Source: an uncultured Candidatus Berkelbacteria bacterium (GTDB lineage Bacteria; Patescibacteriota; UBA1384; UBA12157). From it: a DNA stretch of 64,000 nt. The stretch covers positions 86,054 through 150,053 of the forward strand of contig CAIRFN010000006.1 in the NCBI GenBank assembly GCA_903877885.1, written 5' to 3'. Below the pieces are notes generated by a model. The model saw only the letters and a program-made list of their open reading frames with translations. It ran no database searches and was not told where the DNA came from. Position numbers and translations under genes: made by a program. Below, in pieces: positions 1 through 64,000 of the stretch (position 1 is the stretch's first letter; each line of letters starts with the position of its first letter).

Positions 1-651
1 TTTTTATTTACTAGAACAAAATATAAAAGAGCAATTGAATTTAATCCGGAAGGCGATACGATTCCACTTTTGTATGACGAATATGATCGTTGCGCCGCAG
101 ATTATCTAAATCCGCCAGCTGGCGGAGATACTGATATGGCCAGGGCATTTTTTTTCACGGAAACAGATTTAGAGAAAGATTTACCGCAATATTATTTACG
201 ATTTTCCAAAATTGCTAATTTCTTGCAAATGCCGCGAATAGATATCTTAACTTATGCCAAAGAAGAAAAAACATCAGATTTAACTGAAGTTGAAAAAGTC
301 GAAATTGAAAATCGCATTGAAGTGGCCAAAAAATGGCTGGCCGATTATGCGCCGGAATCGGTTAAATTTACGGTCCAAGAAAATTTGCCAGAAATTACCA
401 AAAATTTAACTGAAACTCAAAAAAACTATTTACACCAATTGGCTGATGTTATTTCAAAACAAGAAAAATGGACTGGTGAAGATTTGCATAAAGCGATTCA
501 TGATTTGAAAAATGAGACTGCAATTGCACCAAAAGATGCTTTTTCCGCGATTTATATAACAATCTTAGGAAAAGATTCCGGCCCGCAGGCCGGTTGGCTA
601 CTTGCTAGTTTAGACCATGATTTTGTAGTTGAGAGATTGAGAGAAATATAA
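1..651 (+). CDS. Lysine--tRNA ligase, class I (LysK-type), C-terminal part; gene starts upstream of window
   Basis: Frame 1 is open from nt 1. C-terminal motif '...AIYITILGKDSGPQAGWLLASLDHDFVVERL' resembles the class-I LysRS C-terminal helical domain. Confidence 0.55.
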   Translation, partial: FLFTRTKYKRAIEFNPEGDTIPLLYDEYDRCAADYLNPPAGGDTDMARAFFFTETDLEKDLPQYYLRFSKIANFLQMPRIDILTYAKEEKTSDLTEVEKVEIENRIEVAKKWLADYAPESVKFTVQENLPEITKNLTETQKNYLHQLADVISKQEKWTGEDLHKAIHDLKNETAIAPKDAFSAIYITILGKDSGPQAGWLLASLDHDFVVERLREI

Positions 652-672
652 AATCCATCGGAGGGGTGATAA

Positions 673-903
673 TTGAGAATCGAGATAGATCAAAGCGGGA
701 AAATTGAATATACAAATAAGCCGACAATTGTGGCTTATTCCAAAAAGAGTAAAGATGTTTCAATTTTTACAACACAAATTGGGAAAAAATCAAGAGCACA
801 TGATTTAGCTTGGAAAGAGTTTCAAGATAAAACACATAAAACAGTTCAAAGAATTAGTGCGGGAGAGATAATTAAAATAATTAAAAAATCGGGGAATGTT
901 TAA
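673..903 (+). CDS. hypothetical small protein (76 aa)
   Basis: ORF with RBS-like GGAGGGG upstream; no recognisable motif. Confidence 0.3.
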   Translation: MRIEIDQSGKIEYTNKPTIVAYSKKSKDVSIFTTQIGKKSRAHDLAWKEFQDKTHKTVQRISAGEIIKIIKKSGNV

Positions 904-1012
904 GCGCCGAATGGTTACGGCGGGTCGACACCCTACCCGATCATGAGTAAATTATAACGTATTTTATCGAGTTTGTCAAGTTCAAGAATATTTTAATCAA
1001 GAGGAAAAAACA

Positions 1013-2251
1013 ATGTTAGATATCAAATTTGTTCGAGAAAATTTAGACGAAGTTAAAAAATCTTTAAGCAAAAAAGGTCATGAATACGATTTGGAAACAG
1101 TCTTAAAACTCGACGATCAAAAACGTGATTTACAAAATCGAATTGAACTGTTGCAGGCCGAAGCCAACAAACTCGCCAAAGAAGGCCAGCGTTCCGATCG
1201 AGCTGTGGAAATCAAACAAATGCTCAAAGATTTGGAACCGCAATTAATTGAAGCCAAAGAAAAATTATTTGTCGAATTAGCTCAAATTCCAAACTTACCA
1301 GCTGAAGATGTACCGACCGCCGAAGAAGGGGACAAGGAAACCTACAAATGGGGCGAGATTCCTAAATTTGATTTTGAAGTCAAAGATCATTTGGAGTTGG
1401 GTGAAGCGCTCGATTTAATTGATATGGAGCGTGGCGCTCGGGTTTCTGGTGCCAGGTTTTATTACTTAAAAAACGAACTGGTTTTGCTGGAATTTGCTTT
1501 AATTCAATATTTGGCCGGAAAATTAACCAAAAAGGGTTTTACGCCAATGATTGTGCCAGATTTGGTTAAAGAAGAGGCGATGTTTGCGACTGGTTTTTTT
1601 CCGGCTGAAAAAAATGAAATTTACCACGTTAATCCTGATGAAGACAATCTCTATTTAATTGGCACAGCTGAAGTGCCACTGGCCTCTTATCACGCTGGTG
1701 AAACCTTAACTTATGAAGAATTACCGAAAAAATATTTTGGCTTTTCCAGTTGTTTTCGTCGTGAAGCAGGAAGCTATGGTCGTGATACCAAGGGGATTAT
1801 TCGTGTTCATCAGTTTGATAAAGTGGAAATGTTTGTTTTTGCTCGACCGGAAGAGGCTTGGCAGATTTTCGAAGAACTTTATATGATCAACCGCGAAATC
1901 TTTGAGGAATTGGGACTTCCCTACCATCAAATCAATATTAATGCTGGCGAACTGGGCGCGCCAAATACTAAAAAAATTGATACTGAAGTTTGGATTCCGT
2001 CGCAAAATACTTATCGTGAGCTAACTTCTTGTTCCAATGATTCTGATTATCAAGCCCGTCGGATGAATTGCCGCTATAAAACTAAAGAAGGTAAAACCGA
2101 ATTTGTTCATACCTTGAACGACACGGCGATCGCAGTGGCTCGAACACTCGTTGCGATTATGGAAAATTATCAACAAGCCGACGGCTCGATTAAAGTGCCA
2201 GAGGTTTTGGTGAAGTATACGAATTTCGATGTAATCAAGGAGAAAAAATAA
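1013..2251 (+). CDS. serS: Seryl-tRNA synthetase
   Basis: N-terminal coiled-coil arm, class II motifs (FRRE..., GSG..R), 412 aa; RBS AGAGGAAAA precedes ATG. Confidence 0.92.
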   Translation: MLDIKFVRENLDEVKKSLSKKGHEYDLETVLKLDDQKRDLQNRIELLQAEANKLAKEGQRSDRAVEIKQMLKDLEPQLIEAKEKLFVELAQIPNLPAEDVPTAEEGDKETYKWGEIPKFDFEVKDHLELGEALDLIDMERGARVSGARFYYLKNELVLLEFALIQYLAGKLTKKGFTPMIVPDLVKEEAMFATGFFPAEKNEIYHVNPDEDNLYLIGTAEVPLASYHAGETLTYEELPKKYFGFSSCFRREAGSYGRDTKGIIRVHQFDKVEMFVFARPEEAWQIFEELYMINREIFEELGLPYHQININAGELGAPNTKKIDTEVWIPSQNTYRELTSCSNDSDYQARRMNCRYKTKEGKTEFVHTLNDTAIAVARTLVAIMENYQQADGSIKVPEVLVKYTNFDVIKEKK

Positions 2252-2252
2252 T

Positions 2253-2579
2253 ATGACGATTCAAATCACTGGTCACAATGTTGAATTAAATGATGATTTA
2301 AAAAGTTATACTGAAGAAAAAGTCTTGAAATTCGTTGATTTAATTGAAGAGCCGGCTTCTTGCAATATTTTCTTATCCAATGAGTTCGGTCCTAAAGGTG
2401 GCGAAGACAAATTAGTCAGATTAACCTTATCACTGCCTGGTGAAAAAAATCCGATTCATGTCGAAGCCCAAACCGACGATTTCTTTGGTTCGATTGATTT
2501 AGCCCAAGAAAAGCTTGAACAACAGATTTTAAAATACAAGGAACAGGTTAAAATCGGCGACCGTCATATTGAGGAATAA
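2253..2579 (+). CDS. hpf: Ribosome hibernation promoting factor / RaiA family
   Basis: 'MTIQITGHNVELNDDLKSYTEEK' is the typical HPF N-terminus; 108 aa. Confidence 0.8.
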   Translation: MTIQITGHNVELNDDLKSYTEEKVLKFVDLIEEPASCNIFLSNEFGPKGGEDKLVRLTLSLPGEKNPIHVEAQTDDFFGSIDLAQEKLEQQILKYKEQVKIGDRHIEE

Positions 2580-2826
2580 AAATGAACGAATTACTAACTA
2601 AAAAAGAAGCAGTTGATTTTCTTGTGCTGAAAGAGCAAATAACAGAGGCCGTTTTTACTTTGAGAAAGAAAAACTTCAAAAATGGATTGATGATTTTCAT
2701 TGGAGAACAATTGAGCTAAATCTTGCTGATTATCAACTTTGTCTTGACTTTGCTTTAGCTCAACATTTTAGAGGTTATGTTGTTTCCGATTGGGGTACTG
2801 CAAGACAGAGAGAATTTGGTCAAAAG

Positions 2827-3369
2827 TTGACCAATTGGATCAAAGGTCAATTAGCAGAAGTTGCTGTAAAAAAGTTTTTTAAGAATGAGTTTGGTGTTGA
2901 AATTGAATTAGATTTTAGGATTTATGATCAAATAGTTCCACAGGATATCATCGGAGTTAAAATAAAAGACAAGATTAGACAACCAAAAATTGGAATAGGA
3001 ATAAAAGCTTCCAAACCCAAAAGTGCTTATCTTATTTTAGGTGAAAATGAAATCAGTATTCCGGAACGAAGGTCAGATTTTTATATTTATTGTAGACCAG
3101 ATATTCCTGATGATCATCTTCTGCGGTTAACTAGAAATGAAATTATTAAAGCTGTTAAAAATGAGCAACATTTTTCGACATATAAAGATAAAATTCCTTA
3201 TTTTGTACCAATAAAATGCGAAATAGTAGGTTTCTGTGCGATCAATGAACTCGAAAAGGTGTCTAGTATTGAAGGGCAAGTGTTTGATAATGGTTATAGG
3301 TTTGTCCGCAAGTCAGGCAAATTACATCGATCCAGAGAAGATTGGGAAGGCTTGTTGGGTCGGTTGTAA
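2827..3369 (+). CDS. Putative type II restriction endonuclease (C-terminal segment). The frame is continuous upstream through a TAA at 2716-2718 to an ATG at 2581
   Basis: Convergent and overlapping with the C5-MTase gene. No housekeeping homology. The upstream 246 nt in the same frame have only the single TAA. Confidence 0.4.
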   Translation: MTNWIKGQLAEVAVKKFFKNEFGVEIELDFRIYDQIVPQDIIGVKIKDKIRQPKIGIGIKASKPKSAYLILGENEISIPERRSDFYIYCRPDIPDDHLLRLTRNEIIKAVKNEQHFSTYKDKIPYFVPIKCEIVGFCAINELEKVSSIEGQVFDNGYRFVRKSGKLHRSREDWEGLLGRL

Positions 3370-4467
3370 AGAAAAATCAATTTTGTCAGTTTTTTTATAG
3401 ATTTGAATATTCGATTTTACACTTTCATATTTAACACCGGCAAATGTTTTTAATATCGCCTCGAATATTTCTTGTGCAACTTTTGGTGGAACGGCCATGC
3501 CAATTTGTTTGCGAACTTGCTCTTTAGAACCTTCGAATTGAAAATTATCAGGAAAAGTTTGAATTCTAGCACGTTCGCGATTTGTAAGTGCTCTATTCTC
3601 CTCCCAATGGTAAACATGCGTTCCGCCGCCGCCGCTTCCGGTAATTGTATATGATGGTTTTTCCGGGTGTAATCTTTTATATATTTGGCTCATCTTGGCG
3701 CCTTTTACATTCATTTGTAAATGACTAGGAATCCCTTTATACCATGCATTTTCGCCAGCTGGGATAAATTTAAGTCTTTCAATAACTAAATCGGATTGTT
3801 TTGTAATCTCATTATTAAATGCATTCTCAGGAATTGGCGGATTTTCTATTGCTGATTTTGCCGAAATAAAATCGTTCTTTGTAATTGGTGCTGGAATATC
3901 AAATTTTAACTGTAAATCTTTTCGGATTCCAACAATTACTATTCGATGCCTTGTTTGCGGCACACCATATTCTTCAAATTTATACAGGTTTACCGTAATT
4001 TCATAACCTTTACCTGCAATTTCTAAATCAGAAAGAATTTTTTCAAAAGCTTTTCCGTTATTTGCACTTTGTAAACCACTTACGTTTTCTGCAATAAACC
4101 ATTTTGGGTTTTTTGCTTCGATAGCTTTAATGCCATATGTATACAATGGTCCGAATTTACCGTTGAAACCTTTCTGTTTGCCAACTAAACTAAAATCGTT
4201 GCAAGGAAAACCAAAAGCTAAAGCGTCAAAATCCGGTACCTTATTAAAATCTATTTCTTCGACGGGTTTGCAAATTACAGCTTTTGGATTTTCTGGATGA
4301 ATATTTTTAATATAAGTTTGGCATGTAGATTCATCGTAATCGTTTGCCCAAATCGGGTTTATCGAAAGAATAGTATCTTCGGTTTTAATGTTTGATTTAA
4401 GTGCTCCTAAAGCTAATCCGCCAGGTCCGCAAAAAAGTTCAGCCAAGCGGAAAGTTATTTTTTTCAT
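3322..4467 (-). CDS. DNA (cytosine-5)-methyltransferase
   Basis: Motif I 'LFCGPGG', motif IV 'GFPCNDFS', motif VI 'ENV', motif X near C-terminus; 381 aa. Confidence 0.92.
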   Translation of the reverse strand: MKKITFRLAELFCGPGGLALGALKSNIKTEDTILSINPIWANDYDESTCQTYIKNIHPENPKAVICKPVEEIDFNKVPDFDALAFGFPCNDFSLVGKQKGFNGKFGPLYTYGIKAIEAKNPKWFIAENVSGLQSANNGKAFEKILSDLEIAGKGYEITVNLYKFEEYGVPQTRHRIVIVGIRKDLQLKFDIPAPITKNDFISAKSAIENPPIPENAFNNEITKQSDLVIERLKFIPAGENAWYKGIPSHLQMNVKGAKMSQIYKRLHPEKPSYTITGSGGGGTHVYHWEENRALTNRERARIQTFPDNFQFEGSKEQVRKQIGMAVPPKVAQEIFEAILKTFAGVKYESVKSNIQIYKKTDKIDFSLQPTQQAFPIFSGSM

Positions 4468-4671
4468 ATATTTTCCTATGCGTTATTATTTTTTTATTAT
4501 CTATATCTATTATATTACAAATAATTAAAATGTCACTGTGGATAACTCGAACAAAAAACGAACATAAAATATTTATTACTTTTTCAATAGTTTATTATTA
4601 AAAATGACTAGATTTATTCAACCGATCTGGTATACTTTAGTTAGTCCAAGTTAACGCAAGAAAGGCACAAA

Positions 4672-7236
4672 ATGCTGGATTTTTTAGGTAAAATGTTTGG
4701 TTCAAACCAAGGCGTAATTAATCAACTCCAACCAATAGTTGATTCGATTAATGCACTCGAACCAGATTTTGGAAAATTAACCGATGAAGAATTAAAAAAT
4801 AAAACTCAAGAATTTAAAGAACGGTTGGTAAAAGGTGAAACGCTCGATGATCTTCTACCTGAAGCCTTTGCAGCCGTGAGAGAAGCCTCAAAACGCACCA
4901 TTGGCCAGCGTCATTTTGACGTTCAATTAGTTGGTGGCATTGTCTTGCATCAGGGTAAAATCGCTGAAATGCGCACTGGTGAAGGTAAGACCTTGGTTGC
5001 GACTTTACCACTTTACTTAAATGCGCTCGAAGGAAAAGGTGTTCATCTTATTACTGTCAACGATTATTTGGCGCGGTTTCATTGCGCCTGGATGGGCCAA
5101 ATTTATCATAAATTAGGATTATCAACCGCGGTTATTAATCACGAATCATCATTTGTCTATAATCCGATCAAAAGTGATCCAGATGCCGATCCGGTTAATA
5201 TTGAATACGAAAATTTGCAAGCCGTTTCCAGACAAGACGCTTACAATGCCGATATTACCTATGGCACTAATAACGAATTTGGTTTTGATTATTTGCGCGA
5301 CAATATGGTCCAAAGTTTGGAGCAAATGGCTCAACGCGAACAGCATTTTGCTATTGTTGATGAAGTTGACTCTATTTTAATTGATGAGGCGCGCACTCCT
5401 TTAATTATTTCAGCGCCCGCCGAAGAATCGGCCGGACTTTACCGTCAATTTGCTCAAATGGTGCCAAAATTAGAAGAAACAACCGATTACACCATTGATG
5501 AAAAAATGCGTGCTGTCAGTTTGACTGAAATTGGTATGGATAAGGTTGAGAAACTACTGGGTATTGAAAATATCTATGAAGCTAAATCGATCGAACTAGT
5601 CCATCATCTGGAGCAAGCTTTAATCGCCAATGTGCTTTACAAAAAAGATAAAGATTATGTGGTCAAAGATGGTGAAGTGGTGATCGTCGATGAATTTACC
5701 GGCCGATTAATGCCCGGTCGCCGTTACTCTGAAGGTTTACATCAAGCCATTGAAGCTAAAGAAGGGGTGGAAGTTCAGCGCGAATCAAATACTTTGGCGA
5801 CGATTTCTTTTCAGAATTTGTTTCGCATGTATAAAAAGCTTGCCGGTATGACTGGAACGGCCGCTACTGAAGCTGAAGAATTTTACAAAATTTACAAATT
5901 GGATGTGGTGGAAATTCCAACCAATAAAGATAATATTCGCAAAGATTTGCAAGATTTAATTTACAAATCTGAAGAAGCCAAATTTCTAGCCGTGGTCGAA
6001 GAAGTTAAGCGTCGCAATGCGCTTGGTCAGCCAGTTTTGGTTGGCACAATTAGCATTGAAAAATCAGAGAAATTATCCCAAATGCTAAACCGCCGAGGGG
6101 TCAAACACGAAGTTTTAAATGCTAAGCACCATGAACGTGAAGCCAAGATTATTGAACAAGCCGGCCGCGCCGGCGCGGTTACAGTGGCCACAAACATGGC
6201 TGGTCGCGGTGTTGATATTTTGCTTGGCGGCGCGCCAATGAACACCGAAAAACGCGAAGAAGTGGCTGTTCTAGGCGGACTTCATATTATTGGAACCGAG
6301 CGACATGAATCTCGTCGAATTGATAATCAGCTCCGCGGTCGCGCCGGTCGTCAGGGTGATCCAGGTTCAAGTCAATTCTATGTTTGTATGGACGATGACT
6401 TAATGCGCATTTTTGGTGGCGACAGGATGAAAAGTTTGATGGACACCTTAAAGTTACCCGATGATATGCCAATTGAGCATTCTCTAATTTCCAAGTCAAT
6501 TGAGTCAGCTCAACGCAAAGTTGAAGGTCATAACTTTGATATTCGAAAACAACTTGTTGAATATGATGATGTGGCCAACAAACATCGCCAAGCAATTTAC
6601 GCCAAACGCAAACATATTTTGGAAGCGGATAGTATTCATCAAGATATTTTAGATTTGATGGACGATGAGGCTCAAACAGAATATCAAGCCAAGTATGACA
6701 AAATTGGCGCTGAGCCAATGGATCAAATTGAAAAAATGGTTTATTTGCGTTCAATCGATACGATTTGGGTTGAGCATTTGAATGCGCTCGACGTTTTGCG
6801 CGAAGGCATTGGTTTACGAGGTTATGGTCAACGCGACCCGTTAGTCGAGTACAAAGCCGAAGCTTACAATCTATTTCAACGTTTAATGACCAGTATCGAC
6901 GCTCAAGTGGTGGATTTTCTGCTTAAAGCCGAAATCAAAGTTGGTCCGCAAAATTTATCGATTGAGCAAGCGCCGCAGAGAAATATGCGTCTTCAAGGCG
7001 CCGATGAAAGTCTAGCCGGCGGGGCAATTCAAAAACAAAAAAATGATGTCATTTCGAGTGGTAGCGAGAAATCTATAAAAAATAATAAAGTGGAAGTCAC
7101 GGTTCGTAAGCGTCCATCAACTGACTCTGATTCTGAATCACCAAAATCCGCGCCTAGTCCATTCGGCCAAGTCGGTAGAAATGACCCTTGCCCCTGCGGT
7201 TCGGGCAAGAAGTTCAAAAAATGCCATGGGAAATAA
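4672..7236 (+). CDS. secA: Preprotein translocase ATPase SecA
   Basis: DEAD motor motifs and the C-terminal zinc finger '[14 protein letters not shown]'; 854 aa. Confidence 0.95.
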
Positions 7237-7240
7237 TATA

Positions 7241-7303
7241 GTAAAGGACTGTCCTTCCAGGTTCAACAGTACCAGGTTAAGGACTGTCCTTAAGTAATAG
7301 GTG
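7241..7303. repeat. REP/BIME-like 63-bp element: two AAGGAC-T-GTCCTT hairpins flanking CCAGGTTCAACAGTACCAGGTTA
   Basis: Perfectly identical copy at 8870-8932; single-hairpin variant at 7881-7904. Confidence 0.75.
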
Positions 7304-7308
7304 GTGAC

Positions 7309-7878
7309 ATGGGTGTATTAAAATATAAAGAATCGGCGCCAAATACATATTATCATTTGTATAATCGAGGGAATAAAAAGAAGGAAATTTTTCTTGATAA
7401 AACTGATTATCGAATTTATCTTAATCGGTTATTAAAAGCTAGTAAAAAATATAACTTTTCAATTATTGCTTATTGCCTAATGCCGAATCATTTCCATCTA
7501 ATTGTAAAGCAAAACGATTTATCCTCACCTGCGAATTTAATGGCATCAGTTAATACTAGCTACTCGATGATTTTTAATCTAAAATATAAAACAGTTGGTC
7601 ATTTATTTCAGGATCGATATAAGCAGAAAATAATCAAAGATGATCAATATATACTAAATTTAATTGCTTATATTCATTTTAATCCAGTTAATGATAAATT
7701 ATGCGTTTTCCCTAAAGAGTATTGTTGGAGTAGTTATCTGGAATATGCCGGGTTAGTGAAAAATTGGTTATGTGATAAACAGCTAATGGATAGTTTTAAT
7801 CTAAAAGGACAGTCCTTTGAGGATTATATTCGTTCGTCTTACGAAATCAGTCCGTATGATGCATTTGATCAAGATTAA
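7309..7878 (+). CDS. REP-associated tyrosine transposase (RAYT, IS200/IS605 Y1 HUH family)
   Basis: 'YHLYNRGNKKKEIF', HUH motif 'MPNHFHLIV', catalytic Tyr region 'AYIHFNPV'; flanked by REP hairpins. Confidence 0.8.
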   Translation: MGVLKYKESAPNTYYHLYNRGNKKKEIFLDKTDYRIYLNRLLKASKKYNFSIIAYCLMPNHFHLIVKQNDLSSPANLMASVNTSYSMIFNLKYKTVGHLFQDRYKQKIIKDDQYILNLIAYIHFNPVNDKLCVFPKEYCWSSYLEYAGLVKNWLCDKQLMDSFNLKGQSFEDYIRSSYEISPYDAFDQD

Positions 7879-7880
7879 TA

Positions 7881-7904
7881 GTAAAGGACTGTCCTTAAGT
7901 AATA
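7881..7904. repeat. Single-hairpin REP variant (gtaaAGGACtGTCCTTaagtaata)
   Basis: Identical to the two ends of the 63-bp repeat fused together. Confidence 0.65.
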
Positions 7905-7914
7905 AAGTAATAGG

Positions 7915-8397
7915 ATGAAATTTAAAAATATCATAGGGAATAATTATATGGAAAACAAAATTAATCAAGAACAATTTATAGAAATTGTCGAAAATATTGC
8001 AAAAGAAACAACAAAAATGTCCCAAAAGATAATTGGAGATATTTTCCCAATAAAATCATTAACAATATTTGCGCATAGCGGAAAAGAATTTGATCAATTG
8101 GTAGAAATATTATCGGAAATGGGCAAACAATATAACTATAATAATGGTCCAAGAATTGAGCTGTTCGAGCCGATTGAAGTCGAAAATAATAATGTAGAAT
8201 ATATAAGAATTAGAAAACCAGATATTGAGCGTCCGCAAATTGGTTGTAATGATTTTGAAACAAACTACGAAGATTTCAAGGAAAAATACTTATCTAAATA
8301 TCCAAATAATCTTTTTCTTATTGAGAGAACAGATTACGAGATGATTGAAATGAAAGATAAAGATTTTGATGTTTTGGCTTATGTGGTTTCTAATTAA
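7915..8397 (+). CDS. hypothetical protein (likely true start at MENK..., 7948)
   Basis: ORF inside the REP-bounded cassette; no recognisable motif. Confidence 0.4.
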   Translation: MKFKNIIGNNYMENKINQEQFIEIVENIAKETTKMSQKIIGDIFPIKSLTIFAHSGKEFDQLVEILSEMGKQYNYNNGPRIELFEPIEVENNNVEYIRIRKPDIERPQIGCNDFETNYEDFKEKYLSKYPNNLFLIERTDYEMIEMKDKDFDVLAYVVSN

Positions 8398-8414
8398 TAA
8401 ATTTTTTTAAATTT

Positions 8415-8855
8415 ATGGGAAATAAAATGAAAATTATGATTTGCGGGAGTATGAGTTTTGCTAAAGAAATGATCGAGCTTCAAAAGAAGCTTGAGGATTT
8501 TGGTCATGAAGTTTCTATTCCTTGTGATACCGATTTACATGTTGAAAAACCGGAATTTATTGACGATCTGGACAAAGACCGCGAACATTTGATTGCCAAT
8601 AATGTGATGAAAAAATGTTTTAAACTTTTAGCTAACAGCAAAACCGTTATTTTTCTTAATTTACCAAAAAATAAAATTGAAGGTTATATTGGAACATCTT
8701 CTTTGATGGAAATGGGATTGGCTTATTATTTAGGCAAAAAAATTTATTTAATGTATCCATTTCCTGATCCAAAAAACCATCGTTGGGCGCACGAAGTCGC
8801 GTCATTTATGCCAATAATTTTAGATGGTAAAATTGAAACTTTTAAAATAAATTAA
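8415..8855 (+). CDS. Nucleoside 2-deoxyribosyltransferase / DNPH1-like (SLOG-related Rossmann fold) protein
   Basis: 'MKIMICGSMSF...' N-terminus and 'GYIGTSSLMEMGLAYYLGKKIYLM' resemble the NDT/Rcl 'GT..E.G.A...GKP' motif. Confidence 0.45.
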   Translation: MGNKMKIMICGSMSFAKEMIELQKKLEDFGHEVSIPCDTDLHVEKPEFIDDLDKDREHLIANNVMKKCFKLLANSKTVIFLNLPKNKIEGYIGTSSLMEMGLAYYLGKKIYLMYPFPDPKNHRWAHEVASFMPIILDGKIETFKIN

Positions 8856-8869
8856 TTAAAAAATGAACA

Positions 8870-8932
8870 GTAAAGGACTGTCCTTCCAGGTTCAACAGTA
8901 CCAGGTTAAGGACTGTCCTTAAGTAATAGGTG
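8870..8932. repeat. REP/BIME-like 63-bp element (second perfect copy)
   Basis: Identical to 7241-7303. Confidence 0.75.
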
Positions 8933-8950
8933 ATAATTTGAAAGGGCAAA

Positions 8951-9928
8951 ATGACTGAACAAGATTCAACTAACAAAATTCCACAAGACCAAAGAGAATT
9001 TACAGCGCCGCCGACTGGTGAGGTGAAATCAAAGTTAGAGGATGCTTCATCAATATTAAATAATATTGTGTCTGCTGAATTTTTAGCCAAATGCACTATT
9101 TCTTGGTCAGGAATTTCAGGAAGTAATACCAAAGAAACGTTTGAAAACTTGCTCGAATCTATCGACTATTATATTAAACTGGGAAATCGGGACGAGCAGG
9201 CTGAGGCTGGTCATTTATTAAACTTTTTGCGGCAGGCAGATCAGGTAGATTTTGACGCACTTGGAATCCAAGATGGCTCGAGTCTAACCACTGAAATACA
9301 AAAAATTTGGGAACCTGGTGGACGAATTGCAAATATTATCTGGAAACAAAAAACGGAATCTGGACCAGCAACATCAACTTCGCAAAAAGTAGAAACAGCC
9401 GTTGATACGAAGGAAGTAGAACCTCAATTTACGGTTCCGGCCCGAGTTTCTGAAATGGGTAAACTTACTACTTGGCCTAGAAATGAATATGGAAATTTCG
9501 GGGAGAAAGATGAATATTCTTCAGGTGTTTATGCGGTTGTTTTTAGTGATAAATTTAAAGAAAGAGAATCTCTTAATGGTAAAACATTTGTGGCCACTGA
9601 TTATATCTCACCAGACGCTATAAAATATGAGCCAAAGGGATTTGTTATTATCTGTCATAAAATGACTGGAAATCCTGTAGTAAGAGATAGGCATGGTGGC
9701 ACCAGAGCTTTCGATCGGCTAAGGACAATTGCTTTTACACCAGAAGAAATTTCTCAAGCGGGTGGTAAAGAAGCATTAATACAACAGTTAGATCAAATGG
9801 GAATTTGGGAAGATAGTTCTGGTCTTTGGTCTACAGCTAATGATGAAAAAAATCCGGAAGATATCGTGCGAGCAACTCCAAGTGTTGATGAAATAGTTTT
9901 ACAGAAAAATTTTCAGGAGGAGAAATGA
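8951..9928 (+). CDS. hypothetical protein (325 aa)
   Basis: Long ORF with no recognisable motif; stop overlaps the start of the next ORF (ATGA). Confidence 0.5.
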   Translation: MTEQDSTNKIPQDQREFTAPPTGEVKSKLEDASSILNNIVSAEFLAKCTISWSGISGSNTKETFENLLESIDYYIKLGNRDEQAEAGHLLNFLRQADQVDFDALGIQDGSSLTTEIQKIWEPGGRIANIIWKQKTESGPATSTSQKVETAVDTKEVEPQFTVPARVSEMGKLTTWPRNEYGNFGEKDEYSSGVYAVVFSDKFKERESLNGKTFVATDYISPDAIKYEPKGFVIICHKMTGNPVVRDRHGGTRAFDRLRTIAFTPEEISQAGGKEALIQQLDQMGIWEDSSGLWSTANDEKNPEDIVRATPSVDEIVLQKNFQEEK

Positions 9929-10098
9929 TTAAAAAAGAAGGATCAAAGTGGGTGCTTTACACCCACGATGGTGAAAAAATTTTAGGCACGCATAAAACTA
10001 AAAAAGAAGCAGTAGCCCAGGAAGTGGCAATCAATATCAGCAAAGCTCAAGCAGCTGTTCATATTGTTTCTAAAAGAAAATCAATTAAACAAAAATGA
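9925..10098 (+). CDS. small hypothetical protein (57 aa, 'KKEGSKWVLYTHDGEKILGTHKTKKEA...')
   Basis: RBS AGGAGG upstream; ATGA overlaps on both sides, translationally coupled to its neighbours. Confidence 0.4.
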   Translation: MIKKEGSKWVLYTHDGEKILGTHKTKKEAVAQEVAINISKAQAAVHIVSKRKSIKQK

Positions 10099-10646
10099 AA
10101 CCAATTACAACTTTTACAACTAAATCCGGCAGAGAGGTTCAAATTATTGAACCGACGACGGAATGGCTGGATGAAATTACTCGCTGGACTAATATTATTG
10201 CCAAGGAAGATACATTTTTAACTTTTGATCCGGGTAAAGTCATTATCAAAGAAGATGAAGAAAAGTGGCTAAAGCACCAAATTGTTTGCAAAGAAAAAGG
10301 TACAGGCCTATTATTTTGGGCAATTTACAATAATCAGATTATCGGTTCAGTCGATATTCATCGCGGTTCTTCGATTCGCGATTATCATATTGGCACGGTT
10401 GGTTTGATTGTGGATCAAAATTTTCGCAACGATGGTTTAGGAAAGTTTTTGTTAAATTTGATTTTAGAAAAAGCCACAGAATTAGGAATTCGCACTGCTA
10501 TTTTACAGGTTTTTTCTGACAATGAAACGGGTCTGGCACTTTATCAAAAGGCCGGATTTATTGAATACGGCAAATTGCCAGATGGACTCTGGCGCAAAAA
10601 TCATTTTTCTGACGATATTTTTATGTATAAACATTTGTTAAAATGA
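10095..10646 (+). CDS. GNAT family N-acetyltransferase
   Basis: Acetyl-CoA binding region 'IGTVGLIVDQNFRNDGLGKFLLNLILEKA...LYQKAGF'. Confidence 0.7.
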   Translation: MKPITTFTTKSGREVQIIEPTTEWLDEITRWTNIIAKEDTFLTFDPGKVIIKEDEEKWLKHQIVCKEKGTGLLFWAIYNNQIIGSVDIHRGSSIRDYHIGTVGLIVDQNFRNDGLGKFLLNLILEKATELGIRTAILQVFSDNETGLALYQKAGFIEYGKLPDGLWRKNHFSDDIFMYKHLLK

Positions 10647-10653
10647 GGGGCAA

Positions 10654-12366
10654 ATGACAAATAAAGAAATTGCGCATACTTTAAATCAAATTGCTAAAAT
10701 TTTGGAAATTACTGATGTACTAAAGAATCGTTTTCGGGTAATTGCCTATCAACGCGCGGCGGAAAATATTGGTAATATGACCGAAGATTTGTCGACGCTT
10801 TATCATGAAAAAGGTCGCGAAGCGCTCGATGATTTGCCTGGTGTCGGCGAATCAATCGCTCAAAAAATCGAAGAGCTCTTAAACACCAAAAAGCTTAAAT
10901 ATTTGCAAGAACTCAAAAAGGAAATTCCGGTTGCTGAAGCCAATTTCTTAGATATTCCCGGCGTTGGTCCTAAAATGGCAGTTAAAATTGCTAAAGTTTT
11001 TAAAGCCAAAGACATTGACGATCTTAAAAAACGCTTAGAAGCGGGCGATGGTCAAGATATTTTTCAAGACAAAACACGCCGCAATTTGTTGCGCGGCATT
11101 GAAGTGATGGCCAAATTAACCGGTCGACTTTTGACTACCGAGGCCTTACCGATTGCCGAAGAAGTGACCAAGCGAGTCAGGAATATGAAAGAAACAATTC
11201 AAGCCGATTTTGTCGGAAGTTTGCGTCGATCAAAAGAAACGATTGGCGATCTTGATATTGTGGCTACAAGCAAGGAACCTAAAAAAATCATTGATAAATT
11301 TGTCAGACTTCCTTTTGTCGATCATATTATTACTCAAGGTCAAACCAAATCAACGATTATTCATTGGCAAGGTGTGCAAATCGATTTGGAAATCGTGCCC
11401 GAAGACGAATATGGTTCGCTTTTACAACATTTTACTGGTAGTAAAGAACATAATGTTGCTTTGCGAACTTTTGCTCAAACTCAAAATAAATCTGTTTCCG
11501 AGCATGGCATCAAAAGCAAAAACAAATTGCATAAATTTAAAACTGAAAAAGGTGTCTATAATTTTTTGGGACTTGATTATATTGAACCGGAATTGCGTGA
11601 AAATCGCGGTGAAATTGAAGCGGCTAAAAATCATACTTTGCCAAAACTAATCACCCTTTCCGATATCAAAGGCGACTTGCATGTTCATTCCGATTGGTCT
11701 GATGGCTTGATGTCCATCGAGGAAATTGCCACTCATACCGAAAAGATGGGTTATGAATATGTGGCCATTTCCGACCATACGGTTGGTTTGGGAATTGCCA
11801 ATGGTCTGGACGAGCAGGATTTAGTGGATCGCCAAAAGGAAATTGATAAGGTTCAAAAAAATCATAAGATTAAATTATTGTCGGCCGTGGAAGTGAATAT
11901 TAAAGCTAATGGTCAACTAGATATTAAAGACGAGATGCTCTCCAAACTGGATTTAGTTGTGGCTTCGGTTCACGCCAGTTTTCATCAAGAAAAAGAGGTG
12001 ATGACCGCCAGAATTTTGAGCGCGATTAACAATCCTAATGTGGATATTATTGGTCATCCGTCAGGTCGAATCATTGGTCAACGCGAAAGCTATGAAGTCG
12101 ATTGGCCACAAATTTTCGAAGCCTGCGCTAAAACCAAAACTGCTTTGGAAATTTCCGCCTTTCCTAATCGCCTTGACTTGATGGATTATTTGGTTCAAAC
12201 CGCAAAAAAAGCTGGGGTCAAATTTGCTATTTCAACAGATGCCCACCACACCAACCATTTTGATCTAATGCGTTATGGCATTGCCGTCGCCCGCCGCGGT
12301 TGGTTAGAAAAAGACGATGTGATAAATACCGGGTCTTTATCTGATCTAATCAATAAAAAATATTAA
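10654..12366 (+). CDS. polX: DNA polymerase X family protein with C-terminal PHP phosphoesterase domain
   Basis: N-terminal HhH and pol-beta nucleotidyltransferase region; PHP 'HVHSDWSDG'; 570 aa. Confidence 0.85.
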   Translation: MTNKEIAHTLNQIAKILEITDVLKNRFRVIAYQRAAENIGNMTEDLSTLYHEKGREALDDLPGVGESIAQKIEELLNTKKLKYLQELKKEIPVAEANFLDIPGVGPKMAVKIAKVFKAKDIDDLKKRLEAGDGQDIFQDKTRRNLLRGIEVMAKLTGRLLTTEALPIAEEVTKRVRNMKETIQADFVGSLRRSKETIGDLDIVATSKEPKKIIDKFVRLPFVDHIITQGQTKSTIIHWQGVQIDLEIVPEDEYGSLLQHFTGSKEHNVALRTFAQTQNKSVSEHGIKSKNKLHKFKTEKGVYNFLGLDYIEPELRENRGEIEAAKNHTLPKLITLSDIKGDLHVHSDWSDGLMSIEEIATHTEKMGYEYVAISDHTVGLGIANGLDEQDLVDRQKEIDKVQKNHKIKLLSAVEVNIKANGQLDIKDEMLSKLDLVVASVHASFHQEKEVMTARILSAINNPNVDIIGHPSGRIIGQRESYEVDWPQIFEACAKTKTALEISAFPNRLDLMDYLVQTAKKAGVKFAISTDAHHTNHFDLMRYGIAVARRGWLEKDDVINTGSLSDLINKKY

Positions 12367-12438
12367 ACTTGAATTCCATTCCTAATTCGGTTACGATAGA
12401 GACTGGAAGTTACTTTAAAGCTCTCTAAAGGAGATGGG

Positions 12439-13116
12439 TTGATTGAAGTTATTGGATTAAGTAAACAATATGGGAATATTTTGGCGGTCGACAATATCAA
12501 TGCCAAAATTGAACGCGGCGAATTCGTGTTTTTAGTTGGGCCTTCCGGCGCTGGCAAATCTACTTTGATTAAATTGCTGGTTTGCGAAGAACGACCGACT
12601 TCAGGCAAAATTATTGTGGCCGAACGAAATATCGCCAAACTTTTGCCTTCCGAACTACCATATTACCGCCGCAAAGTCGGCGTTGTTTTTCAGGATTTTA
12701 AACTTTTACCGCAAAAAACCGTTTATGAAAATGTCGCTTTCGCTTTGGAAGTATGTGACGCCACTCGCGCTGAAATCGAAGATAAAGTCCCCAAAATTTT
12801 AGATTTAGTCGGAATGCTTAAACGCCGAAATAACTTACCAAGCGAACTTTCCGGCGGCGAACGCCAACGCGTTAGTATCGCCCGGGCCATGATTCATAAT
12901 CCGAAAATTCTAATTGCTGATGAACCGACTGGTAATCTCGATCCAGTTAATGCTTGGGAAATCGTCGATTTACTGGAACGCGTTAATAATTTAGGTACAA
13001 CCATTATTTTTGCCACCCATAATAAAAGTATTGTCGATCGCTTAAAGCGCCGCGTGATTTTAATGAAAGGCGGCAAAATTGTGTCCGACCGAATTAAGGG
13101 AGGCTACGCCATATGA
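12439..13116 (+). CDS. ftsE: Cell division ATP-binding protein FtsE
   Basis: Walker A 'GPSGAGKST', ABC signature 'LSGGERQR'; followed by ftsX. Confidence 0.9.
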   Translation: MIEVIGLSKQYGNILAVDNINAKIERGEFVFLVGPSGAGKSTLIKLLVCEERPTSGKIIVAERNIAKLLPSELPYYRRKVGVVFQDFKLLPQKTVYENVAFALEVCDATRAEIEDKVPKILDLVGMLKRRNNLPSELSGGERQRVSIARAMIHNPKILIADEPTGNLDPVNAWEIVDLLERVNNLGTTIIFATHNKSIVDRLKRRVILMKGGKIVSDRIKGGYAI

Positions 13117-14027
13117 GAGCAGAATCATCGCGAAGAATTATTAAATTGGGGCTCACTAATTTCTGGCGTAACCGTTGGTTAAGCTTTACCGCCACTTTGA
13201 TTATGACTTTGACTTTGTTGATTGTCAGTTTTTTTGCGATTTCTAATTTAGCAATTAGTCGGGAAACTAAAACCATTCGCGAAAAAATGGATGTCAGTGT
13301 TTATTTTAATGATTCGGCCTCAACGACTCAAATTACGGACATGCAAAAACAATTGGCCAGTAGAACCGATATCCGTCAGATTGCCTATGTTTCTAAAGAA
13401 GAGGCTTTAGTTGCCTGTAAAAAAGACATTGTTTGCAATCGAACAATCACGGCCAATAACTCGACCGAAAATCCGTTACCACGAAGTTTACAAATTAAAC
13501 CCGATCAGGCTGAAAGTCTGCCTCAAATCGCCGATTTCTTAAAGCAAGAGCAGTTCAAATCAATTGTTCAAAAAATCAGTTATCAGGACAATAGCCAAAT
13601 TGTTGATCGATTAGTTGGTATTACTTCGTTTACGCGCGAATTTGGTTGGTTGGTTTGTCTGGTTTTTATTTTTATTTCCATTTTGGTAGTTATTAATACG
13701 ATTCGTTTAACGATGTTTACCAGACGTGACGAGATTGAAATTATGCGACTGGTTGGCGCCAATGACGCGTTTATCAAAATTCCTTTTTTGATTGAAGGTT
13801 TGATTTATGGTATTTTGGCGACAATTCTCGCCGTTGGCTTGGTTTGGGCAGGAGTAGCTTTAATTTTACCTCGGGTTAGTCACTATCTTGGTGCAACTAG
13901 CAGTATTGCGTTGATGACTTTTTTCTATAATAATTTTTGGTTAATGTTTGGCTTAGAATTAATTGTTGGCGTGGCTATTGGCATTTGTTGTAGCTTGATT
14001 ATTATTCGCAAACATTTGAAATTTTAA
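13113..14027 (+). CDS. ftsX: Cell division permease FtsX
   Basis: Overlaps ftsE stop; large periplasmic loop plus 4 TM segments; 304 aa. Confidence 0.85.
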   Translation: MRAESSRRIIKLGLTNFWRNRWLSFTATLIMTLTLLIVSFFAISNLAISRETKTIREKMDVSVYFNDSASTTQITDMQKQLASRTDIRQIAYVSKEEALVACKKDIVCNRTITANNSTENPLPRSLQIKPDQAESLPQIADFLKQEQFKSIVQKISYQDNSQIVDRLVGITSFTREFGWLVCLVFIFISILVVINTIRLTMFTRRDEIEIMRLVGANDAFIKIPFLIEGLIYGILATILAVGLVWAGVALILPRVSHYLGATSSIALMTFFYNNFWLMFGLELIVGVAIGICCSLIIIRKHLKF

Positions 14028-15224
14028 ATGAAAACAAGGTTATATCAACTTATTTTGGTTTTACTAATGCTGGCTGTTGCCGGTGTTAGTTTTCCTTATA
14101 GTGCTAAAGCTAATGCCATTGATGATAAGAAAAAGCAGATCGCCGATTTACAACAGCAAATTCAATCAACCCAAGCCACCTTATCACAAAAATCAGAACA
14201 GGTTCAATCGCTTCAGGGCCAAATTGAGACTATGAATACGCAAATTCATCAGACCGAATTACAGATTTCGCAAACTCAAGATCAAACCGATCAAACCCAA
14301 TTAGAAATAAATGATCTAACGACGCAAATTTCTGCTCAAGAAGCAGATTTGGTGACTAAAAAAGCCGATTTAGCCGAAATCGCCCGTCAGGTTTATGAAG
14401 CTGGCACACCTTCAACTTTGGAAATTATTGTTGGTTCAAATTCGCTCTCGGAAATTATGGATAAAACTCAATATATGGATTCGATTAATCAACAAGTTCA
14501 AGATAAAATTGCCGAAATTAATCAGATTAAAACCGATTTAGAAACAAAAAAAGCTGATCAAGAACAGAAAAAGCAAGATTTAGGCCAACTTCTATCGCAA
14601 CAAAAAGAGTTTCAATCCGGTCTTGATTCGCAAAAAGCCAATAAAGCTGATCTTTTAACTCAAACTAAAGGTCAACAAGCAGAATATCAAAAAATTCTGG
14701 CTCAAAAACAAGCCGAATGGGATCAATCCAATGCTGAACTACGTCAAATGGAAGGTGGCACGATTGGTGTGGCCGGTGCCTACAAATTACTTTTTTGGCC
14801 AATGCTTGGTCGACTTGGTGTGCCATTTGGCGCTTGCGGCTGTCAAGCTTATTTTTGTGGCAAGTGTCATACCGGAGTGGATATTATCGCTCCCTATGCT
14901 ACGCCAATTAAAGCGGCTAAAGACGGTATTGTGGTTGATGTAGTCAATGGTTGTCGCGATCATATTGGCCTAAATGTACCTTATAGTATGATTATTTGTG
15001 GCGGTGGTTATGGTAATCATGTTAAAATAAAATCGAGCGATGGCTATAGCGAAATTTATGGTCATATGACGCCAGGTTCACTTAAGGTTTCTGTCGGTCA
15101 ATCGGTTAAAGGCGGAAAAACTGTTTTGGGTAACGAAGGTTCTTCTGGTTATTCGACCGGTTATCATTTGCATTTTGAAATTCGTAGTCCGGCCAATGTG
15201 CCAGTCGGCCCATCATTACCGTGA
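14028..15224 (+). CDS. Coiled-coil M23 family metallopeptidase (EnvC/murein hydrolase activator-like)
   Basis: Signal peptide, Q-rich coiled coil, C-terminal M23 motif 'GYHLHFEIR'. Sits directly after ftsEX. Confidence 0.8.
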   Translation: MKTRLYQLILVLLMLAVAGVSFPYSAKANAIDDKKKQIADLQQQIQSTQATLSQKSEQVQSLQGQIETMNTQIHQTELQISQTQDQTDQTQLEINDLTTQISAQEADLVTKKADLAEIARQVYEAGTPSTLEIIVGSNSLSEIMDKTQYMDSINQQVQDKIAEINQIKTDLETKKADQEQKKQDLGQLLSQQKEFQSGLDSQKANKADLLTQTKGQQAEYQKILAQKQAEWDQSNAELRQMEGGTIGVAGAYKLLFWPMLGRLGVPFGACGCQAYFCGKCHTGVDIIAPYATPIKAAKDGIVVDVVNGCRDHIGLNVPYSMIICGGGYGNHVKIKSSDGYSEIYGHMTPGSLKVSVGQSVKGGKTVLGNEGSSGYSTGYHLHFEIRSPANVPVGPSLP

Positions 15225-15237
15225 GAAAGAGGTAAAA

Positions 15238-15456
15238 ATGTCTATTCTACTTATAATCTATTTTATTTTTCTGTTCTGCTACATTATTTTTAATGTTTAT
15301 GCGATTCTAAGAGTTCGGTCAATGCGACTTGAGGGCGATAAAACTAATACTTTTCTAGCAATTTATTCTATTGTTTTAGTAATCATTATTTTAATTTCTT
15401 TGATCACTATTTTAGGTTTAAATTGGTCGACAAATTTAAATTTACCGATTAATTAG
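15238..15456 (+). CDS. small membrane protein
   Basis: Two hydrophobic segments; RBS-like AGAGGTAAAA before the ATG. Confidence 0.3.
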   Translation: MSILLIIYFIFLFCYIIFNVYAILRVRSMRLEGDKTNTFLAIYSIVLVIIILISLITILGLNWSTNLNLPIN

Positions 15457-15467
15457 AAAGTTTTTTT

Positions 15468-16292
15468 ATGGCTTTTATTAAAAATCCTATTCCAGGACAT
15501 GAAAATGATCAAATTATAATTTTTGCTCGCCGGCATTTTGCCTCGATGATTGGTACGGTATTTATAATTTTGATTATGATTATTATTCCAATTTTTTTAA
15601 TGAATGGTATAAAAGTTGCTAGTCCAAAAATTCTTTCCACAATTGCAGCCAATTTTATTTTTGTGATTGGTTCAATTTACTATTTAGTTTTAGCTGCTTT
15701 TGTTTTTATGCAGTGGGTTAGTTATTATTACGATATTTTAATTGTGACCGATAAAGAAGTTTTGGATATTAAACAAATTGGACTTTTTGACCGTCAAATC
15801 ACGGAAATTTCCTTACTTCGAATTCAAGATGTTTCTGCTCAAGTCAACGGTTTTTGGCCAACTTTGTTTAATTACGGCGATGTCGTTGCTGAAAGCGCTG
15901 GGGAAAATAGTCGGACTTACGTGATTGAAAATATCGGTAATCCGATTAAAATTGCTAATCAGATTTTACAATTGCATACCGAACATATTGATAAAGAGGA
16001 TCGCGCGGCCGAAATAATTGTGGCTGAAGGTGATTTACGTGGTGGCTATCGAAGTACTCCATCTTGTCCGCCTTGCGAACCTTGCCAACCAGCTACATCA
16101 TCAAGTTCGTTTGCATCTTCCGAGCCATTGACCGAGATTCAACCAAATGTGACTGTTAAAACTCCATTTGGATCATCGTCGCAATCGCCAGTAGAAAATC
16201 AATCACAACCAACATATCAAACTGAAGATCAAGCCGAACAAGGTGATATTTCTAAAGATGATTTAGACAAAGGCGGCGAGGTCAAACTTTAG
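15468..16292 (+). CDS. membrane protein with bacterial PH (bPH_2/YdbT-like) domain and Cys/Pro/Ser-rich C-terminal tail
   Basis: TM hairpin followed by 'YYYDILIVTDKEVLDIKQ...ISLLRIQDV'; tail 'CPPCEPCQPATSSSS'. Confidence 0.45.
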   Translation: MAFIKNPIPGHENDQIIIFARRHFASMIGTVFIILIMIIIPIFLMNGIKVASPKILSTIAANFIFVIGSIYYLVLAAFVFMQWVSYYYDILIVTDKEVLDIKQIGLFDRQITEISLLRIQDVSAQVNGFWPTLFNYGDVVAESAGENSRTYVIENIGNPIKIANQILQLHTEHIDKEDRAAEIIVAEGDLRGGYRSTPSCPPCEPCQPATSSSSFASSEPLTEIQPNVTVKTPFGSSSQSPVENQSQPTYQTEDQAEQGDISKDDLDKGGEVKL

Positions 16293-16302
16293 GACTTAAA
16301 AG

Positions 16303-18147
16303 ATGTCGGATTCGTTCAAGCGTCTTTTGATTTTTATTTTATTTTTTAGTTTCGTTCTCTTTTTTGGCTTACAAAAAGTTCAGGCCTCTGATTCTGATAT
16401 TGTGATTAATGAAGTAATGGTGCATCCATCATCTCCTCAAGATAAAAATGAATGGATCGAGCTTTACAATAACAGTTCTAAAGATATTGATATCAATGGT
16501 TGGACACTTAAATGCGGCAGCTCTTCAGAAAAAACAATAATCGATACAGAAACAATTATTGCTGGTCACGACTATTTAATTTTAGCTCGTGATAAAACAA
16601 TTTTTCATGGTTTTCCAGTAATCCAAGTTGATATGGGACGAGGCTTAACTGATGGAGGAAGTAGTGTAATACTTGCTAATAATGATGGGAATAGTAGTGT
16701 TTTTACTTGGTCCAAGGATAGCAAAATCGATTATTCATGGGAGAGAATATCGCCTGAAGAATCAGATATACAAGAAAGTTATATTAGCGATGGTACACCG
16801 GGAGAGGAAAATTCTAGTAAAAAAGATATTCCAGCGCCGCTGGCTGCGACAGATTTAAAAACTGATATTACTGGTCCAAATTCGGTTGATTTTTCTTGGG
16901 AAAATACTGACAAGCAAAAATTAAGTTTTACTTTATTATTGTGGCAAAACGAGGATAAATCTGATCAACAAGAAATCGATTGTTCAACCACTAAAAGTTA
17001 TTCAGCTAAAAATCTGGAATATGGAGATTATCATTGGCAAATAACATCAGCGAATGAAAATGAAGATACTACTTCCGACATTCAAACTTTTACTTTAGAA
17101 AAACCAGATTATTCTAAAAACATTATTATCAATGAAATTTCACCACATCCAGGAACTGGAACAGATGACGAATTTATCGAACTAACAAATACTGGCGATG
17201 ATGAAGTTGATTTAACTGGCTGGTTTTTAGACGATGCTGAAGGTGGTAGCACTCCTTATGAAATTCCATCTGGAAATAAAATTGGTCCAGATGAATTTTT
17301 GGTTTTTTATAAAATCGATACAAAATTATCTTTGAATGACGCGGGCGATTCGGCGCGATTGCTTTTTCCCGACGAAACCGTGGCGTCAAGTCAAAGCTAT
17401 ACTGACGCGCCAACCGATCAATCTTGGGCGAGAGATGTAAAAAACGTGTGGAGTTGGACGGAAAAAATAACACCAAAGGCCACCAATATTATTTATTTAA
17501 CACCAAAACCAGTAGCTGTAACTACCGAAGAAGATGTGGTAGTTATTAATAAAACGCCAATTAAAATCAAAACTGGAAAAACAAAAAATTATAAAAATAA
17601 ATTAGTCGAAGTCGAAGCTACAGTGGTGGAAACTTCTGGCCGAACTTTTTATCTTGACGATGGTTCTGGTAAAGCTAAAATTTACATTCAGACGCAAACG
17701 AAAATTCAAAAACCACCAATGCATAAAGGTGATATTTTTGGGCTAATTGGCGTGGTTAATTTATATCGCGAAACATGGCGAATTTTGCCGCGCGATCAAG
17801 AAGATATTTGGTTAATTGAATCAGCTACCAAAAAATCAGTGGCATTAGCTAAAACAACGCCAAAAAAAATTGCATCGACTTCCAACGAAGAATCGACTGA
17901 TGTTTCAGCGAAAACTAACCAAGCCCGGGCGCCAAATTTATTAAATCCAATTGGCGAGGTTAAAGCGGCGGAAGCGGCAAATATAATATCAACCGAAAAT
18001 AATGCGACTAATACTCCGTGGTGGCTCAATTTAATCGAGACCTTGATTGGACTTGCGATTATTTTTATGGTAATATTAGTTATTAAAATAAAACAACGAC
18101 CACATTTTAAAGTGATCGGAGGAAATTTTGGTAACGACGACACATGA
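16303..18147 (+). CDS. Lamin-tail-domain (LTD) repeat surface protein with C-terminal TM anchor
   Basis: Two LTD-like segments ('IVINEVMVHPSS...NEWIELYNNS...INGWTL' and 'IIINEISPHPG...DEFIELTNTGDDEVDLTGWFL'); signal peptide; C-terminal TM. Confidence 0.6.
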   Translation: MSDSFKRLLIFILFFSFVLFFGLQKVQASDSDIVINEVMVHPSSPQDKNEWIELYNNSSKDIDINGWTLKCGSSSEKTIIDTETIIAGHDYLILARDKTIFHGFPVIQVDMGRGLTDGGSSVILANNDGNSSVFTWSKDSKIDYSWERISPEESDIQESYISDGTPGEENSSKKDIPAPLAATDLKTDITGPNSVDFSWENTDKQKLSFTLLLWQNEDKSDQQEIDCSTTKSYSAKNLEYGDYHWQITSANENEDTTSDIQTFTLEKPDYSKNIIINEISPHPGTGTDDEFIELTNTGDDEVDLTGWFLDDAEGGSTPYEIPSGNKIGPDEFLVFYKIDTKLSLNDAGDSARLLFPDETVASSQSYTDAPTDQSWARDVKNVWSWTEKITPKATNIIYLTPKPVAVTTEEDVVVINKTPIKIKTGKTKNYKNKLVEVEATVVETSGRTFYLDDGSGKAKIYIQTQTKIQKPPMHKGDIFGLIGVVNLYRETWRILPRDQEDIWLIESATKKSVALAKTTPKKIASTSNEESTDVSAKTNQARAPNLLNPIGEVKAAEAANIISTENNATNTPWWLNLIETLIGLAIIFMVILVIKIKQRPHFKVIGGNFGNDDT

Positions 18148-18562
18148 CCAAATGGAAACAATTGAATTGGCCCAAAAGCTGGCTAAAAAACTGGTTGGTG
18201 GGAAAGTTTTGGCTCTTCATGGCGATTTAGGTGGTGGCAAAACCACTTTCACCAAAGGCTTAGCCGAAGCTTTAAAAGTTGAAGAAATAATTACTTCGCC
18301 AACTTTTGTCATGCTTAAAAATTATCCAGCCAAATTATCTGATGGTAAAAAAATCGAGTTAGTTCATATTGACGCTTATCGGGCGGAAACTATTGACGAT
18401 ATTAAATCAGTCGGCATTGAAGACTTTTTAAACCGTGATGATGTGGTAATGGTGGTCGAGTGGGCGGAAAAAATCAGCGAAATATTACCTAAAAATATGA
18501 TTAATATTAATTTTAAATTTATTGACGAGAACACTCGCGCCATTGAAATTGAGGATAAATGA
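18128..18562 (+). CDS. tsaE: tRNA t6A37 biosynthesis protein TsaE
   Basis: 'GDLGGGKTTFTKG' P-loop and 'SPTFV' motif. Confidence 0.8.
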   Translation: MVTTTHDQMETIELAQKLAKKLVGGKVLALHGDLGGGKTTFTKGLAEALKVEEIITSPTFVMLKNYPAKLSDGKKIELVHIDAYRAETIDDIKSVGIEDFLNRDDVVMVVEWAEKISEILPKNMININFKFIDENTRAIEIEDK

Positions 18563-18927
18563 TTCTAATAATTAGCACACTGAATCGATACGATTTTTCA
18601 CTTGGCTTATTTGACGACCAATTAATTATGGAAACGTTTGATACTCAAGATCAATCCCAAGATTTATTACCGCAAATCGATTTATTTTTGAAAAATAACA
18701 AAATTACTTTACAAGATCTGACCGCCATTTTTGTTGATTTGGGACCCGGTTCATACACCGGGATTCGCGTTGGCGTCACCATTGCTAATACTTTAGCTTG
18801 GTCTTTAAATATTCCAGTATATGGCTTTAAAACCGAAGAACTAAAAAAATCTTTGGTAGAAACAAAAATCTCTGACAATTTTACCCATCCGGTCTTGCCT
18901 TTGTATCAAGATAAAAAAATGATATAA
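18559..18927 (+). CDS. tsaB: tRNA t6A37 biosynthesis protein TsaB (short form)
   Basis: 'DLGPGSYTGIRVGVTIAN' YeaZ-family motif; 122 aa, shorter than canonical. Confidence 0.65.
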   Translation: MILIISTLNRYDFSLGLFDDQLIMETFDTQDQSQDLLPQIDLFLKNNKITLQDLTAIFVDLGPGSYTGIRVGVTIANTLAWSLNIPVYGFKTEELKKSLVETKISDNFTHPVLPLYQDKKMI

Positions 18928-18967
18928 TAATTGAAGATTAAGGGGATGTTTTTAATTTAAGGAAAAA

Positions 18968-20368
18968 ATGTCATATCGAAGAAAAACGGTTGTTGGTTTT
19001 ACTCGATCGAACGCCACTACTGTTCGTTGGCTCTTTTTTGCGGCTGTGGTATTGGTGATTTGTGTTGGCGCTTGGCTAGGCAGCTTATTTTTTAATTCGA
19101 TTGGTAAAGCCACGGCTGATTCGGGTAAAAATTCTTTACTTTCGATCTTTTCAAGTAAAATTCAAGGCGAAGCTGAAGGCCGCACCAATATTTTGATTTT
19201 AGGTCAAGGTGGCGACAATCATCCTGGCGGCAACTTAACCGATACTATTGAAGTAATGTCGATCGATTGGACTGATAAAAAAGTAGCAATGATTTCACTC
19301 CCGCGGGATTTATGGGTTCAAATTCCTGGCGGTGGTTATACTAAAATTAATGGCATTGAGTATTACGGTGGTCTTAATTCTAAAAAAACTGGTCTTAGTG
19401 GTGGAAAAGCAATTTCGCAAACCGTTAGTCAAGTTTTAGGTATTCCGATTCAATACTATGTCGAGATTGATTTTACTGGTTTTAAAGAAATTGTGGATAA
19501 ACTTGGTGGCGTGGACATTTATGTGGACAAAGCAATTTCCGATCCGTTTTATCCAGCCGCGGATATGATTCATTACGATCCTTTTTATATCACTGTTGGT
19601 TGGCATCATATGGACGGCGCTTTGGCATTAAAATACTCGCGATCGCGCGAAACTACTTCTGATTTTGACCGCGCTCGCCGCCAACAACAGGTTATTGCTG
19701 CGATTAAAACAAAACTAGCTTCAGCTCAAACATTAGCCAATCCTTTAAAAATCACCGATCTTTTAGGAATTGTTGGTAATCGTATTAAAACCGATTTTTC
19801 AGCCGGTGAAATCAAATCTTTATGGGATAAAATCCAGGGGATCGATCAGGCTAATGCGATTAGTTATGTTTTTGATACTAATCCTCAAGGACCGCTGGTG
19901 GCGACTCAAGATGAGCGCGGTTACATTATTATCCCAAGAAAAGGAATTGGTAAATATGACGATTTACAATATATTGCCAAAAACATCTTTGTTTTAACGC
20001 CAGATCAAATTAATCAAGGTTATACTTTAAGTCCAGCCGCCCAAGCGGAAATCAAACCAAAAGCCTCACCGAGTCCAAGTATCGCGGTAGTAAAACCAAA
20101 AATCGAAATTTTAAACGCCAGTAATACAAAAGATGCGGCTGTAAAACTAGCCACTACTTTAGAAACTCAAGGTTATAATATTCTTTCAAACGGCAATACT
20201 AATGATAGTTACCGCCAAACTACTGTTTTTAGTTGTGATAATTCACTGAATATTAATACACTCCAAATTGCTAAAACTTTAGCCAGTCAACTTAAGGCTG
20301 TAGCTAAATCAAAATCTAGTTGTAGCGGCTATGATATTCAAATTATTATTGGTCAAAGTGGTACTTAA
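18968..20368 (+). CDS. LytR-CpsA-Psr (LCP) family protein with LytR_C domain
   Basis: N-terminal TM, 'ILILGQGGDNHPGGNLTDTIEVMSID...ISLPRDLWV' LCP core; C-terminal LytR_C-like 'IEILNASNTKDAA'. Confidence 0.85.
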   Translation: MSYRRKTVVGFTRSNATTVRWLFFAAVVLVICVGAWLGSLFFNSIGKATADSGKNSLLSIFSSKIQGEAEGRTNILILGQGGDNHPGGNLTDTIEVMSIDWTDKKVAMISLPRDLWVQIPGGGYTKINGIEYYGGLNSKKTGLSGGKAISQTVSQVLGIPIQYYVEIDFTGFKEIVDKLGGVDIYVDKAISDPFYPAADMIHYDPFYITVGWHHMDGALALKYSRSRETTSDFDRARRQQQVIAAIKTKLASAQTLANPLKITDLLGIVGNRIKTDFSAGEIKSLWDKIQGIDQANAISYVFDTNPQGPLVATQDERGYIIIPRKGIGKYDDLQYIAKNIFVLTPDQINQGYTLSPAAQAEIKPKASPSPSIAVVKPKIEILNASNTKDAAVKLATTLETQGYNILSNGNTNDSYRQTTVFSCDNSLNINTLQIAKTLASQLKAVAKSKSSCSGYDIQIIIGQSGT

Positions 20369-20370
20369 AT

Positions 20371-20982
20371 ATGACTAAAGATCATTGGTTTTGGCAAATA
20401 AAAGTTATTTTGGGTTTATTTTTGGCTGCCGCGATTTACGGTTTCTTTTATTTTGAAACTTCAAATTTACTAAATATAATTGTTGCTATTATTGCAGTTG
20501 TAACTTACGCCTGGGCGATTTTTCAAAAAACCGAGGTGCCGGCGGCGGCCAGTAAAAGAGAAATAGCAATTCTCTTTACGCTCTATTTAGGTTTTTACAG
20601 TTTATACAATTTACTTTATGGTGTTGGCGCTCAATTAGCTTTAGTTATGCTTGCTGTCTGGCTTTTAGTCAGTGTTCTTTTTATTATTCTGCTAATTCTT
20701 GATAAAATTAATACAATTTTGGCTCATCCCCTGTTTTGGACTTTTTCCGCACTGATTGGTCTAATTATTTTGGAAATTTTCTTAAGTTTGTCTTTTTGGC
20801 CAATTGATCCAAAGATTAAAAGTCTGATTTTAGTAGTAATATTTTATTTAACTACAAACCTGATTTACTTGTATACGCACAATATGTTAAAATTTAAAAA
20901 GATTATAGGATTTTTAATTGTCAGCTTTTTGATTTTAGGTTTATTTATTTTGAGTCTGTGGCTTAGTCTCAAAGGAGGGTAA
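20371..20982 (+). CDS. polytopic membrane protein, hypothetical
   Basis: Six hydrophobic segments. Confidence 0.4.
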   Translation: MTKDHWFWQIKVILGLFLAAAIYGFFYFETSNLLNIIVAIIAVVTYAWAIFQKTEVPAAASKREIAILFTLYLGFYSLYNLLYGVGAQLALVMLAVWLLVSVLFIILLILDKINTILAHPLFWTFSALIGLIILEIFLSLSFWPIDPKIKSLILVVIFYLTTNLIYLYTHNMLKFKKIIGFLIVSFLILGLFILSLWLSLKGG

Positions 20983-21914
20983 TGGGAATTTTAGGAATTT
21001 TAAAACAATTAGGATTAAATTTATTAAACCGTTTGAAACCGCGGGCAACTTTTCGCTGGATTTTTTCTGCGGTGATTTGGATTTTAATTTTGATTTATCT
21101 TGGATACGGCATTTATTTTAGCTTCCAAATCTATAAATACGAAAATGAATCTCGAGTAATTAAACTTTCAACCTACATCTATCCGTTTCCAGCTGCGGTC
21201 GTAAACGGCAAAATTGTTTGGGCCAGTTCTTATTATCAACAGTTAACTTATATCGAACAATTTTATTCGGCTTTACAAAAACCAATTGATAAAACAGATT
21301 TGAAAGCTAAAATTATCGATAAATTGGCTGAAAACCAGATTATCGAGTTTCAAGCTCTGCGTTATAATGTTCATGTTTCTAATCAGGAATTTGCTGATGC
21401 TTATCAACAAGTTGTCGACCAGGCTGGTGGCGAAGTTAATTTAAAAAAAGTTTTAAATACTCAATATGGTATGAGTGAACGAGAATTTAAAGCTTTGGTA
21501 ATGATCGGAGTACTCAAAGAAAAAATTCAAAATAATTTAATGGTTCAGGTTAAAGTTGCTCATATTTTAATTAAAAATGAGAAAACCGCCAATGATGTTT
21601 TTGCTCAAACTAAAACCAATAATAATTTTGGCGATTTAGCTAAAAAATATTCTGAAGATTTGAAATCTCGTGATGCTGGCGGCGAACTTGGGTGGTTAGG
21701 CAAAGGTCAATTGGTGGTAGACGGCAATCCTTTAACCGAATTTGATACTGCCGCTTTCGCGGCTAAATCTGGTGATATTGTTGGCCCAATTAAAACAACG
21801 GCTGGTTTTGAAATTGTTAAAATTGAAGATAAAAAAGGCGTGATTGATGATAGCTTTGATCATTGGCTCTCAATTCTAAAATCCCAAGCCAAAGTTTGGA
21901 AGTGGATAAAATAA
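20982..21914 (+). CDS. PpiC-type (parvulin) peptidyl-prolyl isomerase with SurA-like N-terminal region
   Basis: 'VAHILIKNEKTANDVFAQ...GGELGWLGKGQLV' rotamase motif; N-terminal TM. Confidence 0.75.
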   Translation: MGILGILKQLGLNLLNRLKPRATFRWIFSAVIWILILIYLGYGIYFSFQIYKYENESRVIKLSTYIYPFPAAVVNGKIVWASSYYQQLTYIEQFYSALQKPIDKTDLKAKIIDKLAENQIIEFQALRYNVHVSNQEFADAYQQVVDQAGGEVNLKKVLNTQYGMSEREFKALVMIGVLKEKIQNNLMVQVKVAHILIKNEKTANDVFAQTKTNNNFGDLAKKYSEDLKSRDAGGELGWLGKGQLVVDGNPLTEFDTAAFAAKSGDIVGPIKTTAGFEIVKIEDKKGVIDDSFDHWLSILKSQAKVWKWIK

Positions 21915-21954
21915 AAGTATCTGACTAAAAGGCTATTGAAAGAGTTAGTATTTT

Positions 21955-22701
21955 ATGGTAGAATTAATTCACGGAGGAGAGTTGGATTTGAGAGAAAACA
22001 CATGTAATAACAAGAGAAATGTTTGTTACGTGGATGAAAATTTCTTTAAAAATTGGACGCCAGAAATGGCCTATGTTCTAGGATTTTTTGCAGCCGATGG
22101 TTGTTTAACAGTTAATCATAAAAGAGGAAATAAATATATTGAGTTTACTTCCACTGATTATGACATAATAGAAAAAATCAAAACTGCTTTAAAATCAGAT
22201 CATAAAATCGGGATCAGACTTGGTAAGAAAAATTGTAAAACCGCTTATAGATTGCAAATCGGTAGCAAGGAAATATTTGACGATTTGATAGCTTTAGGTT
22301 TTACTCCGACAAAAAGTTTGGTAATGAAATTTCCAATAATTCCTACAAGATATTTAGCACATTTTGTAAGAGGTTATTTTGATGGCGATGGTCATAGTAA
22401 TTTTTGCCGATTTTATAGAAAAGATCGTTTAACTTACGGTAAATTTCTTCAATCTGGTTTTACTTCTGGGAGCAAAATTTTTTTAGAAAAATTACAGTTG
22501 ATTTTAAAAGAGAATATCAATTTAAAATTAGGAACGTTATATTCTCATTCTGGTTTTAGATTAAATTACTCTTCAAAAGATAGTAAAAAATTATTTGATT
22601 TTATTTACAAAGATTGCAGTAACACAATATATTTAGTCAGAAAATATTTGAAATTTAAAAATGAAATAGAAAAATTTTGGGGTTGTAGCTCAGTTGGTTA
22701 G
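21955..22701 (+). CDS. LAGLIDADG homing endonuclease (two-motif, single chain)
   Basis: 'LGFFAADGCL' and 'RGYFDGDGH' motifs; 3' end overlaps tRNA-Asp by 23 nt. Confidence 0.7.
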   Translation: MVELIHGGELDLRENTCNNKRNVCYVDENFFKNWTPEMAYVLGFFAADGCLTVNHKRGNKYIEFTSTDYDIIEKIKTALKSDHKIGIRLGKKNCKTAYRLQIGSKEIFDDLIALGFTPTKSLVMKFPIIPTRYLAHFVRGYFDGDGHSNFCRFYRKDRLTYGKFLQSGFTSGSKIFLEKLQLILKENINLKLGTLYSHSGFRLNYSSKDSKKLFDFIYKDCSNTIYLVRKYLKFKNEIEKFWGCSSVG

Positions 22702-22752
22702 AGTAATTGCCTGTCACGCAATAGGTCGCGGGTTCGAGTCCCGTCAACCCCG
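22679..22752 (+). tRNA. tRNA-Asp(GTC)
   Basis: Manual cloverleaf: acceptor GGGGTTG/CAACCCC, anticodon loop CTGTCAC, T-loop GGTTCGAGTCC; CCA encoded to 22755. Confidence 0.9.
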
Positions 22753-22764
22753 CCAATTAAAAAT

Positions 22765-22789
22765 GCCCGAGTTTATCTCGGACTTTTTT
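22765..22789 (+). terminator. rho-independent terminator after tRNA-Asp
   Basis: CCGAG-tttat-CTCGG hairpin followed by a T-run. Confidence 0.5.
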
Positions 22790-22817
22790 AATTGTAAATA
22801 ATATTTCTTCCAAAAAT

Positions 22818-22846
22818 TTGACAACAAAATAATATCATAATATAAT
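22818..22846 (+). promoter_or_regulatory. near-consensus sigma70-like promoter (TTGACA-17-TATAAT)
   Basis: Exact hexamers with a 17-bp spacer upstream of a structured leader and the ORF at 22951. Confidence 0.45.
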
Positions 22847-22950
22847 TAAATAAAGATACCGGTCGAGAGACCGCCGAAGCTCTAGAAGCTCGAACAAATT
22901 TTGTTACGAGTTTTTTTAAATTAAAAAAATAATAAAAAAAGGAGAAAAAC

Positions 22951-23367
22951 ATGCCTATTGAAGTTAATAAGGAAGTAACTACCACGAGTACCGGTCCTGC
23001 TCGTGATCAAGTTAGTCAAACGGCCACATCGACGAGAGTGCCAACAAATACTGAATCAAGAGATGACTATTCGGATAGAGGAAACGCGTGGGTTTGGTAC
23101 GTTGTGGGAATAATCGATTTTTTACTTTTGTTAAGAATTTTGTTCCACTTATTCGGTGCTCGAGCAGTCGGATTTACTAATTTTCTCTACAGTCTCACCG
23201 GCTTTTTCACTATGCCTTTTCAGGGTATTTTCCCTAATCCCAATATAGAAGGAGCTTATTTTGATATGGCTGCCCTTACAGCGATTATCGTCTACTTATT
23301 GCTTGGCTGGATGATTGTTGGCTTAATTGATTTGGCTACCCGGCCAGCTGACAGTAAAAAAGTTTAA
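22951..23367 (+). CDS. hypothetical membrane protein
   Basis: RBS AAGGAGAAAAAC; three hydrophobic helices. Confidence 0.4.
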   Translation: MPIEVNKEVTTTSTGPARDQVSQTATSTRVPTNTESRDDYSDRGNAWVWYVVGIIDFLLLLRILFHLFGARAVGFTNFLYSLTGFFTMPFQGIFPNPNIEGAYFDMAALTAIIVYLLLGWMIVGLIDLATRPADSKKV

Positions 23368-23376
23368 GGAAATAAA

Positions 23377-23700
23377 ATGGATTTAAATACATTTTTTCAA
23401 ATCTCTGTCAGTATTTTCTGTATTGTGGCTACCGTTTTCATGCTGATATTATTTGTCTGGATATTTATACTTCATGCACAACTATCTAAATTGATTAAAA
23501 AGATTGAAGAAATTTCAGAAATTGCCAAGATTACAGCAGAAGAAATTAAGGATTTTGTCGAAAGGATTATTCAATCAATAGAAATATTTAAAAAAAGCAT
23601 TTTTACATTTGAGTTTATTCGTAAAATTACAGCTGAAATTATAGGATTTATTAAAAATAATAATAACTCGAAAGGAGTTGAAGATGGACAAGCAGAATAG
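23377..23700 (+). CDS. hypothetical membrane protein
   Basis: One TM plus a coiled region. Confidence 0.35.
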   Translation: MDLNTFFQISVSIFCIVATVFMLILFVWIFILHAQLSKLIKKIEEISEIAKITAEEIKDFVERIIQSIEIFKKSIFTFEFIRKITAEIIGFIKNNNNSKGVEDGQAE

Positions 23701-24016
23701 TGGGATGGGTAAAGGAATTTTAATTGGAGCTTCAGTCGGTGTTTTAGCTGGTGCTATTGCCGGAGTATTATTCGCGCCGCAATCTGGCAAAGAAACTAGA
23801 GCCAATATCGCCAACTATATTCATGAAATGAAAGACAAAATTGCCGAGGAATTGATGAATGTCGAAGAAGTGACTAAAGAAAAATACAATGAAATTGTTG
23901 AAAAAATCGTTAAAGTTTATGAATTAGAAAAGAAAATTACTGTCGAAGAAGCTCAAGACATTAAAGAAAAACTTGACGCTAATTATGACGAAGTGGTTAA
24001 GGTTATTAAAAAATAA
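23678..24016 (+). CDS. YtxH-like (DUF948) membrane-associated protein
   Basis: 'GILIGASVGVLAGAIAGVLFAPQSGKETR' YtxH signature. Confidence 0.55.
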   Translation: MKMDKQNSGMGKGILIGASVGVLAGAIAGVLFAPQSGKETRANIANYIHEMKDKIAEELMNVEEVTKEKYNEIVEKIVKVYELEKKITVEEAQDIKEKLDANYDEVVKVIKK

Positions 24017-24043
24017 TAAATACAAAATAAAAAAGGAGGTGGG

Positions 24044-24997
24044 ATGAAAACATTTAGAAACATTTTATTCGTTTTACTGGTCGCTATATTCATATTTGCT
24101 ACGACCGGTCAAGCTAGAGCGGCAACTAATATTGGGCTTGGCGCGGCTGCCGGTTATGCCGTACTCGCTGGATCTGGTATTACCAATACTGGTCCAACAA
24201 CTGTGGCTGGAGACACTGGATCATCGCCGACGCACACAGAAACTGGATTTGGCCCTGGCGCTAATGCTATTACTTTTGCTAGTGGCGTAAATCACAATAG
24301 TGCTGATCCAAATGACGCAACGACCCAACAAGCTCAAGTGGATTTAACTACAGCCTATAATAATGCGGCGGGACAATCTTCGATATCAGACTTAAGCGGC
24401 CAAGATTTGGGCGGAATGACATTGACAGCTGGTGTTTATACTTTTAGTTCTTCAGCTCAACTTACAGGAACATTAACGCTAAATGGTCAAGGAAATGCTG
24501 ATGCTGTTTTCATTTTTCAGATTGGTTCAACTTTAACTACCGCCTCGGCTAGTTCGGTTTTGTTAACAAATAGTGCCCAATCCTGCCATGTCTTTTGGCA
24601 AATTGGCAGTTCTGCCACACTCGGTACAACTACCTCATTTATCGGTAATATTATGGCGTTAACCAGTATTACCTTAAATACCGGCGCCACAGTAGACGGT
24701 CGAGTTTTGGCTCGAAACGGTGCAGTTACACTTGATACTAATACTATTACCGCTTCGGTTTGCGCTACTACAACTTCTTCGTCATCGTCATCGTCGTCTT
24801 CTTCTTCTTCGACTACCTATGCCGAGCGCGCAGCTGCGAGAGCCAAAAAAACTGCCACGCCAACACCAGCACCGGCCTTACCAGAAACTGGAGTTGCAAC
24901 TCAAGAAAAAGGTAATCTCTGGTATATTGCCAACCTGATTGGTATTACGGTATTTTTGATTTCAGCCTATTTCATTAGCAAAAAACAAACTACATAG
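24044..24997 (+). CDS. Ice-binding-like (DUF3494) beta-helical surface protein with LPXTG sorting signal
   Basis: Signal peptide, T/G/S-rich beta-solenoid repeats typical of DUF3494, poly-Ser linker, 'LPETG' plus TM plus KKQTT tail. Confidence 0.7.
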   Translation: MKTFRNILFVLLVAIFIFATTGQARAATNIGLGAAAGYAVLAGSGITNTGPTTVAGDTGSSPTHTETGFGPGANAITFASGVNHNSADPNDATTQQAQVDLTTAYNNAAGQSSISDLSGQDLGGMTLTAGVYTFSSSAQLTGTLTLNGQGNADAVFIFQIGSTLTTASASSVLLTNSAQSCHVFWQIGSSATLGTTTSFIGNIMALTSITLNTGATVDGRVLARNGAVTLDTNTITASVCATTTSSSSSSSSSSSSTTYAERAAARAKKTATPTPAPALPETGVATQEKGNLWYIANLIGITVFLISAYFISKKQTT

Positions 24998-25000
24998 TAT

Positions 25001-25624
25001 ATGTTAGTGAAAACTATGTCACGACGAACATCAATAGTTATTATCCTTACAGGATTAGCGGTTTTCTTAAATCTATTTTTCTATTTTGTTTCGAAGAATG
25101 CAGTTCAAAATGACTTAAGTCGATCGACAGAAAAAAGCGTTTTGGCTGCAAAACAATCAGAAAATTACGGGTTGCCAGTCCGAATTAAAATCCCTCGGAT
25201 TGGTGTAGATGCCGCTATTGAGTCTGTTGGTCTTACCACTAATGGAGCCATGGAAGTACCAAATGGTCAAAACAATGCGGCGTGGTTTAGTCTTGGACCG
25301 CGTCCGGGCGATATCGGCAGTGCAGTTATTGATGGTCATTATGGCATCTGGAAAAATGGTAAAGAAACAGTCTTTAATGATTTAGATAAATTACGTCAAG
25401 GTGACGAAATATCTATTGAAGAAGATAATGGCGTCACAGTGTCTTTTGTCGTACGTGAAACTCAAATTTATGATTCCAAAGCAGATGCTTCAAAAATATT
25501 TACTTCAGTTGATGGGAAATCACATCTTAATTTGATTACTTGCGAAGGGACTTGGAACCAAGTTTCCAAAACGTATCCCAGACGGCTAATTGTGTTTGCT
25601 GATCGTATGATTGCTAACCTTTAA
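25001..25624 (+). CDS. Sortase (class E/F-like transpeptidase)
   Basis: N-terminal TM; 'HYGIWKNG', catalytic 'LNLITCEGTW' (TLXTC) and Arg near C-terminus. Confidence 0.8.
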   Translation: MLVKTMSRRTSIVIILTGLAVFLNLFFYFVSKNAVQNDLSRSTEKSVLAAKQSENYGLPVRIKIPRIGVDAAIESVGLTTNGAMEVPNGQNNAAWFSLGPRPGDIGSAVIDGHYGIWKNGKETVFNDLDKLRQGDEISIEEDNGVTVSFVVRETQIYDSKADASKIFTSVDGKSHLNLITCEGTWNQVSKTYPRRLIVFADRMIANL

Positions 25625-25627
25625 TTT

Positions 25628-27220
25628 TTGACATATGATGAACTCATGGAAAAAGAAAATTATACACCCGAAATGCAAAAGTTTTTGGATGAATTTATTG
25701 CGATTGGTGATAAAGATAAAAACCTAAATTCTGGCAATGACAAGATGTTGCATACCGCTCTTTGGTATGAAAAGTTTCGTCGCGCGATGGAAGATCAGGA
25801 AGATCATCTGATTTTTAAAAATGCCATCAGCCGAATTGTCAGACGTCGTTATGCTTTGGCTTTTTCCAATACCGTCGAATCGCTTTTTGATGGTTTGATG
25901 AATGAACTGGCTTGGGCCGATTACATTAATTTGGACAGTCTGACTGACGAGCAAGTGACTGAAATAAAATCAATCATCGGCCGTTATATTGTTTTGTTAA
26001 ATAGTGTTAAGTCGCATTCTTTGGAAAATGATGCCAGCAAAATTATTATTGGCTGGATGGCATGCGAAATCGATGAACTTTTGTTTTGTCACAAGCGCCA
26101 AGAATTAATTGTGGATTTTGCTTATAATTGTTTGCGTGAAAATTTACAGTTTGGCCCGGGCAATTTTAATCAAAAAGAAATTGAAATTCAACTAAAGCTG
26201 GCGATTTTAACTTTAGTTTTTAAGCCGGATTATAATTATGCCCAGTTTTGGCTCACCAAAAAGATTTTTCCTGAGTTTAGTAATTTTAATTTGACTCAAG
26301 CACAGGAAATTGGTTTCCATTTTGAAAATATTATTAGTCAAATCAATAAAGTTTTTAAAAATATCCACAGTAAAGATTATCTTTTATATGCCAAAAGACA
26401 AATTGCGCCTTTTATTTTAATTAAAGAATTACCAAATTATCAGAGTAATTTAACGGCCATTAGCAAAGATCCGATAAAGTTAAGAGATGCTTTGGTTGAT
26501 GTTTATGATTCGTTGTTAATGAAAACAAGAGATAAAGTCTGGCGGGGGACAATTCGGGCTTTTATTTTCATTTTCCTTACTAAAATTTCGCTAGCTTTTA
26601 TTATTGAAATGCCTTTTGACCAATATTTGCGCGGTTCGATCGATTATATTCCTTTGATTATTAATATTGGTTTCCCACCGGTTTTAATGTTTTTATCTGG
26701 CATTTCGGTTAAAACTCCACCTTCAAGCAACCACCAAATTGTGATCAATGCGATTAATAATCTTATTACTTATCAACGAATTGATTCAAAGCCTTTTTAT
26801 ATTGGCATTAAACACCGATCAACTGGCGAGAAAATTTTTGATTTCCTGTATTTAGTTTTTAATTTTGGTATTGTAATTGGTGTGATTCTTTTGCTTCGTA
26901 AAATCGGGTTTAACTTTGTCAGTATTTTATTATTCTTTACCTTTGTGTCAGCAGTTAGTTTCTTTGCTTTTCGAATTAGAAATGTGGCGCTGGAACTTTT
27001 GATGCGAGTTAGTCGCGATAATTTTCTAGTTTCTTTAATTGAATTTGTTTTTTTACCTTTTATTTTGATTGGAAAAATTATTTCATCGGCCATCACCAAA
27101 TCGAATCCTTTTACGATTACTCTGGATTTTCTAATTGAAGCGCCGCTTAAAACTATTATTAAAATCAGCAATTCCTGGTTAAGATTTGTCAGGCAGAAAA
27201 AAGAAGATTTAGATATTTAA
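25628..27220 (+). CDS. hypothetical protein with C-terminal membrane region (530 aa)
   Basis: Long ORF; several TM segments in the C-terminal third. Confidence 0.4.
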   Translation: MTYDELMEKENYTPEMQKFLDEFIAIGDKDKNLNSGNDKMLHTALWYEKFRRAMEDQEDHLIFKNAISRIVRRRYALAFSNTVESLFDGLMNELAWADYINLDSLTDEQVTEIKSIIGRYIVLLNSVKSHSLENDASKIIIGWMACEIDELLFCHKRQELIVDFAYNCLRENLQFGPGNFNQKEIEIQLKLAILTLVFKPDYNYAQFWLTKKIFPEFSNFNLTQAQEIGFHFENIISQINKVFKNIHSKDYLLYAKRQIAPFILIKELPNYQSNLTAISKDPIKLRDALVDVYDSLLMKTRDKVWRGTIRAFIFIFLTKISLAFIIEMPFDQYLRGSIDYIPLIINIGFPPVLMFLSGISVKTPPSSNHQIVINAINNLITYQRIDSKPFYIGIKHRSTGEKIFDFLYLVFNFGIVIGVILLLRKIGFNFVSILLFFTFVSAVSFFAFRIRNVALELLMRVSRDNFLVSLIEFVFLPFILIGKIISSAITKSNPFTITLDFLIEAPLKTIIKISNSWLRFVRQKKEDLDI

Positions 27221-27268
27221 AAAATTGTCTTCCTTTTTCAGGGAAAAATTGCTATAATAAGTTAAATT

Positions 27269-27339
27269 GCAGATATGGTTTAGTGGCAGAACATATCCTT
27301 CCCAAGGATAGGATGCGGGTTCGATTCCCGCTATCTGCT
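27269..27339 (+). tRNA. tRNA-Gly(CCC)
   Basis: Acceptor GCAGATA/TATCTGC, anticodon loop TTCCCAA, T-loop GGTTCGATTCC. Confidence 0.85.
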
Positions 27340-27343
27340 CGGT

Positions 27344-27380
27344 GCCGATGTAGCTCAGGGGTAGAGCAACTCTTTCGAGA
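27344..27380 (+). other. tRNA 5' fragment (acceptor GCCGATG plus D-arm plus anticodon-region remnant), Thr-like
   Basis: 'GCCGATGTAGCTCAGGGGTAGAGCAACTCTTTCGAGAAG' is near-identical to the 5' half of the adjacent tRNA-Thr; no 3' half follows it. Confidence 0.5.
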
Positions 27381-27402
27381 AGTTACACTTTCTTTTTTCT
27401 TA

Positions 27403-27474
27403 GCCATCTTAGCTCAGTGGTAGAGCAACTCTTTCGTAAAGAGTAGGTCCCGAGTTCAAGTCTCGGAGATGGCT
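27403..27474 (+). tRNA. tRNA-Thr(CGT)
   Basis: Acceptor GCCATCT/AGATGGC, anticodon loop TTCGTAA, T-arm CCGAGTTCAAGTCTCGG. Confidence 0.85.
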
Positions 27475-27489
27475 CAGAAAAAAGAAAAA

Positions 27490-27526
27490 GAAGAGATCAG
27501 CGGTTCGAATCCGCTCATCGGCTCCA
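27490..27526 (+). other. tRNA 3' fragment (T-arm AGCGG-TTCGAAT-CCGCT, acceptor CATCGGC, T, CCA)
   Basis: Its 3' acceptor strand is perfectly complementary to the 5' fragment at 27344-27350. Confidence 0.5.
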
Positions 27527-27543
27527 AAATAAAATTATTCAAA

Positions 27544-27864
27544 ATGTTTCAAAGTATTTGGCGACAAATAAAATATTTTTTCGTAAATCCTTTCTGGCTT
27601 TCAGGAGCGGTTTTAATATTAATGGTTTTTGCCATTTTAATTAACGCTGCAATTTGGTATCTTTATATTAAGAACTATCGTGATTTAATCGGTATAGTTC
27701 AAATCGGTTATTCATCAGCAGTGCTAATCTTGAACATTTTGCTTGGTAATATTGTTTTTCGAAAAGAAAAACTAATTAGTATAATTTTATTAAGTGCCGG
27801 ATTAATTATTCAAATTCTATTTATTATATTTTTAAGATTCTTTGCAATGACTCAAGCATTTTAA
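27544..27864 (+). CDS. small membrane protein (ORF track start at 27469 overlaps the tRNA fragments; ATG at 27544 more plausible)
   Basis: Three hydrophobic segments. Confidence 0.35.
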   Translation: MFQSIWRQIKYFFVNPFWLSGAVLILMVFAILINAAIWYLYIKNYRDLIGIVQIGYSSAVLILNILLGNIVFRKEKLISIILLSAGLIIQILFIIFLRFFAMTQAF

Positions 27865-27882
27865 TTTAGCAAACGGAGTAAA

Positions 27883-29376
27883 GTGAAAAAATCATTTTTG
27901 TGGCGATCTCTGGAAATTTTACCTGGTGCTTTGATTTGGTTTTCTTTTATTGCACCAATTATTTTGTCATTCTATATTCCAGCCTGGGTCGCCACCTATA
28001 TTTTACTTCTTGATCTTTATTGGCTTTATCGATCGCTTATTATCGGTGTTAATTTGGTGATTGGCTATCGGAACTTAAAACATGATTCTCGCGTTGACTG
28101 GATGAAAAAATTGGAAGCGCTTGAACCAACCGAAATAATCAAAGATTGGAAAAAGATTTATCAGGTTGTGACTTTAGCTACTTACAAAGAAAGTTTTGAA
28201 ACTTTGGATACTTCGATTCAAGCAGTCGCAGATGCTCAATTTCCAACAAAACGAAAAATTTTGGTTTTAGCCACTGAAGAGCGCGATAAAATTAATGCCA
28301 GAGAACTTGCTAGTCGTCTTCGCGAAAAATATGAATATAAATTTTTTAAATTTTTAGTCACTGAACATCCTGATGGGATTATTGGCGAGCACAAAGCCAA
28401 AGGTGCGAATGTGACTTGGGCAACTAAAAAATTACGACTTTTTCTTGATGAGAAAAAAATCGAATATGATAATGTGATCGTAACCACGGCTGATGCTGAC
28501 ACGCGAATTCATAAACAATATTTGGCTTGTCTTGCTTATAATTATTGTATTGAACCAAATCGCGATCGCCGGAGTTTTCAACCAATTACGCTTTACTCAA
28601 ATAACATTTGGCAAGCGCCGGCAATTTGCCGAATTATTGCTTTTGGAAACTCATTTTGGCAAATGATTGAGGCGAGTCGCCCTTGGCGTTTAGTTAATTT
28701 TGCGACTCATGCCATGAGTATGAAAATGTTGATCGAGATTAATTATTGGGAAGTTGGTGTGGTTAATGAAGATTCTCGTCAATTTTGGCGTGCCTATTTT
28801 ACTTTCAATGGCGATCACAAAGCCGTACCGCTTTTTGTACCGGTTTATATGGATGCGGTTTTGGCTTATTCATTTTGGAGTACAATTAAAAATCAATATT
28901 TACAAAAACAGCGTTGGGCCTATGGCGTAGAACATGTCCCATATGTAGTAATTGAATCATATAAAAACTGGAAAATTCCGTTTTGGGATAAAACAGTCAA
29001 AATCTATCGATTATTGGAAGGCAATTATTCTTGGGCTACCGCTTCGATTTTTATTGCGGTGATGGATTGGTTTCCTTTACTTTTGGGTCCAGGTTTTAGC
29101 CACACAGTTTTAGGTGTAAATCTTTTAACTTTGATTCGGACAATCATGGCTTTCACTTGGATTGGTATTGTGATTTCGGTTTGGATTTCACTACTGCTTT
29201 TGCCACCGCGACCAGCTCAATATAAAAAAGGCAAATTTGTGGAAATGATTTTACAATGGGTTTTAGTACCGGTTCAAGCCGTTCTTTTCTCCAGTTTTCC
29301 AGCCATTGATGCTCAAACCAGATTGATGCTTGGTAAATACATGACTTTCCGCGTGACAGAAAAAAAGGCAGTTTAA
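27883..29376 (+). CDS. Membrane-embedded family 2-like glycosyltransferase (putative)
   Basis: N- and C-terminal TM bundles around a cytoplasmic domain with 'VIVTTADADTRIH' DXD-like motif and 'Q.RWA.G' ('QKQRWAYG'). Confidence 0.5.
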   Translation: MKKSFLWRSLEILPGALIWFSFIAPIILSFYIPAWVATYILLLDLYWLYRSLIIGVNLVIGYRNLKHDSRVDWMKKLEALEPTEIIKDWKKIYQVVTLATYKESFETLDTSIQAVADAQFPTKRKILVLATEERDKINARELASRLREKYEYKFFKFLVTEHPDGIIGEHKAKGANVTWATKKLRLFLDEKKIEYDNVIVTTADADTRIHKQYLACLAYNYCIEPNRDRRSFQPITLYSNNIWQAPAICRIIAFGNSFWQMIEASRPWRLVNFATHAMSMKMLIEINYWEVGVVNEDSRQFWRAYFTFNGDHKAVPLFVPVYMDAVLAYSFWSTIKNQYLQKQRWAYGVEHVPYVVIESYKNWKIPFWDKTVKIYRLLEGNYSWATASIFIAVMDWFPLLLGPGFSHTVLGVNLLTLIRTIMAFTWIGIVISVWISLLLLPPRPAQYKKGKFVEMILQWVLVPVQAVLFSSFPAIDAQTRLMLGKYMTFRVTEKKAV

Positions 29377-29559
29377 GTTGATTTATGGTTTGTTTTTTGC
29401 TATAATCAAATAGAATTTAATTTTAGATATTTATAAAACCCATGATTCATGCTTCATGATACATGATTCAATTTTTGTCGGGGATTGGTGCTTTACCTAA
29501 AGGCAGCTGGTTTACAGATGTCTGACGACATCATAGAGCGCCAAGTATTTTTTATCTGT

Positions 29560-29632
29560 CGGGGTGTGGCTCAGTTGGTAGAGCGCCGCTTTTGGGAAGC
29601 GGAGGTCGTGAGTTCGAGTCTCGCCACCCCGA
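29560..29632 (+). tRNA. tRNA-Pro(TGG)
   Basis: Acceptor CGGGGTG/CACCCCG, anticodon loop TTTGGGA, T-loop GTTCGAGTC. Embedded in a 19-bp extended flanking helix. Confidence 0.8.
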
Positions 29633-29652
29633 CAGATAAAAAATACAAATAT

Positions 29653-29716
29653 AGAGCGGAGGTTGTGACGATTACTTTGGTAATCGGATAGCGTTCGAGT
29701 CTCGCCACCCCGACCA
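29653..29716 (+). other. Partial duplicate of the tRNA-Pro 3' half with a 28-nt hairpin insertion, ending in CCA
   Basis: 'GAGCGGAGGT' plus insertion CGATTAC-tttg-GTAATCG plus 'GTTCGAGTCTCGCCACCCCGACCA'. Confidence 0.55.
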
Positions 29717-29762
29717 CTTTAGTTTTTAGTAATTAGTATTTAGAAATTAGAATTTAATCCCT

Positions 29763-29833
29763 GCGGGTATAGCTCAATGGTAGAGTACAAGTTTTCCAAA
29801 CTTGCTACGCGGGTCCGATTCCCGCTACCCGCT
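29763..29833 (+). tRNA. tRNA-Gly(TCC)
   Basis: Acceptor GCGGGTA/TACCCGC, anticodon loop TTTCCAA; CCA encoded. Confidence 0.85.
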
Positions 29834-29969
29834 CCAAGTAAAATTCCTTTCTGTAAAATGGATTACATCCTATTCTTACAGAAACGTCATCACTTGGCAC
29901 AGCCAGATTGATAGAGAATTTTACGCAGTCCCGTGATCACCGCAGTGATTTTATGGGACAATTATCATT

Positions 29970-30042
29970 GCCCTCGTAGTTCAATGGATAGAACAGCGGC
30001 GTTCTAAGCCGCGTGTTGGGGGTTCGATTCCCTCCGAGGGCG
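29970..30042 (+). tRNA. tRNA-Arg(TCT)
   Basis: Acceptor GCCCTCG/CGAGGGC, anticodon stem GCGGC/GCCGC, loop GTTCTAA; CCA encoded. Confidence 0.85.
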
Positions 30043-30127
30043 CCAAAATCAGGGGGTTCGCCTTTAGGTAAAGTATCCCTCCTGGGGCACCAAAAATTAT
30101 CAAATATTTATATTTAGAGAGGGAATC

Positions 30128-31153
30128 ATGCGTACAAAAATTGTTTGCACTATTGGTCCTAACACCGAATCTGATGAAAAAATTAAAGAACTCATCGAAA
30201 ATGGCATGAATGTTGCCAGGCTTAATTTTTCGCACGATACTCATAAAAATCATGCTAAAAGAATTAAAACCATTCGAAAATGGGCAAAGCGTTTAAAGAA
30301 AAACGTGGCTATTTTGTGTGATTTGCAAGGTCCAAAAATTCGCACTGCTGATTTTCCTAATCCGCCACGCAAATTACGCGATGGCCAGAACGTTGTTTTA
30401 ACCAGTTCTGTTTGCGAAAAATGTAAGGCCAACGAAATCATGATTATGGATCCTTATATTCATACTGATGTGAAACCAAAAGATACTATTCTAATCGATG
30501 ATGGCGCGATTGAATTGATTGTGGTTAAAATTGTAGAACATCAAATTTTCTGTAAAGTTCTACATGGCGGCGATGTTTATCCGAAAAAAGGCGTGAACTT
30601 GCCACTGACAAAAACCACGACTAATTCCTTAACCGATAAAGATAGAATTGATTTGGAATTTATTTTAACTCAAGAACCAGATTGGATTGCTATTTCCTTT
30701 GTTCAAACCGCTAATGATGTGGAAGTTTTAAGAGAATTGATGGGTAAATCCAAAGCTAAGGTTATGTGCAAAATCGAAACGGCAGTGGCGATTGATAATC
30801 TCGATCCAATTATCCGCGCTTCCGATGGTATTATGGTTGCGCGCGGCGATTTGGGCGTAGAAATGCCAATTGAAAAATTGCCTTTGATCCAAAAACAAAT
30901 TATCAAACGTTGTAATTATGATGCCACTCCGGTGGTGACTGCGACTCATATGCTTTCAAGTATGACTCATTCGCCATTTCCAACCAGAGCAGAAGTGACC
31001 GATATTGCTAATGCTGTTTTTGACGGCACTGACGCGGTAATGCTTTCTAATGAAACTACGATTGGTAAATATCCGGTTGAAGCCTTGAAAACCATGCGCA
31101 AGATTGTCGAAGAAACCGAAAAATATTTATACAAAAGAGAAAACGATCTCTAA
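30128..31153 (+). CDS. pyk: Pyruvate kinase (short form lacking the C-terminal regulatory domain)
   Basis: 'MRTKIVCTIGP...ARLNFSHD' N-terminus; 'MVARGDLGVE' active-site region. Confidence 0.8.
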   Translation: MRTKIVCTIGPNTESDEKIKELIENGMNVARLNFSHDTHKNHAKRIKTIRKWAKRLKKNVAILCDLQGPKIRTADFPNPPRKLRDGQNVVLTSSVCEKCKANEIMIMDPYIHTDVKPKDTILIDDGAIELIVVKIVEHQIFCKVLHGGDVYPKKGVNLPLTKTTTNSLTDKDRIDLEFILTQEPDWIAISFVQTANDVEVLRELMGKSKAKVMCKIETAVAIDNLDPIIRASDGIMVARGDLGVEMPIEKLPLIQKQIIKRCNYDATPVVTATHMLSSMTHSPFPTRAEVTDIANAVFDGTDAVMLSNETTIGKYPVEALKTMRKIVEETEKYLYKRENDL

Positions 31154-31199
31154 ATTTTCTTGAATTTTAATCTGTTTTATGGTAAGATAAGGTTGATAT

Positions 31200-31273
31200 G
31201 GCGGCTGTAGCTCAGTTGGTAGAGCAATTGGTTGTGGTCCAATCGGTCGCGCGTTCGAATCGCGTCAGCCGCC
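31200..31273 (+). tRNA. tRNA-His(GTG) with G-1
   Basis: Extra 5' G pairing with discriminator C; anticodon loop TTGTGGT; CCA encoded. Confidence 0.85.
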
Positions 31274-31404
31274 CCATATAGAAGATGGAATTATCAAAAA
31301 ATCAGGCCAAAAGCCTGGTTTTTTGTATTCAAAAAATTCTGTAATTAACCTGAAACCAATTTTTCCCTTGACGATTTTAAAAATAAAGTGTAAAATATAG
31401 TTTC

Positions 31405-32694
31405 GTGTCCTTGAACAATCAAAAATCAACTACCCTCAAAGGAGAGACTGATATGAGCCCAAACGCGAAAATGATGCTTGAAGAAGCCATTCGTCGAACT
31501 GTTGTATGCATCCTTGCCGGCGGCAAGGGCGAACGACTTTTACCACTGACTGCCCATCGAGCCAAGCCGGCCGTACCATTCGGTGGAAAATACCGAATGA
31601 TCGACTTTGTGATGTCCAACTGCGTTAATTCCGGACTAAATAAAATCTATGTATTTCCCCAGCATCTGAATCAATCACTGAACGAACATTTATTGGCGGC
31701 TTGGGATATTTTCCATGCCGACCGCGATCAATTTTTACGAATTGTCTCGCCACAAGGCCGAGTAACTGACTCCTGGTATTCAGGCACAGCCGCATCAGTT
31801 CATGAAAATTTCCATTCAATTAAGCGTGATCATCCAAAATATGTAATTGTTCTATCATCAGATCAAATTTACGAAATGGATTATCGCGAACTCATATTGT
31901 CGCATATTGAATCAAATGCTGATTTAACCATCGTCGGTATTCCCACTCCTAGGTAAGAGGCCCACCGCTTTGGCGTAATGGAAATTGATAAAACCAGGAA
32001 ATTGACTGGTTTCAAGGAAAAACCGAAAGATCCAGTATCAATTCCTGATCGCGAAGATGAAGCACTTATTTCCGGTGGTATGTATATGTTCACCGCGCCA
32101 GCTATGGTTGACGCTTTAAATTTAGATATGACAATCAAAAGCAGTAAGCATGATTTTGGAAAAAATGTGATTCCGCGAATGTTGCGCAAAAAAAAGCAGA
32201 TTTATGTTCATCTGTTCCAGGATGAACAGGGAGCGCCTAAACATTGGTGTGATATTGGTTTGCCGGATGCTTATTTTGAAGCCAATATGGATTTGGTTTC
32301 AGTTAATCCGAAATTCAATCTTCATAATCCCGATTGGCCGTGGCGGACATTGAATACATCGACGTTTCCATTTAAAATCGTATTTCATTTGGAATGTCGA
32401 AGTTCGATTATCAGTGATGGTTGCATATTTGATGATTGCCGACTTTATCATGCTGTGATTGGTTCTGGTGTGAGAATCGGCTCAAATGTTGATGTCTCGG
32501 ACGCTGTGATTATGGACGATGTGGAAATTAAAAACAATGTTCGTATTCATCGGGCGATTATCGATAAAGGAAATATCATTCCTGAAGGTTCTGTCATTGA
32601 TGCTAATTGTATGAATTACGATGGCGAATATGAAATTACCGAATCTGGGGTTGTCATAATCGCCAGAAACTATGAACCATGGACTGGTGAATAG
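31405..32694 (+). pseudogene. glgC: Glucose-1-phosphate adenylyltransferase (glgC) interrupted by an in-frame TAA at 31954-31956
   Basis: N-terminal part 'ILAGGKGERLLPLT...KPAVPFGG' and C-terminal part 'EAHRFGVMEID...' are in the same frame. Only the TAA separates them, and it falls inside the conserved IP.P.EEAS.FGVM block. Confidence 0.7.
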
Positions 32695-32839
32695 TTAAAT
32701 ATACTCCCGCAGAGAAATTTGCGGGTTTTTTAATATCTGGTTTTAAGGTTTTGGGTTGACAAACCGCTAAAAAAAGAGTATTATTTAACCATTAGTCACA
32801 AAAGACGCGATGCGTCACAAACTCTAGTTTGGAAGAAAA

Positions 32840-34654
32840 TTGAATATTCGAAACGTTGCTATCATTGCCCACGTCGATCATGGTAAAACTACTTTAGTTG
32901 ACGGGTTATTAAAACAATCTCACACTTTCCGTGAAAACGAAGCCGCTATGGGGCAGGTTTTGATTATGGACTCAAACGATCAAGAACGCGAACGCGGTAT
33001 TACTATTTTAGCCAAGAATACTGCTGTAAACTTTAACGATGTTAAAATTAATATTATTGATACTCCTGGTCACGCTGATTTTGGCGGTGAGGTTGAACGA
33101 ACTCTAAATATGGCTGATGGCGCGATTTTGGTGGTTGACGCTCAAGAAGGGCCAATGCCGCAAACCAAGTTTGTGCTTAAAAAAGCGATGGAAATTGGTC
33201 TGAAAGTAATTGTGGTTATCAATAAAATTGATAAAAAAGATGCTAATATTCAAACTACGATTAGCCGAATTTATGATTTATTTTTGGATTTAGCTATTAC
33301 CGATGATCAGCTCGATTTTCCAGTTTATTATGCTATTGGTCGCGAAGGTAAAGCTTGGCCCCAAATGCCAGCCGATCCAACCGCCGATGCCGATTTAACC
33401 TGTATTTTTGAAGCGATTTTAGAATATGTGCCAGCCCCAAGTCAAGATGATGCCGCTCCTTTCCAGATGTTAGTCAGCGCTCTTGATTGGGACAATTTTC
33501 AAGGTAAATATGCGATGGGCCGCATTAAACGTGGTATTGTCAAACCTGGCTTAAATGTCGCTTTGATTAATAAAGACGGCGAAATTGAAACCACTCGGAT
33601 TGATAAAATTTATTCATATCAAGGTCTAAAACGAATGGAGTTACCAGTCGCTTATTCTGGTGATATCGTTTCGATCACTGGTGTTAAAAACGCTTCAATT
33701 GGGGATACGATTGCTGATGCCGCTAACCCTGAAGCCTTGCCGATTATTAAAATTGAAGAACCAACTTTGAAAATGGCTGTTTCGGCTAATACCTCGCCAT
33801 TTGCTGGCCGCGAAGGTCAGTTTGTGACCGGTCGTCAGATTTTGGAACGAATTAAAAAAGAATTGCAGACCAACGTGGCTTTGCGTTTGGAAGAAAAAGC
33901 TGGTGAGTTTGTTCTGTCCGGTCGCGGTGAACTTCATTTGTCGGTTTTTATCGAAACTTTGCGTCGTGAAGGTTATGAATTGCAAGTTGGCAAACCTCAA
34001 GTTATTAATAAAATGATCGATGGCGTTCTTTCTGAACCAGTCGAAGAATTAACTATCGATGTTGATTCTAACTATGTTGGCGCGGTTGTTTCTGAAGTTG
34101 GTCGTCGCAAAGGTATTATGCTTAACCAAGAAGAAAATGCTGATGGTTCAACTCGGTTAATTTTTGAAATTATTACTCGTGGATTATTAGGACTTCGTAA
34201 TCAGCTTTTGACGCTTTCTAAAGGTACAGCGATTATGAACTCAATTTTCTTGCGTTTTGAACCAGTTAGCGCTGATATTCCAAAACTTCGCAATGGTGTT
34301 TTGGTTGCTTCTGGTCCAGGTAAAGCTATGACTTATGGCTTGGATATTGCTCAAGGTCGCGGTATTACTTTTATTCCACCGCAGACCGAGGTCTATGAAG
34401 GTATGATTATCGGTCAAAATGCCCGCGAAGATGATATTGAAATCAATGTGGCTAAAGAGAAAAAACAAACCAATGTTCGAGCATCTAGCTCTGATTTTGC
34501 GACAATTTTAACGCCGCCAACTGTTTTCAGTCTGGAACAATCATTAGATTTTATTGAAGATGATGAATATTTGGAAGTCACTCCTAAGAGTTTGCGACTT
34601 CGCAAAAAAATCTTGAACGGTTCCGCTCGCGCCAAACAAACCAAGAACTCCTAA
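32840..34654 (+). CDS. typA: Translational GTPase TypA/BipA
   Basis: 'IAHVDHGKTTLVD' G1, 'DTPGHADF' G3, 'NKID' G4; 604 aa. Confidence 0.9.
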   Translation: MNIRNVAIIAHVDHGKTTLVDGLLKQSHTFRENEAAMGQVLIMDSNDQERERGITILAKNTAVNFNDVKINIIDTPGHADFGGEVERTLNMADGAILVVDAQEGPMPQTKFVLKKAMEIGLKVIVVINKIDKKDANIQTTISRIYDLFLDLAITDDQLDFPVYYAIGREGKAWPQMPADPTADADLTCIFEAILEYVPAPSQDDAAPFQMLVSALDWDNFQGKYAMGRIKRGIVKPGLNVALINKDGEIETTRIDKIYSYQGLKRMELPVAYSGDIVSITGVKNASIGDTIADAANPEALPIIKIEEPTLKMAVSANTSPFAGREGQFVTGRQILERIKKELQTNVALRLEEKAGEFVLSGRGELHLSVFIETLRREGYELQVGKPQVINKMIDGVLSEPVEELTIDVDSNYVGAVVSEVGRRKGIMLNQEENADGSTRLIFEIITRGLLGLRNQLLTLSKGTAIMNSIFLRFEPVSADIPKLRNGVLVASGPGKAMTYGLDIAQGRGITFIPPQTEVYEGMIIGQNAREDDIEINVAKEKKQTNVRASSSDFATILTPPTVFSLEQSLDFIEDDEYLEVTPKSLRLRKKILNGSARAKQTKNS

Positions 34655-34676
34655 TAAATTAAATCGTTTAACCTTA

Positions 34677-34707
34677 AAGTACACCCCCGGGGTGTACTTT
34701 GGTTTTA
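34677..34707 (+). terminator. rho-independent terminator after typA
   Basis: AAAGTACACCCC-GG-GGTGTACTTT stem followed by GGTTTT. Confidence 0.65.
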
Positions 34708-34762
34708 GTACTATTTTACAGATGATATTTGTGAGATAATCAATATATCAATAAATAACAAA

Positions 34763-34856
34763 TGTCATTCTCGAGCCGAGTGGTAACTCGACATCAAGAA
34801 TCCAGAATAATTTTCCTGGATTCCAGATCTAGGTTGCCAACCTGTCTGGAATGACA
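34763..34856. repeat. MITE-like element, 94 bp, terminal inverted repeats TGTCATTC...GGAATGACA
   Basis: Homologous copy at 35640-35761; internal hairpins. Confidence 0.5.
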
Positions 34857-34874
34857 AAATTAAAAAGGAGAAAA

Positions 34875-35549
34875 ATGGAACAAAATCAAACTTCGAACTC
34901 GCCAAAATGGCTGTGGATAACTTTAATTGTTGTCGTCTTAATCGCGGCTGGATTTTTCACTTGGTTTCTTTTAATACAAAATAAACCAACTGTTTTACCT
35001 ATTGTAACACCGATTTCTACTCCAGCCACAATCGCACCGTCTGTCTTGCCATCCGCTTCTTCTTCGCCAATCTCCACCGCCGACTGGAAGACGTATACAA
35101 ATATTTTTTATAAAATTTCTTTTAAATATCCCGATAATATGTCTGCAAAAGTGTATTCTCCTGTTAAGGCAAATATGCTTAGTCCAATATCTGCTAGTCA
35201 AGAGGATCCAGATGTTTATATTTTTGAATCTGGTAAGACGACGGATCCCATTTTTGGTTTTCTATCTCAAGGTGAAACAACGGTAAATAAAGAGATAGGA
35301 AATTTAGAAACGACTAATAATCTAAATAAAAACGATGTAATTATCAACAGTAATCTTTTTATTGCTGGAAAAGTTGCTACAAAGGTGTCTGTCCCTGCTG
35401 GGAAATTGAAAGATTCTCAAGAAGCTTATGATTTTTATTTTATTCCAGTAAGCATGACACCAAACATTCAAGAAATATATCAAATAAAGATAAAAACAAC
35501 TAGCTCTATTGCCAATCAAATACTTTCCACCTTCCAATTCACCCCGTAA
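34875..35549 (+). CDS. hypothetical secreted/membrane-anchored protein
   Basis: RBS AAAGGAG; N-terminal TM then a P/S/T-rich linker. Confidence 0.45.
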   Translation: MEQNQTSNSPKWLWITLIVVVLIAAGFFTWFLLIQNKPTVLPIVTPISTPATIAPSVLPSASSSPISTADWKTYTNIFYKISFKYPDNMSAKVYSPVKANMLSPISASQEDPDVYIFESGKTTDPIFGFLSQGETTVNKEIGNLETTNNLNKNDVIINSNLFIAGKVATKVSVPAGKLKDSQEAYDFYFIPVSMTPNIQEIYQIKIKTTSSIANQILSTFQFTP

Positions 35550-35607
35550 AATTCACTCCATTCATCACGGGGCAGGCCAAATAAAATCAAAATCTAACTT
35601 CCAAAAA

Positions 35608-35637
35608 AGACTCAAGAGAACAACGAGTCTTTTTTTG
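35608..35637 (+). terminator. rho-independent terminator
   Basis: AAGACTC...GAGTCTT hairpin followed by TTTTTTT. Confidence 0.5.
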
Positions 35638-35639
35638 TT

Positions 35640-35761
35640 TGTCATCCTGGAGCCGGAGGTTACTCCGACATTCAGGATCCAGGAATAGTTCTCGACAAGC
35701 TCGAACAATAACTGGATTACACTGGATTCCAGATCTCGAGCCTCTCGGGTCTGGAATGACA
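35640..35761. repeat. MITE-like element, 122 bp, same TIRs (TGTCATCC...GGAATGACA)
   Basis: Ends and an internal hairpin conserved with the copy at 34763-34856, with compensatory changes. Confidence 0.5.
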
Positions 35762-35849
35762 TGACGATCTAACCAAAACTTAACACCTACGATGTGTTAA
35801 AAACGGTTAAGTTGCAATTTTATTCAGTTGTTTATATAATAGGTTTATT

Positions 35850-36473
35850 GTGAAAAACTTCTATTTTATTTTAGGATTAATTTTAATTATCGTGTGTTTT
35901 TGGGGTTTTGGCTCACAGAAAAAGACCGAGCAAAAAGTTGCCGGTCAAAAATCTGTGGCAGAGCCACAAACTCAAATCACACCACAGAAAGAGGAAAAAG
36001 TGAGTCAGTACAAATTCCCCGGTATTTTATCGGACGAAAAAATCAAAGGCAAAAAGGCGATCGTAAAAACTTCCAAAGGCACAATTGAATTTACTTTGGA
36101 CAATGTCCAATCGCCAAAAACCGTCAGTAATTTCGTTTATTTAAGCGAACTTAATTATTACGACAATCTAACTTTTCACCGGGTTGTCCCTGGTTTTGTG
36201 ATTCAAGGCGGCGATCCGACCGGGACTGGTTCGGGCGGACCTGGATATCAATTTGAAGATGAAAAAGTGACCTCGGACTACAAAGCGGGGACAGTAGCCA
36301 TGGCCAATGCCGGTCCGAACACTAATGGTTCGCAATTTTTCATTTGCTTAGATGATCAACCATCTTTACCAAAACAATACAATGTTTTTGGTCAAGTAAC
36401 TGTTGGCATGGACGTGGTTAAACAAATTCAAGTTGGCGATAAAATCGAATCGATTAAAATCGAAAATCAGTAA
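35850..36473 (+). CDS. ppiB: Cyclophilin-type peptidyl-prolyl cis-trans isomerase (membrane-anchored/secreted)
   Basis: 'FHRVVPGFVIQGGDPTGTGSGGPGY' and 'GTVAMANAGPNTNGSQFFI'. Confidence 0.85.
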   Translation: MKNFYFILGLILIIVCFWGFGSQKKTEQKVAGQKSVAEPQTQITPQKEEKVSQYKFPGILSDEKIKGKKAIVKTSKGTIEFTLDNVQSPKTVSNFVYLSELNYYDNLTFHRVVPGFVIQGGDPTGTGSGGPGYQFEDEKVTSDYKAGTVAMANAGPNTNGSQFFICLDDQPSLPKQYNVFGQVTVGMDVVKQIQVGDKIESIKIENQ

Positions 36474-36493
36474 AAAATCAAAAAGGAGTTAAA

Positions 36494-36928
36494 GTGGATT
36501 TATCAATTATCCGTGAACGCATGGGCCAATTAGAAACTTTTAAACAAGAAAATAAAGTCGGTCGTGAAGCGCTTCGCAATGAATTAGAAAATAATCAGGA
36601 ATATTTGGCAGTTTGCGAAGAAATTAAAGCTTTAAATTTAAAGAAAAAAAGAATTAAAGATTCGCTTTTAGCCAAGCCAGAAACTCAAAAATTAATGTCT
36701 GACATTAAAGAAAATAACGAGGAACTGACGATTCTTGATGAAATTTTATCTTCGGAATTAACCGAATATTATACTGAAAAAAAGACCGATGAAATTGAGG
36801 ACAAAGATGGTGACTTGCGAAAATTCAAATTAGTGGCAAAAATTATGCCAAAAAAAGATAAGTACGATGATCGTGATGACGAAGGAAAATACGCAAAAAT
36901 CGATCAAAATATTGTTGGAAAAAATTAA
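36494..36928 (+). CDS. hypothetical charged coiled-coil protein
   Basis: ORF with RBS AAAGGAG; no recognisable motif. Confidence 0.35.
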   Translation: MDLSIIRERMGQLETFKQENKVGREALRNELENNQEYLAVCEEIKALNLKKKRIKDSLLAKPETQKLMSDIKENNEELTILDEILSSELTEYYTEKKTDEIEDKDGDLRKFKLVAKIMPKKDKYDDRDDEGKYAKIDQNIVGKN

Positions 36929-36931
36929 GTT

Positions 36932-37573
36932 CTAAAAAAATTTTAGCGGATCAATCCAATTGGAAAGTTCCGCTTTTTGTTGAACATAGCCAAGTAAATC
37001 AATTCGATTATTAGACAAAATAGCTAGGTGAAGATGGCGGCGCTCACCATCGGTTTCAGTGCTATAACCGGTTCCCAAAAGTCCAATTTGTTGGCCAGCC
37101 TTAACGGTTTGGTCAATTTTTGGTAAACTTGATGGTCGGATATGACCATATAAAACCGAATGGGCGACATTATCGATTTTAGTTTCTTCAATAATAACAC
37201 CGCCATAACCAGAGGCAGTCCGAGCTAATTTAATTGTACCGTCAGCGATAGCAACGACTGGCACATCGGTTGTGATATCTTGATATTCGGCGTCAGTACC
37301 AGTGTGATAACCGGTAAAACGTTCAGGCTGAACAGGCGAATTTTTGGGTGTAACATAAATTCCAAATGGTTTTTTAGTTACTCGTGCTTTAAAGTTTTTG
37401 ACAGGCTCAATAAAAATCTGGCTAGTTGTGGATATTGTTGGTGATAGATTTATGATAATAGGATTTGCTGATTTAGTAATTGCAGAATTTGTTTTTGAAA
37501 ATTTAACAAAAATAAAAATGCCAATGCTGACTAATATTATTAAAATAATTAACCACAAATAGATTTTTTTCAT
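36932..37573 (-). CDS. M23 family metallopeptidase
   Basis: N-terminal TM; 'HTGTDAEY', 'GYGGVIIEE', 'HLHLAI' M23 motifs. Confidence 0.7.
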   Translation of the reverse strand: MKKIYLWLIILIILVSIGIFIFVKFSKTNSAITKSANPIIINLSPTISTTSQIFIEPVKNFKARVTKKPFGIYVTPKNSPVQPERFTGYHTGTDAEYQDITTDVPVVAIADGTIKLARTASGYGGVIIEETKIDNVAHSVLYGHIRPSSLPKIDQTVKAGQQIGLLGTGYSTETDGERRHLHLAILSNNRIDLLGYVQQKAELSNWIDPLKFF

Positions 37574-38568
37574 GTCTCTTTTTTGAATTTGCCGACTAAA
37601 ATTGGCAAATAATTATTAATTAAATAAATAATTGGTACTAAAATAATTAGCGTGATAATTGTCTCTACAAAGGCAAATAACAGGCTGATTTTTGGGAAAA
37701 TATTTAAAACATAATGGAAAAAATCCGAAACATAATAATAAAAAACTGTATGCAAACACAAAATAATCAATGAATTTTGGCCTAAAAATTCCCACAAATT
37801 TGTTTTAGTAAAAATCGTTTGTTTTAAAATTCTAGCTAAAACCAAAAAACCTAAAGTACCGCAAATGCCGGTTAAAATAAAAATCCATTCGACTCCATAA
37901 ATTCGATAATACATACTAATTTGTAAACCTTGCCAGCGGGCGAGGAAAAAGTCGATCAAAATAAGCGCTAGGCCGATTGGTGCGATCCAGGTTTTAGAAA
38001 CCATTTTAAAATCATCTTTGTAAGATTTGACCATAAAACCTAAATAATAATAAATGATGGCGAAAAGGGCAATATCCAGATTCCAAAATAATCTAAGGCC
38101 CCGGCGTTCTAAATAAATGCCCAAAAAGAGTGAGGCCAAAACTGCTAAAAATAGCCAAAACTTTTTCAAATATTTTTGTAAAATATGGAAATAAATTTCC
38201 AACATAAATAAGCAAGTCAAGAACCAAAGCGGAATAAATGGTGCTGAAAGTTTGGCCGAATAAAGCATTTGCCAAATTGGTTCAAAATATTGTTTCGAAT
38301 TAAAATAGAAAATCCAATAAATAAAATTAATTAAAAAGAAAACTAAATATGGCCAAAGTAAAGTCGCGGCTTTCTTTTTTAGAAACAGCCACCAGCTTTG
38401 ATATTTTTCCGGATTGTATAAGTAACCGGACAAGAAAAAGAAAAATGGCATATGAAAGGAAAAAATAAAAACAAGCCAAGAGTATGGCAAAATGGTGTGA
38501 CCCAAAACAACTAGAAAGATACAAAGGCCGCGGGCGGTGTCGATCCAAGCAATGCGATTTTTGGGCAT
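37570..38568 (-). CDS. Acyltransferase family 3 (OatA-like) membrane protein
   Basis: 'RIAWIDTARGLCIFLVVLGHT' signature; 10 TM segments. Confidence 0.75.
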   Translation of the reverse strand: MPKNRIAWIDTARGLCIFLVVLGHTILPYSWLVFIFSFHMPFFFFLSGYLYNPEKYQSWWLFLKKKAATLLWPYLVFFLINFIYWIFYFNSKQYFEPIWQMLYSAKLSAPFIPLWFLTCLFMLEIYFHILQKYLKKFWLFLAVLASLFLGIYLERRGLRLFWNLDIALFAIIYYYLGFMVKSYKDDFKMVSKTWIAPIGLALILIDFFLARWQGLQISMYYRIYGVEWIFILTGICGTLGFLVLARILKQTIFTKTNLWEFLGQNSLIILCLHTVFYYYVSDFFHYVLNIFPKISLLFAFVETIITLIILVPIIYLINNYLPILVGKFKKET

Positions 38569-39284
38569 TATTGGCCTGCCATTCTAATAATTAAATCAAG
38601 CACAGCCATACCTAAAATTGTCATCGAAGTGGTGTAAAAAGTCGGATGTTGGTGATGACTTTCAGGAATTAAGTCACTAGCGCCAATGTAGAAAAAAAGT
38701 CCGGCAAAGATTGCCAAGCAAAGGCCTAAAACCGGTTCAGAAATATTGATAAATAAAGCAGTCATCACACCAATGGCCGGTGCTAACGCATCGAAAACTA
38801 GCCAAGTGATGGCGGTTTTTTTATTGCCATGGCTCTTTAAAATCATATTGACTGTGTTAATGCCATCGGAAAAATCGTGGGCCAAAACCGCGGCGGCCAC
38901 AATCCAACCAACAGCTGGGGAAACTTTGAAAGCTAAACCAATGCCCAAACCATCAAGAAAACTATGAATACACAAAGTTAAAGCGCCAAGTTTGCCATTA
39001 TGTTTTGGGTTTTCGCAATGATCATCATGACCGTGAATCACAAAAAACCGATCGAATAACATATAGATAATAAAACCGACCGCAAAAAGCAGAGTGACGG
39101 TACGAATATCATAGGCCGATTTTGCAAGTGTAATTGCTTCCGGCGCTAAATCAAAAAAAGCGACGCCAACGACTGCGCCAGCGGAAAAACCTAAGATCAA
39201 ATGCAATTTATCCTTAAATTTTAACGCGAATAAACCGCCTAAAAACGTACTAATAATAGTAATTAAACTGATAATTAAAGCCAA
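38568..39284 (-). CDS. ZIP family metal cation transporter (ZupT-like)
   Basis: 'HSFLDGLGIG' and 'LAHDFSDG' ZIP motifs. Confidence 0.8.
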   Translation of the reverse strand: MALIISLITIISTFLGGLFALKFKDKLHLILGFSAGAVVGVAFFDLAPEAITLAKSAYDIRTVTLLFAVGFIIYMLFDRFFVIHGHDDHCENPKHNGKLGALTLCIHSFLDGLGIGLAFKVSPAVGWIVAAAVLAHDFSDGINTVNMILKSHGNKKTAITWLVFDALAPAIGVMTALFINISEPVLGLCLAIFAGLFFYIGASDLIPESHHQHPTFYTTSMTILGMAVLDLIIRMAGQ

Positions 39285-39286
39285 TT

Positions 39287-39715
39287 TTAACCTTTCCGAA
39301 TTAAATCTTCCAATAATTTACTTTGTTTTAAAAGCTCGCGATCTTGGCTATCTAAATGCGTCAAAATTTGTTCAATGTCATGGTAGCTTGATTTTGTAGT
39401 CTTATATTCTTCATCGGAGCGAATTTCAGCATGGCGATTTTGAATATTTTGACCGACCATAATTAACGGCATTAAAAGTAATTGAACAATATTGCCCATA
39501 AACAATAAAAAGGCAAACGGATATGGATCGAATGGCTGACTGGAAAACTTGGTTTGCCAGAGCATCCAGCCGGCCATAGCTAAAGCAAAAAAATAAACCG
39601 CATACATTGTACCAATCGCAGTTGTAATAGCTAAAGCGATTTTGTCTTGCAAACCTAACGACGCCTTGTGTAATTTGTTAACATTTTGTGGTTCGTGATG
39701 AATTTCATCTTGCAT
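39287..39715 (-). CDS. DUF1003 family membrane protein
   Basis: Two TM segments plus 'LLFMGNIVQLLLMPLIMVGQN' pattern; RBS AAAGGAG before ATG (MQDEIHH). Confidence 0.5.
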   Translation of the reverse strand: MQDEIHHEPQNVNKLHKASLGLQDKIALAITTAIGTMYAVYFFALAMAGWMLWQTKFSSQPFDPYPFAFLLFMGNIVQLLLMPLIMVGQNIQNRHAEIRSDEEYKTTKSSYHDIEQILTHLDSQDRELLKQSKLLEDLIRKG

Positions 39716-39927
39716 AAAATCTCCTTTATTCATATTGTAATTACTCTAGAAGCAAAAAGCAATCTTAAACTCTTTACATTCAACTCAATTTGTGCTACAC
39801 TATACTTTAGTCAAAGTAATTGCTCTCGTTGATTTCCGAAATATTAAATTAATTTCGATGTTCAATTTAGCGCAATTTCGAAATTAATTAATCGCGCAAT
39901 TTTTTTTGTGCACAAAAAGGAAATCTG

Positions 39928-41187
39928 ATGCAAAGAAACAATTCTCGCAGCAGCTTTGGTCGTAACCGAAGCTCAAACTTTAGATCAAACAGCGGTACAA
40001 CCACTCCAAGACCGTCTTTTCATGGTTCTGGAAATCGTGGTAATTTTGGTGGTGGTCGCAAATTTCGTGGTGAACGAATCGATATTTCCAAATTTATTAG
40101 AAAAGCGGTTATTCGTCCAGTTGTAGAAACCGTGGAAATTAAAAATACATTTTCTGATTTTGCGCTTTGTGCTCCGCTTTTGGACAACTTAAAACAAAGA
40201 AATTATTTAACGCCAACGCCAATTCAAGATCAATCGATTAACCATATCTTGGAAGGTCGCGACATTATTGGACTAGCTAACACTGGAACCGGTAAAACGG
40301 CTGCCTTTTTATTACCTTTAATCAACAAAGTTTTTTTAGACCCAAGCCAAAAAGTTTTAATTATCACTCCAACACGAGAATTAGCTTTTCAAATTGAAGA
40401 AGAATTACGCAAATTCTCTTGGGGAATGCGCATCTTTTTTGCTTGTTGTGTTGGTGGCGCGCCAATTTATAAACAAATTGGAAATTTACGCCGTAATCCA
40501 AATTTTGTCATCGGTACGCCCGGTCGTTTAAATGATATGATCGATCGTCACCAAATTCGTTTAAACGAATTTAACAATATTGTTTTGGACGAAGTTGATC
40601 GGATGTTGGACATGGGTTTTATTAATGTTATTACCGAAATGCTTAAAGCCATGCCAGCCGAACGACAATCCTTATTTTTCTCGGCTACTTTGCCGCTTAA
40701 AATCCGTGGTTTTATTGGTCAGTTTTTAAATAAGCCAGTGATGGTCGAAGTTAAAACCGGCGACACAGCCGAGCATGTTGATCAAGATGTTATTCGCTAT
40801 GAACGCGAAGAAACTAAATTGGATCACTTATCAAACTTACTGAAAGATCCAGAATTTAGTCGAGTTTTAATTTTCGCGGAAACAAAAATGGAAGTCGAGA
40901 AACTAACTTCCAGCCTTTTGTATGGTGGTTTCAAAGCCGAATCAATTCATTCTAATAAAAATCAATCTCAACGCTCCAGAACTTTGAGTCAATTTAAAAC
41001 TGGCGCAATTAATATTATGGTTGCCACTGACGTGGCCGCTCGAGGCTTAGACATCAAAGACGTTACTCATGTTATTAATTACACTATTCCGCAAACTTAT
41101 AATGATTATATTCATCGAATCGGTCGAACCGGTCGGGCCGACCGTATGGGCAAGGCCTTGACCTTCGTCCCACAAAACGTTTACTAA
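39928..41187 (+). CDS. DEAD-box ATP-dependent RNA helicase (DEVD variant) with RG-rich N-terminus
   Basis: Q-motif 'PTPIQ', Walker A 'ANTGTGKT', 'DEVD', 'SAT', 'HRIGRTGRA'. Confidence 0.9.
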   Translation: MQRNNSRSSFGRNRSSNFRSNSGTTTPRPSFHGSGNRGNFGGGRKFRGERIDISKFIRKAVIRPVVETVEIKNTFSDFALCAPLLDNLKQRNYLTPTPIQDQSINHILEGRDIIGLANTGTGKTAAFLLPLINKVFLDPSQKVLIITPTRELAFQIEEELRKFSWGMRIFFACCVGGAPIYKQIGNLRRNPNFVIGTPGRLNDMIDRHQIRLNEFNNIVLDEVDRMLDMGFINVITEMLKAMPAERQSLFFSATLPLKIRGFIGQFLNKPVMVEVKTGDTAEHVDQDVIRYEREETKLDHLSNLLKDPEFSRVLIFAETKMEVEKLTSSLLYGGFKAESIHSNKNQSQRSRTLSQFKTGAINIMVATDVAARGLDIKDVTHVINYTIPQTYNDYIHRIGRTGRADRMGKALTFVPQNVY

Positions 41188-41197
41188 GAAATAAAGC

Positions 41198-41242
41198 AAA
41201 CCAATAAAAAACCAACCTCCGGGGTTGGTTTTTTATTGGTTT
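41198..41242. terminator. bidirectional rho-independent terminator with a perfect 20-bp stem
   Basis: AAACCAATAAAAAACCAACC / GGTTGGTTTTTTATTGGTTT between convergent genes. Confidence 0.7.
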
Positions 41243-41251
41243 AAAATATTT

Positions 41252-42715
41252 TTAAATTTTTCCGAGATCTAAAACATCATTAAATTTTATTTGGGCGACA
41301 AAGTCGGGCATGTGACTAACCATGATTACAGTACCGGAAAAATCATTAATAGCTTTGGCAATGACTGGCAAATGTCTAAAGTTGATGTGGTTAGTTGGTT
41401 CATCTAAAATCAAAAGTCCCGGTTGCATTAAAACGAGTCGAGCAAAACTCAAAAGTCCTTTTTGTCCTTCAGAGAGCTCACTGATTTTTCGGCCCATCAA
41501 ATCGCCAGTGATTAAAAAGCCGGCGGCGACCGATCGAAGTGTCTGTTCGTCAGTACCTTCAAGCAAAATTGAAGTTAAGGACTCAAAAACGGTTTGGTCA
41601 AAATCTAAATTGGAAAAATCTTGGCTGTAATAACCAACGCGAACTCCGTCTAAAATTTTAGCGTGTTCGTTTTTGCCACTGACCAAACTGCGTAAAAATG
41701 TGCTTTTGCCAACGCCGTTTGGACCAGCGACTAAAAGATGCATTTTCTTACGTAATTTAAGATCAACCTTTTTCATCTGTGGCTCGTGATTGCGAATGAC
41801 TTTGATGGCATCAATTTCCACAATATTACCAACAATGTCTTGGACTTCAATGTCAAAATTTCGAATGGTGCGATCTTCGCGACGGACATCCACCATATTT
41901 TCTTCCATATCGGCCGCTTCGTCTTTGAGTTTTTTAGCCAGCTGGCGCATTTTTCCACCTTTGTGGGCGAAAAAGTTAACCTTCTCTTTACGGTCGATAA
42001 TCGAACGGTGCAGTTGAGCATTTTTCATTTGTTCGCGCTCAATTCGCTTGGTGATTTCCAAGACGACGGAATAATAATCGCCAACATAGGTTTCAATTTT
42101 GTGAGTAAAATTATCCAAATAAATAACACCTTCGGTAAAACAATTCAAAAAGTCAGCGTCATGAGAAATCACAATCACGGTTTTTGGGTACATGACCAAA
42201 AATTCAATCAAATGGTCGATGCCGGCTTGATCTAAATTATTGGTCGGCTCGTCGAGTAATAAAATATCGGAATTTTGAATTAAGGCAAATGAAAGTAATA
42301 ATCGCGCTTGTTGACCACCGGAAAGTTCACCAACTTTTCGTTCGGTCGGGACATCTAAGTTAACCGCAGTCATCACCTTATACATTCGGCTTTGCAAATC
42401 ATTTGGAGTTTCGTCAAAGGCTTTGGTAAAATATTCGGTGACGGTTAAATCTAAATCTTCGCGAGCTACAACCTGACGGGCAGTCGCAATTGAAGCGTGA
42501 TTAGTGACGGAAACTTGACCGGCTTTAGGTTTTAATTCGCCAGTGATTAATTTAAATAGAGAACTTTTGCCAGCGCCATTTTGGCCCATCAAAGTAATTT
42601 TGGCTGATTGGCGCACCGAAAAACTAGCGCCACTTAAAATTGGCTTGTCATGAACATATTCAAAATCAACTTCGTCGAATCGTAAAATTACTTCTTCTGG
42701 CATGGTTTTTGTCAT
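41252..42715 (-). CDS. ABC-F family ATPase (tandem ABC domains, no TMD)
   Basis: Two Walker A sites (GQNGAGKSS, GPNGVGKST) and two signature motifs (LSGGQQAR, LSEGQKGL). Confidence 0.8.
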   Translation of the reverse strand: MTKTMPEEVILRFDEVDFEYVHDKPILSGASFSVRQSAKITLMGQNGAGKSSLFKLITGELKPKAGQVSVTNHASIATARQVVAREDLDLTVTEYFTKAFDETPNDLQSRMYKVMTAVNLDVPTERKVGELSGGQQARLLLSFALIQNSDILLLDEPTNNLDQAGIDHLIEFLVMYPKTVIVISHDADFLNCFTEGVIYLDNFTHKIETYVGDYYSVVLEITKRIEREQMKNAQLHRSIIDRKEKVNFFAHKGGKMRQLAKKLKDEAADMEENMVDVRREDRTIRNFDIEVQDIVGNIVEIDAIKVIRNHEPQMKKVDLKLRKKMHLLVAGPNGVGKSTFLRSLVSGKNEHAKILDGVRVGYYSQDFSNLDFDQTVFESLTSILLEGTDEQTLRSVAAGFLITGDLMGRKISELSEGQKGLLSFARLVLMQPGLLILDEPTNHINFRHLPVIAKAINDFSGTVIMVSHMPDFVAQIKFNDVLDLGKI

Positions 42716-42829
42716 TGCGATCCGCCGGCTGGCGGAGTGGCAATCCTTCAATTAAATAAAATGGCGTATTCTTTACGCCAATAAAAATAGTATATCATAA
42801 AAATCGTCGAAAGTCCAGCTTTAAGTAAT

Positions 42830-42863
42830 AAAAAACCGCTTATTGCTAAGCGGTCTGATTTTT
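42830..42863 (-). terminator. rho-independent terminator closing the radical-SAM operon
   Basis: Minus strand CCGCTTAGCAATAAGCGG followed by TTTTTT; overlaps the stop codon of 42846..43466. Confidence 0.55.
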
Positions 42864-43466
42864 ATTGAATGGTAGTTGTTCTAATAGCTGTTCGTGAATT
42901 TTAGTATGCCTCAACCAGATTATTTTTTTAATAATTAATGGTAATTTCTTGGTTTTTAAGAAGAAAAGATTCTGCCATGTTTGGGCTGAAATCATTTCTT
43001 CCAGATGACCTTGGATTAAATCAACTTGGTAGAAATTAGCAAAGCCAAACAAAGTTTCGGTGATTGAGCTAATACTGGCTCTAATCTCTGGTTCTGGTCC
43101 TGGTTCATCTTGATCGGCTAAGCGTCGAATTTTTTCACTTTGTTCGATCAGTGAGAAAAATCGAGTCAACGGGTCAAAACTTTCGGTGGAAACAATATTG
43201 ACAGTTTCCGGAAAATCTAACTCATTAATATAACAAAACCGAATCAAGACAAAGAGGATATCGGAAAGTTCATCGACTAATTTGTGTCGAGATTTTTGTC
43301 CATGGCGATATTTTTCCCAAATTGTCAGCATTCTTCCAAGCGAACCGATCTCTGTGACTAATTCCAAAAAAGTGGTGTCATTGGTCCAGATTCTCGGTTC
43401 AATCTTGTCAAAACCTTTGATCGTTGGGATCGAAGCTTCGATTAGTTGATCGATGTTAATGGTCAT
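42846..43466 (-). CDS. MazG-like all-alpha NTP pyrophosphohydrolase superfamily protein (divergent, tentative)
   Basis: 'W...FLELVTEIGSLGRMLTIWEKY...KLVDELSDILFVLIRFCYINELDF' resembles the MazG 'E.GEL...ELaDvl..l' pattern, but the first EExxE is degenerate. Confidence 0.4.
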   Translation of the reverse strand: MTINIDQLIEASIPTIKGFDKIEPRIWTNDTTFLELVTEIGSLGRMLTIWEKYRHGQKSRHKLVDELSDILFVLIRFCYINELDFPETVNIVSTESFDPLTRFFSLIEQSEKIRRLADQDEPGPEPEIRASISSITETLFGFANFYQVDLIQGHLEEMISAQTWQNLFFLKTKKLPLIIKKIIWLRHTKIHEQLLEQLPFNKNQTA

Positions 43467-44733
43467 TTTTTTCTCCTAACAAATCGACAAAGCAGTAAGG
43501 ATCTTCGCCATTTAGTTTGCCGGTGGCAAAATAGGCGCCGATTGGGCAGGTGCCAAAGCACTTTTTAGTCCAATATTGGCAAGAGAAACATTTTTCCGGT
43601 TTACAGGATTTAAGTTGGCGATAATTCTGCCAGGTTGGTGACTCGTGCCAGATTTTCAGCAGGCTTTCTTCAAGCAAATTACCAGCCACAAACAAGCTTT
43701 TTTCTAAGTCTGTTAGCAACTCCATTTTTTGGACTGGAGCGACTTCACAAGGAAAAACATTGCCTTGTGGTGAAACAAAAGCAAATTCTCGGCCCGCCGG
43801 ACAAGCGTGAATTCTGGGTACAATCGGGTGGGCCGGCAGATTTTCAGTGGACAATAAATCAAAATCCATTACCACTTTAGCTTTAGGATATTTTTTGCGC
43901 CAACCTTCAACCAGTCGATTGAATTCGAGTGTTTCGGCCGCGGTCAACATTTGCTTCTGAACTTCTTCATTGGCACCGCGGCCGAATGGCCTTGGATGAA
44001 TAAAATCGATCAAAAGTAAATCTAATTGCTGACAGAGTGCTAATAGTGGCTCGACTGATTGATAATTAAGACGGGACAAAACCGTGTTGATTCTGACTTT
44101 GGGAATTCCCGCCGCTTTCAAACGGCTGATTGTTGCCACAGTCTGGTCATACGATCCGCCGGGCCGGAAATTGTCATTAATCTTTTTCGGGCCGTCGAGC
44201 GAAATAATCACATCGTCGATTTGGCGTTTGCAAATTTCATGAGTTAATTCATCAGTCCAAACGCCATTACTGGCTAGGCTGGTGTAAAAACCCAATTCAA
44301 TGGCATAGTCCAAAATCTCCAAAAAGTCTGGTCGCATAGTTGGTTCTCCGCCAGTTAAACGCGCTTCGAACACGCCGACGCGATGCATCTCATCCAGAAC
44401 TTTTTTCCAGTCTTCGGTGGTCATTTCGTTTTCCAAGGCTTGACCCGCCCCGTTGTAACACATTTTGCAACGCAGGTTACATTTACGAGTTAAAACCAAG
44501 TAAAGGCGATTTGGTGCCATAATGGTTTGACTGGGATACACTCCTTGAAAAGTCTGGTGAGAGTCGCTGTTTGAATCTCCGGCTTGACAGAAAAAGCAGT
44601 TGTCTTGGTTTAGGAATGTTTCTGCCTCTTCGCTTGAGCAAGTGAAAAATCGGCGACTGACTGCATCAAATACAGTGAAATAGGAACTAATAGCCAGTTC
44701 TTGTCTGGCTCGATATCGTAGTTTACTCATCAT
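43456..44733 (-). CDS. Radical SAM / SPASM-domain enzyme with an ~85-aa N-terminal extension (RRE-like)
   Basis: 'CNLRCKMC' CX3CX2C; C-terminal Cys-rich SPASM ('CPAG...C...CFSCQYWTKKCFGTCP'). Confidence 0.8.
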   Translation of the reverse strand: MMSKLRYRARQELAISSYFTVFDAVSRRFFTCSSEEAETFLNQDNCFFCQAGDSNSDSHQTFQGVYPSQTIMAPNRLYLVLTRKCNLRCKMCYNGAGQALENEMTTEDWKKVLDEMHRVGVFEARLTGGEPTMRPDFLEILDYAIELGFYTSLASNGVWTDELTHEICKRQIDDVIISLDGPKKINDNFRPGGSYDQTVATISRLKAAGIPKVRINTVLSRLNYQSVEPLLALCQQLDLLLIDFIHPRPFGRGANEEVQKQMLTAAETLEFNRLVEGWRKKYPKAKVVMDFDLLSTENLPAHPIVPRIHACPAGREFAFVSPQGNVFPCEVAPVQKMELLTDLEKSLFVAGNLLEESLLKIWHESPTWQNYRQLKSCKPEKCFSCQYWTKKCFGTCPIGAYFATGKLNGEDPYCFVDLLGEKNDH

Positions 44734-45620
44734 ACGCTCACTTTCTCGAGTTGGTCGATAAACCAGGCCTCGAAGTCCAGCGCGGCCGAACTGCCGCTTT
44801 CCACTGCCACGTCCAGTAAATGATCTAAATACTGGTCGTAGGTTGTGGCATTGTATTCTTCCAGAGTTTTACAAAAACTCAAACCGAAAACTTCGGCCGC
44901 GCCAAATTTGAAATTGGCGTTGTTGGGAAAAGATTTAATCCGCGGTAAAACATAGGTGACTCCATTGTAAAACAACGGATTATACGGTCTGTCAATCTGG
45001 CATATAGTGTTAAAAACTTGGTTTTGACCGATTCGATCAATGGTGGAAATTTCCATAATTTGAATCGGAAAATCCAGTCGCCTGATGGTCAAATGCGGAT
45101 TAGTGTAGGCGATTCCAGTTATTTCGTTTTTAATTGCTGGTAAACCGTTTTCCACAAAAATTGATTGAGCGTGAAAATGAGGTTCAAAACTGGCGCCAGA
45201 ATTTTTCATATTGCAAAACACACTTGAACCGCATTGAGTTGAAAATTCTCTCAGAAATCGGAAGTCTTTGACTTTTGGATTCGGTCGATGCTCGTCAGTC
45301 AAAATTAAATAATGACAAATCGCCGAGCAACGGGGATGAAGCAGAAATGTCATATGATCGGATTTCGCGGTTTTAATTAAACCCGAGCCGGTTTCTTCCG
45401 GATCGCAGAGAAAACAGATTTGCTTACCGTTAGCGTCAAATTGTGGTATTGCTTGGGTTAAATACCATTTTTCAATATTTTGCGAATAAATTACGGTCAA
45501 ATATTGTCTTTTTGTCGGATCTTCTGGCCGCAAGATTTTGCGCTTGCAGACATCGTCTTTCATGGTTTGACCATGAACTTGTTCCCAGGTTTCGCGTAGA
45601 ACCGTATTTAAATCTGGCAT
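44730..45620 (-). CDS. GalT-family (HIT superfamily) nucleotidyltransferase/phosphorylase-like protein
   Basis: Zn-site-like 'QICFLCDPEE' and active-site-like 'SFEPHFHAQ' (compare GalT 'CFLC', 'SNPHPHGQ'); RBS GGGGGA before MPDLNTV. Confidence 0.6.
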   Translation of the reverse strand: MPDLNTVLRETWEQVHGQTMKDDVCKRKILRPEDPTKRQYLTVIYSQNIEKWYLTQAIPQFDANGKQICFLCDPEETGSGLIKTAKSDHMTFLLHPRCSAICHYLILTDEHRPNPKVKDFRFLREFSTQCGSSVFCNMKNSGASFEPHFHAQSIFVENGLPAIKNEITGIAYTNPHLTIRRLDFPIQIMEISTIDRIGQNQVFNTICQIDRPYNPLFYNGVTYVLPRIKSFPNNANFKFGAAEVFGLSFCKTLEEYNATTYDQYLDHLLDVAVESGSSAALDFEAWFIDQLEKVSV

Positions 45621-45746
45621 TTTCGTTTCCCCCTGATTGTTAAGGTATCTCATCCTGATTCCAATCTTCAATTTTAATTCAAGATTGGAATAAAAACCGG
45701 AGAACTTTGAAAGTCTCCGGATCTCTAAATTTACTTCAGAGATTGA

Positions 45747-47120
45747 TTAAAGATATTTTTTGTAGCAGTAAGGGTCCTGGCCATAGAGTTTGCTATTTTC
45801 GATTCGGCCACCGTTGGCAATAACCATTGCTCGGCATTTGCCTTCGCATTGCTTCATATAGAATCGACAACCGTGGCAACCGACCTTCTTGGTATTGCGG
45901 AAGTGTTCCATCGATGGGTGAAGCCAGGCTTCTTGAACTGAAGTATCGATTAAGTTCGGTCCTTTAAATTCCGGTTCATCCATCAGGAAACTGCAGGCGT
46001 TGACCGAGCCGTCAGGGCAAAGCCCAAAACCGGTTGAAAGCGCGCCGCAATCCGAATAATTGAATGGGTAAGGCAGCTCGCTTTTATCCGGGTAGTCGGG
46101 TGAGAAGCAATCCATGTTCTTGTGGATAATTTTGATACCCGATTCGCGGATGAACGTCGTTTCTCTTGTTTGTTGAACCGCTCGGCAAAATTCCATATAT
46201 TCCTCGGTGCTCAACATGGTGTCGGGAAGCCCCGTGGTACTGCGACCATATGGCCGCAGAGGCACAAAGTTCAGGTTATAACCATGCTGTGCGGCTAAAC
46301 TGGCGACATAAGGCATTTCTATTGCGTTATCGCGAGCTACGGTCATATTGATAGTGACACCGATGGTTTTCTGGTGACAACGGTTATAGTGATCCAGAAA
46401 ATCGAAAGTCCACATGATTTTGCTAAACGTGCCGAGATTGCGACGTTTGTCATTGGTTTCTTCAGTGCCTTCCAGGGAAATGATGACTTCGTCGACTCCG
46501 GCATCAGTAATATCTTTGGCTACTTGCTCGCTCCAACAGCCGTTGGTATTGAGCATCACGGCCATGCCTAAACTTTTGGCATAAGCAATAGCTTGGGGTA
46601 AGTCGTCGCAAGAAGTCGCTTCGCCGCCGGTAAAACGCCATTCCATGGTGCCAGCGAGATAAAATTTATCCATAATCTGCATTGTTTGTCCTAATGTTCG
46701 CCGGTGACTGTCAGCATTTTTGCTGGCCGCCAAACAACATTGGGGGCAATCCAGATTGCATTGTCGAGTGTAAGTGTCATAGACGCGAAGCGGGGCACTC
46801 AAACAATGTTGGGGGATAATTGGGTTTCGAACTAATCGGGTTTTGCCATTGTAAACACAGTTAACATAATCGTTATCCATGATTTCCAAGGCACCCATAT
46901 CCACAAAGCGCATAATTTCGGCGCGATCATAACCATATTTAATTAAATCTGGTATGTGTACGCCGTATGATCCGCAATGTTTAGTGATATGATCAGCTTG
47001 CAATATTTCCGCTACCATTTTATAGGTTCTGTCATCCAAAACATCGCAGCGGATTTTTTGAGCATCATGTAAGATGCCACCGAAATACTCTTTTCGAAGG
47101 GTAAAGCGCGTAGTTATCAT
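45747..47120 (-). CDS. Radical SAM / SPASM-domain enzyme with N-terminal RRE-like (PqqD-type) extension
   Basis: RBS AGGAGGTG before 'MITTRFTLRKEYFGGIL...'; 'CNLDCPQC' CX3CX2C; C-terminal SPASM cysteines. Confidence 0.8.
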   Translation of the reverse strand: MITTRFTLRKEYFGGILHDAQKIRCDVLDDRTYKMVAEILQADHITKHCGSYGVHIPDLIKYGYDRAEIMRFVDMGALEIMDNDYVNCVYNGKTRLVRNPIIPQHCLSAPLRVYDTYTRQCNLDCPQCCLAASKNADSHRRTLGQTMQIMDKFYLAGTMEWRFTGGEATSCDDLPQAIAYAKSLGMAVMLNTNGCWSEQVAKDITDAGVDEVIISLEGTEETNDKRRNLGTFSKIMWTFDFLDHYNRCHQKTIGVTINMTVARDNAIEMPYVASLAAQHGYNLNFVPLRPYGRSTTGLPDTMLSTEEYMEFCRAVQQTRETTFIRESGIKIIHKNMDCFSPDYPDKSELPYPFNYSDCGALSTGFGLCPDGSVNACSFLMDEPEFKGPNLIDTSVQEAWLHPSMEHFRNTKKVGCHGCRFYMKQCEGKCRAMVIANGGRIENSKLYGQDPYCYKKYL

Positions 47121-47130
47121 GGTCCACCTC

Positions 47131-48117
47131 CTACAGTGTCCAGTTCGGGTCTTTGGCAAAGAGTTTATCAATCAAGACTTGATAGCTGGAAAACCAGCTT
47201 TCTTTAGTCGCCAGGCAAATACCGCAACAAGCTAAGTCGGCATGGCCATCTAAACTTGATTGGCGAATCGCTTGGAATTTGTCGTTTTGCCAAATTCTGG
47301 CAATCGTCTGGTCAGGATCATTTAAATCTCCAACCAGATCGTGATCAGCCCAATCATTGAAACAAGCGTTAACTTGTCCCCAGGGATTGATGGAAAATCT
47401 TGTCCAAAGTTGTGCACAAGGCACAACTTTACTTCTGTCTTGATCGCCAATTGGCGCCAACCGTCCACCATAGGTATGGTAGGGACGAACAATTGTCATA
47501 TCGGCCAGCTTATTCCAGTAATTCAAAAAAGTTTCTTTCTCTTCCTGGAATTCCGGACAATCAACGGCCGAAACAATAATGCGGGTTTGATAACCACCGC
47601 TGTTACGCAACCGAATTAAATTAATGGCATTTTTAACTACCGTTTGAAAATAATTCGTGCCACGAAACTGTTGGTACAATTTTTCGCTAGCCGCATCAAT
47701 GCTTAATTCCAGTAGATCGATGCCAGTATCCAGAAGATTTCTGGCATAGGTGTCGTCCAAAAGGATTACATTGGTAAAACTAGTAACTCTTTTTACACCG
47801 GCTTTTTTGGCATACTTAGCCATATCAATGTAATGCGGGTGCATTAGTGGTTCGCCTCGGCCGTGAAAACGGAGAATTGACCACGGGTATTTTGCAATCT
47901 CGTCAGCGATTTTGGGAAAGAGTTTCCATGGAAAAAATGCCTTTTTCCGGGGATCGAATTCTCCAGTTTTATCTTGTCCCATTTGACCGCGGCGAGACAG
48001 TCCCACCGGGCATTTAAGACAATTGCTGTTGCAAATGTAATGCTCTAAAGCAATTTGAACGACAACAGGAAATTCCTGCTCTTCACTGGTTTGAAAACCA
48101 TAGCTGAAATCTTTCAT
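47131..48117 (-). CDS. Radical SAM enzyme with SPASM/twitch-like C-terminal cysteines, no N-terminal extension
   Basis: 'CNSNCLKC' CX3CX2C at residue ~28; C-terminal 'C...C...CCGIC'; RBS AAAGGAGG. Confidence 0.7.
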   Translation of the reverse strand: MKDFSYGFQTSEEQEFPVVVQIALEHYICNSNCLKCPVGLSRRGQMGQDKTGEFDPRKKAFFPWKLFPKIADEIAKYPWSILRFHGRGEPLMHPHYIDMAKYAKKAGVKRVTSFTNVILLDDTYARNLLDTGIDLLELSIDAASEKLYQQFRGTNYFQTVVKNAINLIRLRNSGGYQTRIIVSAVDCPEFQEEKETFLNYWNKLADMTIVRPYHTYGGRLAPIGDQDRSKVVPCAQLWTRFSINPWGQVNACFNDWADHDLVGDLNDPDQTIARIWQNDKFQAIRQSSLDGHADLACCGICLATKESWFSSYQVLIDKLFAKDPNWTL

Positions 48118-48128
48118 CTCAACCTCCT

Positions 48129-49406
48129 TTAGCGGTTGTCTGGTAACGTTTGGGCCCAGCTTCGTTGGAGTTTTCGCTCCATGGTCTCGATGACCAAATC
48201 ACGCCAAACCTCCACATCCTGTGGTGTAAAATATTCGGTTTGGACAACATAACAAGTGCTCCTGCCTCGACCGACTTGAATATATTTACTGTAATCGCGG
48301 TCAATTGTGGCGCCATATGCCTCGGGATTTTCCCAGACTGCTGTTCCCGGATAGGGAATAAACGGATAAACCACGAATTCATCAAACGGACAATTTTTTA
48401 ATCCTTCAATAGATTCGTAGATAGTTTCTTCTGTTTCACCAGGAAAACCAACCAGAATATAAATTCTAACTTTTAATCCGGCGGCTTTGGCGTTTTGAAT
48501 GGCTTTTAGATTAGTCTCGGCTCGAGTTTGTTTTCCCAAAATAGAAAGCATTTTATTAGACATACTTTCCACACCAATAGCGACATGACGACAACCACTT
48601 TGAGCTAACTGCTCGCAGGCGGTTGAGTTTAAGTTATTGGCTCTGGCAAAAACTCGATAGAGAATATCTAGCGGCGCAATTGCTTTGGTCATTTCGGTAA
48701 TACGATGCGGCGAAAAGGTAAATAAGTCATCACTAAAACGGAAATTGGTTGTGCCGAAATTCGCGTTTAAACTTTGAATTTCAGTGACAACATTTTCCGG
48801 TGAGCGAAATCTTAATTGACCTCGACTAAACACCAGGCTGTTACAAAATTTGCAATTGTATGGACAACCCCGGCTAGAAATCAAACTAATACTTGGTTTT
48901 GTCTCTACAATTCGATTGTAACTAGCTAAATCGGTCAAATCATAATTTGGAAAAGGTAATCGATCTAAATCCTGAAGTGGTTGACCAACTAAAATACCTT
49001 TGGCTAGATAGCCATTGGCTTTGTAATTGGTAATTACTTCAGGAAAAGTTTGATCAGCCTCGCCAGTAATAATTAAATCAAAATCTTTGGCCGATTCGAC
49101 AGCAAGCGCACTAACATGCGGCCCGCCAGCAATAGTTAAAGCTTGCGGGTTAATATTTTGCAATATTAAATTTTTTATTTCCAAAGTTCGCGCGTAAGTT
49201 ACCGAATAAGTCGAGAAAGCATAAATTTTAGCGGCAGGGATTTGTTCGAGCCACTTGGTTGAGTCGAGGCCTGACAGATCGCAGATCTGACAAGAAATGC
49301 CCATTTTTTGAACAAGAGTGGCCAGGTAAAGAATGCCGAGTGGCGCTTCAAGCCGATCGTCATTTAATTCCGGGCACGGTGTGTTGACGAAAACTACGTC
49401 ACGCAT
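48129..49406 (-). CDS. B12-binding-domain radical SAM enzyme (class B)
   Basis: N-terminal Rossmann-like B12-binding region; 'CPYNCKFC' CX3CX2C; RBS GGGGGA. Confidence 0.75.
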   Translation of the reverse strand: MRDVVFVNTPCPELNDDRLEAPLGILYLATLVQKMGISCQICDLSGLDSTKWLEQIPAAKIYAFSTYSVTYARTLEIKNLILQNINPQALTIAGGPHVSALAVESAKDFDLIITGEADQTFPEVITNYKANGYLAKGILVGQPLQDLDRLPFPNYDLTDLASYNRIVETKPSISLISSRGCPYNCKFCNSLVFSRGQLRFRSPENVVTEIQSLNANFGTTNFRFSDDLFTFSPHRITEMTKAIAPLDILYRVFARANNLNSTACEQLAQSGCRHVAIGVESMSNKMLSILGKQTRAETNLKAIQNAKAAGLKVRIYILVGFPGETEETIYESIEGLKNCPFDEFVVYPFIPYPGTAVWENPEAYGATIDRDYSKYIQVGRGRSTCYVVQTEYFTPQDVEVWRDLVIETMERKLQRSWAQTLPDNR

Positions 49407-49460
49407 TTGTTCCCCCTTCGACCCTTAAGCTTTTAAGGTTCATCGAAATTGAACACCTTC

Positions 49461-49488
49461 AGTATAGTCTCTTTTGTCAATCTGTCAA
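49461..49488 (-). promoter_or_regulatory. sigma70-like promoter (TTGACA-16-TATACT) upstream of the B12-rSAM gene
   Basis: Read on the minus strand in the 146-bp gap; -35 hexamer is duplicated (TTGACAgaTTGACA). Confidence 0.45.
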
Positions 49489-49539
49489 GAGGGTAAAGTT
49501 AAAAATTAAAAGTGTTTATTGTGAAATCGACGGATATTA

Positions 49540-49570
49540 AAAAAAGCGGTGTTTAGCCGCTTTTGGTATT
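49540..49570 (-). terminator. terminator-like hairpin overlapping the stop of the RNB gene
   Basis: Minus strand AAAGCGG-CTAAACA-CCGCTTT followed by TTTT. Confidence 0.45.
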
Positions 49571-50716
49571 GTCGATTTTTTGGTTAATGAGATTGCATAT
49601 ACCAGTTGCCGCTGATTTTCTTGCTAAGTTTTGTTGAGCTAAGCGTCTGGTTTTATACTGAAGTTTTTCTCCCATGAAAAGCATTTGACACTCACCGATA
49701 AAGAATCTGTCTTCAGGTTTGACGTGAATCTTGGGAATGGGGACTTGATGAGCTCTGCACCATTTTGATAGAGTTTCGATGGTATCAGTCTCAATGACTA
49801 TTCTTTTATACTCGCGAAGGTCATCTTCTGGTTTGTTTAAAACTTTTGTATTAAGTCTTTGCAAAAGTTCCGATAAATTTTCTTCATTGTAATAATTGTT
49901 CTGGTTCGTTAAGGTTGAAATTAATATTCTTTGATTTACTAAATCGCTAAAACGTCTAATTGGTGATGTAGCCCTAAGATAATAGTCGATTTTCATGTCT
50001 TCGTGTTTTTCTGGAGTAATTGAATAATTAGCAATAGACAAAACCTCGGTTTTCTTATGAACACGATAAAGTGCTGGTATACCAAGGTTTTTTAAATATT
50101 GAGCTACTAAGAGATTAAAAAGAATACTAAATTCAGTTATGATTATATGACCTTCTGTCTCGATTGAGTCACAAGCGAGACGCTTGCCGTCATCGTCGAA
50201 AATTATTCCTTCGCAAACATCTTCTCTAGAGATTTTTCTTTCAGGGAATCTTTTTCTCATAAGCTCCAGTGCCAGGTCAAAAGCTTGATTTATCATGGGA
50301 AAAATTTCGTCATGATTATTTCGTAACAACCAATGTATATCGGAGTAAAAAAGCTTTTTGATACTTCTAAAAATGGACTGGACAAATCGGGGTGTTCCAA
50401 GCAAATTGTAATCTTTGTCGAAAGAAATAACCATGGTTAGCGCTTGTCTGGTTTGACTTGGTAGAAAACTCGCTGTGCATTCAGCAATATTTTTTGGAAG
50501 CATATGCTTAATGGCAGTGCCATTTAAACGATAAACAGACTCTATTTGCTCATAAGCATTTATATCAAGTTCTGATCCTATTGGTATAATTGACGCGACT
50601 TCCGAAACAGAAATATTCAGTTTAAATATATCGTCTGTTCTTGTGAGCCAAAAACCGTCGTCTAAATCCATTGATGACGGTCGATCAATCGTAACTCCTG
50701 TCAAATTACATCTCAT
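49553..50716 (-). CDS. RNB-domain (RNase II/R catalytic domain) exoribonuclease without CSD/S1 domains
   Basis: Motif I 'TIDRPSSMDLDDGFWL' (D..D.DD) and 'YYLRATSPIRRFSDLVNQR' (compare 'HFTSPIRRY.DL..HR'); RBS AAGGAGGTG before ATG at 50716. Confidence 0.65.
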   Translation of the reverse strand: MRCNLTGVTIDRPSSMDLDDGFWLTRTDDIFKLNISVSEVASIIPIGSELDINAYEQIESVYRLNGTAIKHMLPKNIAECTASFLPSQTRQALTMVISFDKDYNLLGTPRFVQSIFRSIKKLFYSDIHWLLRNNHDEIFPMINQAFDLALELMRKRFPERKISREDVCEGIIFDDDGKRLACDSIETEGHIIITEFSILFNLLVAQYLKNLGIPALYRVHKKTEVLSIANYSITPEKHEDMKIDYYLRATSPIRRFSDLVNQRILISTLTNQNNYYNEENLSELLQRLNTKVLNKPEDDLREYKRIVIETDTIETLSKWCRAHQVPIPKIHVKPEDRFFIGECQMLFMGEKLQYKTRRLAQQNLARKSAATGICNLINQKIDNTKSG

Positions 50717-50754
50717 GGTAACCACCTCCTTGAGTTTGTTAATGTTCTTTGACC

Positions 50755-50783
50755 ACTATACCTTAAAAGAGAAGTTATGTCAA
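50755..50783 (-). promoter_or_regulatory. near-consensus sigma70-like promoter (TTGACA-17-TATAGT) driving the RNB gene and the operon
   Basis: Minus-strand TTGACAtaacttctcttttaaggTATAGT about 35 nt upstream of the RBS. Confidence 0.5.
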
Positions 50784-51036
50784 TGAAAAATAGGGGACGA
50801 AATTGGGGACGGTTCTGCCTGCCTGCCGGCAGGCAGGTTTTGACCTGAAGATTAGGCTTTTTGGGATTTTTTAAAATATTAAAAATAAATACAAAAAAAT
50901 CCACCAAATGATTTTTGTAAATCATCTCGCGGATTTCTGATTTTTGGTAGACTTAATGCACTTTCCTTCGAACACCTTTTGAAATGGCTCGATCAAATTA
51001 TGAGAGCATGTCTACTACCCAAGGATCAGGATAAAT

Positions 51037-51252
51037 TTATATCTTGATCTCTTTTATTTTTAAAACTTCCTTAACTTCTCGTACCTTTTCAACTGACGGA
51101 TTAACCTCGTCTCGCTCCATCTGGGCATAGTAGTTAGTGCTGATATCGGCTTTCTCGGCTACCTCCAATTGGGTCAGGTGAAGTTTTTCCCTGGCTGCCT
51201 TGAACTGTTCGCCGATTGTTTGATTCGATTTTGTAGAATTATCAGTACCCAT
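51037..51252 (-). CDS. XRE-family helix-turn-helix transcriptional regulator (71 aa)
   Basis: 'LTQLEVAEKADISTNYYAQMERDE' HTH_3 pattern. Confidence 0.7.
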   Translation of the reverse strand: MGTDNSTKSNQTIGEQFKAAREKLHLTQLEVAEKADISTNYYAQMERDEVNPSVEKVREVKEVLKIKEIKI

Positions 51253-51306
51253 ACCGTTATTTTAGCAGATTTTACGCCTTATGACCAGTGGTCTGAAACT
51301 TTAAGA

Positions 51307-51525
51307 CTATTTGTCCGCCTGATCGCTCTGTGGGCCGCCGGATTCCAAGACATCAAGAAGTCGTTTCAACCATTCTTCTTTACCAATTTCGTCAATCATC
51401 TTGGCGTTAGCCTTGACCCAAGTTTCCTTTGAAACCATAGTCTCATGCTCCAAGCAAAGCGCCGGCAAAATATTGATAGCGTAAAACGGGTTGGCAAACA
51501 TTTCTTCAAGTTCTTTTTCATTCAT
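51307..51525 (-). CDS. hypothetical small protein upstream of the HTH gene
   Basis: 72-aa ORF co-oriented with the HTH gene, 54 nt gap. Confidence 0.35.
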   Translation of the reverse strand: MNEKELEEMFANPFYAINILPALCLEHETMVSKETWVKANAKMIDEIGKEEWLKRLLDVLESGGPQSDQADK

Positions 51526-51600
51526 ATTATTCCTTTCATATTACAAGGCGAGTATAACACAAAGTCTCGATCAATATCAAAATAAATTAAGGAGGTCACA

Positions 51601-52326
51601 ATGTTACGACAATCACCGGCATATAGACAACATTTAACAAATATCCAAAATGAAGTCGATGCCAAAAAATTAAAACAAATGCAAAAAGGCAATCTTTTTA
51701 ACGAGAAGAGCTTTTATCAAGCATTTGTTAAAGATATGTTGGCTGCCAAAAAAGAAGTAGTGATTTACAGTCCGTTTGTATCGAAGTTCCGATCGGAGTT
51801 CTTTAGACGAACTCTTATCGAGCTTCGAAAGAGAAATATACCTGTTTTTATCTTTACCAGACCGCTTGAAGAGCATGATTATTTTATGAAAGCCGAAATT
51901 TCCTGCGCCTTAAAGGATTATGAAGAATCCGGCGCCTATATCACCTATCTACCAGGGTTTGTTCACGAAAAATTAGCTATCATTGATCGCGAAATTCTTT
52001 GGGAAGGGAGTTTAAATATTCTTTCGCAAAGGCAAAGCCGAGAAATGATGAGACGAATCTCGGATGAGATATTGGTGCAAGAAACGATGTCTTATCTGGG
52101 GCTGAACAAAAAACTGGCTGAAGCTTATAAATTTCAGTATGAACGGCTGTATCGCAATACGGCCAAGAATCTTGAAGAGAATAAACTGGCTAAGATCAAA
52201 TTGTTCTTTTCGGGAGTAATTGTTCCGTTTCTTGCCTGGTGGCTATTTGCCGTCGCTAAAGTATTAATAGTATCACTGAAAGGAGCAAAACTTGTTTTTG
52301 GTTTGATAAATTTTCTTTACAAATAA
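51601..52326 (+). CDS. Phospholipase D-like (HKD) domain protein with C-terminal TM
   Basis: Single HKD 'HEKLAIIDREILWEGSLN'; C-terminal hydrophobic helix. Confidence 0.55.
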   Translation: MLRQSPAYRQHLTNIQNEVDAKKLKQMQKGNLFNEKSFYQAFVKDMLAAKKEVVIYSPFVSKFRSEFFRRTLIELRKRNIPVFIFTRPLEEHDYFMKAEISCALKDYEESGAYITYLPGFVHEKLAIIDREILWEGSLNILSQRQSREMMRRISDEILVQETMSYLGLNKKLAEAYKFQYERLYRNTAKNLEENKLAKIKLFFSGVIVPFLAWWLFAVAKVLIVSLKGAKLVFGLINFLYK

Positions 52327-52386
52327 AAGTGTGATTTTGTCATACTAAGCTTTCTGTGAAATATGGACTTTTTGAATTAATAATTT

Positions 52387-52623
52387 ATGACTTTCTGGTA
52401 TAATCAAGATATGGATATTAATGAATTTAAAACTGTTGCCGGATGGTACAAAAAAATGAAAGCAGATGGCTATACAGTGCCGCTGGCTCTTTATTTTACA
52501 TTGGAGCGAATGGTCAAGGAAAAGAAGATGACTTTTCAACAAGCTTTTAACGAGTTGCAAACCAAAAATCGAATTCAAATAAATAACAAAAATATAAGTT
52601 TTTCCCTAAACGAGATTAAATAA
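52387..52623 (+). CDS. hypothetical small protein
   Basis: ORF only. Confidence 0.3.
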   Translation: MTFWYNQDMDINEFKTVAGWYKKMKADGYTVPLALYFTLERMVKEKKMTFQQAFNELQTKNRIQINNKNISFSLNEIK

Positions 52624-52627
52624 AAAA

Positions 52628-53227
52628 ATGACACAACAAATTTTAATGATTCACGGCGGAAATGCGTTTAAAACCCATGAAGAATACATCAGCTATTTAC
52701 AGAACAAAGAATTTACCTTGAAGGAATTGAAATTCAAAGATTGGAAAGCAAATTTGGCGGAAGATTTGGGTAGTGGCCATGAAGTTTTTACACCTCGAAT
52801 GCCTAACTCTCAAAATGCGCGATACGCAGAATGGAAAATTTGGTTTGAAAAAGTTCTCTCGCTTTTGGATGACAATCTAATTTTAATCGGTCACTCATTG
52901 GGCGGAATTTGTATTGCAAAATATCTTTCGGAAAACACATCTGCCAAAAAAATTAAAGCAACTTTTTTAGTGGCCGCGCCTTTCAACACGGCCGGCAAAC
53001 ATCCATTAGTGGATTTTATTATTTCTAATGATATTTCAGGATTGGCCGATCAGGTCGGCCAAATTTTTCTTTACCACAGTGAGGACGATAAAGTTGTGCC
53101 ATACTCAAACTTCAAAGATTATACGAAAGCCTTACCAATGGCAGAGGGCAAGATATTTATTGATGCCGGTCATTTCCATCAAACTCATTTCCCGCAATTA
53201 GTCGAGGATATCAAATCATTAAATTAA
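52628..53227 (+). CDS. Alpha/beta hydrolase, YdeN/RBBP9-like serine hydrolase
   Basis: 'MIHGGNAF' start, nucleophile elbow 'GHSLGG', 'DDKVVPY' and His near C-terminus. Confidence 0.6.
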   Translation: MTQQILMIHGGNAFKTHEEYISYLQNKEFTLKELKFKDWKANLAEDLGSGHEVFTPRMPNSQNARYAEWKIWFEKVLSLLDDNLILIGHSLGGICIAKYLSENTSAKKIKATFLVAAPFNTAGKHPLVDFIISNDISGLADQVGQIFLYHSEDDKVVPYSNFKDYTKALPMAEGKIFIDAGHFHQTHFPQLVEDIKSLN

Positions 53228-53229
53228 AA

Positions 53230-53700
53230 GTGATCGAGGAAAATATGAAAATATACCTTCGAGAAATTGAACTGCAAGACTTTGAAATATTTGAAAAATA
53301 TACTGACGATGAAGAGCTACACAAATACAATTCTTTTGACATTTACAAAAAAGCCAAAGAAGTTGGGTTTGAGAACTTTCTAAAAGACAAGGACGAAACA
53401 CGTTATGCAATCTGCTTGAAAGATACTGGAGAAATAATTGGTGATATCGGGGAAAGAATTGTGCTTGATTCTTCTGATATTAAATTTGGTCTGACAATCT
53501 TTAGGAAAGATCTCTGGGACAAAGGCTTTGGATACCAAGCAGTGATGCAATTACTCGAAAAATTAAAGGTAAGGGGTGTCGAAACAGTTGTTTTAGATGT
53601 GGACAAGCGCAACAAACGCGCTCTGCGCTTATATGAGAAAATTGGATTTACTACTTATGAGGAAAGTGACAAGAAGTATCATATGTCAAAGAAACTATAG
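53230..53700 (+). CDS. GNAT family N-acetyltransferase
   Basis: 'RNKRALRLYEKIGF' motif A/B region. Confidence 0.6.
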   Translation: MIEENMKIYLREIELQDFEIFEKYTDDEELHKYNSFDIYKKAKEVGFENFLKDKDETRYAICLKDTGEIIGDIGERIVLDSSDIKFGLTIFRKDLWDKGFGYQAVMQLLEKLKVRGVETVVLDVDKRNKRALRLYEKIGFTTYEESDKKYHMSKKL

Positions 53701-53760
53701 TTTGGTCAACTCATTCGCTCTCATTTATTCGGCTCATTTCTTCAACCGGAACCAAAAATT

Positions 53761-54282
53761 TTATGGTTCTCTGTATTCTACTGGTATTTCTAATCCAAAT
53801 TTCTTACAAAGAGCTATAATATCTTCCGCATCATGTTTAGCTATTTCATGGTCTAACCTAAATTTGATCGCATATTCAAGAGAAACGCATTTTACTTCTT
53901 GACCGTTAATTTTGCCAATGCCCCCGAATGAATCAGCTGGGTTCATCTCGTTATTTTCGGCAGGACCAAAAATACCATCGCCTTTTTCGTCAAAGTGAAT
54001 AGCGGTGATATCAATTTCATGACCTTTGCCGTCGGACATATGAAAATAGTTATCGGCTAAATCATCGCGTTGCAAAATCTTGTAATTTTGATCGCCAAGT
54101 AACTCTTTAATTTGTGTGACATCTTTTTCTTGGATAATAATATCTAGATCGCCATGCGGTCGAGTCAGCTCGCCGATCAAAGCGTCAATTCCCCAACCGC
54201 CATCTATCCAGGCGTCGATCTTATTGTCGTTTAATTGGGAATAGATATCCACGACATCTTTTGCCGTCATTTCTTGTTGCAT
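53761..54282 (-). CDS. Pol-beta-fold nucleotidyltransferase of the ANT(2'')/Lnu (aminoglycoside/lincosamide nucleotidyltransferase) family
   Basis: 'AWIDGGWGIDALIGELTRPHGDLDIII' closely matches the ANT(2'')-Ia/Lnu signature 'WI.GGWAIDA..G..TR.H.DID'. Confidence 0.6.
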   Translation of the reverse strand: MQQEMTAKDVVDIYSQLNDNKIDAWIDGGWGIDALIGELTRPHGDLDIIIQEKDVTQIKELLGDQNYKILQRDDLADNYFHMSDGKGHEIDITAIHFDEKGDGIFGPAENNEMNPADSFGGIGKINGQEVKCVSLEYAIKFRLDHEIAKHDAEDIIALCKKFGLEIPVEYREP

Positions 54283-54300
54283 AATTTTGATTCCTTTTGG

Positions 54301-54810
54301 CTATGAAATAGCGTATTCAATAACTTTGACTGGAATACCTTTTTCTCTCGCTTTATTGATCGTGTCTTGCACGCCGTCACTTCCGTTTACATGGAAAGCC
54401 AGGAGTTCATCGGCCGCATTGACGACTTGCATATTTCTTTCAAAGTAGGTAGTTTTATCGACGATCTTGTTGATTTTGTTCTCGATTATAGATTCTGGAT
54501 TTATTTCTTTTAGCCTTGATAACTGCGCAATTAATTCTTCTGCTTGGTCATGAGTAATTACACCTTCATCTGCTCTTTTTCGATAATGTGCCGCGTAAAT
54601 GTCCAGTGTGGTCGGTAGAAATATTTTAATCTGCTTGAAATCTTTGTTTAATTTCATCGCTTCGTCGGTGGCAAAATAATCAACATTAAGAGCACCGCCG
54701 GAAACAATACCATCGCCGTCTTTAATAATATCGGCGACTTCCTTGCGGACATCACTTTCAACTTTTTCGCTGGTTAGACGCCAACTACCACTAATTGCGA
54801 TCCATTTCAT
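54301..54810 (-). CDS. DUF2493 / SLOG-superfamily (DprA-like Rossmann) protein
   Basis: 'IVSGGALNVDYFATDEA' and 'ERNMQVV...LLAFHVNGSDGVQDTINKAREKGIPVKVIEY' match the DUF2493 pattern. Confidence 0.5.
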   Translation of the reverse strand: MKWIAISGSWRLTSEKVESDVRKEVADIIKDGDGIVSGGALNVDYFATDEAMKLNKDFKQIKIFLPTTLDIYAAHYRKRADEGVITHDQAEELIAQLSRLKEINPESIIENKINKIVDKTTYFERNMQVVNAADELLAFHVNGSDGVQDTINKAREKGIPVKVIEYAIS

Positions 54811-54955
54811 ATTAGAACCTTTTCCATACTCAGAACTTACTCCAAACTATAATTCCAAAATATTTGCTTTTTGTTTCATTGCTTCAAGAACGATTCCAAT
54901 ATGCTTATCCAGATCAATTCCAAGATCAGCTGCGCCCTCGACAATATCTTCGCGG

Positions 54956-55264
54956 CTAATTGCTGCCGAGAAACGGATTTTTCTCATGGTGATCTTGGCG
55001 TTTGGCGATATCCAAGGTTTGACCCCAATCAGCCAGGATCAAGCCAATAGTTGTTGCTTGCACTGCGCGCAAGCTAATTCCCGGCGGCAGCTCAAATTGC
55101 CGCACATCAACACTGTTTTGACCATAGGTAATCGCTAAGTCTGATTGGGCTGGTATTTTTACCAACGAATCCGCTTGCGGCAGTTGCGACATCAGATTAG
55201 TTGAAAACGCCAGCGATATCTGCGCAACAAAGACGATAAACCCGACTACGACTAAAAGCTTCAT
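54956..55264 (-). CDS. small secreted protein, hypothetical
   Basis: RBS AGGAGAGGAAG; signal peptide 'MKLLVVVGFIVFVAQISLAFS'. Confidence 0.35.
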   Translation of the reverse strand: MKLLVVVGFIVFVAQISLAFSTNLMSQLPQADSLVKIPAQSDLAITYGQNSVDVRQFELPPGISLRAVQATTIGLILADWGQTLDIAKRQDHHEKNPFLGSN

Positions 55265-55423
55265 CTTCCTCTCCTTTAACTGATTTACCGAATAATCAAT
55301 CTTAGCACTGAAATCGCCAAATGTCAAGAGAGAACCACTCGACTCTTGCATATTTTCCTTTTTTATGATATTTATGCTTTATGCCACGGACCTTAACATC
55401 TGATGGCAAACAAAGGGGAAAAC

Positions 55424-56503
55424 ATGGCTAAGCAATTGGCATTAATTTCCGGACCTTCCGGTACCGGAAAAGGTCCAGCTCTAGACGAAGTCCTAAAAAG
55501 ACTGGCTAGCACTATTCAGGTTGGCCGGATTGTGCTTTACACAAGTCGGCCGATGCGAGCGGGCGAAATTCCCGATGTCACCTTTCACTATCTGACAGCC
55601 GAGCAAATCAAAAATCTGGACCCAAATCGATACATTATCGGTCAAGTCCGGCTCGACTGGCAAGCTATTGACTTGGAAGAAGTAAAAACCGTCCTGGCCA
55701 ATTTCGATTTAGTTATCGTCGAGGTCTACCCAACGCTCGGCCAAAAATTATTGGAATGGCTGAAACTTCACCAGGAGTTTGATTCCTTTGAAGTTAAAAC
55801 TATTGCCATGGTGCCGATGAGTAATGAAGAAATGGCTGTGGCCGCCCTTATTTGTGGCACAACCATGGAAAACGCTCTTTATCTGACAATGCGTGGCAAA
55901 CTCGAACGACGCGCCAGCAAATCGGATACGCCCGAACAGATCCAAAGCCGCGCTTCTTTAGCCTACACTGAAATCCAGATGATGAAGGACTACCAACACC
56001 ACATCGTCAACCATATCGGCGAAGACAACAAAATCGGCTGGTCAAAACCGCTCTGTATTGAAGCTGATCGAGTGGTTCAAGAACTGGTTTCGGTTATCCA
56101 ACACGTTGAACCAAACCACTACCGAATCAGTTGGCATGATTACGAAGACGGTTGTAGTTTAAACAAAATTATTGAGGTCAAAAAGGGTGATGATCCGGAG
56201 CAAGCCGCCGAAAATCATCTTCGCCACTATCTTAAACCGAACATGTATGAACTGGAAGCCGTCACTCTGATTGATTTGACAAAGAAAGATAATCCAATCA
56301 AGAAATGGCGAATTGAAGTCGGACCGGTGTTTGAAGGGCCAGGCCCGGGCGACGGCAGCGATGCGTCGTTCGATGTGGTGATTTTCGTCGGCACAAAAGA
56401 AGAAATGAAACAAAAAGCCGAAGCGATGTGCCTGGTTTATTCTGGTTACAACCCAGATATCGGGCATTGCACAACTTCCTATTCGGCCACAATCGAAGAC
56501 TAA
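55424..56503 (+). CDS. P-loop nucleotide kinase-like N-terminal domain (guanylate-kinase-like 'ISGPSGTGKG') fused to an unknown C-terminal domain
   Basis: RBS AAGGGGA; P-loop at residues 6-15; gene looks clearly more GC-rich by eye than its neighbours. Confidence 0.5.
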   Translation: MAKQLALISGPSGTGKGPALDEVLKRLASTIQVGRIVLYTSRPMRAGEIPDVTFHYLTAEQIKNLDPNRYIIGQVRLDWQAIDLEEVKTVLANFDLVIVEVYPTLGQKLLEWLKLHQEFDSFEVKTIAMVPMSNEEMAVAALICGTTMENALYLTMRGKLERRASKSDTPEQIQSRASLAYTEIQMMKDYQHHIVNHIGEDNKIGWSKPLCIEADRVVQELVSVIQHVEPNHYRISWHDYEDGCSLNKIIEVKKGDDPEQAAENHLRHYLKPNMYELEAVTLIDLTKKDNPIKKWRIEVGPVFEGPGPGDGSDASFDVVIFVGTKEEMKQKAEAMCLVYSGYNPDIGHCTTSYSATIED

Positions 56504-56516
56504 TTAAGAACTATAT

Positions 56517-56550
56517 CTCCCGCTAAAAAATTAGCGGGTTTTTTATTTTT
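56517..56550 (+). terminator. rho-independent terminator
   Basis: CCCGCTAAAAAATTAGCGGG followed by TTTTTTATTTTTT. Confidence 0.65.
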
Positions 56551-56730
56551 TAATTTTAGCGAGTACGGGATTTACGGACAGCTCGGAAACCCACGGTTTT
56601 CCGACGTCCGGCATAAATGTCGGACTGCCTTCCTCTAGCGGTAAACCTCTGGTTTCCCGACCCCTTCCTGGTCCGAATCCCAAATCTACATTAAAGCAAA
56701 AAATTCACCGAAATGGTGAATCCTTTGCTT

Positions 56731-56804
56731 TAGCGCGTGCGGGATTCGAACCCGCGATCTACAGAATGAAAATCTGTTATCCTAGGCCTCTAGACGAACG
56801 CGCC
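56731..56804 (-). tRNA. tRNA-Glu(TTC)
   Basis: Minus strand: acceptor GGCGCGT, classic Glu D-arm 'TTCGTCTAGAGGCCTAGGA', anticodon loop TTTTCAT, T-loop GGGTTCGAATCCC. Followed by a hairpin plus T-run terminator (56700-56730). Confidence 0.85.
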
Positions 56805-56808
56805 ACAT

Positions 56809-57066
56809 CTATATTGTTAAGCTATCTCCGATATTTTCCTTTAAAAAATCTCTTTGCCCACCTTTTTTCTTAAGATTGATTTCTCTTCGACGAGCATCTT
56901 TCTCGGATAGATACGCCTCGTAATAAATCAATTTGTAAGGTTTATGCTTATTTGTGTAATTTACTTTTCCTAAGTTGTGTTCGATTAATCGTCTTTTAAT
57001 GTCATTACTATAACCAGTATAAGTGGTGTTGTCTCCAATACTTTTAATCAAATAGACGTAATACAT
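56809..57066 (-). CDS. GIY-YIG nuclease family small protein (UPF0213/YhbQ-like)
   Basis: 'YYVYLIKS...TYTGYSNDIKRRLIEHN' GIY...YIG motif; 85 aa. Confidence 0.8.
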   Translation of the reverse strand: MYYVYLIKSIGDNTTYTGYSNDIKRRLIEHNLGKVNYTNKHKPYKLIYYEAYLSEKDARRREINLKKKGGQRDFLKENIGDSLTI

Positions 57067-57067
57067 T

Positions 57068-57125
57068 TCAGGCCTCTAGCCCGCTAACCGCGGGTCCGCG
57101 TATAGCGGAACGAACGCGCCACATC
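57068..57125 (-). other. Duplicated tRNA-Glu 5' segment (acceptor plus D-arm start) interrupted by a 30-nt twin-hairpin insertion
   Basis: Plus strand 'ggcctctag[cccgctaaccgcgggtccgcgtatagcgga]acgaacgcgccacatcta' against tRNA-Glu 'ggcctctagacgaacgcgccacatcta'. Confidence 0.55.
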
Positions 57126-57265
57126 TAAAAATATTATATCATATTTTATCTCAATTGTCTATAACTTCTCAGTCTTGAAAGCTTGATTTTATGTTGAATT
57201 TTTGATACGATTAGTATGAAATGTATGAATTTAATTAAAATTATAAAAGGATAAAAAGTTCTAAT

Positions 57266-57886
57266 ATGAAAAAAAATCTCTTTCAAAACAAATCAATCGT
57301 ATCTGTAATTATTATTTTACTAATTGTTGCCATTATCGGTGGTTACCTCTTTTGGCAAAAAATTAATTCCACGGTGGCTATTGATACGGCTCAAATTTCC
57401 GCACCGCAAATGAATTTAATTTCCGCTAATGGTGGAACTTTGAAAGAGGTTTTTGCCCAGGAAGGCGATGTTTTACCGCCTAATTCCTTGATTGCTCGGG
57501 TGGATAACGAAATTATTAAAACTCGAACTGGCGGTGAATTGATTAAACTTAATGATGGCGTTGGTCGGGCTGTGAGCAAAGGCGAAGCAATTGCGACAAT
57601 TATTAGTCCTGGCGATTTGCAAGTTGTTGGTAAAATCGCTGAAAATAAAGGGTTGGATTCGATTCATGTTGGCCAAAACGCTTATTTTACAGTCGACGCC
57701 TTTGGCTCACAAAAGTTCTATGGCACGGTTAGCGAAATCGGCGCCACGGCCGACGTTGGTGCTTTAACATTCAATATTTCCGACAAACGAACTCAACAGA
57801 ATTTTGATGTTAAAATCAGTTATGATGTTAACGCCTATCCGGATTTGAAAAATGGTATGTCAGCTAAGATTTGGATTATCAAATAA
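57266..57886 (+). CDS. HlyD-family membrane fusion protein (short, EmrA-like)
   Basis: N-terminal TM, biotinyl/lipoyl-like 'ARVDNEIIKT', beta-barrel C-terminus. Confidence 0.55.
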   Translation: MKKNLFQNKSIVSVIIILLIVAIIGGYLFWQKINSTVAIDTAQISAPQMNLISANGGTLKEVFAQEGDVLPPNSLIARVDNEIIKTRTGGELIKLNDGVGRAVSKGEAIATIISPGDLQVVGKIAENKGLDSIHVGQNAYFTVDAFGSQKFYGTVSEIGATADVGALTFNISDKRTQQNFDVKISYDVNAYPDLKNGMSAKIWIIK

Positions 57887-57910
57887 ATTTGAAATTACGA
57901 AAGTTCTAAA

Positions 57911-59410
57911 ATGACTATTGGTAAAAAAAACGTCGATATGAAATGGATTGTTCTTTTGACCGTTATCATCGGGACTTTTTTGGGTCGACTTGATCAGACT
58001 ATTGTGGGTTTGGCCACTCCGAAAATTATTCAAGATTTTGGCATTACGATTTCTTCGGCCGGTTGGATTTCCACCGCCTACATTATTGCCAATGCGATTT
58101 TTGTACCGATTTGGGGAAAACTTGGTGATCTAATTGGTCGGCGCAAAGTTTATATTACCGGTTTTGTGGTTTTTATTATTGGTTCAGTTCTGGCTGCTTT
58201 TGCTTGGAATTTGGGCTCAATGGTGGTCTTCCGGGTGATTCAAGCCATCGCCGGTTCGGCTGATTATCCAACTGCGATGTCGATTTTATATTTTACTTTC
58301 AAAGATGAAAAAGAACGCAATCAAGCCTTGGGTATTTGGTCAGCGTCGTTTGCTGCGGCCGTGGTTTTTGGACCACTGATTGGTGGGCCGCTGATCGATA
58401 ATTTTGGTTGGCCATCGGTTTTTATGTTAAACTTGCCGGTCGGTATTCTTGGTTTAGCTATGGCCTATATGTTTATTCAGGAATCGCGATCTGAAGAAAA
58501 AATTGTCAATTTTGACTGGTTTGGCGCTTCATATTTAGGCATTGTCTTAGCCTCTCTAGTTTTAGTTTTGGACAAAGGTTTGAGCTGGGGCTGGTTTTCT
58601 CTAAATAGTGTAATTGCTTACACCAGCATTATTGTCTTTTTGATTGCGTTTATTAAAGTCGAAACAAGTCACCCTGAACCGATTGTGGATTTAAAATTTT
58701 TCAAAAACAGTATTTTAGTTAACACAATGGTAAACAATTTTATTACTTTTATGGGTATGATGATGTTGATTTTTTTAATTCCGATTTTTGTTCAAACTTA
58801 TTTAGGTTTCGATGCAACTAAAACCGGTTTTCTCTTTTTACCAATGGCTTTTGGCATGCTTTCCACTGCGCCCTTGGGTGGTGCTTTGAAGGGAAAAATT
58901 CAAGCCCGATTTATTATTATGGCCAGCTCTTTTGTGGCGGCCATTGGCATGTTTATGTTTATCGGACTGGATGCTAAATCTGGACCGTTAGATATTGGTT
59001 TACCATTATTTATCATGGCTGCAGGCATGGGTTTTGGGATGGCACCACGCACTAGTATCGTTGCTTCAGCTGTGCCGGCGCATGAAATCGGTAGTGCGTC
59101 TTCGCTTTTGGCCTTGGTTCGTAATATTTCCGGCGCTTTTGGCATTGCTATTGCCGGCACAATTTTAAATAACGGGGTTGAAAGTAAAATCGCTGATTTA
59201 ATGCAAAATAGCAGTTTTACTCTGCCATCAACTCCGGCGCTCCAAGGCGCTTATACTCAAATTTTCGCTGGTTTGGTTCAACTTCGAGCTCAAATATTAA
59301 CTTTCCGTGAAATTTTTGTTTTCGCCGCTGTCATTTCTTTGATTGGTGGCATTGCCGCTTACTGGATTCGAGTGGAAAAAGAATCCGATCTCAAAGTCAT
59401 TGTGGAATAA
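57911..59410 (+). CDS. MFS transporter, DHA2 (EmrB/QacA, 14-TMS) family
   Basis: 14 hydrophobic segments; 'GRLDQTIVGLATPKI' and 'LGDLIGRRKV' MFS motif A. Confidence 0.85.
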   Translation: MTIGKKNVDMKWIVLLTVIIGTFLGRLDQTIVGLATPKIIQDFGITISSAGWISTAYIIANAIFVPIWGKLGDLIGRRKVYITGFVVFIIGSVLAAFAWNLGSMVVFRVIQAIAGSADYPTAMSILYFTFKDEKERNQALGIWSASFAAAVVFGPLIGGPLIDNFGWPSVFMLNLPVGILGLAMAYMFIQESRSEEKIVNFDWFGASYLGIVLASLVLVLDKGLSWGWFSLNSVIAYTSIIVFLIAFIKVETSHPEPIVDLKFFKNSILVNTMVNNFITFMGMMMLIFLIPIFVQTYLGFDATKTGFLFLPMAFGMLSTAPLGGALKGKIQARFIIMASSFVAAIGMFMFIGLDAKSGPLDIGLPLFIMAAGMGFGMAPRTSIVASAVPAHEIGSASSLLALVRNISGAFGIAIAGTILNNGVESKIADLMQNSSFTLPSTPALQGAYTQIFAGLVQLRAQILTFREIFVFAAVISLIGGIAAYWIRVEKESDLKVIVE

Positions 59411-59448
59411 AATCATTTACAAAAAAAGGACCGATAAATCAGTCCTGG

Positions 59449-60639
59449 TTAGTAGGTTGCAAACGAAATCGGTCCGAGTGGCATTTGACCGGTTTTTTGG
59501 TAAAATTTTTCGCTATAGTGATAAAGTGTTGAATAGTCTGAACCAATTTGCGAATTTAGATGTTGATGGTAAATTTCCAAACTCAATTTAGCATAATTTT
59601 TTGAAGTCTCATCTTTTTGGGCGAGCGCGAATTCCCAGAAGGCAGCCAAATCCATATCGGAAGTATCTCCACCTAAAAGCTGATATTCAAAGACCGATTT
59701 TTCAAAAACTTCAGTGTTAATGATTTGTCTTAAATATGCTTCTTCTAAAAGACTAAACGCTGGTGAATATCGGGAATAATTGGTTAAATCAAAAGCTACA
59801 GCCACAGCCGAATTCGGACTGGTAACAGCATAGGCAATTGTTGCTTCGTGCCAAGTTTGGGGATAAATCACTGTAGTAAAATAAAAATTATCGAATTTTT
59901 CAGGGTAGAGTTTTTTAAGCGTCTGGCTAAAATAAACCATCGTTTCGGCAAAGTGACGGCAGACACTTTCATGCTTGTCGATCAAAAGTTCGTCGACTGG
60001 TTCATTATCAGCGGAAAAAATTGCCCGAACAGGATTTGTTTTACTAATTTTAATAAAATCGCGGCCGTTTTGACGGTTTTGCCAGGCTTTGGTGGCCGGA
60101 TCATAAGTTAAATGTTTGCTACAAATTTCAGCCGTGACCTGACAAAATGCGGCAAAATCTCCCTGATTAAATCGATCAGCAATAAACGAATTCTTTTGAA
60201 AAATTAAATTAGCTTCAGTTCTAACAAAATTTTCAAATCGTTGTTCATCTTTCGGTGGTTTTAAAAACGACAGTCCGGGTTTAATTAGAGTTTTAAGAAT
60301 CGGACTGGCTAAGTTAATTTTTGAGCCAGAACTAATAATTTGTCGTGGGAAATAACCGAATCGGATTGTGGTTTTAGGATTAGTAAATTCTAGTAAACCA
60401 TTCGTCCGACAGTCTGGAAAGGAACTAGTATTAATAGAATTGGGATCAATAATCATAGGTGATTGGTAGCTGACTTTAGCTCGATCATTTTTAAATAAAT
60501 AAAAAGTGATTTTTGGATTATACATTAGATATTTGTTCCAGATATAAAATCCAAAAATGATGGTAAAAAAGACGCTTACCAGCCAGATCGGAATTTTCCA
60601 ATACCATTTCATTTTTCGGCGGTTAGCTTTAGTTTTCAA
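59449..60639 (-). CDS. hypothetical membrane-anchored protein (possible transglutaminase-like Cys/His/Asp core, weak)
   Basis: N-terminal TM; 'ESVCRHFAETMVYF...H' weakly resembles the transglutaminase-like cysteine protease motif. Confidence 0.35.
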   Translation of the reverse strand: MKTKANRRKMKWYWKIPIWLVSVFFTIIFGFYIWNKYLMYNPKITFYLFKNDRAKVSYQSPMIIDPNSINTSSFPDCRTNGLLEFTNPKTTIRFGYFPRQIISSGSKINLASPILKTLIKPGLSFLKPPKDEQRFENFVRTEANLIFQKNSFIADRFNQGDFAAFCQVTAEICSKHLTYDPATKAWQNRQNGRDFIKISKTNPVRAIFSADNEPVDELLIDKHESVCRHFAETMVYFSQTLKKLYPEKFDNFYFTTVIYPQTWHEATIAYAVTSPNSAVAVAFDLTNYSRYSPAFSLLEEAYLRQIINTEVFEKSVFEYQLLGGDTSDMDLAAFWEFALAQKDETSKNYAKLSLEIYHQHLNSQIGSDYSTLYHYSEKFYQKTGQMPLGPISFATY

Positions 60640-60813
60640 GTTGCACCTCCTCGATGGATCAACTCGGAATTTTTATATTGTACCAGAAAATCTGGGGAAA
60701 GGAAAGGGAAATCAAATTCAACTAGACCTGGTGAAGTTTTTATGTTACAATTTAAGAGAAATAAGTCATTGCGAACAAAGCAAGCCCCTATAAGCAAAGC
60801 TTGTAGGTTTATA

Positions 60814-60886
60814 GCCCCTATAGCTCAGCGGATAGAGCGTACGGTTCCGGTCCGTAAGGCCAGAGGTCCGAGTCCTCTTGGGGGCA
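60814..60886 (+). tRNA. tRNA-Arg(CCG)
   Basis: Acceptor GCCCCTA/TGGGGGC, anticodon loop TTCCGGT; CCA encoded. Confidence 0.85.
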
Positions 60887-60914
60887 CCACTTATTTTATT
60901 TAGAAATTATATAT

Positions 60915-60986
60915 GCCCCTGTAGCTCAACGGATAGAGCACGAGCCTTCGAAGCTCGTGGTGCGGGTTCGATTCCTGCCGGGGGCA
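60915..60986 (+). tRNA. tRNA-Arg(TCG)
   Basis: Acceptor GCCCCTG/CGGGGGC, anticodon stem CGAGC/GCTCG, loop CTTCGAA; CCA encoded. Confidence 0.85.
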
Positions 60987-61017
60987 CCATTTAAAATTTT
61001 TACAACGAGGGCCGGCA

Positions 61018-61071
61018 TCCAGACCTCCGGTCATAACCAGACCTCCGGTCATAACCAGACCTCCGGTCATA
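61018..61071 (+). repeat. 18-bp tandem direct repeat x3 (CCAGACCTCCGGTCATAA) embedded in tRNA-Lys 5'-fragment copies
   Basis: Three contiguous units; the third ends ...CATAG and runs into a TAGCTCAGTGG D-arm copy. Confidence 0.7.
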
Positions 61072-61204
61072 GCTCAGTGGTATACAAATCTAGTATTCCG
61101 GTCATAGAGCAGCATATTAAAATATTTGGGCCAGTAGCTCAGTGGTATACAGACGCTTCCGCGTCATAGAGCATCGCCTCTTAAAATTTTCAATACAGTA
61201 TGGA

Positions 61205-61276
61205 GGGCCGGTAGCTCAGTGGTAGAGCAGCTGACTCTTAATCAGCTTGTCGTGAGTCCGATCCTCACCCGGCCCT
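61205..61276 (+). tRNA. tRNA-Lys(CTT)
   Basis: Acceptor GGGCCGG/CCGGCCC, anticodon stem GCTGA/TCAGC, loop CTCTTAA; CCA encoded. Confidence 0.85.
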
Positions 61277-61313
61277 CCATGGGGTGTTGAAAATTTCAGA
61301 CACGGGTAGCAAT

Positions 61314-61346
61314 TTGTCGTGAGTCCGATCCTCACCTGGCCCTCCA
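61314..61346 (+). other. Duplicate of the tRNA-Lys 3' end (33 nt, 1 mismatch) about 37 nt downstream of the gene
   Basis: 'TTGTCGTGAGTCCGATCCTCACCTGGCCCTCCA' against the tRNA '...CACCCGGCCCTCCA'. Confidence 0.6.
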
Positions 61347-61399
61347 AAAAATCACCAAATTTTATCTGGTGATTTTTTGTGTATTTGAGTTCTTATTTT

Positions 61400-62617
61400 T
61401 TACTCATATCTTAAGGCATCGATTGGGTTAAGTTTGGCGGCGCGTTGCGCCGGATAGTAACCAAAGATAATTCCAACTAAACTGGAAACGCCAACCGCAA
61501 TCGCTACCGCTGAAAAATTAATAATGAACGGGATTTTAATTAAAAAGGCGGCAATATACGAAAGGCTGACGCCAACGATAATTCCAACAAGGCCGCCGGC
61601 AATAGTCAAAACCAGGGCTTCGATTAAGAACTGTCTTAAAATATCTCTTTTTTTAGCACCAATCGATTTTAACAAGCCAATTTCTTTGGTTCGTTCGGTC
61701 ACGGTCACTAACATAATATTCATAATACCAATGCCGCCGACTACCAGAGAAATTCCAGCAATTCCCGCTAACATCAATGTTAATAAACCTGTCACCGTGC
61801 TCAAAGCGGAAATCGCATCTTTACTGGTGGCTAAATGAAAATCCGCTTTTGTTGGGTCGGTAATTTTATGATTGTCTAAAATCAGTTGAGTAATGTCGGC
61901 TTCGGTCTGACCGTTTAGATTAGCATCAACTGTTTGGACAAATAAAATCGATAAATAATCGCGACCAAAAACCAACTTTGAACCAGTTTCCAATGGAATA
62001 AAAACGCCGGTGTCTGGACTGGAAAATCCTGATGAACCTTTAGGCTTAGTCACGCCAACAACATGAAAAGTTTTATTGTTAATCGTAATTGTCTTACCAA
62101 TCACGGCGCTACCTTCGCCAAAAAGATCGGTGGCCACTTGTGCCCCCAAAACAGCGACTCGGCTTAGGCTGGTATTATCGTCATCGGTAAAAAAACTACC
62201 TTGATCGATTTCCAGTTGGTTGACAGAAAAATAAGCCGCAGTTGTGCCAGTGATACTGTAAAATCCGGATTGATCGTTGGCGGCAACTGTTTCGGTTTGT
62301 AGTAGATCAGGCGCGACAGCTAAAATATTATTAATCTTATTTTTGTTTGTTAAACTAGTTGCATCAGCAATTGTTAAGGTGTCTTGGCGGCTAGCGGCGC
62401 GTTGAGCTAAATTTTGGGCGCCCGGAGCGATAATAATTAAGTTTGTGCCAAAGGAAGAAATCTGATTAGTAATCGAAGCAGTGGCACCATTACCAATAGA
62501 AATAATAATAATGACTGAGCCAACACCAATGACAATGCCCAGCATGGTGAGTAATGTCCGCATTAGGTTATTTTTAAGAGCGCTAAAGGCTAAAAAGATT
62601 AGTTCTCGAAGACTCAT
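61400..62617 (-). CDS. ABC transporter permease, MacB/FtsX-like
   Basis: N-terminal TM, large periplasmic domain, C-terminal 3 TM with FtsX-like pattern; ends '...IDALRYE'. Confidence 0.8.
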   Translation of the reverse strand: MSLRELIFLAFSALKNNLMRTLLTMLGIVIGVGSVIIIISIGNGATASITNQISSFGTNLIIIAPGAQNLAQRAASRQDTLTIADATSLTNKNKINNILAVAPDLLQTETVAANDQSGFYSITGTTAAYFSVNQLEIDQGSFFTDDDNTSLSRVAVLGAQVATDLFGEGSAVIGKTITINNKTFHVVGVTKPKGSSGFSSPDTGVFIPLETGSKLVFGRDYLSILFVQTVDANLNGQTEADITQLILDNHKITDPTKADFHLATSKDAISALSTVTGLLTLMLAGIAGISLVVGGIGIMNIMLVTVTERTKEIGLLKSIGAKKRDILRQFLIEALVLTIAGGLVGIIVGVSLSYIAAFLIKIPFIINFSAVAIAVGVSSLVGIIFGYYPAQRAAKLNPIDALRYE

Positions 62618-63324
62618 CTGGCCTCCTGTCTTTGAGAGTTTTGTCGATCAGAAACAATCAAGCCGTCTTTTAGTTCGATGATGCGGTGAGCGTGAGCGGC
62701 AATATCTGGTTCGTGAGTAATAATTACAATGGTGTGGCCTTGGCGATTAATTTCTTGCAAAATACCAATAATCTCGTATGAGGTTTTACTGTCCAAATTG
62801 CCAGTTGGTTCATCGGCCAAGATAATCGCCGGATTCATCACTAGCGCTCTAGCAATTGCCACCCGCTGAATTTGACCACCAGAAATACGATTAGACAAAC
62901 TTTTGGCTTTGTCAGCGATTTTCACTTTGTCCAAAGCGGTCATGGCCCGATTAAAACGGTCTTTGGCGCCAATACCGGCGTACATCATTGGCCGCATTAC
63001 ATTGTTTAGAACCGACGTTCTAGCTAGTAAATTAAATGATTGAAAAACAAAGCCAATTTCTTGATTGCGAATTTCAGCCAAAGCATCATCATTATAAGTA
63101 TTAATTTCTTTGCCTTTTAGAAAATATTTGCCTGAAGTTGGTGTATCCAGCGCGCCCATAATGTGCATGGTGGTAGACTTGCCAGAACCGGAAGCGCCGA
63201 TAATGGCCACAAATTCACCGGCATTGATATCAAAAGAAATGCCTTTCAAGGCAGTGTAAACTTCATCATTTTCCAAAGGAAAGCTCTTGGTTACGTTCTG
63301 AAAAGAGATGAGCGGCGAAGCCAT
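62614..63324 (-). CDS. ABC transporter ATP-binding protein (MacB/LolD type)
   Basis: Walker A 'GASGSGKST', signature 'ISGGQIQRVAIARAL', Walker B 'ILADEPTGNLD'. Confidence 0.85.
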   Translation of the reverse strand: MASPLISFQNVTKSFPLENDEVYTALKGISFDINAGEFVAIIGASGSGKSTTMHIMGALDTPTSGKYFLKGKEINTYNDDALAEIRNQEIGFVFQSFNLLARTSVLNNVMRPMMYAGIGAKDRFNRAMTALDKVKIADKAKSLSNRISGGQIQRVAIARALVMNPAIILADEPTGNLDSKTSYEIIGILQEINRQGHTIVIITHEPDIAAHAHRIIELKDGLIVSDRQNSQRQEAR

Positions 63325-63340
63325 AAAAACCTTTCAAGTT

Positions 63341-64000
63341 TTAGTTAGTCGTTGCGCCGGTAAGTGGGTTAGTGCTTTTAGGTTGAGTTGTCAAAATAAC
63401 TTGTTGGCCTTCGGTTAAGCCGTTGGTAATTTCAGTTCGGTCCGTACCCTTAAGTCCAACTTGAACCGGGACATAAACTAAGGTTTTAGATTTTGAGCCA
63501 GCTGGTGGCAGAATTTGAACGGCTTTTCCATTTTGATAAGGTTTGATGGCGGAATTAGCCACAGTTAAAACATTCTCGTGTTTTTCAGTTTCAATATCGA
63601 CGTTACCACTCATTGCCCCGCGTAGCCCTTGATCAGGATTATTAATCGAGAAATAAACGCCGTAAGAAATCACACCAGAAGTGTTAGTACCGATTTGGTC
63701 AATTTTAGTAATTTTACCATCAAAAGTTTTACCTTTAATTGCGTCAATGGTAATAGTAGCTGCGGCGTCTAATTTAAGTTTGGGAATATCAATTTCATTA
63801 ATTTGAGTTTTGAAAACTAAAGTTGATGACTTGGAAATAATTAAAACCGGCGAAATAGTGGTGCCAGAAACTCCAGTGGCGCTCACTTTATCACCAATCG
63901 AAAAACCTAAATTACTTACCATACCGGAAGTTGGCGCTTTGACTGTTAAATTACTTTTGCCGTCATAGGCGAGTTGAGCCGAATCAGCTGTTGCTTGAGC
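63341..64000 (-). CDS. Efflux periplasmic adaptor (HlyD/MacA family), C-terminal part; gene continues past the window end
   Basis: Frame is open to nt 64000; beta-barrel/MPD-like C-terminus; sits upstream of the MacB-like ATPase and permease. Confidence 0.55.
   Translation of the reverse strand, partial: AQATADSAQLAYDGKSNLTVKAPTSGMVSNLGFSIGDKVSATGVSGTTISPVLIISKSSTLVFKTQINEIDIPKLKLDAAATITIDAIKGKTFDGKITKIDQIGTNTSGVISYGVYFSINNPDQGLRGAMSGNVDIETEKHENVLTVANSAIKPYQNGKAVQILPPAGSKSKTLVYVPVQVGLKGTDRTEITNGLTEGQQVILTTQPKSTNPLTGATTN

Follow-up and report, generated by a model that had tools for sequence, protein, structure and literature searches.

A tRNA-Thr(CGT) gene interrupted inside its anticodon by a complete tRNA-Thr(CGT) of a different allele in a Berkelbacteria genome

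Introduction

In archaea and red algae, tRNA genes may be split, permuted or carry introns, with processing at bulge-helix-bulge motifs, and the origin of disrupted tRNA genes has so far been argued mainly from archaeal data. Group I introns are, to our knowledge, the only established interruptions of bacterial tRNA genes; they are found in anticodon loops, for example those of cyanobacterial tRNA-Leu(UAA) and tRNA-fMet, are at least 200 nt long and share a conserved ribozyme core (P1-P9). In bacterial rRNA, intervening sequences are cut out by RNase III and the ends are not rejoined, the fragmented rRNA still being able to work, and site-specific integration at a tRNA gene leaves an intact hybrid tRNA and one partial copy. 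Insertion sequences are abundant in the rRNA genes of the CPR (PMC11270868), and a tRNA-Thr(GGU) 5' fragment is found with a recombinase element in Caldiarchaeum subterraneum (PMC3293823). No description of nested tRNA genes of the same anticodon, in bacteria or in the CPR, was found in the searchable literature.

Here a 64-kb stretch of DNA (the window) from an uncultured Candidatus Berkelbacteria bacterium was compared with ten related loci. A tRNA gene in the window is broken in its anticodon by an insert that carries another tRNA. The break in or next to the anticodon loop, complementary flanks that could hold the halves together and further interruptions at D-loop and T-arm positions are shared with the disrupted tRNAs of archaea and red algae; unlike them, this locus has a bacterial host, lacks a bulge-helix-bulge, is interrupted by a complete tRNA of the same anticodon, and has an outer gene that cannot be rejoined and that decays in relatives. 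Group I introns of bacterial tRNA genes also lie in the anticodon loop, but the 110-nt insert seen here is almost entirely tRNA plus a simple helix. The insertions of rRNA genes resemble it in forming helices within stable-RNA genes of the same radiation, with a flanking duplex as the likely processing signal; however, a host tRNA would not tolerate a nick in the anticodon loop, and this insert carries a functional product. As with elements that integrate at tRNA genes, the break is in the anticodon region, incoming DNA supplies the lost function and orphan fragments remain. Unlike such elements, the insert is around 100-110 bp, has no recombinase and brings a whole tRNA rather than the matching half; both old halves are kept, nested, and the flanks are unique inverted sequences with no direct att repeats.

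Results

The features of the locus are collected in Table 1. The two pieces on either side of the inner tRNA are the halves of one tRNA-Thr(CGT)-type gene, interrupted inside the anticodon. The 5' half (GCCGATG TA GCTC AGGGGTA GAGC A ACTCT TTCG) ends at loop positions 32-35 (TTCG), and the 3' half (AAGAAG AGATC AGCGG TTCGAAT CCGCT CATCGGC T CCA) runs from loop positions 37-38 (AA) through the 3' strand of the anticodon stem (AGAAG) and the variable loop (AGATC) to a complete T arm, the acceptor strand, the discriminator T and CCA. The original prediction described the 7-nt acceptor strands as complementary, which they are at 7/7 positions (GCCGATG, 27344-27350; CATCGGC, 27516-27522), and the 5' piece as near-identical to the inner tRNA; 29/34 positions agree over the 5' half, the differences lying in the acceptor strand and D loop, and 26/27 over 27351-27377. 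Its range for the feature, 27341-27526, ends correctly but starts with 3 nt of the spacer that follows the tRNA-Gly.

Table 1. Features of the tRNA-Gly/Thr unit, with positions in the window
Feature	Position	Strand	Basis
Likely extended -10 element TGCTATAAT of the tRNA-Gly/Thr unit (inferred)	27250..27258	+	sequence
Uninterrupted tRNA-Gly(CCC), allele GCAGATA	27269..27340	+	ARAGORN; Rfam 69.1 bits
Outer gene, 5' half: acceptor strand, complete D arm, 5' strand of anticodon stem	27344..27377	+	sequence; comparison with inner tRNA
5' end of insert (AGAAGTTACAC)	27378..27388	+	junction TTCG/AGA common to L101 and L105 nests
Stalk, 5' strand TTTCTTTTTTCT	27389..27400	+	12/12 complementary to 27476-27487
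Inner tRNA-Thr(CGT), allele Y (GCCATCT…AGATGGC T)	27403..27474	+	ARAGORN; Rfam 70.2 bits
Stalk, 3' strand AGAAAAAAGAAA	27476..27487	+	complement of 27389-27400
Outer gene, 3' half	27488..27526	+	sequence; 22-nt match to tRNA-Thr 3' ends in other bacteria
Small membrane-protein ORF	27544..27864	+	conserved and syntenic in all relatives

Exact matches to the 22 nt that precede CCA in the 3' half are present in 90 other bacterial genome stretches, and in 71 of these ARAGORN called a tRNA-Thr 3' end (around 62 with anticodon CGT). The 182-nt stretch 27344-27525 folds at -67.4 kcal/mol (z = -5.1 against shuffles). From these matches, this fold and the rank of the inverted repeat described below, it is clear that the halves are more than a chance resemblance. 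The outer gene lacks anticodon base T36. As had been reported, no canonical anticodon stem can be made from the two pieces; even with the T added by hand, 2 of the 5 pairs fail. In the window no defect is seen in the acceptor stem, D arm, T arm or CCA of the outer gene, which is too intact for a long-dead pseudogene, so either the event is recent or some selection still acts on those parts. Homology to tRNA, disabling lesions (the 110-bp interruption, the missing T36 and mismatched anticodon-stem pairs) and an intact paralogue of the same anticodon are found together, as in a tRNA pseudogene or relic.

The separating stretch, originally put at about 110 nt, is an insert of 110 bp (27378-27487) and does hold the complete tRNA-Thr(CGT) claimed for it. 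It consists of an 11-nt spacer, a 12-bp self-complementary stalk and the intact tRNA. The stalk, a perfect 12-nt complement that brackets the inner tRNA, was absent from the original prediction; its 5' strand is paired in both the minimum-free-energy and the centroid fold. CCA is not encoded by the inner tRNA-Thr, which is presumed to be the working gene. It is another allele, differing from the outer gene in acceptor stem and T arm, and hence no local copy of that gene; thus of the earlier suggestion of a duplication scar, only the view of the outer halves as leftovers stands. At the 5' end of the insert the junction context is CTCTTTCGAGATCC in L101 and TTTTTTCGAGATAA in L105. The 3' strand of the stalk is part of a spacer, C[A/T][A/G][A/G]A..GAAAAAG, that lies 3' of Y-type tRNAs in five genomes, with a homologous 3' spacer in L099, L101, L104 and L105; a metagenome scan with the conserved spacer pattern matched only the L101 contig.

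Among the inverted repeats within 140 nt across the 64 kb, the 21-nt repeat (95%) formed by the acceptor stem of the inner tRNA and its flanks ranks fourth in length, and ranks two and three are taken by the analogous repeats around tRNA-Lys and tRNA-Pro. When 65 tRNAs were ranked by leader/trailer duplex energy, nested tRNAs came at the top. Perfect flank helices of 10-12 bp are present in six nests, and orthologous stalk pairs show double compensatory changes (L097 against L104 for Gly, the window against L099 for Pro), yet the helix sequence itself differs in every nest. Judged by these comparisons, the flank helix is specific to nests and constrained. The stalk in the window is poly-pyrimidine/poly-purine, and against shuffles of the same composition its duplex energy does not stand out (z = -1.0).

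A (TTTG)CTATAAT-like motif, as in the likely promoter of the unit, is also found upstream of tRNA-Gly(CCC) in L097, L104, L107 and L208; a two-hexamer promoter scan made no call at 27250..27258 because there is no match to a -35 element. The distance from tRNA-Gly to the outer 5' half is 4 nt, and the small membrane-protein ORF begins 18 nt past the CCA of the relic. No terminator was found between relic and ORF, and the two are probably co-transcribed.

Further nests are present in the window. A tRNA-Pro (29560-29633) lies between pieces at 29479-29542 and 29653-29716 with a 12/12 flank helix, and a tRNA-Lys (61205-61279) between two stacked 5' pieces and one 3' piece; the outer Lys acceptor stem (GGGCCAG/CTGGCCC) is fully paired and is one compensatory pair apart from the inner GGGCCGG/CCGGCCC. 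A 3' relic (30052-30092) follows tRNA-Arg(TCT). Nests in other Berkelbacteria involve Gly(CCC), Gly(TCC), Thr and Pro, and the cluster is syntenic in relatives (Gly-Thr, GT2, Pro-Gly-Arg). Nests are up to three layers deep, and the layers always have the same anticodon. Read from outermost to innermost, the Thr layers are X1>Y in the window and in L105, X1>Y>Z in L099, Z>X2>Y in L104 and X2'>Y>X2 in L101; a plain, single tRNA-Thr is seen in L097 and L107 (Z), L106 and L208 (Y, as the resident gene) and L209 (another allele). A single intact tRNA-Thr(CGT) is present at each locus. The original prediction proposed that related genomes with ordinary tRNA genes and no pieces would point to a rearrangement artefact; the outcome is divided, with a plain tRNA-Thr(CGT) free of pieces in five relatives and differently arranged, partly decayed pieces in four.

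Decay takes several forms. The L105 relic has a 5' piece without its acceptor strand and anticodon-stem halves that do not pair, L104 has lost its Thr 5' pieces, and relics of both L099 and L104 have T-arm insertions of 24-65 nt; the outer Gly gene of L104 has its anticodon changed from CCC to CCA and its 3' part truncated. X-type relics differ in their T stems by compensatory pairs (AGCGG/CCGCT in the window, GGCGG/CCGCC in L105), for which independent invasions or selection on the relic are needed. Relics also carry small hairpin insertions at fixed D-loop, T-stem and T-loop positions; these are structured and position-specific, unlike random decay. They are similar to REP elements of the RAYT (HUH Y1) system in being short palindromes with conserved ends and covarying stems, sometimes in tandem. 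The tRNA-associated hairpins are found only within tRNA relics. They are not the RAYT-type REPs of the window; the REP AAGGACTGTCCTT differs in sequence and lies away from tRNA loci. The RAYT-like gene of the window (7309-7878) is accompanied by REPs of its own. Scans of viral contigs with the T-stem motif AATCGGATAGCRTTC and with TTCGCCTTTAGGTAAAG gave only chance matches in coding-like contexts, and therefore no phage link. The window also encodes a LAGLIDADG protein (21955-22701); a tRNA-Asp relic around the LAGLIDADG ORF was searched for and none was found.

An empty and a filled site, as expected of a mobile insertion, are both available for the Gly(CCC) cassette. The tRNA-Gly(CCC) of the window agrees at 69/71 positions with the outer halves of the L097 nest once these are joined, the two differences forming a compensatory 27:43 pair, and the L097 halves are split by a 101-bp cassette exactly between positions 37 and 38. 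This comparison was a direct pairwise one; a MAFFT alignment, which placed the window gene against the inner copy, was uninformative. No uninterrupted X1 allele of tRNA-Thr was found, and so the empty and filled states of the Thr nest are taken by analogy. With this pair in a relative, and with the pieces being halves of one Thr(CGT)-type gene, the first option of the original prediction, a tRNA-in-tRNA insertion, is supported.

Its last option, a functional permuted or intron-containing tRNA, is not; T36 is absent and no junction gives a canonical tRNA-Thr. Five exon joins made by hand were called by ARAGORN as Phe(GAA), Tyr(GTA), Leu(GAG) or undetermined. In intron mode ARAGORN gave no outer tRNA-Thr, only a forced and poor tRNA-Leu(CAG) with a 98-nt intron and a mismatched anticodon stem, which uses the 3' end of the inner tRNA. 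A bulge-helix-bulge (3-nt bulge, 4-bp helix, 3-nt bulge) was not found in the fold of 27344-27525, where the exon boundaries lie in 11 and around 11 unpaired nt beside a plain 12-bp helix, nor did manual checking show a 4-bp central helix at the junctions in L097 and L209. The Rfam scan of the window (gathering threshold; E<=10) gave no intron or ribozyme family, and at the relaxed threshold no partial tRNA was reported; weak YrlA-like matches (30 bits, cut-off 69) reflect only tRNA-plus-stem shapes. No EndA or RtcB family match was seen among the window proteins scanned against Pfam, and the host is bacterial (BipA). A group I intron was rejected at an insert length of 110 nt with no ribozyme core match in Rfam. 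So too were a split tRNA of the Nanoarchaeum type, the halves being 110 nt apart on the same strand with one promoter-like element before tRNA-Gly, and a permuted gene, the order being 5' half, insert, 3' half.

Discussion

It is proposed, with a probability of roughly 0.7, that the outer gene is the relic of a resident tRNA-Thr(CGT), broken by a cassette that came with a tRNA to take its place. The resident allele X1 (GCCGATG…CATCGGC-T-CCA) would have been broken after TTCG, at position 35, by a 110-bp cassette comprising a complete tRNA-Thr(CGT) of allele Y between mutually pairing flanks, and ACG would now be decoded by the inner tRNA only. A primary transcript would start from the promoter before tRNA-Gly; stacking of the flank helix on the inner acceptor stem would give a near-continuous duplex of around 20 bp, which would keep the inner tRNA apart from the outer 5' half, to which it is nearly identical, and probably acts as a processing stalk for a double-strand-specific (RNase III-like) activity. 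RNase P, 3' trimming and CCA addition would then complete the inner tRNA, and the outer halves would be by-products.

Alternatively, the outer gene could be a functional intron-containing tRNA, the 110-nt insert being excised and the exons ligated so that each transcript yields two tRNAs. The intact outer acceptor stem, D arm, T arm and CCA are consistent with this, the stalk would keep the two halves in contact, as happens in archaeal split tRNAs, and the outer tRNA-Gly(CCC) of L097 does give a canonical cloverleaf once 101 nt are removed at the classical site between positions 37 and 38. The same removal fails for Thr in the window, where no junction restores CGT or a sound anticodon stem, and there is neither a bulge-helix-bulge nor a match to a group I/II intron or ribozyme; further, we know of no tRNA-splicing endonuclease in bacteria. 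In L099, L104 and L105 the outer pieces have been truncated or interrupted, five relatives lack them, and because the outer gene always repeats the inner anticodon its tRNA would be redundant. This alternative is very unlikely, and with T36 missing, no restoring junction, no intron motif and pieces decayed or absent in relatives, a working split or intron-containing tRNA is rejected as far as sequence can tell. A different role for the halves, as a non-decoding processing scaffold, would have the tRNA-like domain serve as a punctuation signal at which RNase P and 3' processing separate tRNA-Gly and the downstream mRNA from the Thr unit. Perfect acceptor, D and T arms beside a damaged anticodon arm, the short gaps to tRNA-Gly (only 4 nt) and to the next ORF (18 nt, free of a terminator), and the compensatory T-stem pairs between the window and L105 all favour such a role; nevertheless it seems unlikely, since relics of close relatives have large T-arm or D-loop insertions or lack one half, and L106, L107, L097, L208 and L209 manage without a relic at the syntenic position.

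The pieces might also be att remnants of an integrase-borne element, since mostly deleted, whose target was the anticodon loop of tRNA-Thr(CGT). This gene is a frequent target, around 14 genomes having an orphan 3' part that starts TTCGTAA, as att duplications predict; the break here is in the same loop, and in L105 and L106 the cluster has genes for large serine recombinases 1-2 kb away. However, site-specific integration does not leave the 5' and 3' halves of a gene on either side of a complete foreign tRNA, the 110-bp insert has no att-like direct repeat, and its flanks are inverted rather than direct repeats and differ in sequence from nest to nest, so that such an origin is highly improbable. 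The pieces are complementary halves and not repeats of each other, and no integrase, transposon or phage genes were found within around 19 kb of the nest. A MITE or other transposase-mobilised element was rejected, as the copies have no conserved terminal repeats and the cassette junctions no consistent target-site duplication. Tandem duplication and deletion would need two independent deletions per nest, and a Campbell-type single crossover predicts A5'-B3'…B5'-A3' where A5'-B-A3' is observed; the inverted flanks are left unexplained by both. Lastly, the locus could be an assembly chimera in which two strain variants of tRNA-Thr were merged: the data are metagenomic, and the 27-nt near-identical block in both copies could mislead a de Bruijn assembler. 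The chance of this is close to nil, as 280 nt at the locus are identical in ENA ERZ18625396 and Logan ERR4193247, independent assemblies from different sources, pipelines and samples, and diverged homologous nests with compensatory changes are present in several MAGs and contigs, including an NCBI MAG.

Beyond the disruption of one resident gene by a replacement cassette, the loci compared suggest repeated, site-directed invasion of the currently intact copy by tRNA alleles exchanged among Berkelbacteria. More tentatively, the insert may belong to a hitherto undescribed class of mobile cassettes in Berkelbacteria, minimal and non-autonomous, that home to the loops of genes for the same isoacceptor; each cassette would be around 100-110 bp in total and consist of a tRNA gene within a self-complementary stalk. 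As the cassette would destroy the gene and replace its function at once, an essential single-copy gene could be invaded without cost. Successive invasions would hit the innermost intact copy and build up allele layers like a Russian doll, in an order that varies by lineage, and the relic hairpin insertions could be cargo-less relatives of the same process. A TTCG tetranucleotide directly precedes, on the 5' side, both the T-loop insertions and the Thr cassettes. This placement would fit an HUH-type or structure-specific enzyme acting on tRNA genes folded as single-stranded DNA; alternatively, a free-standing homing endonuclease could drive repair from the filled allele.

For annotation, the consequence is that gene finders report the inner tRNA only; 100-300 nt of tRNA relic are left as "intergenic" and spurious ORF calls start inside the relic, such as a 131-aa call from 27469. 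The stalk that extends the acceptor stem would, under the processing model, imply double-strand-dependent tRNA maturation in Berkelbacteria. The loci form natural snapshots of an empty site, a fresh nest, a decayed nest and a triple nest, which bear on the origin of disrupted tRNA genes, whether introns, split genes or fragments. The recurrence of tRNA-in-tRNA arrangements is apparently an undescribed route by which a tRNA gene is invaded and replaced and, if it is genome-wide, tRNA turnover in Berkelbacteria would proceed by nested invasion rather than by ordinary duplication, loss or homologous replacement.

The outer tRNA gene at the Thr(CGT) locus

The original prediction placed two pieces of a tRNA gene around an intact tRNA-Thr(CGT), and this was confirmed; the outer acceptor strands pair at 7/7 positions, the locus is identical in two independent assemblies, and the nest (an intact tRNA gene lying between the 5' and 3' pieces of an outer one) combines a tRNA relic with an intact paralogue. 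Ordinary tRNA genes in the window number 11 by ARAGORN and by Rfam alike. The 5' piece equals the inner tRNA at 26/27 positions over the D arm and anticodon stem and differs in its acceptor strand; the 3' piece is identical to it at 19/36 positions, with the T arm and acceptor strand differing. The 110 nt between the pieces consist, 5' to 3', of an 11-nt spacer, TTTCTTTTTTCT, TA, the inner tRNA, C and AGAAAAAAGAAA. The two 12-mers are perfect complements and, with the inner acceptor stem, form a 21-nt inverted repeat (95%) that is among the four longest in the 64 kb, a group that also includes its equivalents around tRNA-Pro and tRNA-Lys. Folding of the 182-nt nest (-67.4 kcal/mol, z = -5.1) predicts the inner cloverleaf on top of a stalk, with the outer T arm and outer acceptor stem also formed. 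In public assemblies a 131-aa ORF is called from a start within the inner tRNA-Thr; for the conserved protein, the ATG at 27544 is the most likely start codon. The window encodes BipA/TypA, and near relatives of the glycosyltransferase just downstream of the nest are named Candidatus Berkelbacteria by their sources; the source is therefore a bacterium of the candidate phyla radiation (CPR).

One genome per species was scanned for the 22 nt that precede the CCA in the 3' piece, which gave matches in 90 stretches. In 71 of them an intact tRNA-Thr has this sequence at its 3' end, and in about 62 the anticodon is CGT. Since this 3' end is common to intact tRNA-Thr genes, the outer gene is, on sequence comparison, a tRNA-Thr(CGT) homologue broken after TTCG, i.e. 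after anticodon position 35.

It is clear that the outer gene is not functional, because neither side of the insert holds T36, the calls for five plausible exon joins are Phe, Tyr, Leu or undetermined, adding a T by hand still leaves two of five anticodon-stem pairs unformed, the fold of the nest has no bulge-helix-bulge, and no intron or ribozyme in Rfam matches in the window, even at E<=10. The intron mode of ARAGORN returned only a contrived Leu(CAG). A functional split or intron-containing tRNA, also considered in the original prediction, is thus rejected for this locus, as T36 is absent and the exon joins are not canonical; the nest is neither a split or permuted tRNA nor an archaeal-type intron, whose exons would here not be restorable and whose bulge-helix-bulge is missing, nor a group I intron, being too short and without a ribozyme core. 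About 14 further stretches hold the 3' part alone, beginning at TTCGTAA, and such an orphan is the usual mark of integrative elements that target the tRNA-Thr anticodon loop; the window nest, which keeps both halves without a direct repeat and near which no integrase was found, is not an att remnant. We favour, at a probability of about 0.7, the reading that a cassette (the 110-bp insert) bearing a replacement disrupted a resident gene, of which the outer pieces are remnants that do not decode. The nest comes nearest in spirit to the mobile-element model for the tRNA-Thr fragments of Caldiarchaeum, where, unlike here, the element is 1.8 kb long and encodes a recombinase (PMC3293823). In the literature searched, no bacterial tRNA gene was found described as nested in another of the same anticodon.

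Positions of features in the window and, where stated, in related loci
Feature	Position	Details
RAYT-like HUH (Y1) transposase gene	7309-7878	Pfam Y1_Tnp; NCBIfam REP_Tyr_transpos
REP copies	7244-8920	six
Free-standing LAGLIDADG endonuclease ORF	21955-22701	248 aa; between rotamase gene and tRNA-Asp
tRNA-Gly(CCC)	27269-27340	ARAGORN + Rfam
Thr nest, 5' piece	27344-27377	GCCGATG TA GCTC AGGGGTA GAGC A ACTCT TTCG
Inner tRNA-Thr(CGT)	27403-27474	ARAGORN + Rfam
Thr nest, 3' piece	27488-27526	AA AGAAG AGATC AGCGG TTCGAAT CCGCT CATCGGC T CCA
131-aa ORF as called	27469-27864	
tRNA-Pro(TGG) nest	inner 29560-29633	pieces 29479-29542, 29653-29716; flank helix 12/12
Small insertions, window	29491-29503, 29515-29535, 29668-29692, 61018-61071, 61150-61168	
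Small insertions, relatives		L099, L101, L104, L209
9-bp hairpin	29848-29884	19-nt loop
Arg 3' relic	30052-30092	other tRNA-Arg(TCT) allele, directly after intact gene
Radical SAM cluster	41252-49406	minus strand
tRNA-Glu 3' fragment	56556-56572	minus strand; 17 nt, 15/17 match to tRNA-Glu(TTC) 3' end
tRNA-Lys(CTT) nest	inner 61205-61279	stacked 5' pieces 61009-61113, 61128-61184; 3' piece 61314-61346
Large serine recombinase genes		L105 51-1406; L106 1-360

Other nests and relics

GT2 homologues with 62-87% identity led to ten Berkelbacteria loci (L numbers). The cluster Gly(CCC)-Thr(CGT) / small ORF / GT2 / Pro-Gly(TCC)-Arg(TCT) is syntenic in all ten, each with exactly one intact copy per cluster tRNA and with varying surroundings. 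The clearest case of insertion is an empty-site/filled-site pair by sequence, the uninterrupted tRNA-Gly(CCC) of the window and its counterpart in L097; the joined outer halves of the latter are identical to the former at 69/71 positions, the two differences being a compensatory 27:43 pair, and a 101-bp cassette parts the halves precisely at the boundary of positions 37 and 38. A cassette of the same family (inner allele GCGGGAT, flanks TGATTTyyCAGA/TCTGrrAAATCA) lies in a different resident allele (GCGGGTG…) in the Gly(CCC) nest of L104. Furthermore, L099 has a Pro nest of three layers, and L209 a Gly(TCC) nest split between positions 35 and 36 with a flank helix of ~17 bp.

In the window Pro nest, flanks TATTTTTTATCT and AGATAAAAAATA pair at 12/12 positions. 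The 5' piece is a CGGGGAT allele with two small insertions. In the 3' piece the T stem is interrupted by a hairpin+GATAGC, and the acceptor strand reads CACCCCG; this agrees with the inner gene rather than with the 5' piece, which assigns the pieces to separate layers. The outer and inner Lys acceptors (GGGCCAG/CTGGCCC vs GGGCCGG/CCGGCCC) are one compensatory pair apart, and in the outermost Lys 5' piece an 18-nt hairpin unit (TAACCAGACCTCCGGTCA) stands three times in tandem, separating the acceptor from the D arm. The Arg relic has the acceptor CTGGGGC, as in L097, and the 14-mer CCTTTAGGTAAAGT inserted after T-loop TTCG; with a C end this 14-mer recurs at that point in relics of Pro and Gly(TCC) (L099 and L104). 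The tRNA-Glu 3' fragment, about 160 nt downstream of an intact tRNA-Glu(TTC), may be another relic. Between tRNA-Gly(TCC) and tRNA-Arg(TCT) lies a hairpin, TTTCTGTAA … TTACAGAAA, which may be a stalk without its tRNA or a regulatory hairpin.

Flank helices

Among leader-trailer duplexes of 65 tRNAs in these loci, the nested ones are the strongest (Gly of L209 -34.1, Gly of L097 -23.6, Pro of L099 -23.3, Gly of L104 -17.2, window Lys -14.6 and window Pro -13.6 kcal/mol); plain ones mostly give -2 to -8 kcal/mol. The window Thr duplex gives -11.3 kcal/mol and is not exceptional against composition-matched shuffles (z = -1.0), because it sets poly-pyrimidine against poly-purine. In six nests the helices pair without mismatch over 10-12 bp, and their sequence is different in every nest; transposase-type terminal repeats are therefore ruled out. 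Double compensatory changes separate the Gly flanks of L097 and L104 (CC/GG to TT/AA) and, at two pairs, the Pro flanks of the window and L099. In several nests the helix runs on unbroken from the acceptor stem with the discriminator paired, and those inner tRNAs have no encoded CCA. We infer a role at the RNA level, in which the helix would keep the inner tRNA apart from the outer half homologous to it and would act as a double-stranded processing stalk, by analogy with the RNase III-cleaved intervening sequences of rRNA, proposed also for short rRNA insertions in CPR bacteria (PMC11270868).

Small structured insertions in relics

Three families of short structured insertions occur at fixed tRNA positions, solely in relic pieces; they recur across tRNA species and genomes, with covarying stems. 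The D-loop insertion, (T)ACA-GAC…GTC-A(TA), separates the D loop from the D-stem 3' strand in the Lys and Pro relics of the window (once as three tandem 18-nt copies, at 61018-61071) and in the Thr and Pro relics of L099. The T-stem insertion, CGATT…AATCG + GATAGC, lies between positions 52 and 53 in the window Pro relic and in Thr relics of L099, L101 and L104, again with covarying stems. The T-loop insertion is the 14-mer CCTTTAGGTAAAG(C/T), usually directly after T-loop TTCG, in the window Arg, L099 Pro and L104 Gly(TCC) relics; variants occur in L099 and in the Thr and Gly(CCC) relics of L104, and a reversed copy once, in the D stem of the window Pro relic. The Thr cassettes likewise lie directly after TTCG, but in the anticodon loop. 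The small insertions are more regular than random decay would leave them, and it is possible that they are cargo-less products of the cassette-inserting process.

Candidate enzymes and mobile elements

The RAYT-like gene scores 70 bits against REP_Tyr_transpos (cut-off 80), and its REPs, of palindrome AAGGACTGTCCTT, flank it and the two next ORFs; the region resembles a REP/RAYT system, here in a CPR genome. These REPs were rejected as the source of the relic hairpins, as the sequence differs and none lies at tRNA loci. The last codons of the LAGLIDADG ORF overlap the 5' end of tRNA-Asp; the ORF is missing at this position in L107, and no tRNA-Asp relic was found around it. The serine recombinase genes of L105 and L106 lie 1-2 kb upstream of the Asp/Gly/Thr tRNA cluster, a region which seems to be a mobile-DNA hotspot; in L106, AbiEii-type genes accompany the recombinase. 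Scans of viral contigs for a phage link gave chance matches only. Four radical SAM proteins (three SPASM, one B12-binding) are encoded with an ABC ATPase in a cluster that suggests a peptide-modification locus. The view that the cassettes form a mobile-element class of their own is tentative, with the odds somewhat against it.

Succession of Thr alleles

Thr(CGT) alleles were classed by acceptor stem and T arm.

Thr(CGT) alleles, and their layers from outermost to innermost
Allele or locus	Acceptor or layers	T arm or remarks
X1	GCCGATG / CATCGGC	(A/G)GCGG…CCGC(T/C)
X2	GCCGATA / (C/T)ATCGGC	GCCAG…CTGGY
Y	GCC(A/G)(T/C)CT / AG(A/G)(T/C)GGC	CCGAG…CTCGG
Z	GCC(A/G)ATG / CAT(T/C)GGC	GGCAG…CTGCC
Window	X1 > Y	
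L105	X1 > Y	5' piece truncated; anticodon-stem halves not complementary
L099	X1 > Y > Z	
L104	Z > X2 > Y	3' pieces only remain
L101	X2' > Y > X2	
L097, L107	Z alone	
L106, L208	Y alone	
L209	another allele alone	

The junction TTCG-AGA is common to the window, L101 and L105, despite a differing outer allele (X1 in the window, Y in L101). From the layering it follows that the outer pieces are dispensable and decaying, that the newest copy is always inside the previous one, and that the alleles have replaced one another in lineage-specific orders. The insertion of a tRNA within a tRNA, one of the readings first offered for the Thr locus, is supported and, through the nests in the window and in its relatives, widened from that locus alone to a lineage-wide pattern.

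Follow-up and report, generated by a model that had tools for sequence, protein, structure and literature searches.

The closest described system to the locus reported here is that of the Neisseria Transformation Sequence (NTS), CGTCATTCCCGCGMAVGCGGGAATCYRG, which includes the old dRS3 repeat (PMC11893778). The NTS hairpin is cut a few bases 5′ of the motif by SsnA, a GIY-YIG nuclease of 94 aa that acts on single-stranded DNA only; cutting depends most on the three bases before the palindrome, and binding on the C after it (PMC11893778). Across phyla, repeats termed Ssn-related motifs, or SRM, flank ssnA homologues in an 'NTS-ssnA-NTS' layout, and in Neisseria an NTS-gene-NTS layout lowers the integration of transforming DNA (PMC11893778). 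Ssn/NTS was described in 2025 (Nat Commun), mainly in Proteobacteria, and the Ssn survey drew on RefSeq representative genomes (PMC11893778). The main text of that paper mentions neither Patescibacteria or candidate phyla nor a gene-less doublet form of the repeats (PMC11893778).

The locus that we compare with this system lies in a 64-kb window, by which we mean the whole stretch of DNA analysed, and contains two homologous elements, copy A and copy B. Copy A (34763-34856, + strand) is a complete 94-nt doublet made of a left unit, a 10-nt spacer and an inverted right unit; copy B (35640-35761, + strand) is a complete 122-nt doublet of the same build with a 39-nt spacer. Using the sequence alone, a first-pass annotation had described the two as homologous MITE-like elements of 94 and 122 bp, and re-reading the DNA confirmed their coordinates and sequences throughout. 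Copy A begins with TGTCATTC and copy B with TGTCATCC, both of the form TGTCAT(T/C)C, and the two copies share the 3′ end GGAATGACA. The internal motif GGATTCCAGATCT also occurs in both, as had been claimed along with the shared start and end, and these are its only two exact occurrences in the whole window; the motif is real and forms the inner arm of the right-hand unit. Aligned with each other, copies A and B are identical in 77% of columns and differ by a single 29-nt indel. Pattern, blastn-short and unit-detector searches returned no further copies within the 64-kb window besides these two.

We found that each element consists of two different hairpin units in inverted arrangement, such that the top and the bottom strand each read TGTC-ATxCC..loop..GGxAT-CCAG. 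The left unit of copy A (34763-34805, + strand), T-GTC-ATTCTCGAG..[nested hairpin]..ATCAAGAAT-CCAG, is NTS/SRM-like with an extended loop and has an 8-bp stem with one mismatch, and the right unit (34816-34856, - strand), TGTC-ATTCCAGA-C-AGGTTGGCAACCT-AGA-TCTGGAAT-CCAG, has a perfect 8-bp stem. In copy B the left unit, T-GTC-ATCCTGGAG..[nested hairpin]..ATTCAGGAT-CCAG (35640-35682, + strand), was recovered by the unit detector and a pair count, and the right unit, TGTC-ATTCCAGA-CC-CGAGAGGCTCG-AGA-TCTGGAAT-CCAG (35722-35761, - strand), by the unit detector and DNA folding. All window units have stems of at least 8 bp with 0-1 defects, and their hairpins are returned by DNA folding. The unit detector looks for flank plus stem, and the loops of units vary from 3 to ~50 nt; in its loose form the detector has a background of ~6 matches per shuffled window, and only matches with a CCAG tail were counted. 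The inverted ends of the two copies had been labelled TIRs. They are not transposase-binding terminal repeats but the outer arms of two separate, inverted hairpin units of NTS/SRM type.

The loop of each left unit holds a second, nested hairpin: CGAGT-GGTA-ACTCG in copy A (34777-34790, + strand) and, by pair count, CGGAG-GTTA-CTCCG in copy B (35654-35667, + strand). A third version, CGGAT-tgta-ATCCG, is found in Berkelbacteria GW2011_GWE1_39_12 (locus L006). All five pairs hold in each of the three versions, and three of the five have changed on both sides, which bears out the earlier statement that an internal hairpin is kept by compensatory changes between A and B and adds a third sequence in agreement with it.

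With respect to orientation and conserved letters, the window units follow the NTS. All four carry the oriented NTS features, namely T/C-GTC, a palindrome that starts from ATTCC or ATCC, a C directly after it and then CAG, and all four read TGTC-A...T-CCAG in the oriented flank test; a hairpin-forming semi-palindrome of the ATTCC..GGAAT type is present in them. The published search pattern for SRM, HGTCWYN(0-2)YYVSBRHN(0-5)WNVSBRGN(0-2)RNCYNB, and the NTS with at most one mismatch have no match in the window, even with a loop of up to 40 nt. Matches were obtained, by contrast, for partner units at L002, L008, L031 and L040 and for the flanks of gene-bearing cassettes at L065, L066 and L068. 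In other doublets, the partner of a right unit of the window type is a canonical NTS or a strict SRM, for example TGTCATTCCCGCGAAAGCGGGAATCCAG in L040 and L008.

The two copies bracket a gene on the + strand (34875-35549) whose 224-aa product has an N-terminal hydrophobic anchor, only distant homologues and no match to a Pfam family. The GC skew of this gene is negative, opposite to that of its neighbours. Upstream, the intrinsic terminator of typA (34674-34702, + strand), taken from a terminator scan, ends 60 nt before copy A, and 18 nt separate the 3′ end of copy A from the ATG of the flanked gene. Downstream, a terminator-like hairpin of that gene, GACTC..GAGTC followed by a T-run (~35605-35636, + strand), abuts copy B; it was read from the sequence and is absent from the terminator scan list. 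Copy B in turn lies upstream of a promoter-like site of a cyclophilin gene (35812-35840). The layout is therefore the one that the first-pass annotation gave, with one copy after the typA terminator, the other after the gene's own terminator, and the gene between them. TypA places the organism among the Patescibacteria, with Berkelbacteria as the best named relative (74% identical). In the closest TypA relatives (79-86% identity) the region 3′ of typA is not syntenic with the window: in the two closest with gene tables (83-86%) only ~50 nt follow typA before other genes begin, and in one at 79% there is no gap before other genes. Contigs of the same strain (L056-L063) are 99.8-100% identical to the window and show no polymorphism, and the organism recurs in many samples.

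Related units are widespread. Using a 22-base gapped pattern, GGATTCCAGATCT-N(5-30)-GGAATGACA, we found 10 loci in one-genome-per-species references (Saccharibacteria, other Patescibacteria, Berkelbacteria, Roseibium, Leptospirales, Smithella and Pseudobdellovibrionaceae) and 45 matches in metagenome contigs, a recurrence showing that the pair in the window is not due to chance. The pattern had no match among 2.9 million viral contigs, and a viral origin was rejected on this ground. Altogether ~60 further copies were observed, in Patescibacteria, Proteobacteria, Leptospirales and Bdellovibrionota. In most pattern matches a left unit lies 15-100 nt upstream, which makes them doublets; a few matches consist of a single unit. 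The genome of the window itself contains a third doublet, 1.1 kb outside the window between greA and lysS (L076, 7119-7283), with a good left and a decayed right unit; it came to light when ~8 kb of extra sequence on the left and 9 kb on the right were read. The annotation had named as an argument against its view the case in which only two copies exist and relatives have the same sequence at the same place. This is not what we observe, given the further copy in the genome, the many other loci and the different sequence downstream of typA in relatives. Five independent assemblies break inside copy A or within ~13 nt of it (window positions 34803-34869), as one would expect of a unit that recurs in the genome or the community.

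The left units are highly variable, yet GTC still precedes and C(CAG) still follows the stem, and the stems covary between units, as in ATTCCCGC/GCGGGAAT, ATCCCAGC/GCTGGGAT, ATACCGGC/GCCGGTAT, ATCCTGAA/TTCAGGAT and ATTCTCGG/CCGAGGAT. In an alignment of 33 distinct trimmed units, 89% of basal stem cells are paired, a figure that is partly circular because pairing was a criterion in choosing the units; no such circularity affects the variety of compensated stems. Double-change cells number 63, against 20.4 in shuffles. Pairing in this alignment collapses when the partner arm is slid.

The relatives that link the window copies to a nuclease are cassettes, in which two units enclose a short gene. 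All seven independent metagenomic GIY-YIG loci (L051/L074, L037, L065, L066, L068-73, L078 and L079) have a gene of 95-125 aa with a unit on its upstream side in forward and one on its downstream side in reverse orientation. Two were derived from the pattern search: L051, with a unit, a 95-aa gene and an inverted unit, and L037, with the same order around a 98-aa gene. The other five are further independent homologues with units on both sides (P0148, P0161, P0202, P0146 and P0147). The downstream unit of L065 and the upstream unit of L066 are NTS with one mismatch. The protein of L051 has >1000 homologues, most of them 94-98 aa long, in Kuenenbacteria, Taylorbacteria, Omnitrophica, Chloroflexi and others.

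Several of these cassettes are close to the window copies in sequence. The right end of copy A (34814-34860) is 100% identical over 44-45 nt to both flanks of the L074/L051 cassette, and the rest of that 20-kb locus has no other match to the window; the cassette contig that shares this 44-45-mer was recovered from different samples. The left unit of L079 differs from the right unit of copy A by one 1-nt indel only. At L037 the left and right units differ from each other in the same way as those of the window copies, and at the Kuenenbacteria loci a gene-less doublet with the same left and right units directly follows the cassette.

The cassette proteins match the Pfam GIY-YIG family and are mostly 94-98 aa long (P0147 has 125 aa). 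Their catalytic residues are spaced as Y7, Y18 and E65 in 94-95 aa, which matches Y6, Y17 and E64 in the 94 aa of Neisseria SsnA. With NCBIfam models they gave a weak, sub-threshold match to a group I intron endonuclease model. Judging from their size, Pfam family, residue spacing and flanking NTS, these proteins appear to be of the Ssn type.

No Ssn-type gene was observed in about 84 kb of the genome, made up of the window and ~20 kb of flanking sequence. The sole GIY-YIG ORF in these ~84 kb (56809-57066, 85 aa; Pfam GIY-YIG 1.6e-14) was found through the ORF list, a strict GIY..YIG regular expression having given nothing useful. It is closer to UPF0213 (PDB 1zg2, 1.2e-7) than to the cassette proteins (1e-6 to 3e-8), which are themselves more distant from UPF0213. 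No NTS/SRM-like units lie on either side of it. As a UPF0213-like protein without such flanking repeats, this ORF was rejected as the cognate nuclease.

Together, these observations make it likely that copies A and B consist of hairpin repeats of the NTS/SRM type, arranged as gene-less doublets and tied to Ssn-family GIY-YIG nucleases, a known system (Ssn/NTS) in a new lineage, with unit variants outside the published SRM pattern. From sequence comparison, the full-length element appears to be a gene for an Ssn-type GIY-YIG protein of ~95 aa between two units, and the window copies look like a gene-less, REPIN-like version of it. The units would act at the DNA level, each hairpin folding when the region is single-stranded, as during replication, repair or DNA uptake. 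A cognate Ssn nuclease would then bind the hairpin and cut a few bases 5′ of GTCAT, as Neisseria SsnA does in vitro, and it is by extension from the work in Neisseria that we predict such cleavage for the window units. A doublet would thus offer one cuttable site per strand, and the pair of doublets around 34875-35549 would mimic the NTS-gene-NTS layout by which Neisseria integrates less transforming DNA. Their origin may lie in the cassette, either through loss of the gene or through copying in trans.

The alternative that fares best is that the copies are REPINs, that is, inverted REP doublets copied by a RAYT such as the one encoded at 7309-7878 in the window. The geometry agrees with this, as two inverted hairpin units <130 bp apart are the definition of a REPIN, and the unit spacings of 10 nt in copy A and 39 nt in copy B are within that limit of ~130 bp. 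Furthermore, a preprint assigns the Neisseria dRS3/NTS, ATTCCCGCGCAGGCGGGAATC, to a Group 2 RAYT as its REPIN (10.1101/2021.07.10.451892). The RAYT of the window matches Pfam Y1_Tnp at 1.3e-13 and NCBIfam REP_Tyr_transpos at 1.7e-19, the latter below the curated cut-off. RAYTs usually lie between copies of their cognate REPs; this one, however, is flanked by unrelated, exact 64-nt repeats (7240-7303 and 8869-8932) built of AAGGACTGTCCTT palindromes. Across ~345 kb around 55 pattern-derived loci we found only one RAYT homologue (at L008), without flanking NTS-like units. Genes of the Ssn type have such units on both sides in seven of seven cases. We therefore rejected a link to RAYTs, the RAYT of the window having REPs of its own and that of L008 lacking NTS-like flanks, and regard the REPIN explanation as unlikely.

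A second alternative is that the copies are structured RNAs, acting as 3′ or 5′ UTR elements that stabilise or regulate the mRNA of the flanked gene, or as small RNAs. The first-pass annotation had proposed fold prediction as a check, and on both strands of A and B folding is far stronger than in shuffled controls, with z of -3.5 to -6.3 for RNA and of -3.4 to -4.9 for DNA. The strong RNA folds (z down to -6.3), the compensated base pairs and the positions of the copies, A 18 nt before a start codon and B directly after the terminator of the gene, would all suit an RNA function. However, both copies lie downstream of intrinsic terminators, and doublets are found in both orientations relative to neighbouring genes, also between convergent and divergent ones: (+,+) 9, (-,-) 5, convergent 4 and divergent 2. 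This use of both orientations fits an element that works at the DNA level. The conserved letters, GTC before and C after the palindrome, are those critical for SsnA on single-stranded DNA, and SsnA is inactive on RNA. By inspection, G-T/U wobbles are divided between the two strands, which favours neither of them as the transcribed one. An Rfam scan of the window at gathering thresholds returned tRNAs only, and a scan of 34600-35900 at E<=10 returned only noise (E 5-9); a known RNA family was rejected for lack of any Rfam match over the window or at the locus. An RNA-level role thus seems quite improbable to us.

As an analogy the MITE-like label was fair, since the elements are repeated, structured and intergenic, have inverted ends and possess gene-bearing relatives that look autonomous. 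Taken literally, as deletion derivatives of a DDE-transposase IS recognised through 8-9-bp terminal inverted repeats, classical MITEs are a very remote prospect: it agrees with them that the copies are small, lie at intergenic, AT-rich sites and have the terminal inverted repeats TGTCATTC/GAATGACA, but those repeats are outer arms of internal hairpins and not free ends, copies A and B are only 77% identical, the gene-bearing relatives all encode a GIY-YIG nuclease and none a DDE transposase, and the proposed check for target-site duplications found none in the flanks of copy A (AACAAA on the left, AAATTA on the right) or copy B (TTTGTT, TGACGA), nor any direct repeat in the flanks of the L051 cassette. 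A DDE-type MITE was accordingly rejected, there being neither a target-site duplication nor a transposase.

It is conceivable that Ssn cassettes and their gene-less doublets form a pair of autonomous and non-autonomous elements and thereby a new class of mobile element, a proposal that we make tentatively. It draws on the 44-45 identical bases shared by copy A and a cassette, on the same left/right asymmetry with and without the gene, and on the occurrence in several phyla. Members of such a class might, in an equally speculative extension, copy via single-stranded DNA hairpins with a GIY-YIG nuclease of ~95 aa in place of a transposase and spread horizontally among candidate-phyla bacteria and beyond. 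We know of no demonstration that Ssn cassettes transpose. Their mobility becomes directly testable through the tie that links them to gene-less doublets, including the identical 44-45-mers across samples.

Patescibacteria have tiny genomes and are thought to depend on DNA uptake. The locus would extend the Ssn/NTS system to this group, with repeat variants that escape the published search pattern. Its layout of doublet, gene and doublet around a fast-evolving exported protein is a testable arrangement, and new specificities in cutting single-stranded DNA might be sought among the variant units and their nucleases. The locus also bears on the dispute over the Neisseria repeats, which have been seen as REPINs of a RAYT or as targets of Ssn.

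Among known systems, REPINs and RAYTs (Bertels & Rainey) resemble the window elements in having two close, inverted hairpin repeats, many per genome, with no target-site duplication and a proposed single-stranded DNA mechanism; the protein associated with window-type units is, however, a GIY-YIG nuclease and not an HUH/Y1 transposase. IS200/IS605 elements and their palindrome-associated derivatives likewise have differing sub-terminal hairpin ends recognised as single-stranded DNA, lack target-site duplications and give rise to short gene-less derivatives. Their ends are cut on the same strand by a Y1 transposase, whereas the window hairpins lie on opposite strands and belong with the GIY-YIG family. 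Gene-less doublets go by the names 'REPIN' or NIME in Neisseria, and dRS3/NIMEs (ATTCCC-N8-GGGAAT), which are enriched beside variable surface-protein genes, share with the window elements a short variable segment between inverted ATTCC..GGAAT palindromes. In contrast to the strict dRS3 20-mer, the window units have long loops and are of the ATTCCAGA/TCTGGAAT, ATTCTCGAG and ATCCTGGAG types, and they come from a different phylum.

The comparison with NTS/SRM and Ssn is the closest. The window hairpins are 35-37 nt long with a nested stem-loop, against 20 nt in the NTS, and their stems are of the CCAGA/TCTGG or CTCGAG type; the host is a Patescibacteria/Berkelbacteria-like genome, with no cognate nuclease gene within ~84 kb around the locus. 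In common with NTS/SRM, they are oriented, intergenic hairpin repeats of the form (C/T)GTC-ATTCC..GGAAT-C(YRG). As around the surface-protein genes of Neisseria, a pair of repeats brackets a gene, and in relatives of the window copies the units bracket a gene for a single-domain GIY-YIG protein of ~95 aa.

The genome that contains copies A (34763-34856) and B (35640-35761), the two gene-less doublets of inverted hairpin units in the window, carries a third doublet between greA and lysS, ~1.1 kb to the left of window position 1 (positions 7119-7283 of L076, the contig that extends this genome leftward). Its left unit is intact (TGTCATCCCAGACGGGTAGGTTACCTGATCTGGGATCCAG) and its right unit is decayed, ending in GGGATGACA; the spacer between them contains the greA terminator. 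The same strain was assembled independently eight times, and five of those assemblies (L057 and L060-L063) stop within copy A or no more than ~13 nt past it (window 34803-34869), which suggests that there are further copies of its unit in the genome or the community.

Near-identical doublets were found in metagenome Ga0265296 and related samples (L017, L023, L024, L028, L029, L033, L042, L044, L045, and L054), where they occupy at least six different long contigs and where their inverted symmetry reaches past the units (..AATTCCGAT..|..ATCGGAATT..). They make up a population of this doublet family that has expanded recently and reached high copy number. More than one repeat subfamily can be present in a single genome, since the genome with the identical GIY-YIG cassette (L074, sharing 44-45 identical nt with copy A) carries, at 7772-7876, a doublet built from another type of unit, with stems ATCCTGAA.. 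and ATCCCGAA.. and with tails of CTCC and CTTA rather than CCAG.

In window 34600-35800, GC skew is negative across the gene bracketed by copies A and B (-0.08 to -0.19) and positive in the plus-strand genes on both sides; the GC content of the bracketed gene is slightly below theirs. These values may point to an inversion or a foreign origin of the bracketed segment.

Several other loci in the window were also noted. On the minus strand, a UPF0213-like GIY-YIG ORF of 85 aa (56809-57066) ends 4 nt before tRNA-Glu(UUC) (56731-56804, same strand) and is flanked by a ~28-nt direct repeat (56785-56812 vs 57071-57128) corresponding to the 5′ part of the tRNA, the upstream copy being split by a 30-nt GC-rich hairpin. 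The arrangement at 56731-57128 resembles the insertion of a small nuclease gene on the 5′ side of the tRNA gene, accompanied by duplication of the target. Between a terminator and this tRNA lies a GC-rich, hairpin-rich stretch (56560-56700) that contains no ORF and matches no Rfam family at E≤1. Two other intact tRNA genes are followed just 3′ by duplicates of their 3′ ends, one exact (29693-29714, from 29612-29633) and one 97% identical (61314-61346, from 61247-61279), which are possible attachment-site scars. At 43456-49406, the gene table of L056, a same-strain contig, places a cluster of three radical SAM/SPASM proteins and small unannotated genes beside an ABC ATPase; the group looks like a peptide-modification cluster.

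The window also encodes a REP-associated tyrosine transposase (RAYT; 7309-7878; Pfam Y1_Tnp, 1.3e-13; NCBIfam REP_Tyr_transpos, 1.7e-19, a score under that model's cut-off). Exact 64-nt direct repeats (7240-7303 and 8869-8932), each containing two AAGGACTGTCCTT palindromes, enclose this gene and two small ORFs 3′ of it; a partial third copy lies at 7871-7896, and the independently assembled contig L076 stops at window position 7269. This RAYT/REP system (7240-8932) is distinct from the doublets of copies A and B.

What the first reader, a model, noticed from the sequence alone, without database searches (positions are those of the whole stretch)
42846..50783. Operon with four radical SAM enzymes plus GalT-like, MazG-like and RNB-only nuclease genes, no recognisable precursor peptide
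Seven co-directional genes on the minus strand are tightly packed. They are: an RNB catalytic-domain exoribonuclease, a B12-binding class-B radical SAM, a SPASM/twitch radical SAM, a radical SAM/SPASM with an N-terminal PqqD/RRE-like extension, a GalT-family HIT nucleotidyltransferase, a second radical SAM/SPASM with an N-terminal extension, and a MazG-like protein. Every radical SAM gene carries an intact CX3CX2C. Two near-consensus sigma70 promoters are present (TTGACA-17-TATAGT at 50755-50783 and TTGACA-16-TATACT at 49461-49488). Each gene has a strong RBS, and a terminator overlaps the last stop codon. RRE-plus-SPASM enzymes normally mature a ribosomal peptide, yet no small precursor ORF lies in or beside the operon. 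The three nucleotide-handling enzymes (GalT-like, MazG-like, RNB) are not standard RiPP accessories. The mix fits either a RiPP pathway whose precursor is encoded elsewhere, or an undescribed nucleotide/nucleoside-derivative pathway. The latter could be an antimetabolite or a defence-type modified nucleotide, by analogy with B12-rSAM plus phosphohydrolase logic in oxetanocin or viperin-like chemistry. I do not recognise this gene combination as a described system.
Basis: partly seen in the sequence, partly recalled or inferred. Interest (0 to 1): 0.88.

Follow-up and report, generated by a model that had tools for sequence, protein, structure and literature searches.

The report
Rare four-radical-SAM nucleotide-enzyme cassette
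A self-contained six-gene cassette (four radical SAM enzymes, an Ap4A-phosphorylase/GalT-like nucleotidyl transferase and a dUTPase/MazG-like pyrophosphatase) is conserved in a few dozen uncultured bacteria and archaea, matches no described pathway, and its product is unknown; the neighbouring RNB nuclease gene is not part of it.

Summary
The unit is six genes, not seven. The RNB gene has its own promoter and terminator, has lower GC, and is absent from every related locus.

The six genes are a B12-type rSAM, a rSAM with a partial SPASM, two rSAMs with full SPASM, a HIT protein and an NTP-pyrophosphatase-like protein. They recur in the same order in at least 10 independent metagenomic lineages, including CPR bacteria and at least one archaeon. 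The flanks are unrelated. The rSAMs are 50–69% identical across these loci.

- No rSAM reaches any curated family cut-off.
- The HIT protein has an Apa2 (Ap4A phosphorylase) fold with invariant HxHxQ. Its family has only 37 relatives among 1.84 billion representative proteins.
- In a variant cassette the HIT protein is fused to the last rSAM.
- No precursor peptide is conserved within or beside any cassette.

My best reading (about 0.4) is an anaerobic pathway that tailors a nucleotide-linked small molecule. The main rival is a peptide or protein maturase with a substrate encoded elsewhere, supported by weak RRE-like N-termini. I found no literature or database description.

The parts
49461..49488 (-). 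Cassette promoter, TTGACA-16-TATACT, 55 nt upstream of the g2 start codon.
   Evidence: 11 of 12 positions. TTGACA-type promoters sit upstream of the B12-rSAM gene in L005, L010, L011 and L014 as well (sequences).
48129..49406 (-). g2: class-B-type radical SAM, 425 aa, with an N-terminal B12-binding domain. CX3CX2C is at C181/C185/C188.
   Evidence: Pfam B12-binding 8e-11 and Radical_SAM 6e-23. No NCBIfam cut-off is reached; the best hits are ApyD, PhpK and HpnJ at about 120 bits. The nearest solved structure is AprD4. Identity across loci is 55-61%. The Cys triad is invariant.
47131..48117 (-). g3: radical SAM, 328 aa, with no N-terminal extension. It has a C-terminal five-Cys partial SPASM/twitch domain.
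   Evidence: C29/33/36 and C234/252/297/298/301 are invariant. Identity across loci is 60-64%. The family census is 62 clusters. The nearest solved structures to the family profile are BtrN, MoaA, Tes, BlsE and DesII.
45747..47120 (-). g4: radical SAM with a full seven-Cys SPASM domain, 457 aa, and a ~105-aa N-terminal FxLRxEyFGG domain (RRE-like?).
   Evidence: The N-terminus matches the SuiB RRE region at E 0.11 and MftB at E 0.006 in 2 of 8 members. Two subtypes occur among the loci.
45692..45743 (-). Two adjacent hairpins followed by a U-run, directly after the g4 stop codon. This is an internal terminator- or attenuator-like element.
   Evidence: -21.1 kcal/mol, z -3.66. Stable hairpins lie at the same position in L010, L011, L014 and L006 (z -2.7 to -5.8).
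44730..45620 (-). g5: two-domain HIT-superfamily protein of the GalT branch, Apa2/Ap4A-phosphorylase-like, 296 aa. It carries CxxC and H148-x-H150-x-Q152.
   Evidence: Pfam DUF4922 at 23.6 bits, equal to the cut-off. The family profile hits Apa2 (4i5t) at 9e-8. The AF2 model has pLDDT 92.7. Foldseek places Apa2 first at E 2.7e-11, TM 0.62, followed by DUF4931 and GalT. Invariant residues are listed. There are 37 relatives among 1.84 billion representatives.
43456..44733 (-). g6: radical SAM with a full SPASM domain (eight invariant Cys), 425 aa, and a ~70-aa N-terminal extension. Its start overlaps the g5 stop codon (ATGA).
   Evidence: (PqqE 1e-28). Identity across loci is 51-69%. Its N-terminus is homologous to the g4 N-terminus (hhalign 95.9%). 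It is fused to the HIT domain in L029/L030.
42846..43466 (-). g7: all-alpha NTP-pyrophosphatase-like protein, 206 aa, of the dimeric dUTPase/MazG superfamily. Its start overlaps the g6 3' end by 11 nt.
42833..42856 (-). Intrinsic terminator overlapping the g7 stop codon.
   Evidence: 10-bp stem followed by TTTTATT.
49542..50783 (-). Neighbouring unit, judged NOT part of the cassette. It comprises a promoter (50783-50755), an RNB-only exoribonuclease gene (49553-50716, 387 aa) and its own terminator (49564-49542).
   Evidence: GC is 35.7%. It is absent from every related locus.

Best explanation
Genes g2-g7 form a self-contained, horizontally mobile six-gene cassette. I think it encodes an anaerobic radical-SAM pathway that tailors a nucleotide-linked small molecule made from a universal metabolite (an NTP, or an NDP-X compound such as an NDP-sugar).

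Shown:
- Four rSAMs have intact SAM-cluster motifs. Two have full SPASM domains (two auxiliary clusters each), one has a partial SPASM/twitch domain, and one has a B12-binding domain.
- A GalT-branch HIT enzyme keeps the nucleophile motif HxHxQ.
- A dimeric-dUTPase/MazG-fold protein is present.
- Gene order is conserved across bacteria and archaea, with unrelated flanks.
- A natural HIT::rSAM fusion exists.
- No precursor peptide is found.

Inferred mechanism:
1. The HIT enzyme forms a covalent NMP-His150 intermediate. It moves a nucleotidyl group onto or off a phosphorylated acceptor, so it creates or exchanges a nucleotide 'handle'.
2. It passes this substrate directly to the g6 rSAM, to which it is translationally coupled here and physically fused elsewhere.
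3. g3, g4 and g6 carry out 5'-deoxyadenosyl-radical H-abstraction chemistry (oxidation, C-C or C-X bond formation, or epimerisation).
4. g2 carries out a cobalamin-type methylation or rearrangement.
5. g7 cleaves a phosphoanhydride bond. This would supply an NMP substrate, release the product from its handle, or destroy a toxic NTP analogue.

The hairpin after g4 sets different expression levels for the g2-g4 and g5-g7 modules. The RNB gene is an unrelated neighbour.
For: - Domain architecture comes, and invariant Cys motifs.
- g5 has an Apa2/GalT-branch fold, invariant H148/H150, near-invariant Q152 and a CxxC motif.
- g7 has a dUTPase/MazG fold, and its N-terminal half is homologous to short YpjD-type MazG proteins.
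- The same gene order occurs in L005, L006/7, L008/9/18, L010, L011, L014, L020 and L031, and partly in L012 and L013.
- The flanks differ from locus to locus: dnaA/dnaN; archaeal FEN1; Hdr-like genes; asd with a two-component system; metK. A dedicated substrate gene would therefore have to travel inside the cassette, and none does.
- In L029/L030 a HIT domain that keeps HYHAQ and CPLC is fused to the g6-type rSAM/SPASM ([hhalign 99.3%], 89).
- Even the most distant HIT relatives sit next to g4- or g6-type rSAM genes.
- The nearest solved relatives of the g3 family are all small-molecule, nucleotide or NDP-sugar rSAMs: BtrN, MoaA, BlsE and DesII. The nearest relative of g2 is AprD4.
- SAM-cycle genes adjoin the cassette in two loci.
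- The variant cassette lacks g7 but carries an MBL-fold phosphodiesterase-like protein instead.
- Cassette GC is 42.9% against 38.1% for the window, which fits acquisition by transfer.
Against: - No substrate or product is identified; the chemistry is inferred from superfamily membership only.
- g4 and g6 carry N-terminal domains with weak similarity to the peptide-binding RRE domains of SuiB and MftB. Their closest characterised relatives (PqqE, MftC, SkfB, SuiB, CteB) all modify peptides.
- HIT is missing in L008/L009/L018. HIT and g7 are both missing or degraded in L031. The nucleotide enzymes are therefore accessory to a four-rSAM core.
- In g7 the second Glu of the canonical MazG ExxE...ExxD metal tetrad is an invariant Ser, so hydrolytic activity is not assured.
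- The PDB similarities of g2 and g3 are weak (E 1e-8 to 1e-3) and limited by which rSAMs have been solved.
Confidence: 0.4

Rival explanations
1. The cassette is a peptide or protein maturation system (RiPP-like, or a protein-derived cofactor as in PQQ, mycofactocin or QhpD). The substrate would be encoded elsewhere, or would be a universal or cassette-encoded protein. g4 and g6 would bind it through RRE-like N-terminal domains and install cross-links. g2 would C-methylate it. The HIT enzyme would add or remove a nucleotidyl group on the peptide, as in peptide-nucleotide compounds. g7 would process the nucleotide moiety.
For: - The best family matches of g4 and g6 are peptide-modifying rSAM/SPASM enzymes: MftC at 170 bits, PqqE at 144 bits, and SkfB, SuiB and CteB in the PDB.
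- The g4 N-terminus aligns along its whole length with the SuiB RRE region, including the FRLEKFGGIL motif (E 0.11). It hits MftB in 2 of 8 members (E 0.006).
- The g4 and g6 N-termini are homologous to each other.
- The best NCBIfam match of g2 is a RiPP methyltransferase-type rSAM, ApyD.
- The L029 fusion keeps the N-terminal domain between the HIT and rSAM parts.
Against: - No conserved short ORF lies in any gap or flank of 8+ independent loci.
- The flanks are unrelated, and the cassette crosses the bacteria/archaea divide, so a remote dedicated precursor would be lost on transfer.
- All family scores are far below the equivalog cut-offs.
- Pfam PqqD is not detected, even at E 10, on the isolated N-termini.
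- The RRE similarity is statistically marginal, and no structure prediction of these domains was possible.
Confidence: 0.27
2. The four-rSAM core makes or remodels a non-nucleotide metabolite or cofactor, for example a tetrapyrrole, a lipid or a redox cofactor used by anaerobes. HIT and g7 would be dispensable helpers, for substrate activation or nucleotide house-cleaning.
For: - The four-rSAM core persists without HIT (L008/9/18) and without HIT and g7 (L031).
- g4 and g6 also hit AhbC, AhbD and NirJ. g2 hits BchE, HpnJ, BzaD and the ladderane-type B12-rSAM. g3, g4 and g6 hit the tetraether synthase Tes.
- Fer4/CCG (Hdr/Lut-like) genes lie directly downstream in two lineages.
Against: - All of these hits are weak and non-discriminating, at 20-135 bits against cut-offs of 400-650 bits.
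- Several hosts are CPR bacteria (Kuenenbacteria; Minisyncoccia). From general knowledge these have minimal genomes and usually lack tetrapyrrole and de novo lipid pathways.
- The HIT family is found essentially only next to these rSAMs and is fused to one of them. This argues that it is integral, not a helper.
Confidence: 0.15
3. The cassette is an anti-phage or antagonistic system that makes a toxic modified nucleotide (a viperin-like chain terminator or antimetabolite). g7 would act as self-protection, and the RNB nuclease as an associated effector.
For: - g3, g4 and g6 give weak pVip hits in PADLOC (up to 80 bits) and hit viperin structures weakly.
- The cassette is rare, patchy and compositionally distinct.
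- In the window it lies next to accessory genes: an XRE HTH regulator, a PLD-nuclease-like protein and an ANT(2'')-like protein.
- The variant locus lies beside ParB-like genes.
Against: - The NCBIfam viperin model scores 27-45 bits against a cut-off of 180.
- PADLOC detects no known defence system.
- In other loci the cassette sits among housekeeping genes: dnaA/dnaN, asd, metK and ribosomal protein genes.
- RNB is not conserved with it.
- It is absent from IMG/VR viral contigs.
- Known pVips act as single rSAM enzymes and have no SPASM domain (general knowledge).
Confidence: 0.1

Closest known systems
PqqE / MftC / SuiB / CteB-type radical SAM-SPASM peptide maturases
   Same: g4 and g6 have a rSAM core plus a full 7-8-Cys SPASM domain. 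Their best HMM and PDB matches are to these enzymes. Their N-terminal extensions resemble the SuiB RRE and MftB weakly.
   Different: All scores are far below the equivalog cut-offs. No precursor peptide gene is present, and there is no separate PqqD/MftB chaperone. The partners (HIT, NTP-PPase-like protein, B12-rSAM, a fourth rSAM) are not those of the PQQ, mycofactocin, sactipeptide or ranthipeptide systems.
Yeast Apa2 Ap4A phosphorylase / GalT / ADP-glucose and GDP-hexose phosphorylases (HIT superfamily, GalT branch)
   Same: g5 has the two-domain fold (Foldseek E 2.7e-11 to Apa2). It carries the N...SGAS...HxHxQ motif and a GalT-like CxxC.
   Different: Sequence identity is 12-14%. Pfam GalP_UDP_transf and ATP_transf are not detected in the window protein. 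The context has no gal genes and is instead bound to rSAM genes. One relative is fused to a rSAM/SPASM enzyme.
Dimeric dUTPases and MazG/YpjD/DCTPP1 all-alpha NTP pyrophosphohydrolases
   Different: There is no Pfam MazG or dUTPase_2 hit. The second Glu of the ExxE motif is an invariant Ser. g7 has a conserved basic/aromatic C-terminal helix. The family is seen only as the last gene of this cassette.
Nucleotide-handle logic of fosfomycin biosynthesis (Fom1 cytidylyltransferase, Fom3 B12-rSAM acting on HEP-CMP, FomD CMP-releasing hydrolase) and oxetanocin OxsB/OxsA. Recalled from general knowledge, not tested here.
   Same: In these pathways a B12-type rSAM works on a nucleotide or nucleotidylated substrate, alongside a nucleotidyl transferase and/or a phosphohydrolase. 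This is the logic proposed for g2, g5 and g7.
   Different: The enzymes are not homologous: there is no HD domain, no DUF402 and no Fom1-type transferase. This cassette has three additional SPASM-type rSAMs. g2 scores only 118 bits against the PhpK-family model, whose cut-off is 600.
Carbohydrate or nucleoside-tailoring rSAMs AprD4, BtrN, BlsE, DesII and MoaA
   Same: These are the nearest solved structures for g2 (AprD4, 1e-16) and for the g3 family profile (BtrN 1e-8, MoaA 1.5e-6, BlsE, DesII).
   Different: The similarities are local and weak. None of those pathways has this gene set.

Membership tests
RiPP / peptide-cofactor rSAM-SPASM maturase systems (PQQ, mycofactocin, sacti-/ranthipeptides) | A radical SAM core with CX3CX2C plus a SPASM domain carrying auxiliary Fe-S cysteines. 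| tested here: met
   g4 has 7 and g6 has 8 invariant C-terminal Cys.
RiPP / peptide-cofactor rSAM-SPASM maturase systems (PQQ, mycofactocin, sacti-/ranthipeptides) | A precursor peptide gene encoded in or beside the cluster. | tested here: not met
   No conserved ORF of 8-110 aa lies in the gaps or flanks of 8+ loci.
RiPP / peptide-cofactor rSAM-SPASM maturase systems (PQQ, mycofactocin, sacti-/ranthipeptides) | An RRE/PqqD-type leader-binding domain, either fused or as a separate protein. | tested here: inconclusive
   The SuiB RRE region matches at E 0.11 and MftB at E 0.006 in 2 of 8 members. Pfam PqqD is not detected.
RiPP / peptide-cofactor rSAM-SPASM maturase systems (PQQ, mycofactocin, sacti-/ranthipeptides) | A score above the curated equivalog cut-off of a named maturase family. 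| tested here: not met
   The best scores are MftC at 170 against 265 and PqqE at 144 against 381.
Class B (cobalamin-dependent) radical SAM enzymes | An N-terminal B12-binding (Rossmann-like) domain followed by a rSAM core. | tested here: met
   PF02310 scores 42.3 bits (cut-off 32.1) and PF04055 scores 82 bits.
Class B (cobalamin-dependent) radical SAM enzymes | Actual cobalamin binding and use. | not testable with these tools
   The nearest solved relative is AprD4. AprD4 is reported not to use cobalamin (general knowledge).
HIT superfamily, GalT branch (GalT, Apa1/2, NDP-hexose phosphorylases) | The active-site motif H-x-H-x-Q, with the second His as the nucleotidyl acceptor. | tested here: met
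   H148 and H150 are invariant and Q152 is at least 90% conserved in 20 family members. The motif is also kept in the L029 fusion.
HIT superfamily, GalT branch (GalT, Apa1/2, NDP-hexose phosphorylases) | A two-domain (duplicated HIT-like) fold. | tested here: met
   The AF2 model has pLDDT 92.7. Foldseek matches Apa2 at E 2.7e-11, TM 0.62, and matches GalT at E of about 1e-3.
HIT superfamily, GalT branch (GalT, Apa1/2, NDP-hexose phosphorylases) | A Pfam GalT (PF01087/PF02744) or ATP_transf (PF09830) match above the cut-off. | tested here: not met
   Only DUF4922 is found, at 23.6 bits, equal to the cut-off. ATP_transf is 'faint' in one homologue.
MazG / all-alpha NTP pyrophosphohydrolase superfamily (including dimeric dUTPases) | An all-alpha fold of the dimeric dUTPase/MazG type. 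| tested here: met
MazG / all-alpha NTP pyrophosphohydrolase superfamily (including dimeric dUTPases) | The metal-binding tetrad ExxE...ExxD. | tested here: inconclusive
   When aligned to 5ie9 and YpjD, the tetrad corresponds to E39, S42, E66 and D69. The second Glu is an invariant Ser. Additional invariant acidic residues E35 and D65 are present.
MazG / all-alpha NTP pyrophosphohydrolase superfamily (including dimeric dUTPases) | A Pfam MazG (PF03819) match. | tested here: not met
   No Pfam family matches at E <= 0.01.
Prokaryotic viperins (pVip) | A score above the NCBIfam viperin_w_prok cut-off, in a single-rSAM architecture without SPASM. | tested here: not met
   Scores are 27-45 bits against a cut-off of 180. 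PADLOC pVip hits are partial only.
Known anti-phage defence systems (PADLOC-DB v2) | A match of the gene set to a catalogued system. | tested here: not met
   There are only weak single-gene hits, to PDC-M51A and pVip. g1, g5 and g7 have no hits.
RNase II/R family (for the RNB gene) | An RNB catalytic domain flanked by CSD and S1 RNA-binding domains. | tested here: not met
   The RNB domain is present (4e-46). However, the matches cover only the central RNB part of the RNase R and RNase II models, at 130 bits against a cut-off of 598. It is an RNB-only protein.

The most novel reading that the evidence does not exclude
The cassette makes a previously unknown class of radical-SAM-tailored nucleotide (or nucleotide-peptide) metabolite. 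A GalT-branch HIT enzyme would act as a dedicated partner of a SPASM radical SAM enzyme, and in some lineages as a fused domain of it. It would deliver a nucleotidylated substrate to the rSAM. No such enzyme partnership has been described. The pathway is shared by transfer between CPR bacteria and archaea.
Probability: 0.3. Interest if true: 0.85.

Novelty: new variant of a known kind. Interest (0 to 1): 0.68.

Why it matters
Radical SAM enzymes are the largest enzyme superfamily with mostly unknown functions. Here four of them are locked into one conserved module with two nucleotide-handling enzymes. The module is kept at 50-69% identity between ultra-small CPR bacteria and archaea, which can afford few genes.

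If the product is a modified nucleotide or a nucleotide-linked metabolite, this would add a new biosynthetic logic: a HIT nucleotidyl transferase coupled or fused to a SPASM rSAM. It could also yield a new antimetabolite or cofactor. The cassette is small (6.6 kb), self-contained and defined by comparison across lineages, so it can be tested directly by heterologous expression.

Tried and rejected
- **RNB as part of the system.** Rejected: it has its own promoter and terminator and lower GC, and it is absent from all other loci.
- **Precursor peptide in the cassette gaps or flanks.** I enumerated all ORFs of at least 8 aa in the gaps, and ran all-against-all BLASTP on 1,239 flank ORFs of 15-110 aa. 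Nothing was conserved except a pentapeptide-repeat gene shared by two close relatives. A first unmasked scan only found shadow frames inside the big genes.
- **Riboswitch or other RNA element (SAM, cobalamin).** Rfam gave nothing, even at E 1.
- **Viral origin.** There are no relatives of g5 or g7 in IMG/VR.
- **Known defence system.** PADLOC was negative.
- **Housekeeping assignment (MoaA, QueE, anSME, AhbD/NirJ).** All scores are far below the cut-offs.
- **Literature.** Nine full-text searches were run. They combined 'radical SAM' with DUF4922, Ap4A phosphorylase, MazG, histidine triad, B12, SPASM, Saccharibacteria and similar terms. Eight returned no papers, and the 'radical SAM' + MazG search returned 11 with no relevant title or abstract among those listed.
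- **hhalign of the g4 N-terminus against a PqqD sequence typed from memory.** It gave no signal and is uninformative.
- **Source names.** The exact-sequence look-up gave no names for any window protein, so the host taxon of the window is not established.
- **Distant g7-like hits (L015-L017, L021-L026).** These are ordinary short MazG-type proteins in unrelated contexts.

Full report
**1. What is in the sequence**

The minus strand between 42846 and 50725 carries seven co-directional ORFs. Pfam gives these assignments:

| Gene | Coordinates | Pfam result |
|---|---|---|
| g1 | 49553-50725 | RNB, 4e-46 |
| g2 | 48129-49406 | B12-binding + Radical_SAM |
| g3 | 47131-48117 | Radical_SAM + SPASM |
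| g4 | 45747-47171 | Radical_SAM + weak SPASM |
| g5 | 44730-45671 | DUF4922 (HIT clan), exactly at cut-off |
| g6 | 43456-44733 | Radical_SAM + SPASM |
| g7 | 42846-43466 | none |

- Gene calls on public contigs of the same organism, and the positions of the Shine-Dalgarno sequences, favour shorter starts. These are 47120 for g4 (457 aa), 45620 for g5 (296 aa) and 50716 for g1 (387 aa).
A terminator overlaps the g7 stop codon.
- The CX3CX2C motif is present in all four rSAMs and invariant among homologues.
- g4 has 7 further invariant C-terminal cysteines and g6 has 8, so both have full SPASM domains. g3 has 5, a partial SPASM or twitch domain.

**2. The unit is six genes, not seven**

- The scan that confirms the promoters also finds an intrinsic terminator at 49564-49542, overlapping the RNB stop codon. 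The second promoter follows it.
- RNB has 35.7% GC. The cassette has 42.9% and the window 38.1%.
- RNB is absent from every related locus (see section 3).
- RNB is a real RNB-only nuclease gene, but it is a neighbour.
- Inside the cassette, two adjacent hairpins and a U-run follow the g4 stop codon (45743-45692; -21.1 kcal/mol, z -3.66).
- Stable hairpins occupy the same position in L010, L011, L014 and L006, although their sequences differ. This suggests a g2-g4 module and a g5-g7 module with graded expression.
- The g5 stop overlaps the g6 start (ATGA), and g6 and g7 overlap by 11 nt.
- Rfam finds no riboswitch.

**3. Comparative genomics**

*Rarity of the accessory proteins*
- g5 has no word-sharing relative among 5.8 billion proteins except itself.
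- A full HMMER scan of 1.84 billion representatives finds only 37 relatives of g5, about 13 of them full length.
- g7 has nine relatives at 36-46% identity.

*Conserved gene order*
- Looking up those contigs, and scanning genome and metagenome collections, shows the same order: B12-rSAM, rSAM, rSAM, HIT, rSAM, g7.
- This order occurs in L005, L006/7, L010, L011, L014 and L020, and partly in L012 and L013.
- Identities to the window proteins are 55-61% (g2), 60-64% (g3), 51-69% (g6), 25-31% (g5) and 35-42% (g7).
- g4 occurs as two subtypes, at about 55% and about 35% identity. L006 carries both.

*Unrelated flanks*
- The flanks include dnaA/dnaN with a CPR-typical DUF5671 gene (L005); an archaeal FEN1/XPG (L020); and Hdr-like Fer4/CCG genes (L006, L008/9).
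- They also include asd with a two-component system, in a MAG labelled Gammaproteobacteria (L014); a Kuenenbacteria MAG (L013); and metK (L031).
- One g3 homologue is named as coming from a Minisyncoccia MAG.

*Variant architectures*
- HIT is absent in L008/L009/L018.
- In L031, HIT is reduced to a 46-aa N-terminal remnant and g7 is absent.
- In L029/L030 a 719-aa protein fuses a complete HIT domain to a g6-type rSAM/SPASM. hhalign gives 99.3%, E 1.7e-20, and HYHAQ and CPLC are retained. It follows B12-rSAM and g3 homologues.
- Even the most distant HIT relatives I could locate sit beside g4- or g6-type rSAM C-termini.

*Census*
- The g3 family has 62 clusters at 90% identity, of which about 45 lie at 56-67% identity to the window protein.
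- No relatives are found in IMG/VR.

**4. What the accessory proteins are**

*g5*
- A profile of 20 family members hits yeast Apa2 (Ap4A phosphorylase) at 9e-8.
- The AlphaFold model (pLDDT 92.7) matches Apa2 best (Foldseek E 2.7e-11, TM 0.62). DUF4931 and the GalT and ADP-glucose phosphorylases follow.
- Invariant or near-invariant residues include N137, G142-A143, H148, H150, Q152 and an upstream CxxC. This is the GalT-branch HIT signature, in which the second His carries the nucleotidyl group (general knowledge).

*g7*
- The family profile hits the MazG-type proteins 5ie9 and YpjD and the DCTPP1 proteins weakly.
- Short stand-alone MazG-like proteins (113-118 aa) align to its N-terminal half.
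- In the alignment to the canonical ExxE...ExxD tetrad, g7 has E39, S42, E66 and D69. The serine is invariant, and E35 and D65 are additional invariant acidic residues. It very likely binds nucleotide. Hydrolysis is plausible but not assured.

**5. What the rSAMs resemble**

- None reaches a curated NCBIfam cut-off.
- g6 and g4 are nearest to MftC, PqqE, AhbC/D and NirJ. Among solved structures they are nearest to PqqE, SkfB, SuiB, CteB and BlsE.
- g2 is nearest to AprD4.
- The g3 family profile is nearest to BtrN, MoaA, Tes, BlsE and DesII, all of which are small-molecule enzymes.
- The N-terminal extensions of g4 and g6 are homologous to each other (hhalign 95.9%).
- The g4 extension aligns end to end with the SuiB RRE region, but only at E 0.11. 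It hits the MftB model in 2 of 8 members (E 0.006).
- Pfam PqqD is not detected.

**6. Precursor search**

I enumerated all ORFs of at least 8 aa in the cassette gaps of seven loci. I also compared 1,239 flank ORFs (15-110 aa) from twelve loci all-against-all. Nothing is conserved apart from a pentapeptide-repeat gene shared by two close relatives.

**7. Interpretation**

- The cassette is rare, compositionally distinct and found with unrelated flanks in both bacteria and archaea. Whatever it needs must therefore be inside it or universal in cells.
- It carries no peptide gene, but it does carry two nucleotide-handling enzymes. One of these belongs to a family seen essentially only beside these rSAMs, and in one lineage it is fused to a rSAM.
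- I therefore favour (0.4) a pathway that tailors a nucleotide-linked small molecule. The HIT enzyme would install or exchange a nucleotidyl handle and feed g6. The SPASM rSAMs and the B12-type rSAM would do the radical chemistry. g7 would cleave a phosphoanhydride bond.
- This logic recalls fosfomycin (Fom1/Fom3/FomD) and oxetanocin (OxsB/OxsA). That comparison comes from general knowledge, and the enzymes are not homologous.
- The main rival (0.27) is a peptide or protein maturase whose substrate lies elsewhere. It rests on the RRE-like N-termini and on the peptide-modifying nearest relatives of g4 and g6.
- The four-rSAM core persists without HIT and g7 in some loci. This keeps open a non-nucleotide metabolite or cofactor pathway (0.15).
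- A defence or antimetabolite role (0.1) is possible, but no catalogue match supports it.

**8. Novelty**

- NCBIfam, PADLOC, Pfam and nine full-text literature searches give no description of this gene set.
- The library lacks most subscription-journal papers, so an existing description cannot be excluded.
- I rate it a new variant of a known kind (a radical-SAM biosynthetic or maturation operon), with a 0.3 chance that it represents new chemistry.

**9. Limits**

- The host taxon of the window is not established. All of its proteins are unnamed singletons.
- Substrate, product and cobalamin use are not known.
- The RRE question is unresolved.
- Most related contigs are short metagenomic fragments.

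Noticed in passing
window 45692-45743 (-); L010 5132-5161; L011 4644-4675; L014 7642-7680; L006 4398-4424: A stable terminator-like hairpin directly follows the g4 stop codon in five independent cassettes. Its position is conserved but its sequence is not. This suggests regulated or partial termination between the g2-g4 and g5-g7 modules.
   Followed up: partly
L029 7547-9706 (also L030 2879-5038): A 719-aa natural fusion joins the HIT-like domain (HYHAQ and CPLC kept) to a g6-type rSAM/SPASM. It lies in a variant cassette beside ParB-like genes, an 838-aa MBL-fold protein and two further rSAM genes. No g7 homologue is present.
   Followed up: partly
L031 12516-12656: A 46-aa ORF equals only the N-terminal helix and first strand of the HIT-like protein. 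It sits between g4 and g6 in a cassette that also lacks g7. It may be a deletion remnant, or possibly a retained small peptide.
   Followed up: no
window 50800-54810: An accessory-looking stretch lies upstream of RNB. It holds an XRE HTH gene (51037-51252), a 72-aa ORF (51307-51525), and a PLD-like protein with a hydrophobic C-terminus (51601-52326; PADLOC MkoC-like, 4e-11). It also holds an alpha/beta hydrolase, a GNAT, an ANT(2'')-like nucleotidyltransferase and a DprA-like fragment.
   Followed up: partly
window 49553-50716 (-): The RNB protein lacks the CSD and S1 domains of RNase II/R. It keeps the DxDD and TSPIRR motifs. It forms its own promoter-to-terminator unit just downstream of the XRE HTH gene.
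   Followed up: partly
L031 7430-8479; L012 3437-5638: SAM-cycle genes adjoin the cassette in two loci. metK lies immediately upstream in L031. PfkB kinase and S-adenosylhomocysteine hydrolase lie downstream in L012. A divergent PurA-like gene lies two genes downstream in L031 (16123-17505).
   Followed up: no
L006 10073-11499; L008 4871-6824; L009 6327-8280: Fer4 and CCG-domain (Hdr/Lut-like) genes lie directly downstream of the cassette in two lineages. They could be electron donors for the rSAMs, or their position could be coincidence.
   Followed up: no
L005 6457-7791; L006 1594-2961 and 3017-4396; L009 2889-4226: g4 exists as two subtypes, at about 55% and about 35% identity to the window protein. 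L006 carries both in tandem. The HIT-less cassettes have only the divergent subtype.
   Followed up: partly
window 22679-31276 and 56730-61279: The 64-kb window holds eleven tRNA genes, mostly in two clusters. All housekeeping proteins I checked are unnamed singletons at 90% identity, so the host is an otherwise unsampled lineage.
   Followed up: no
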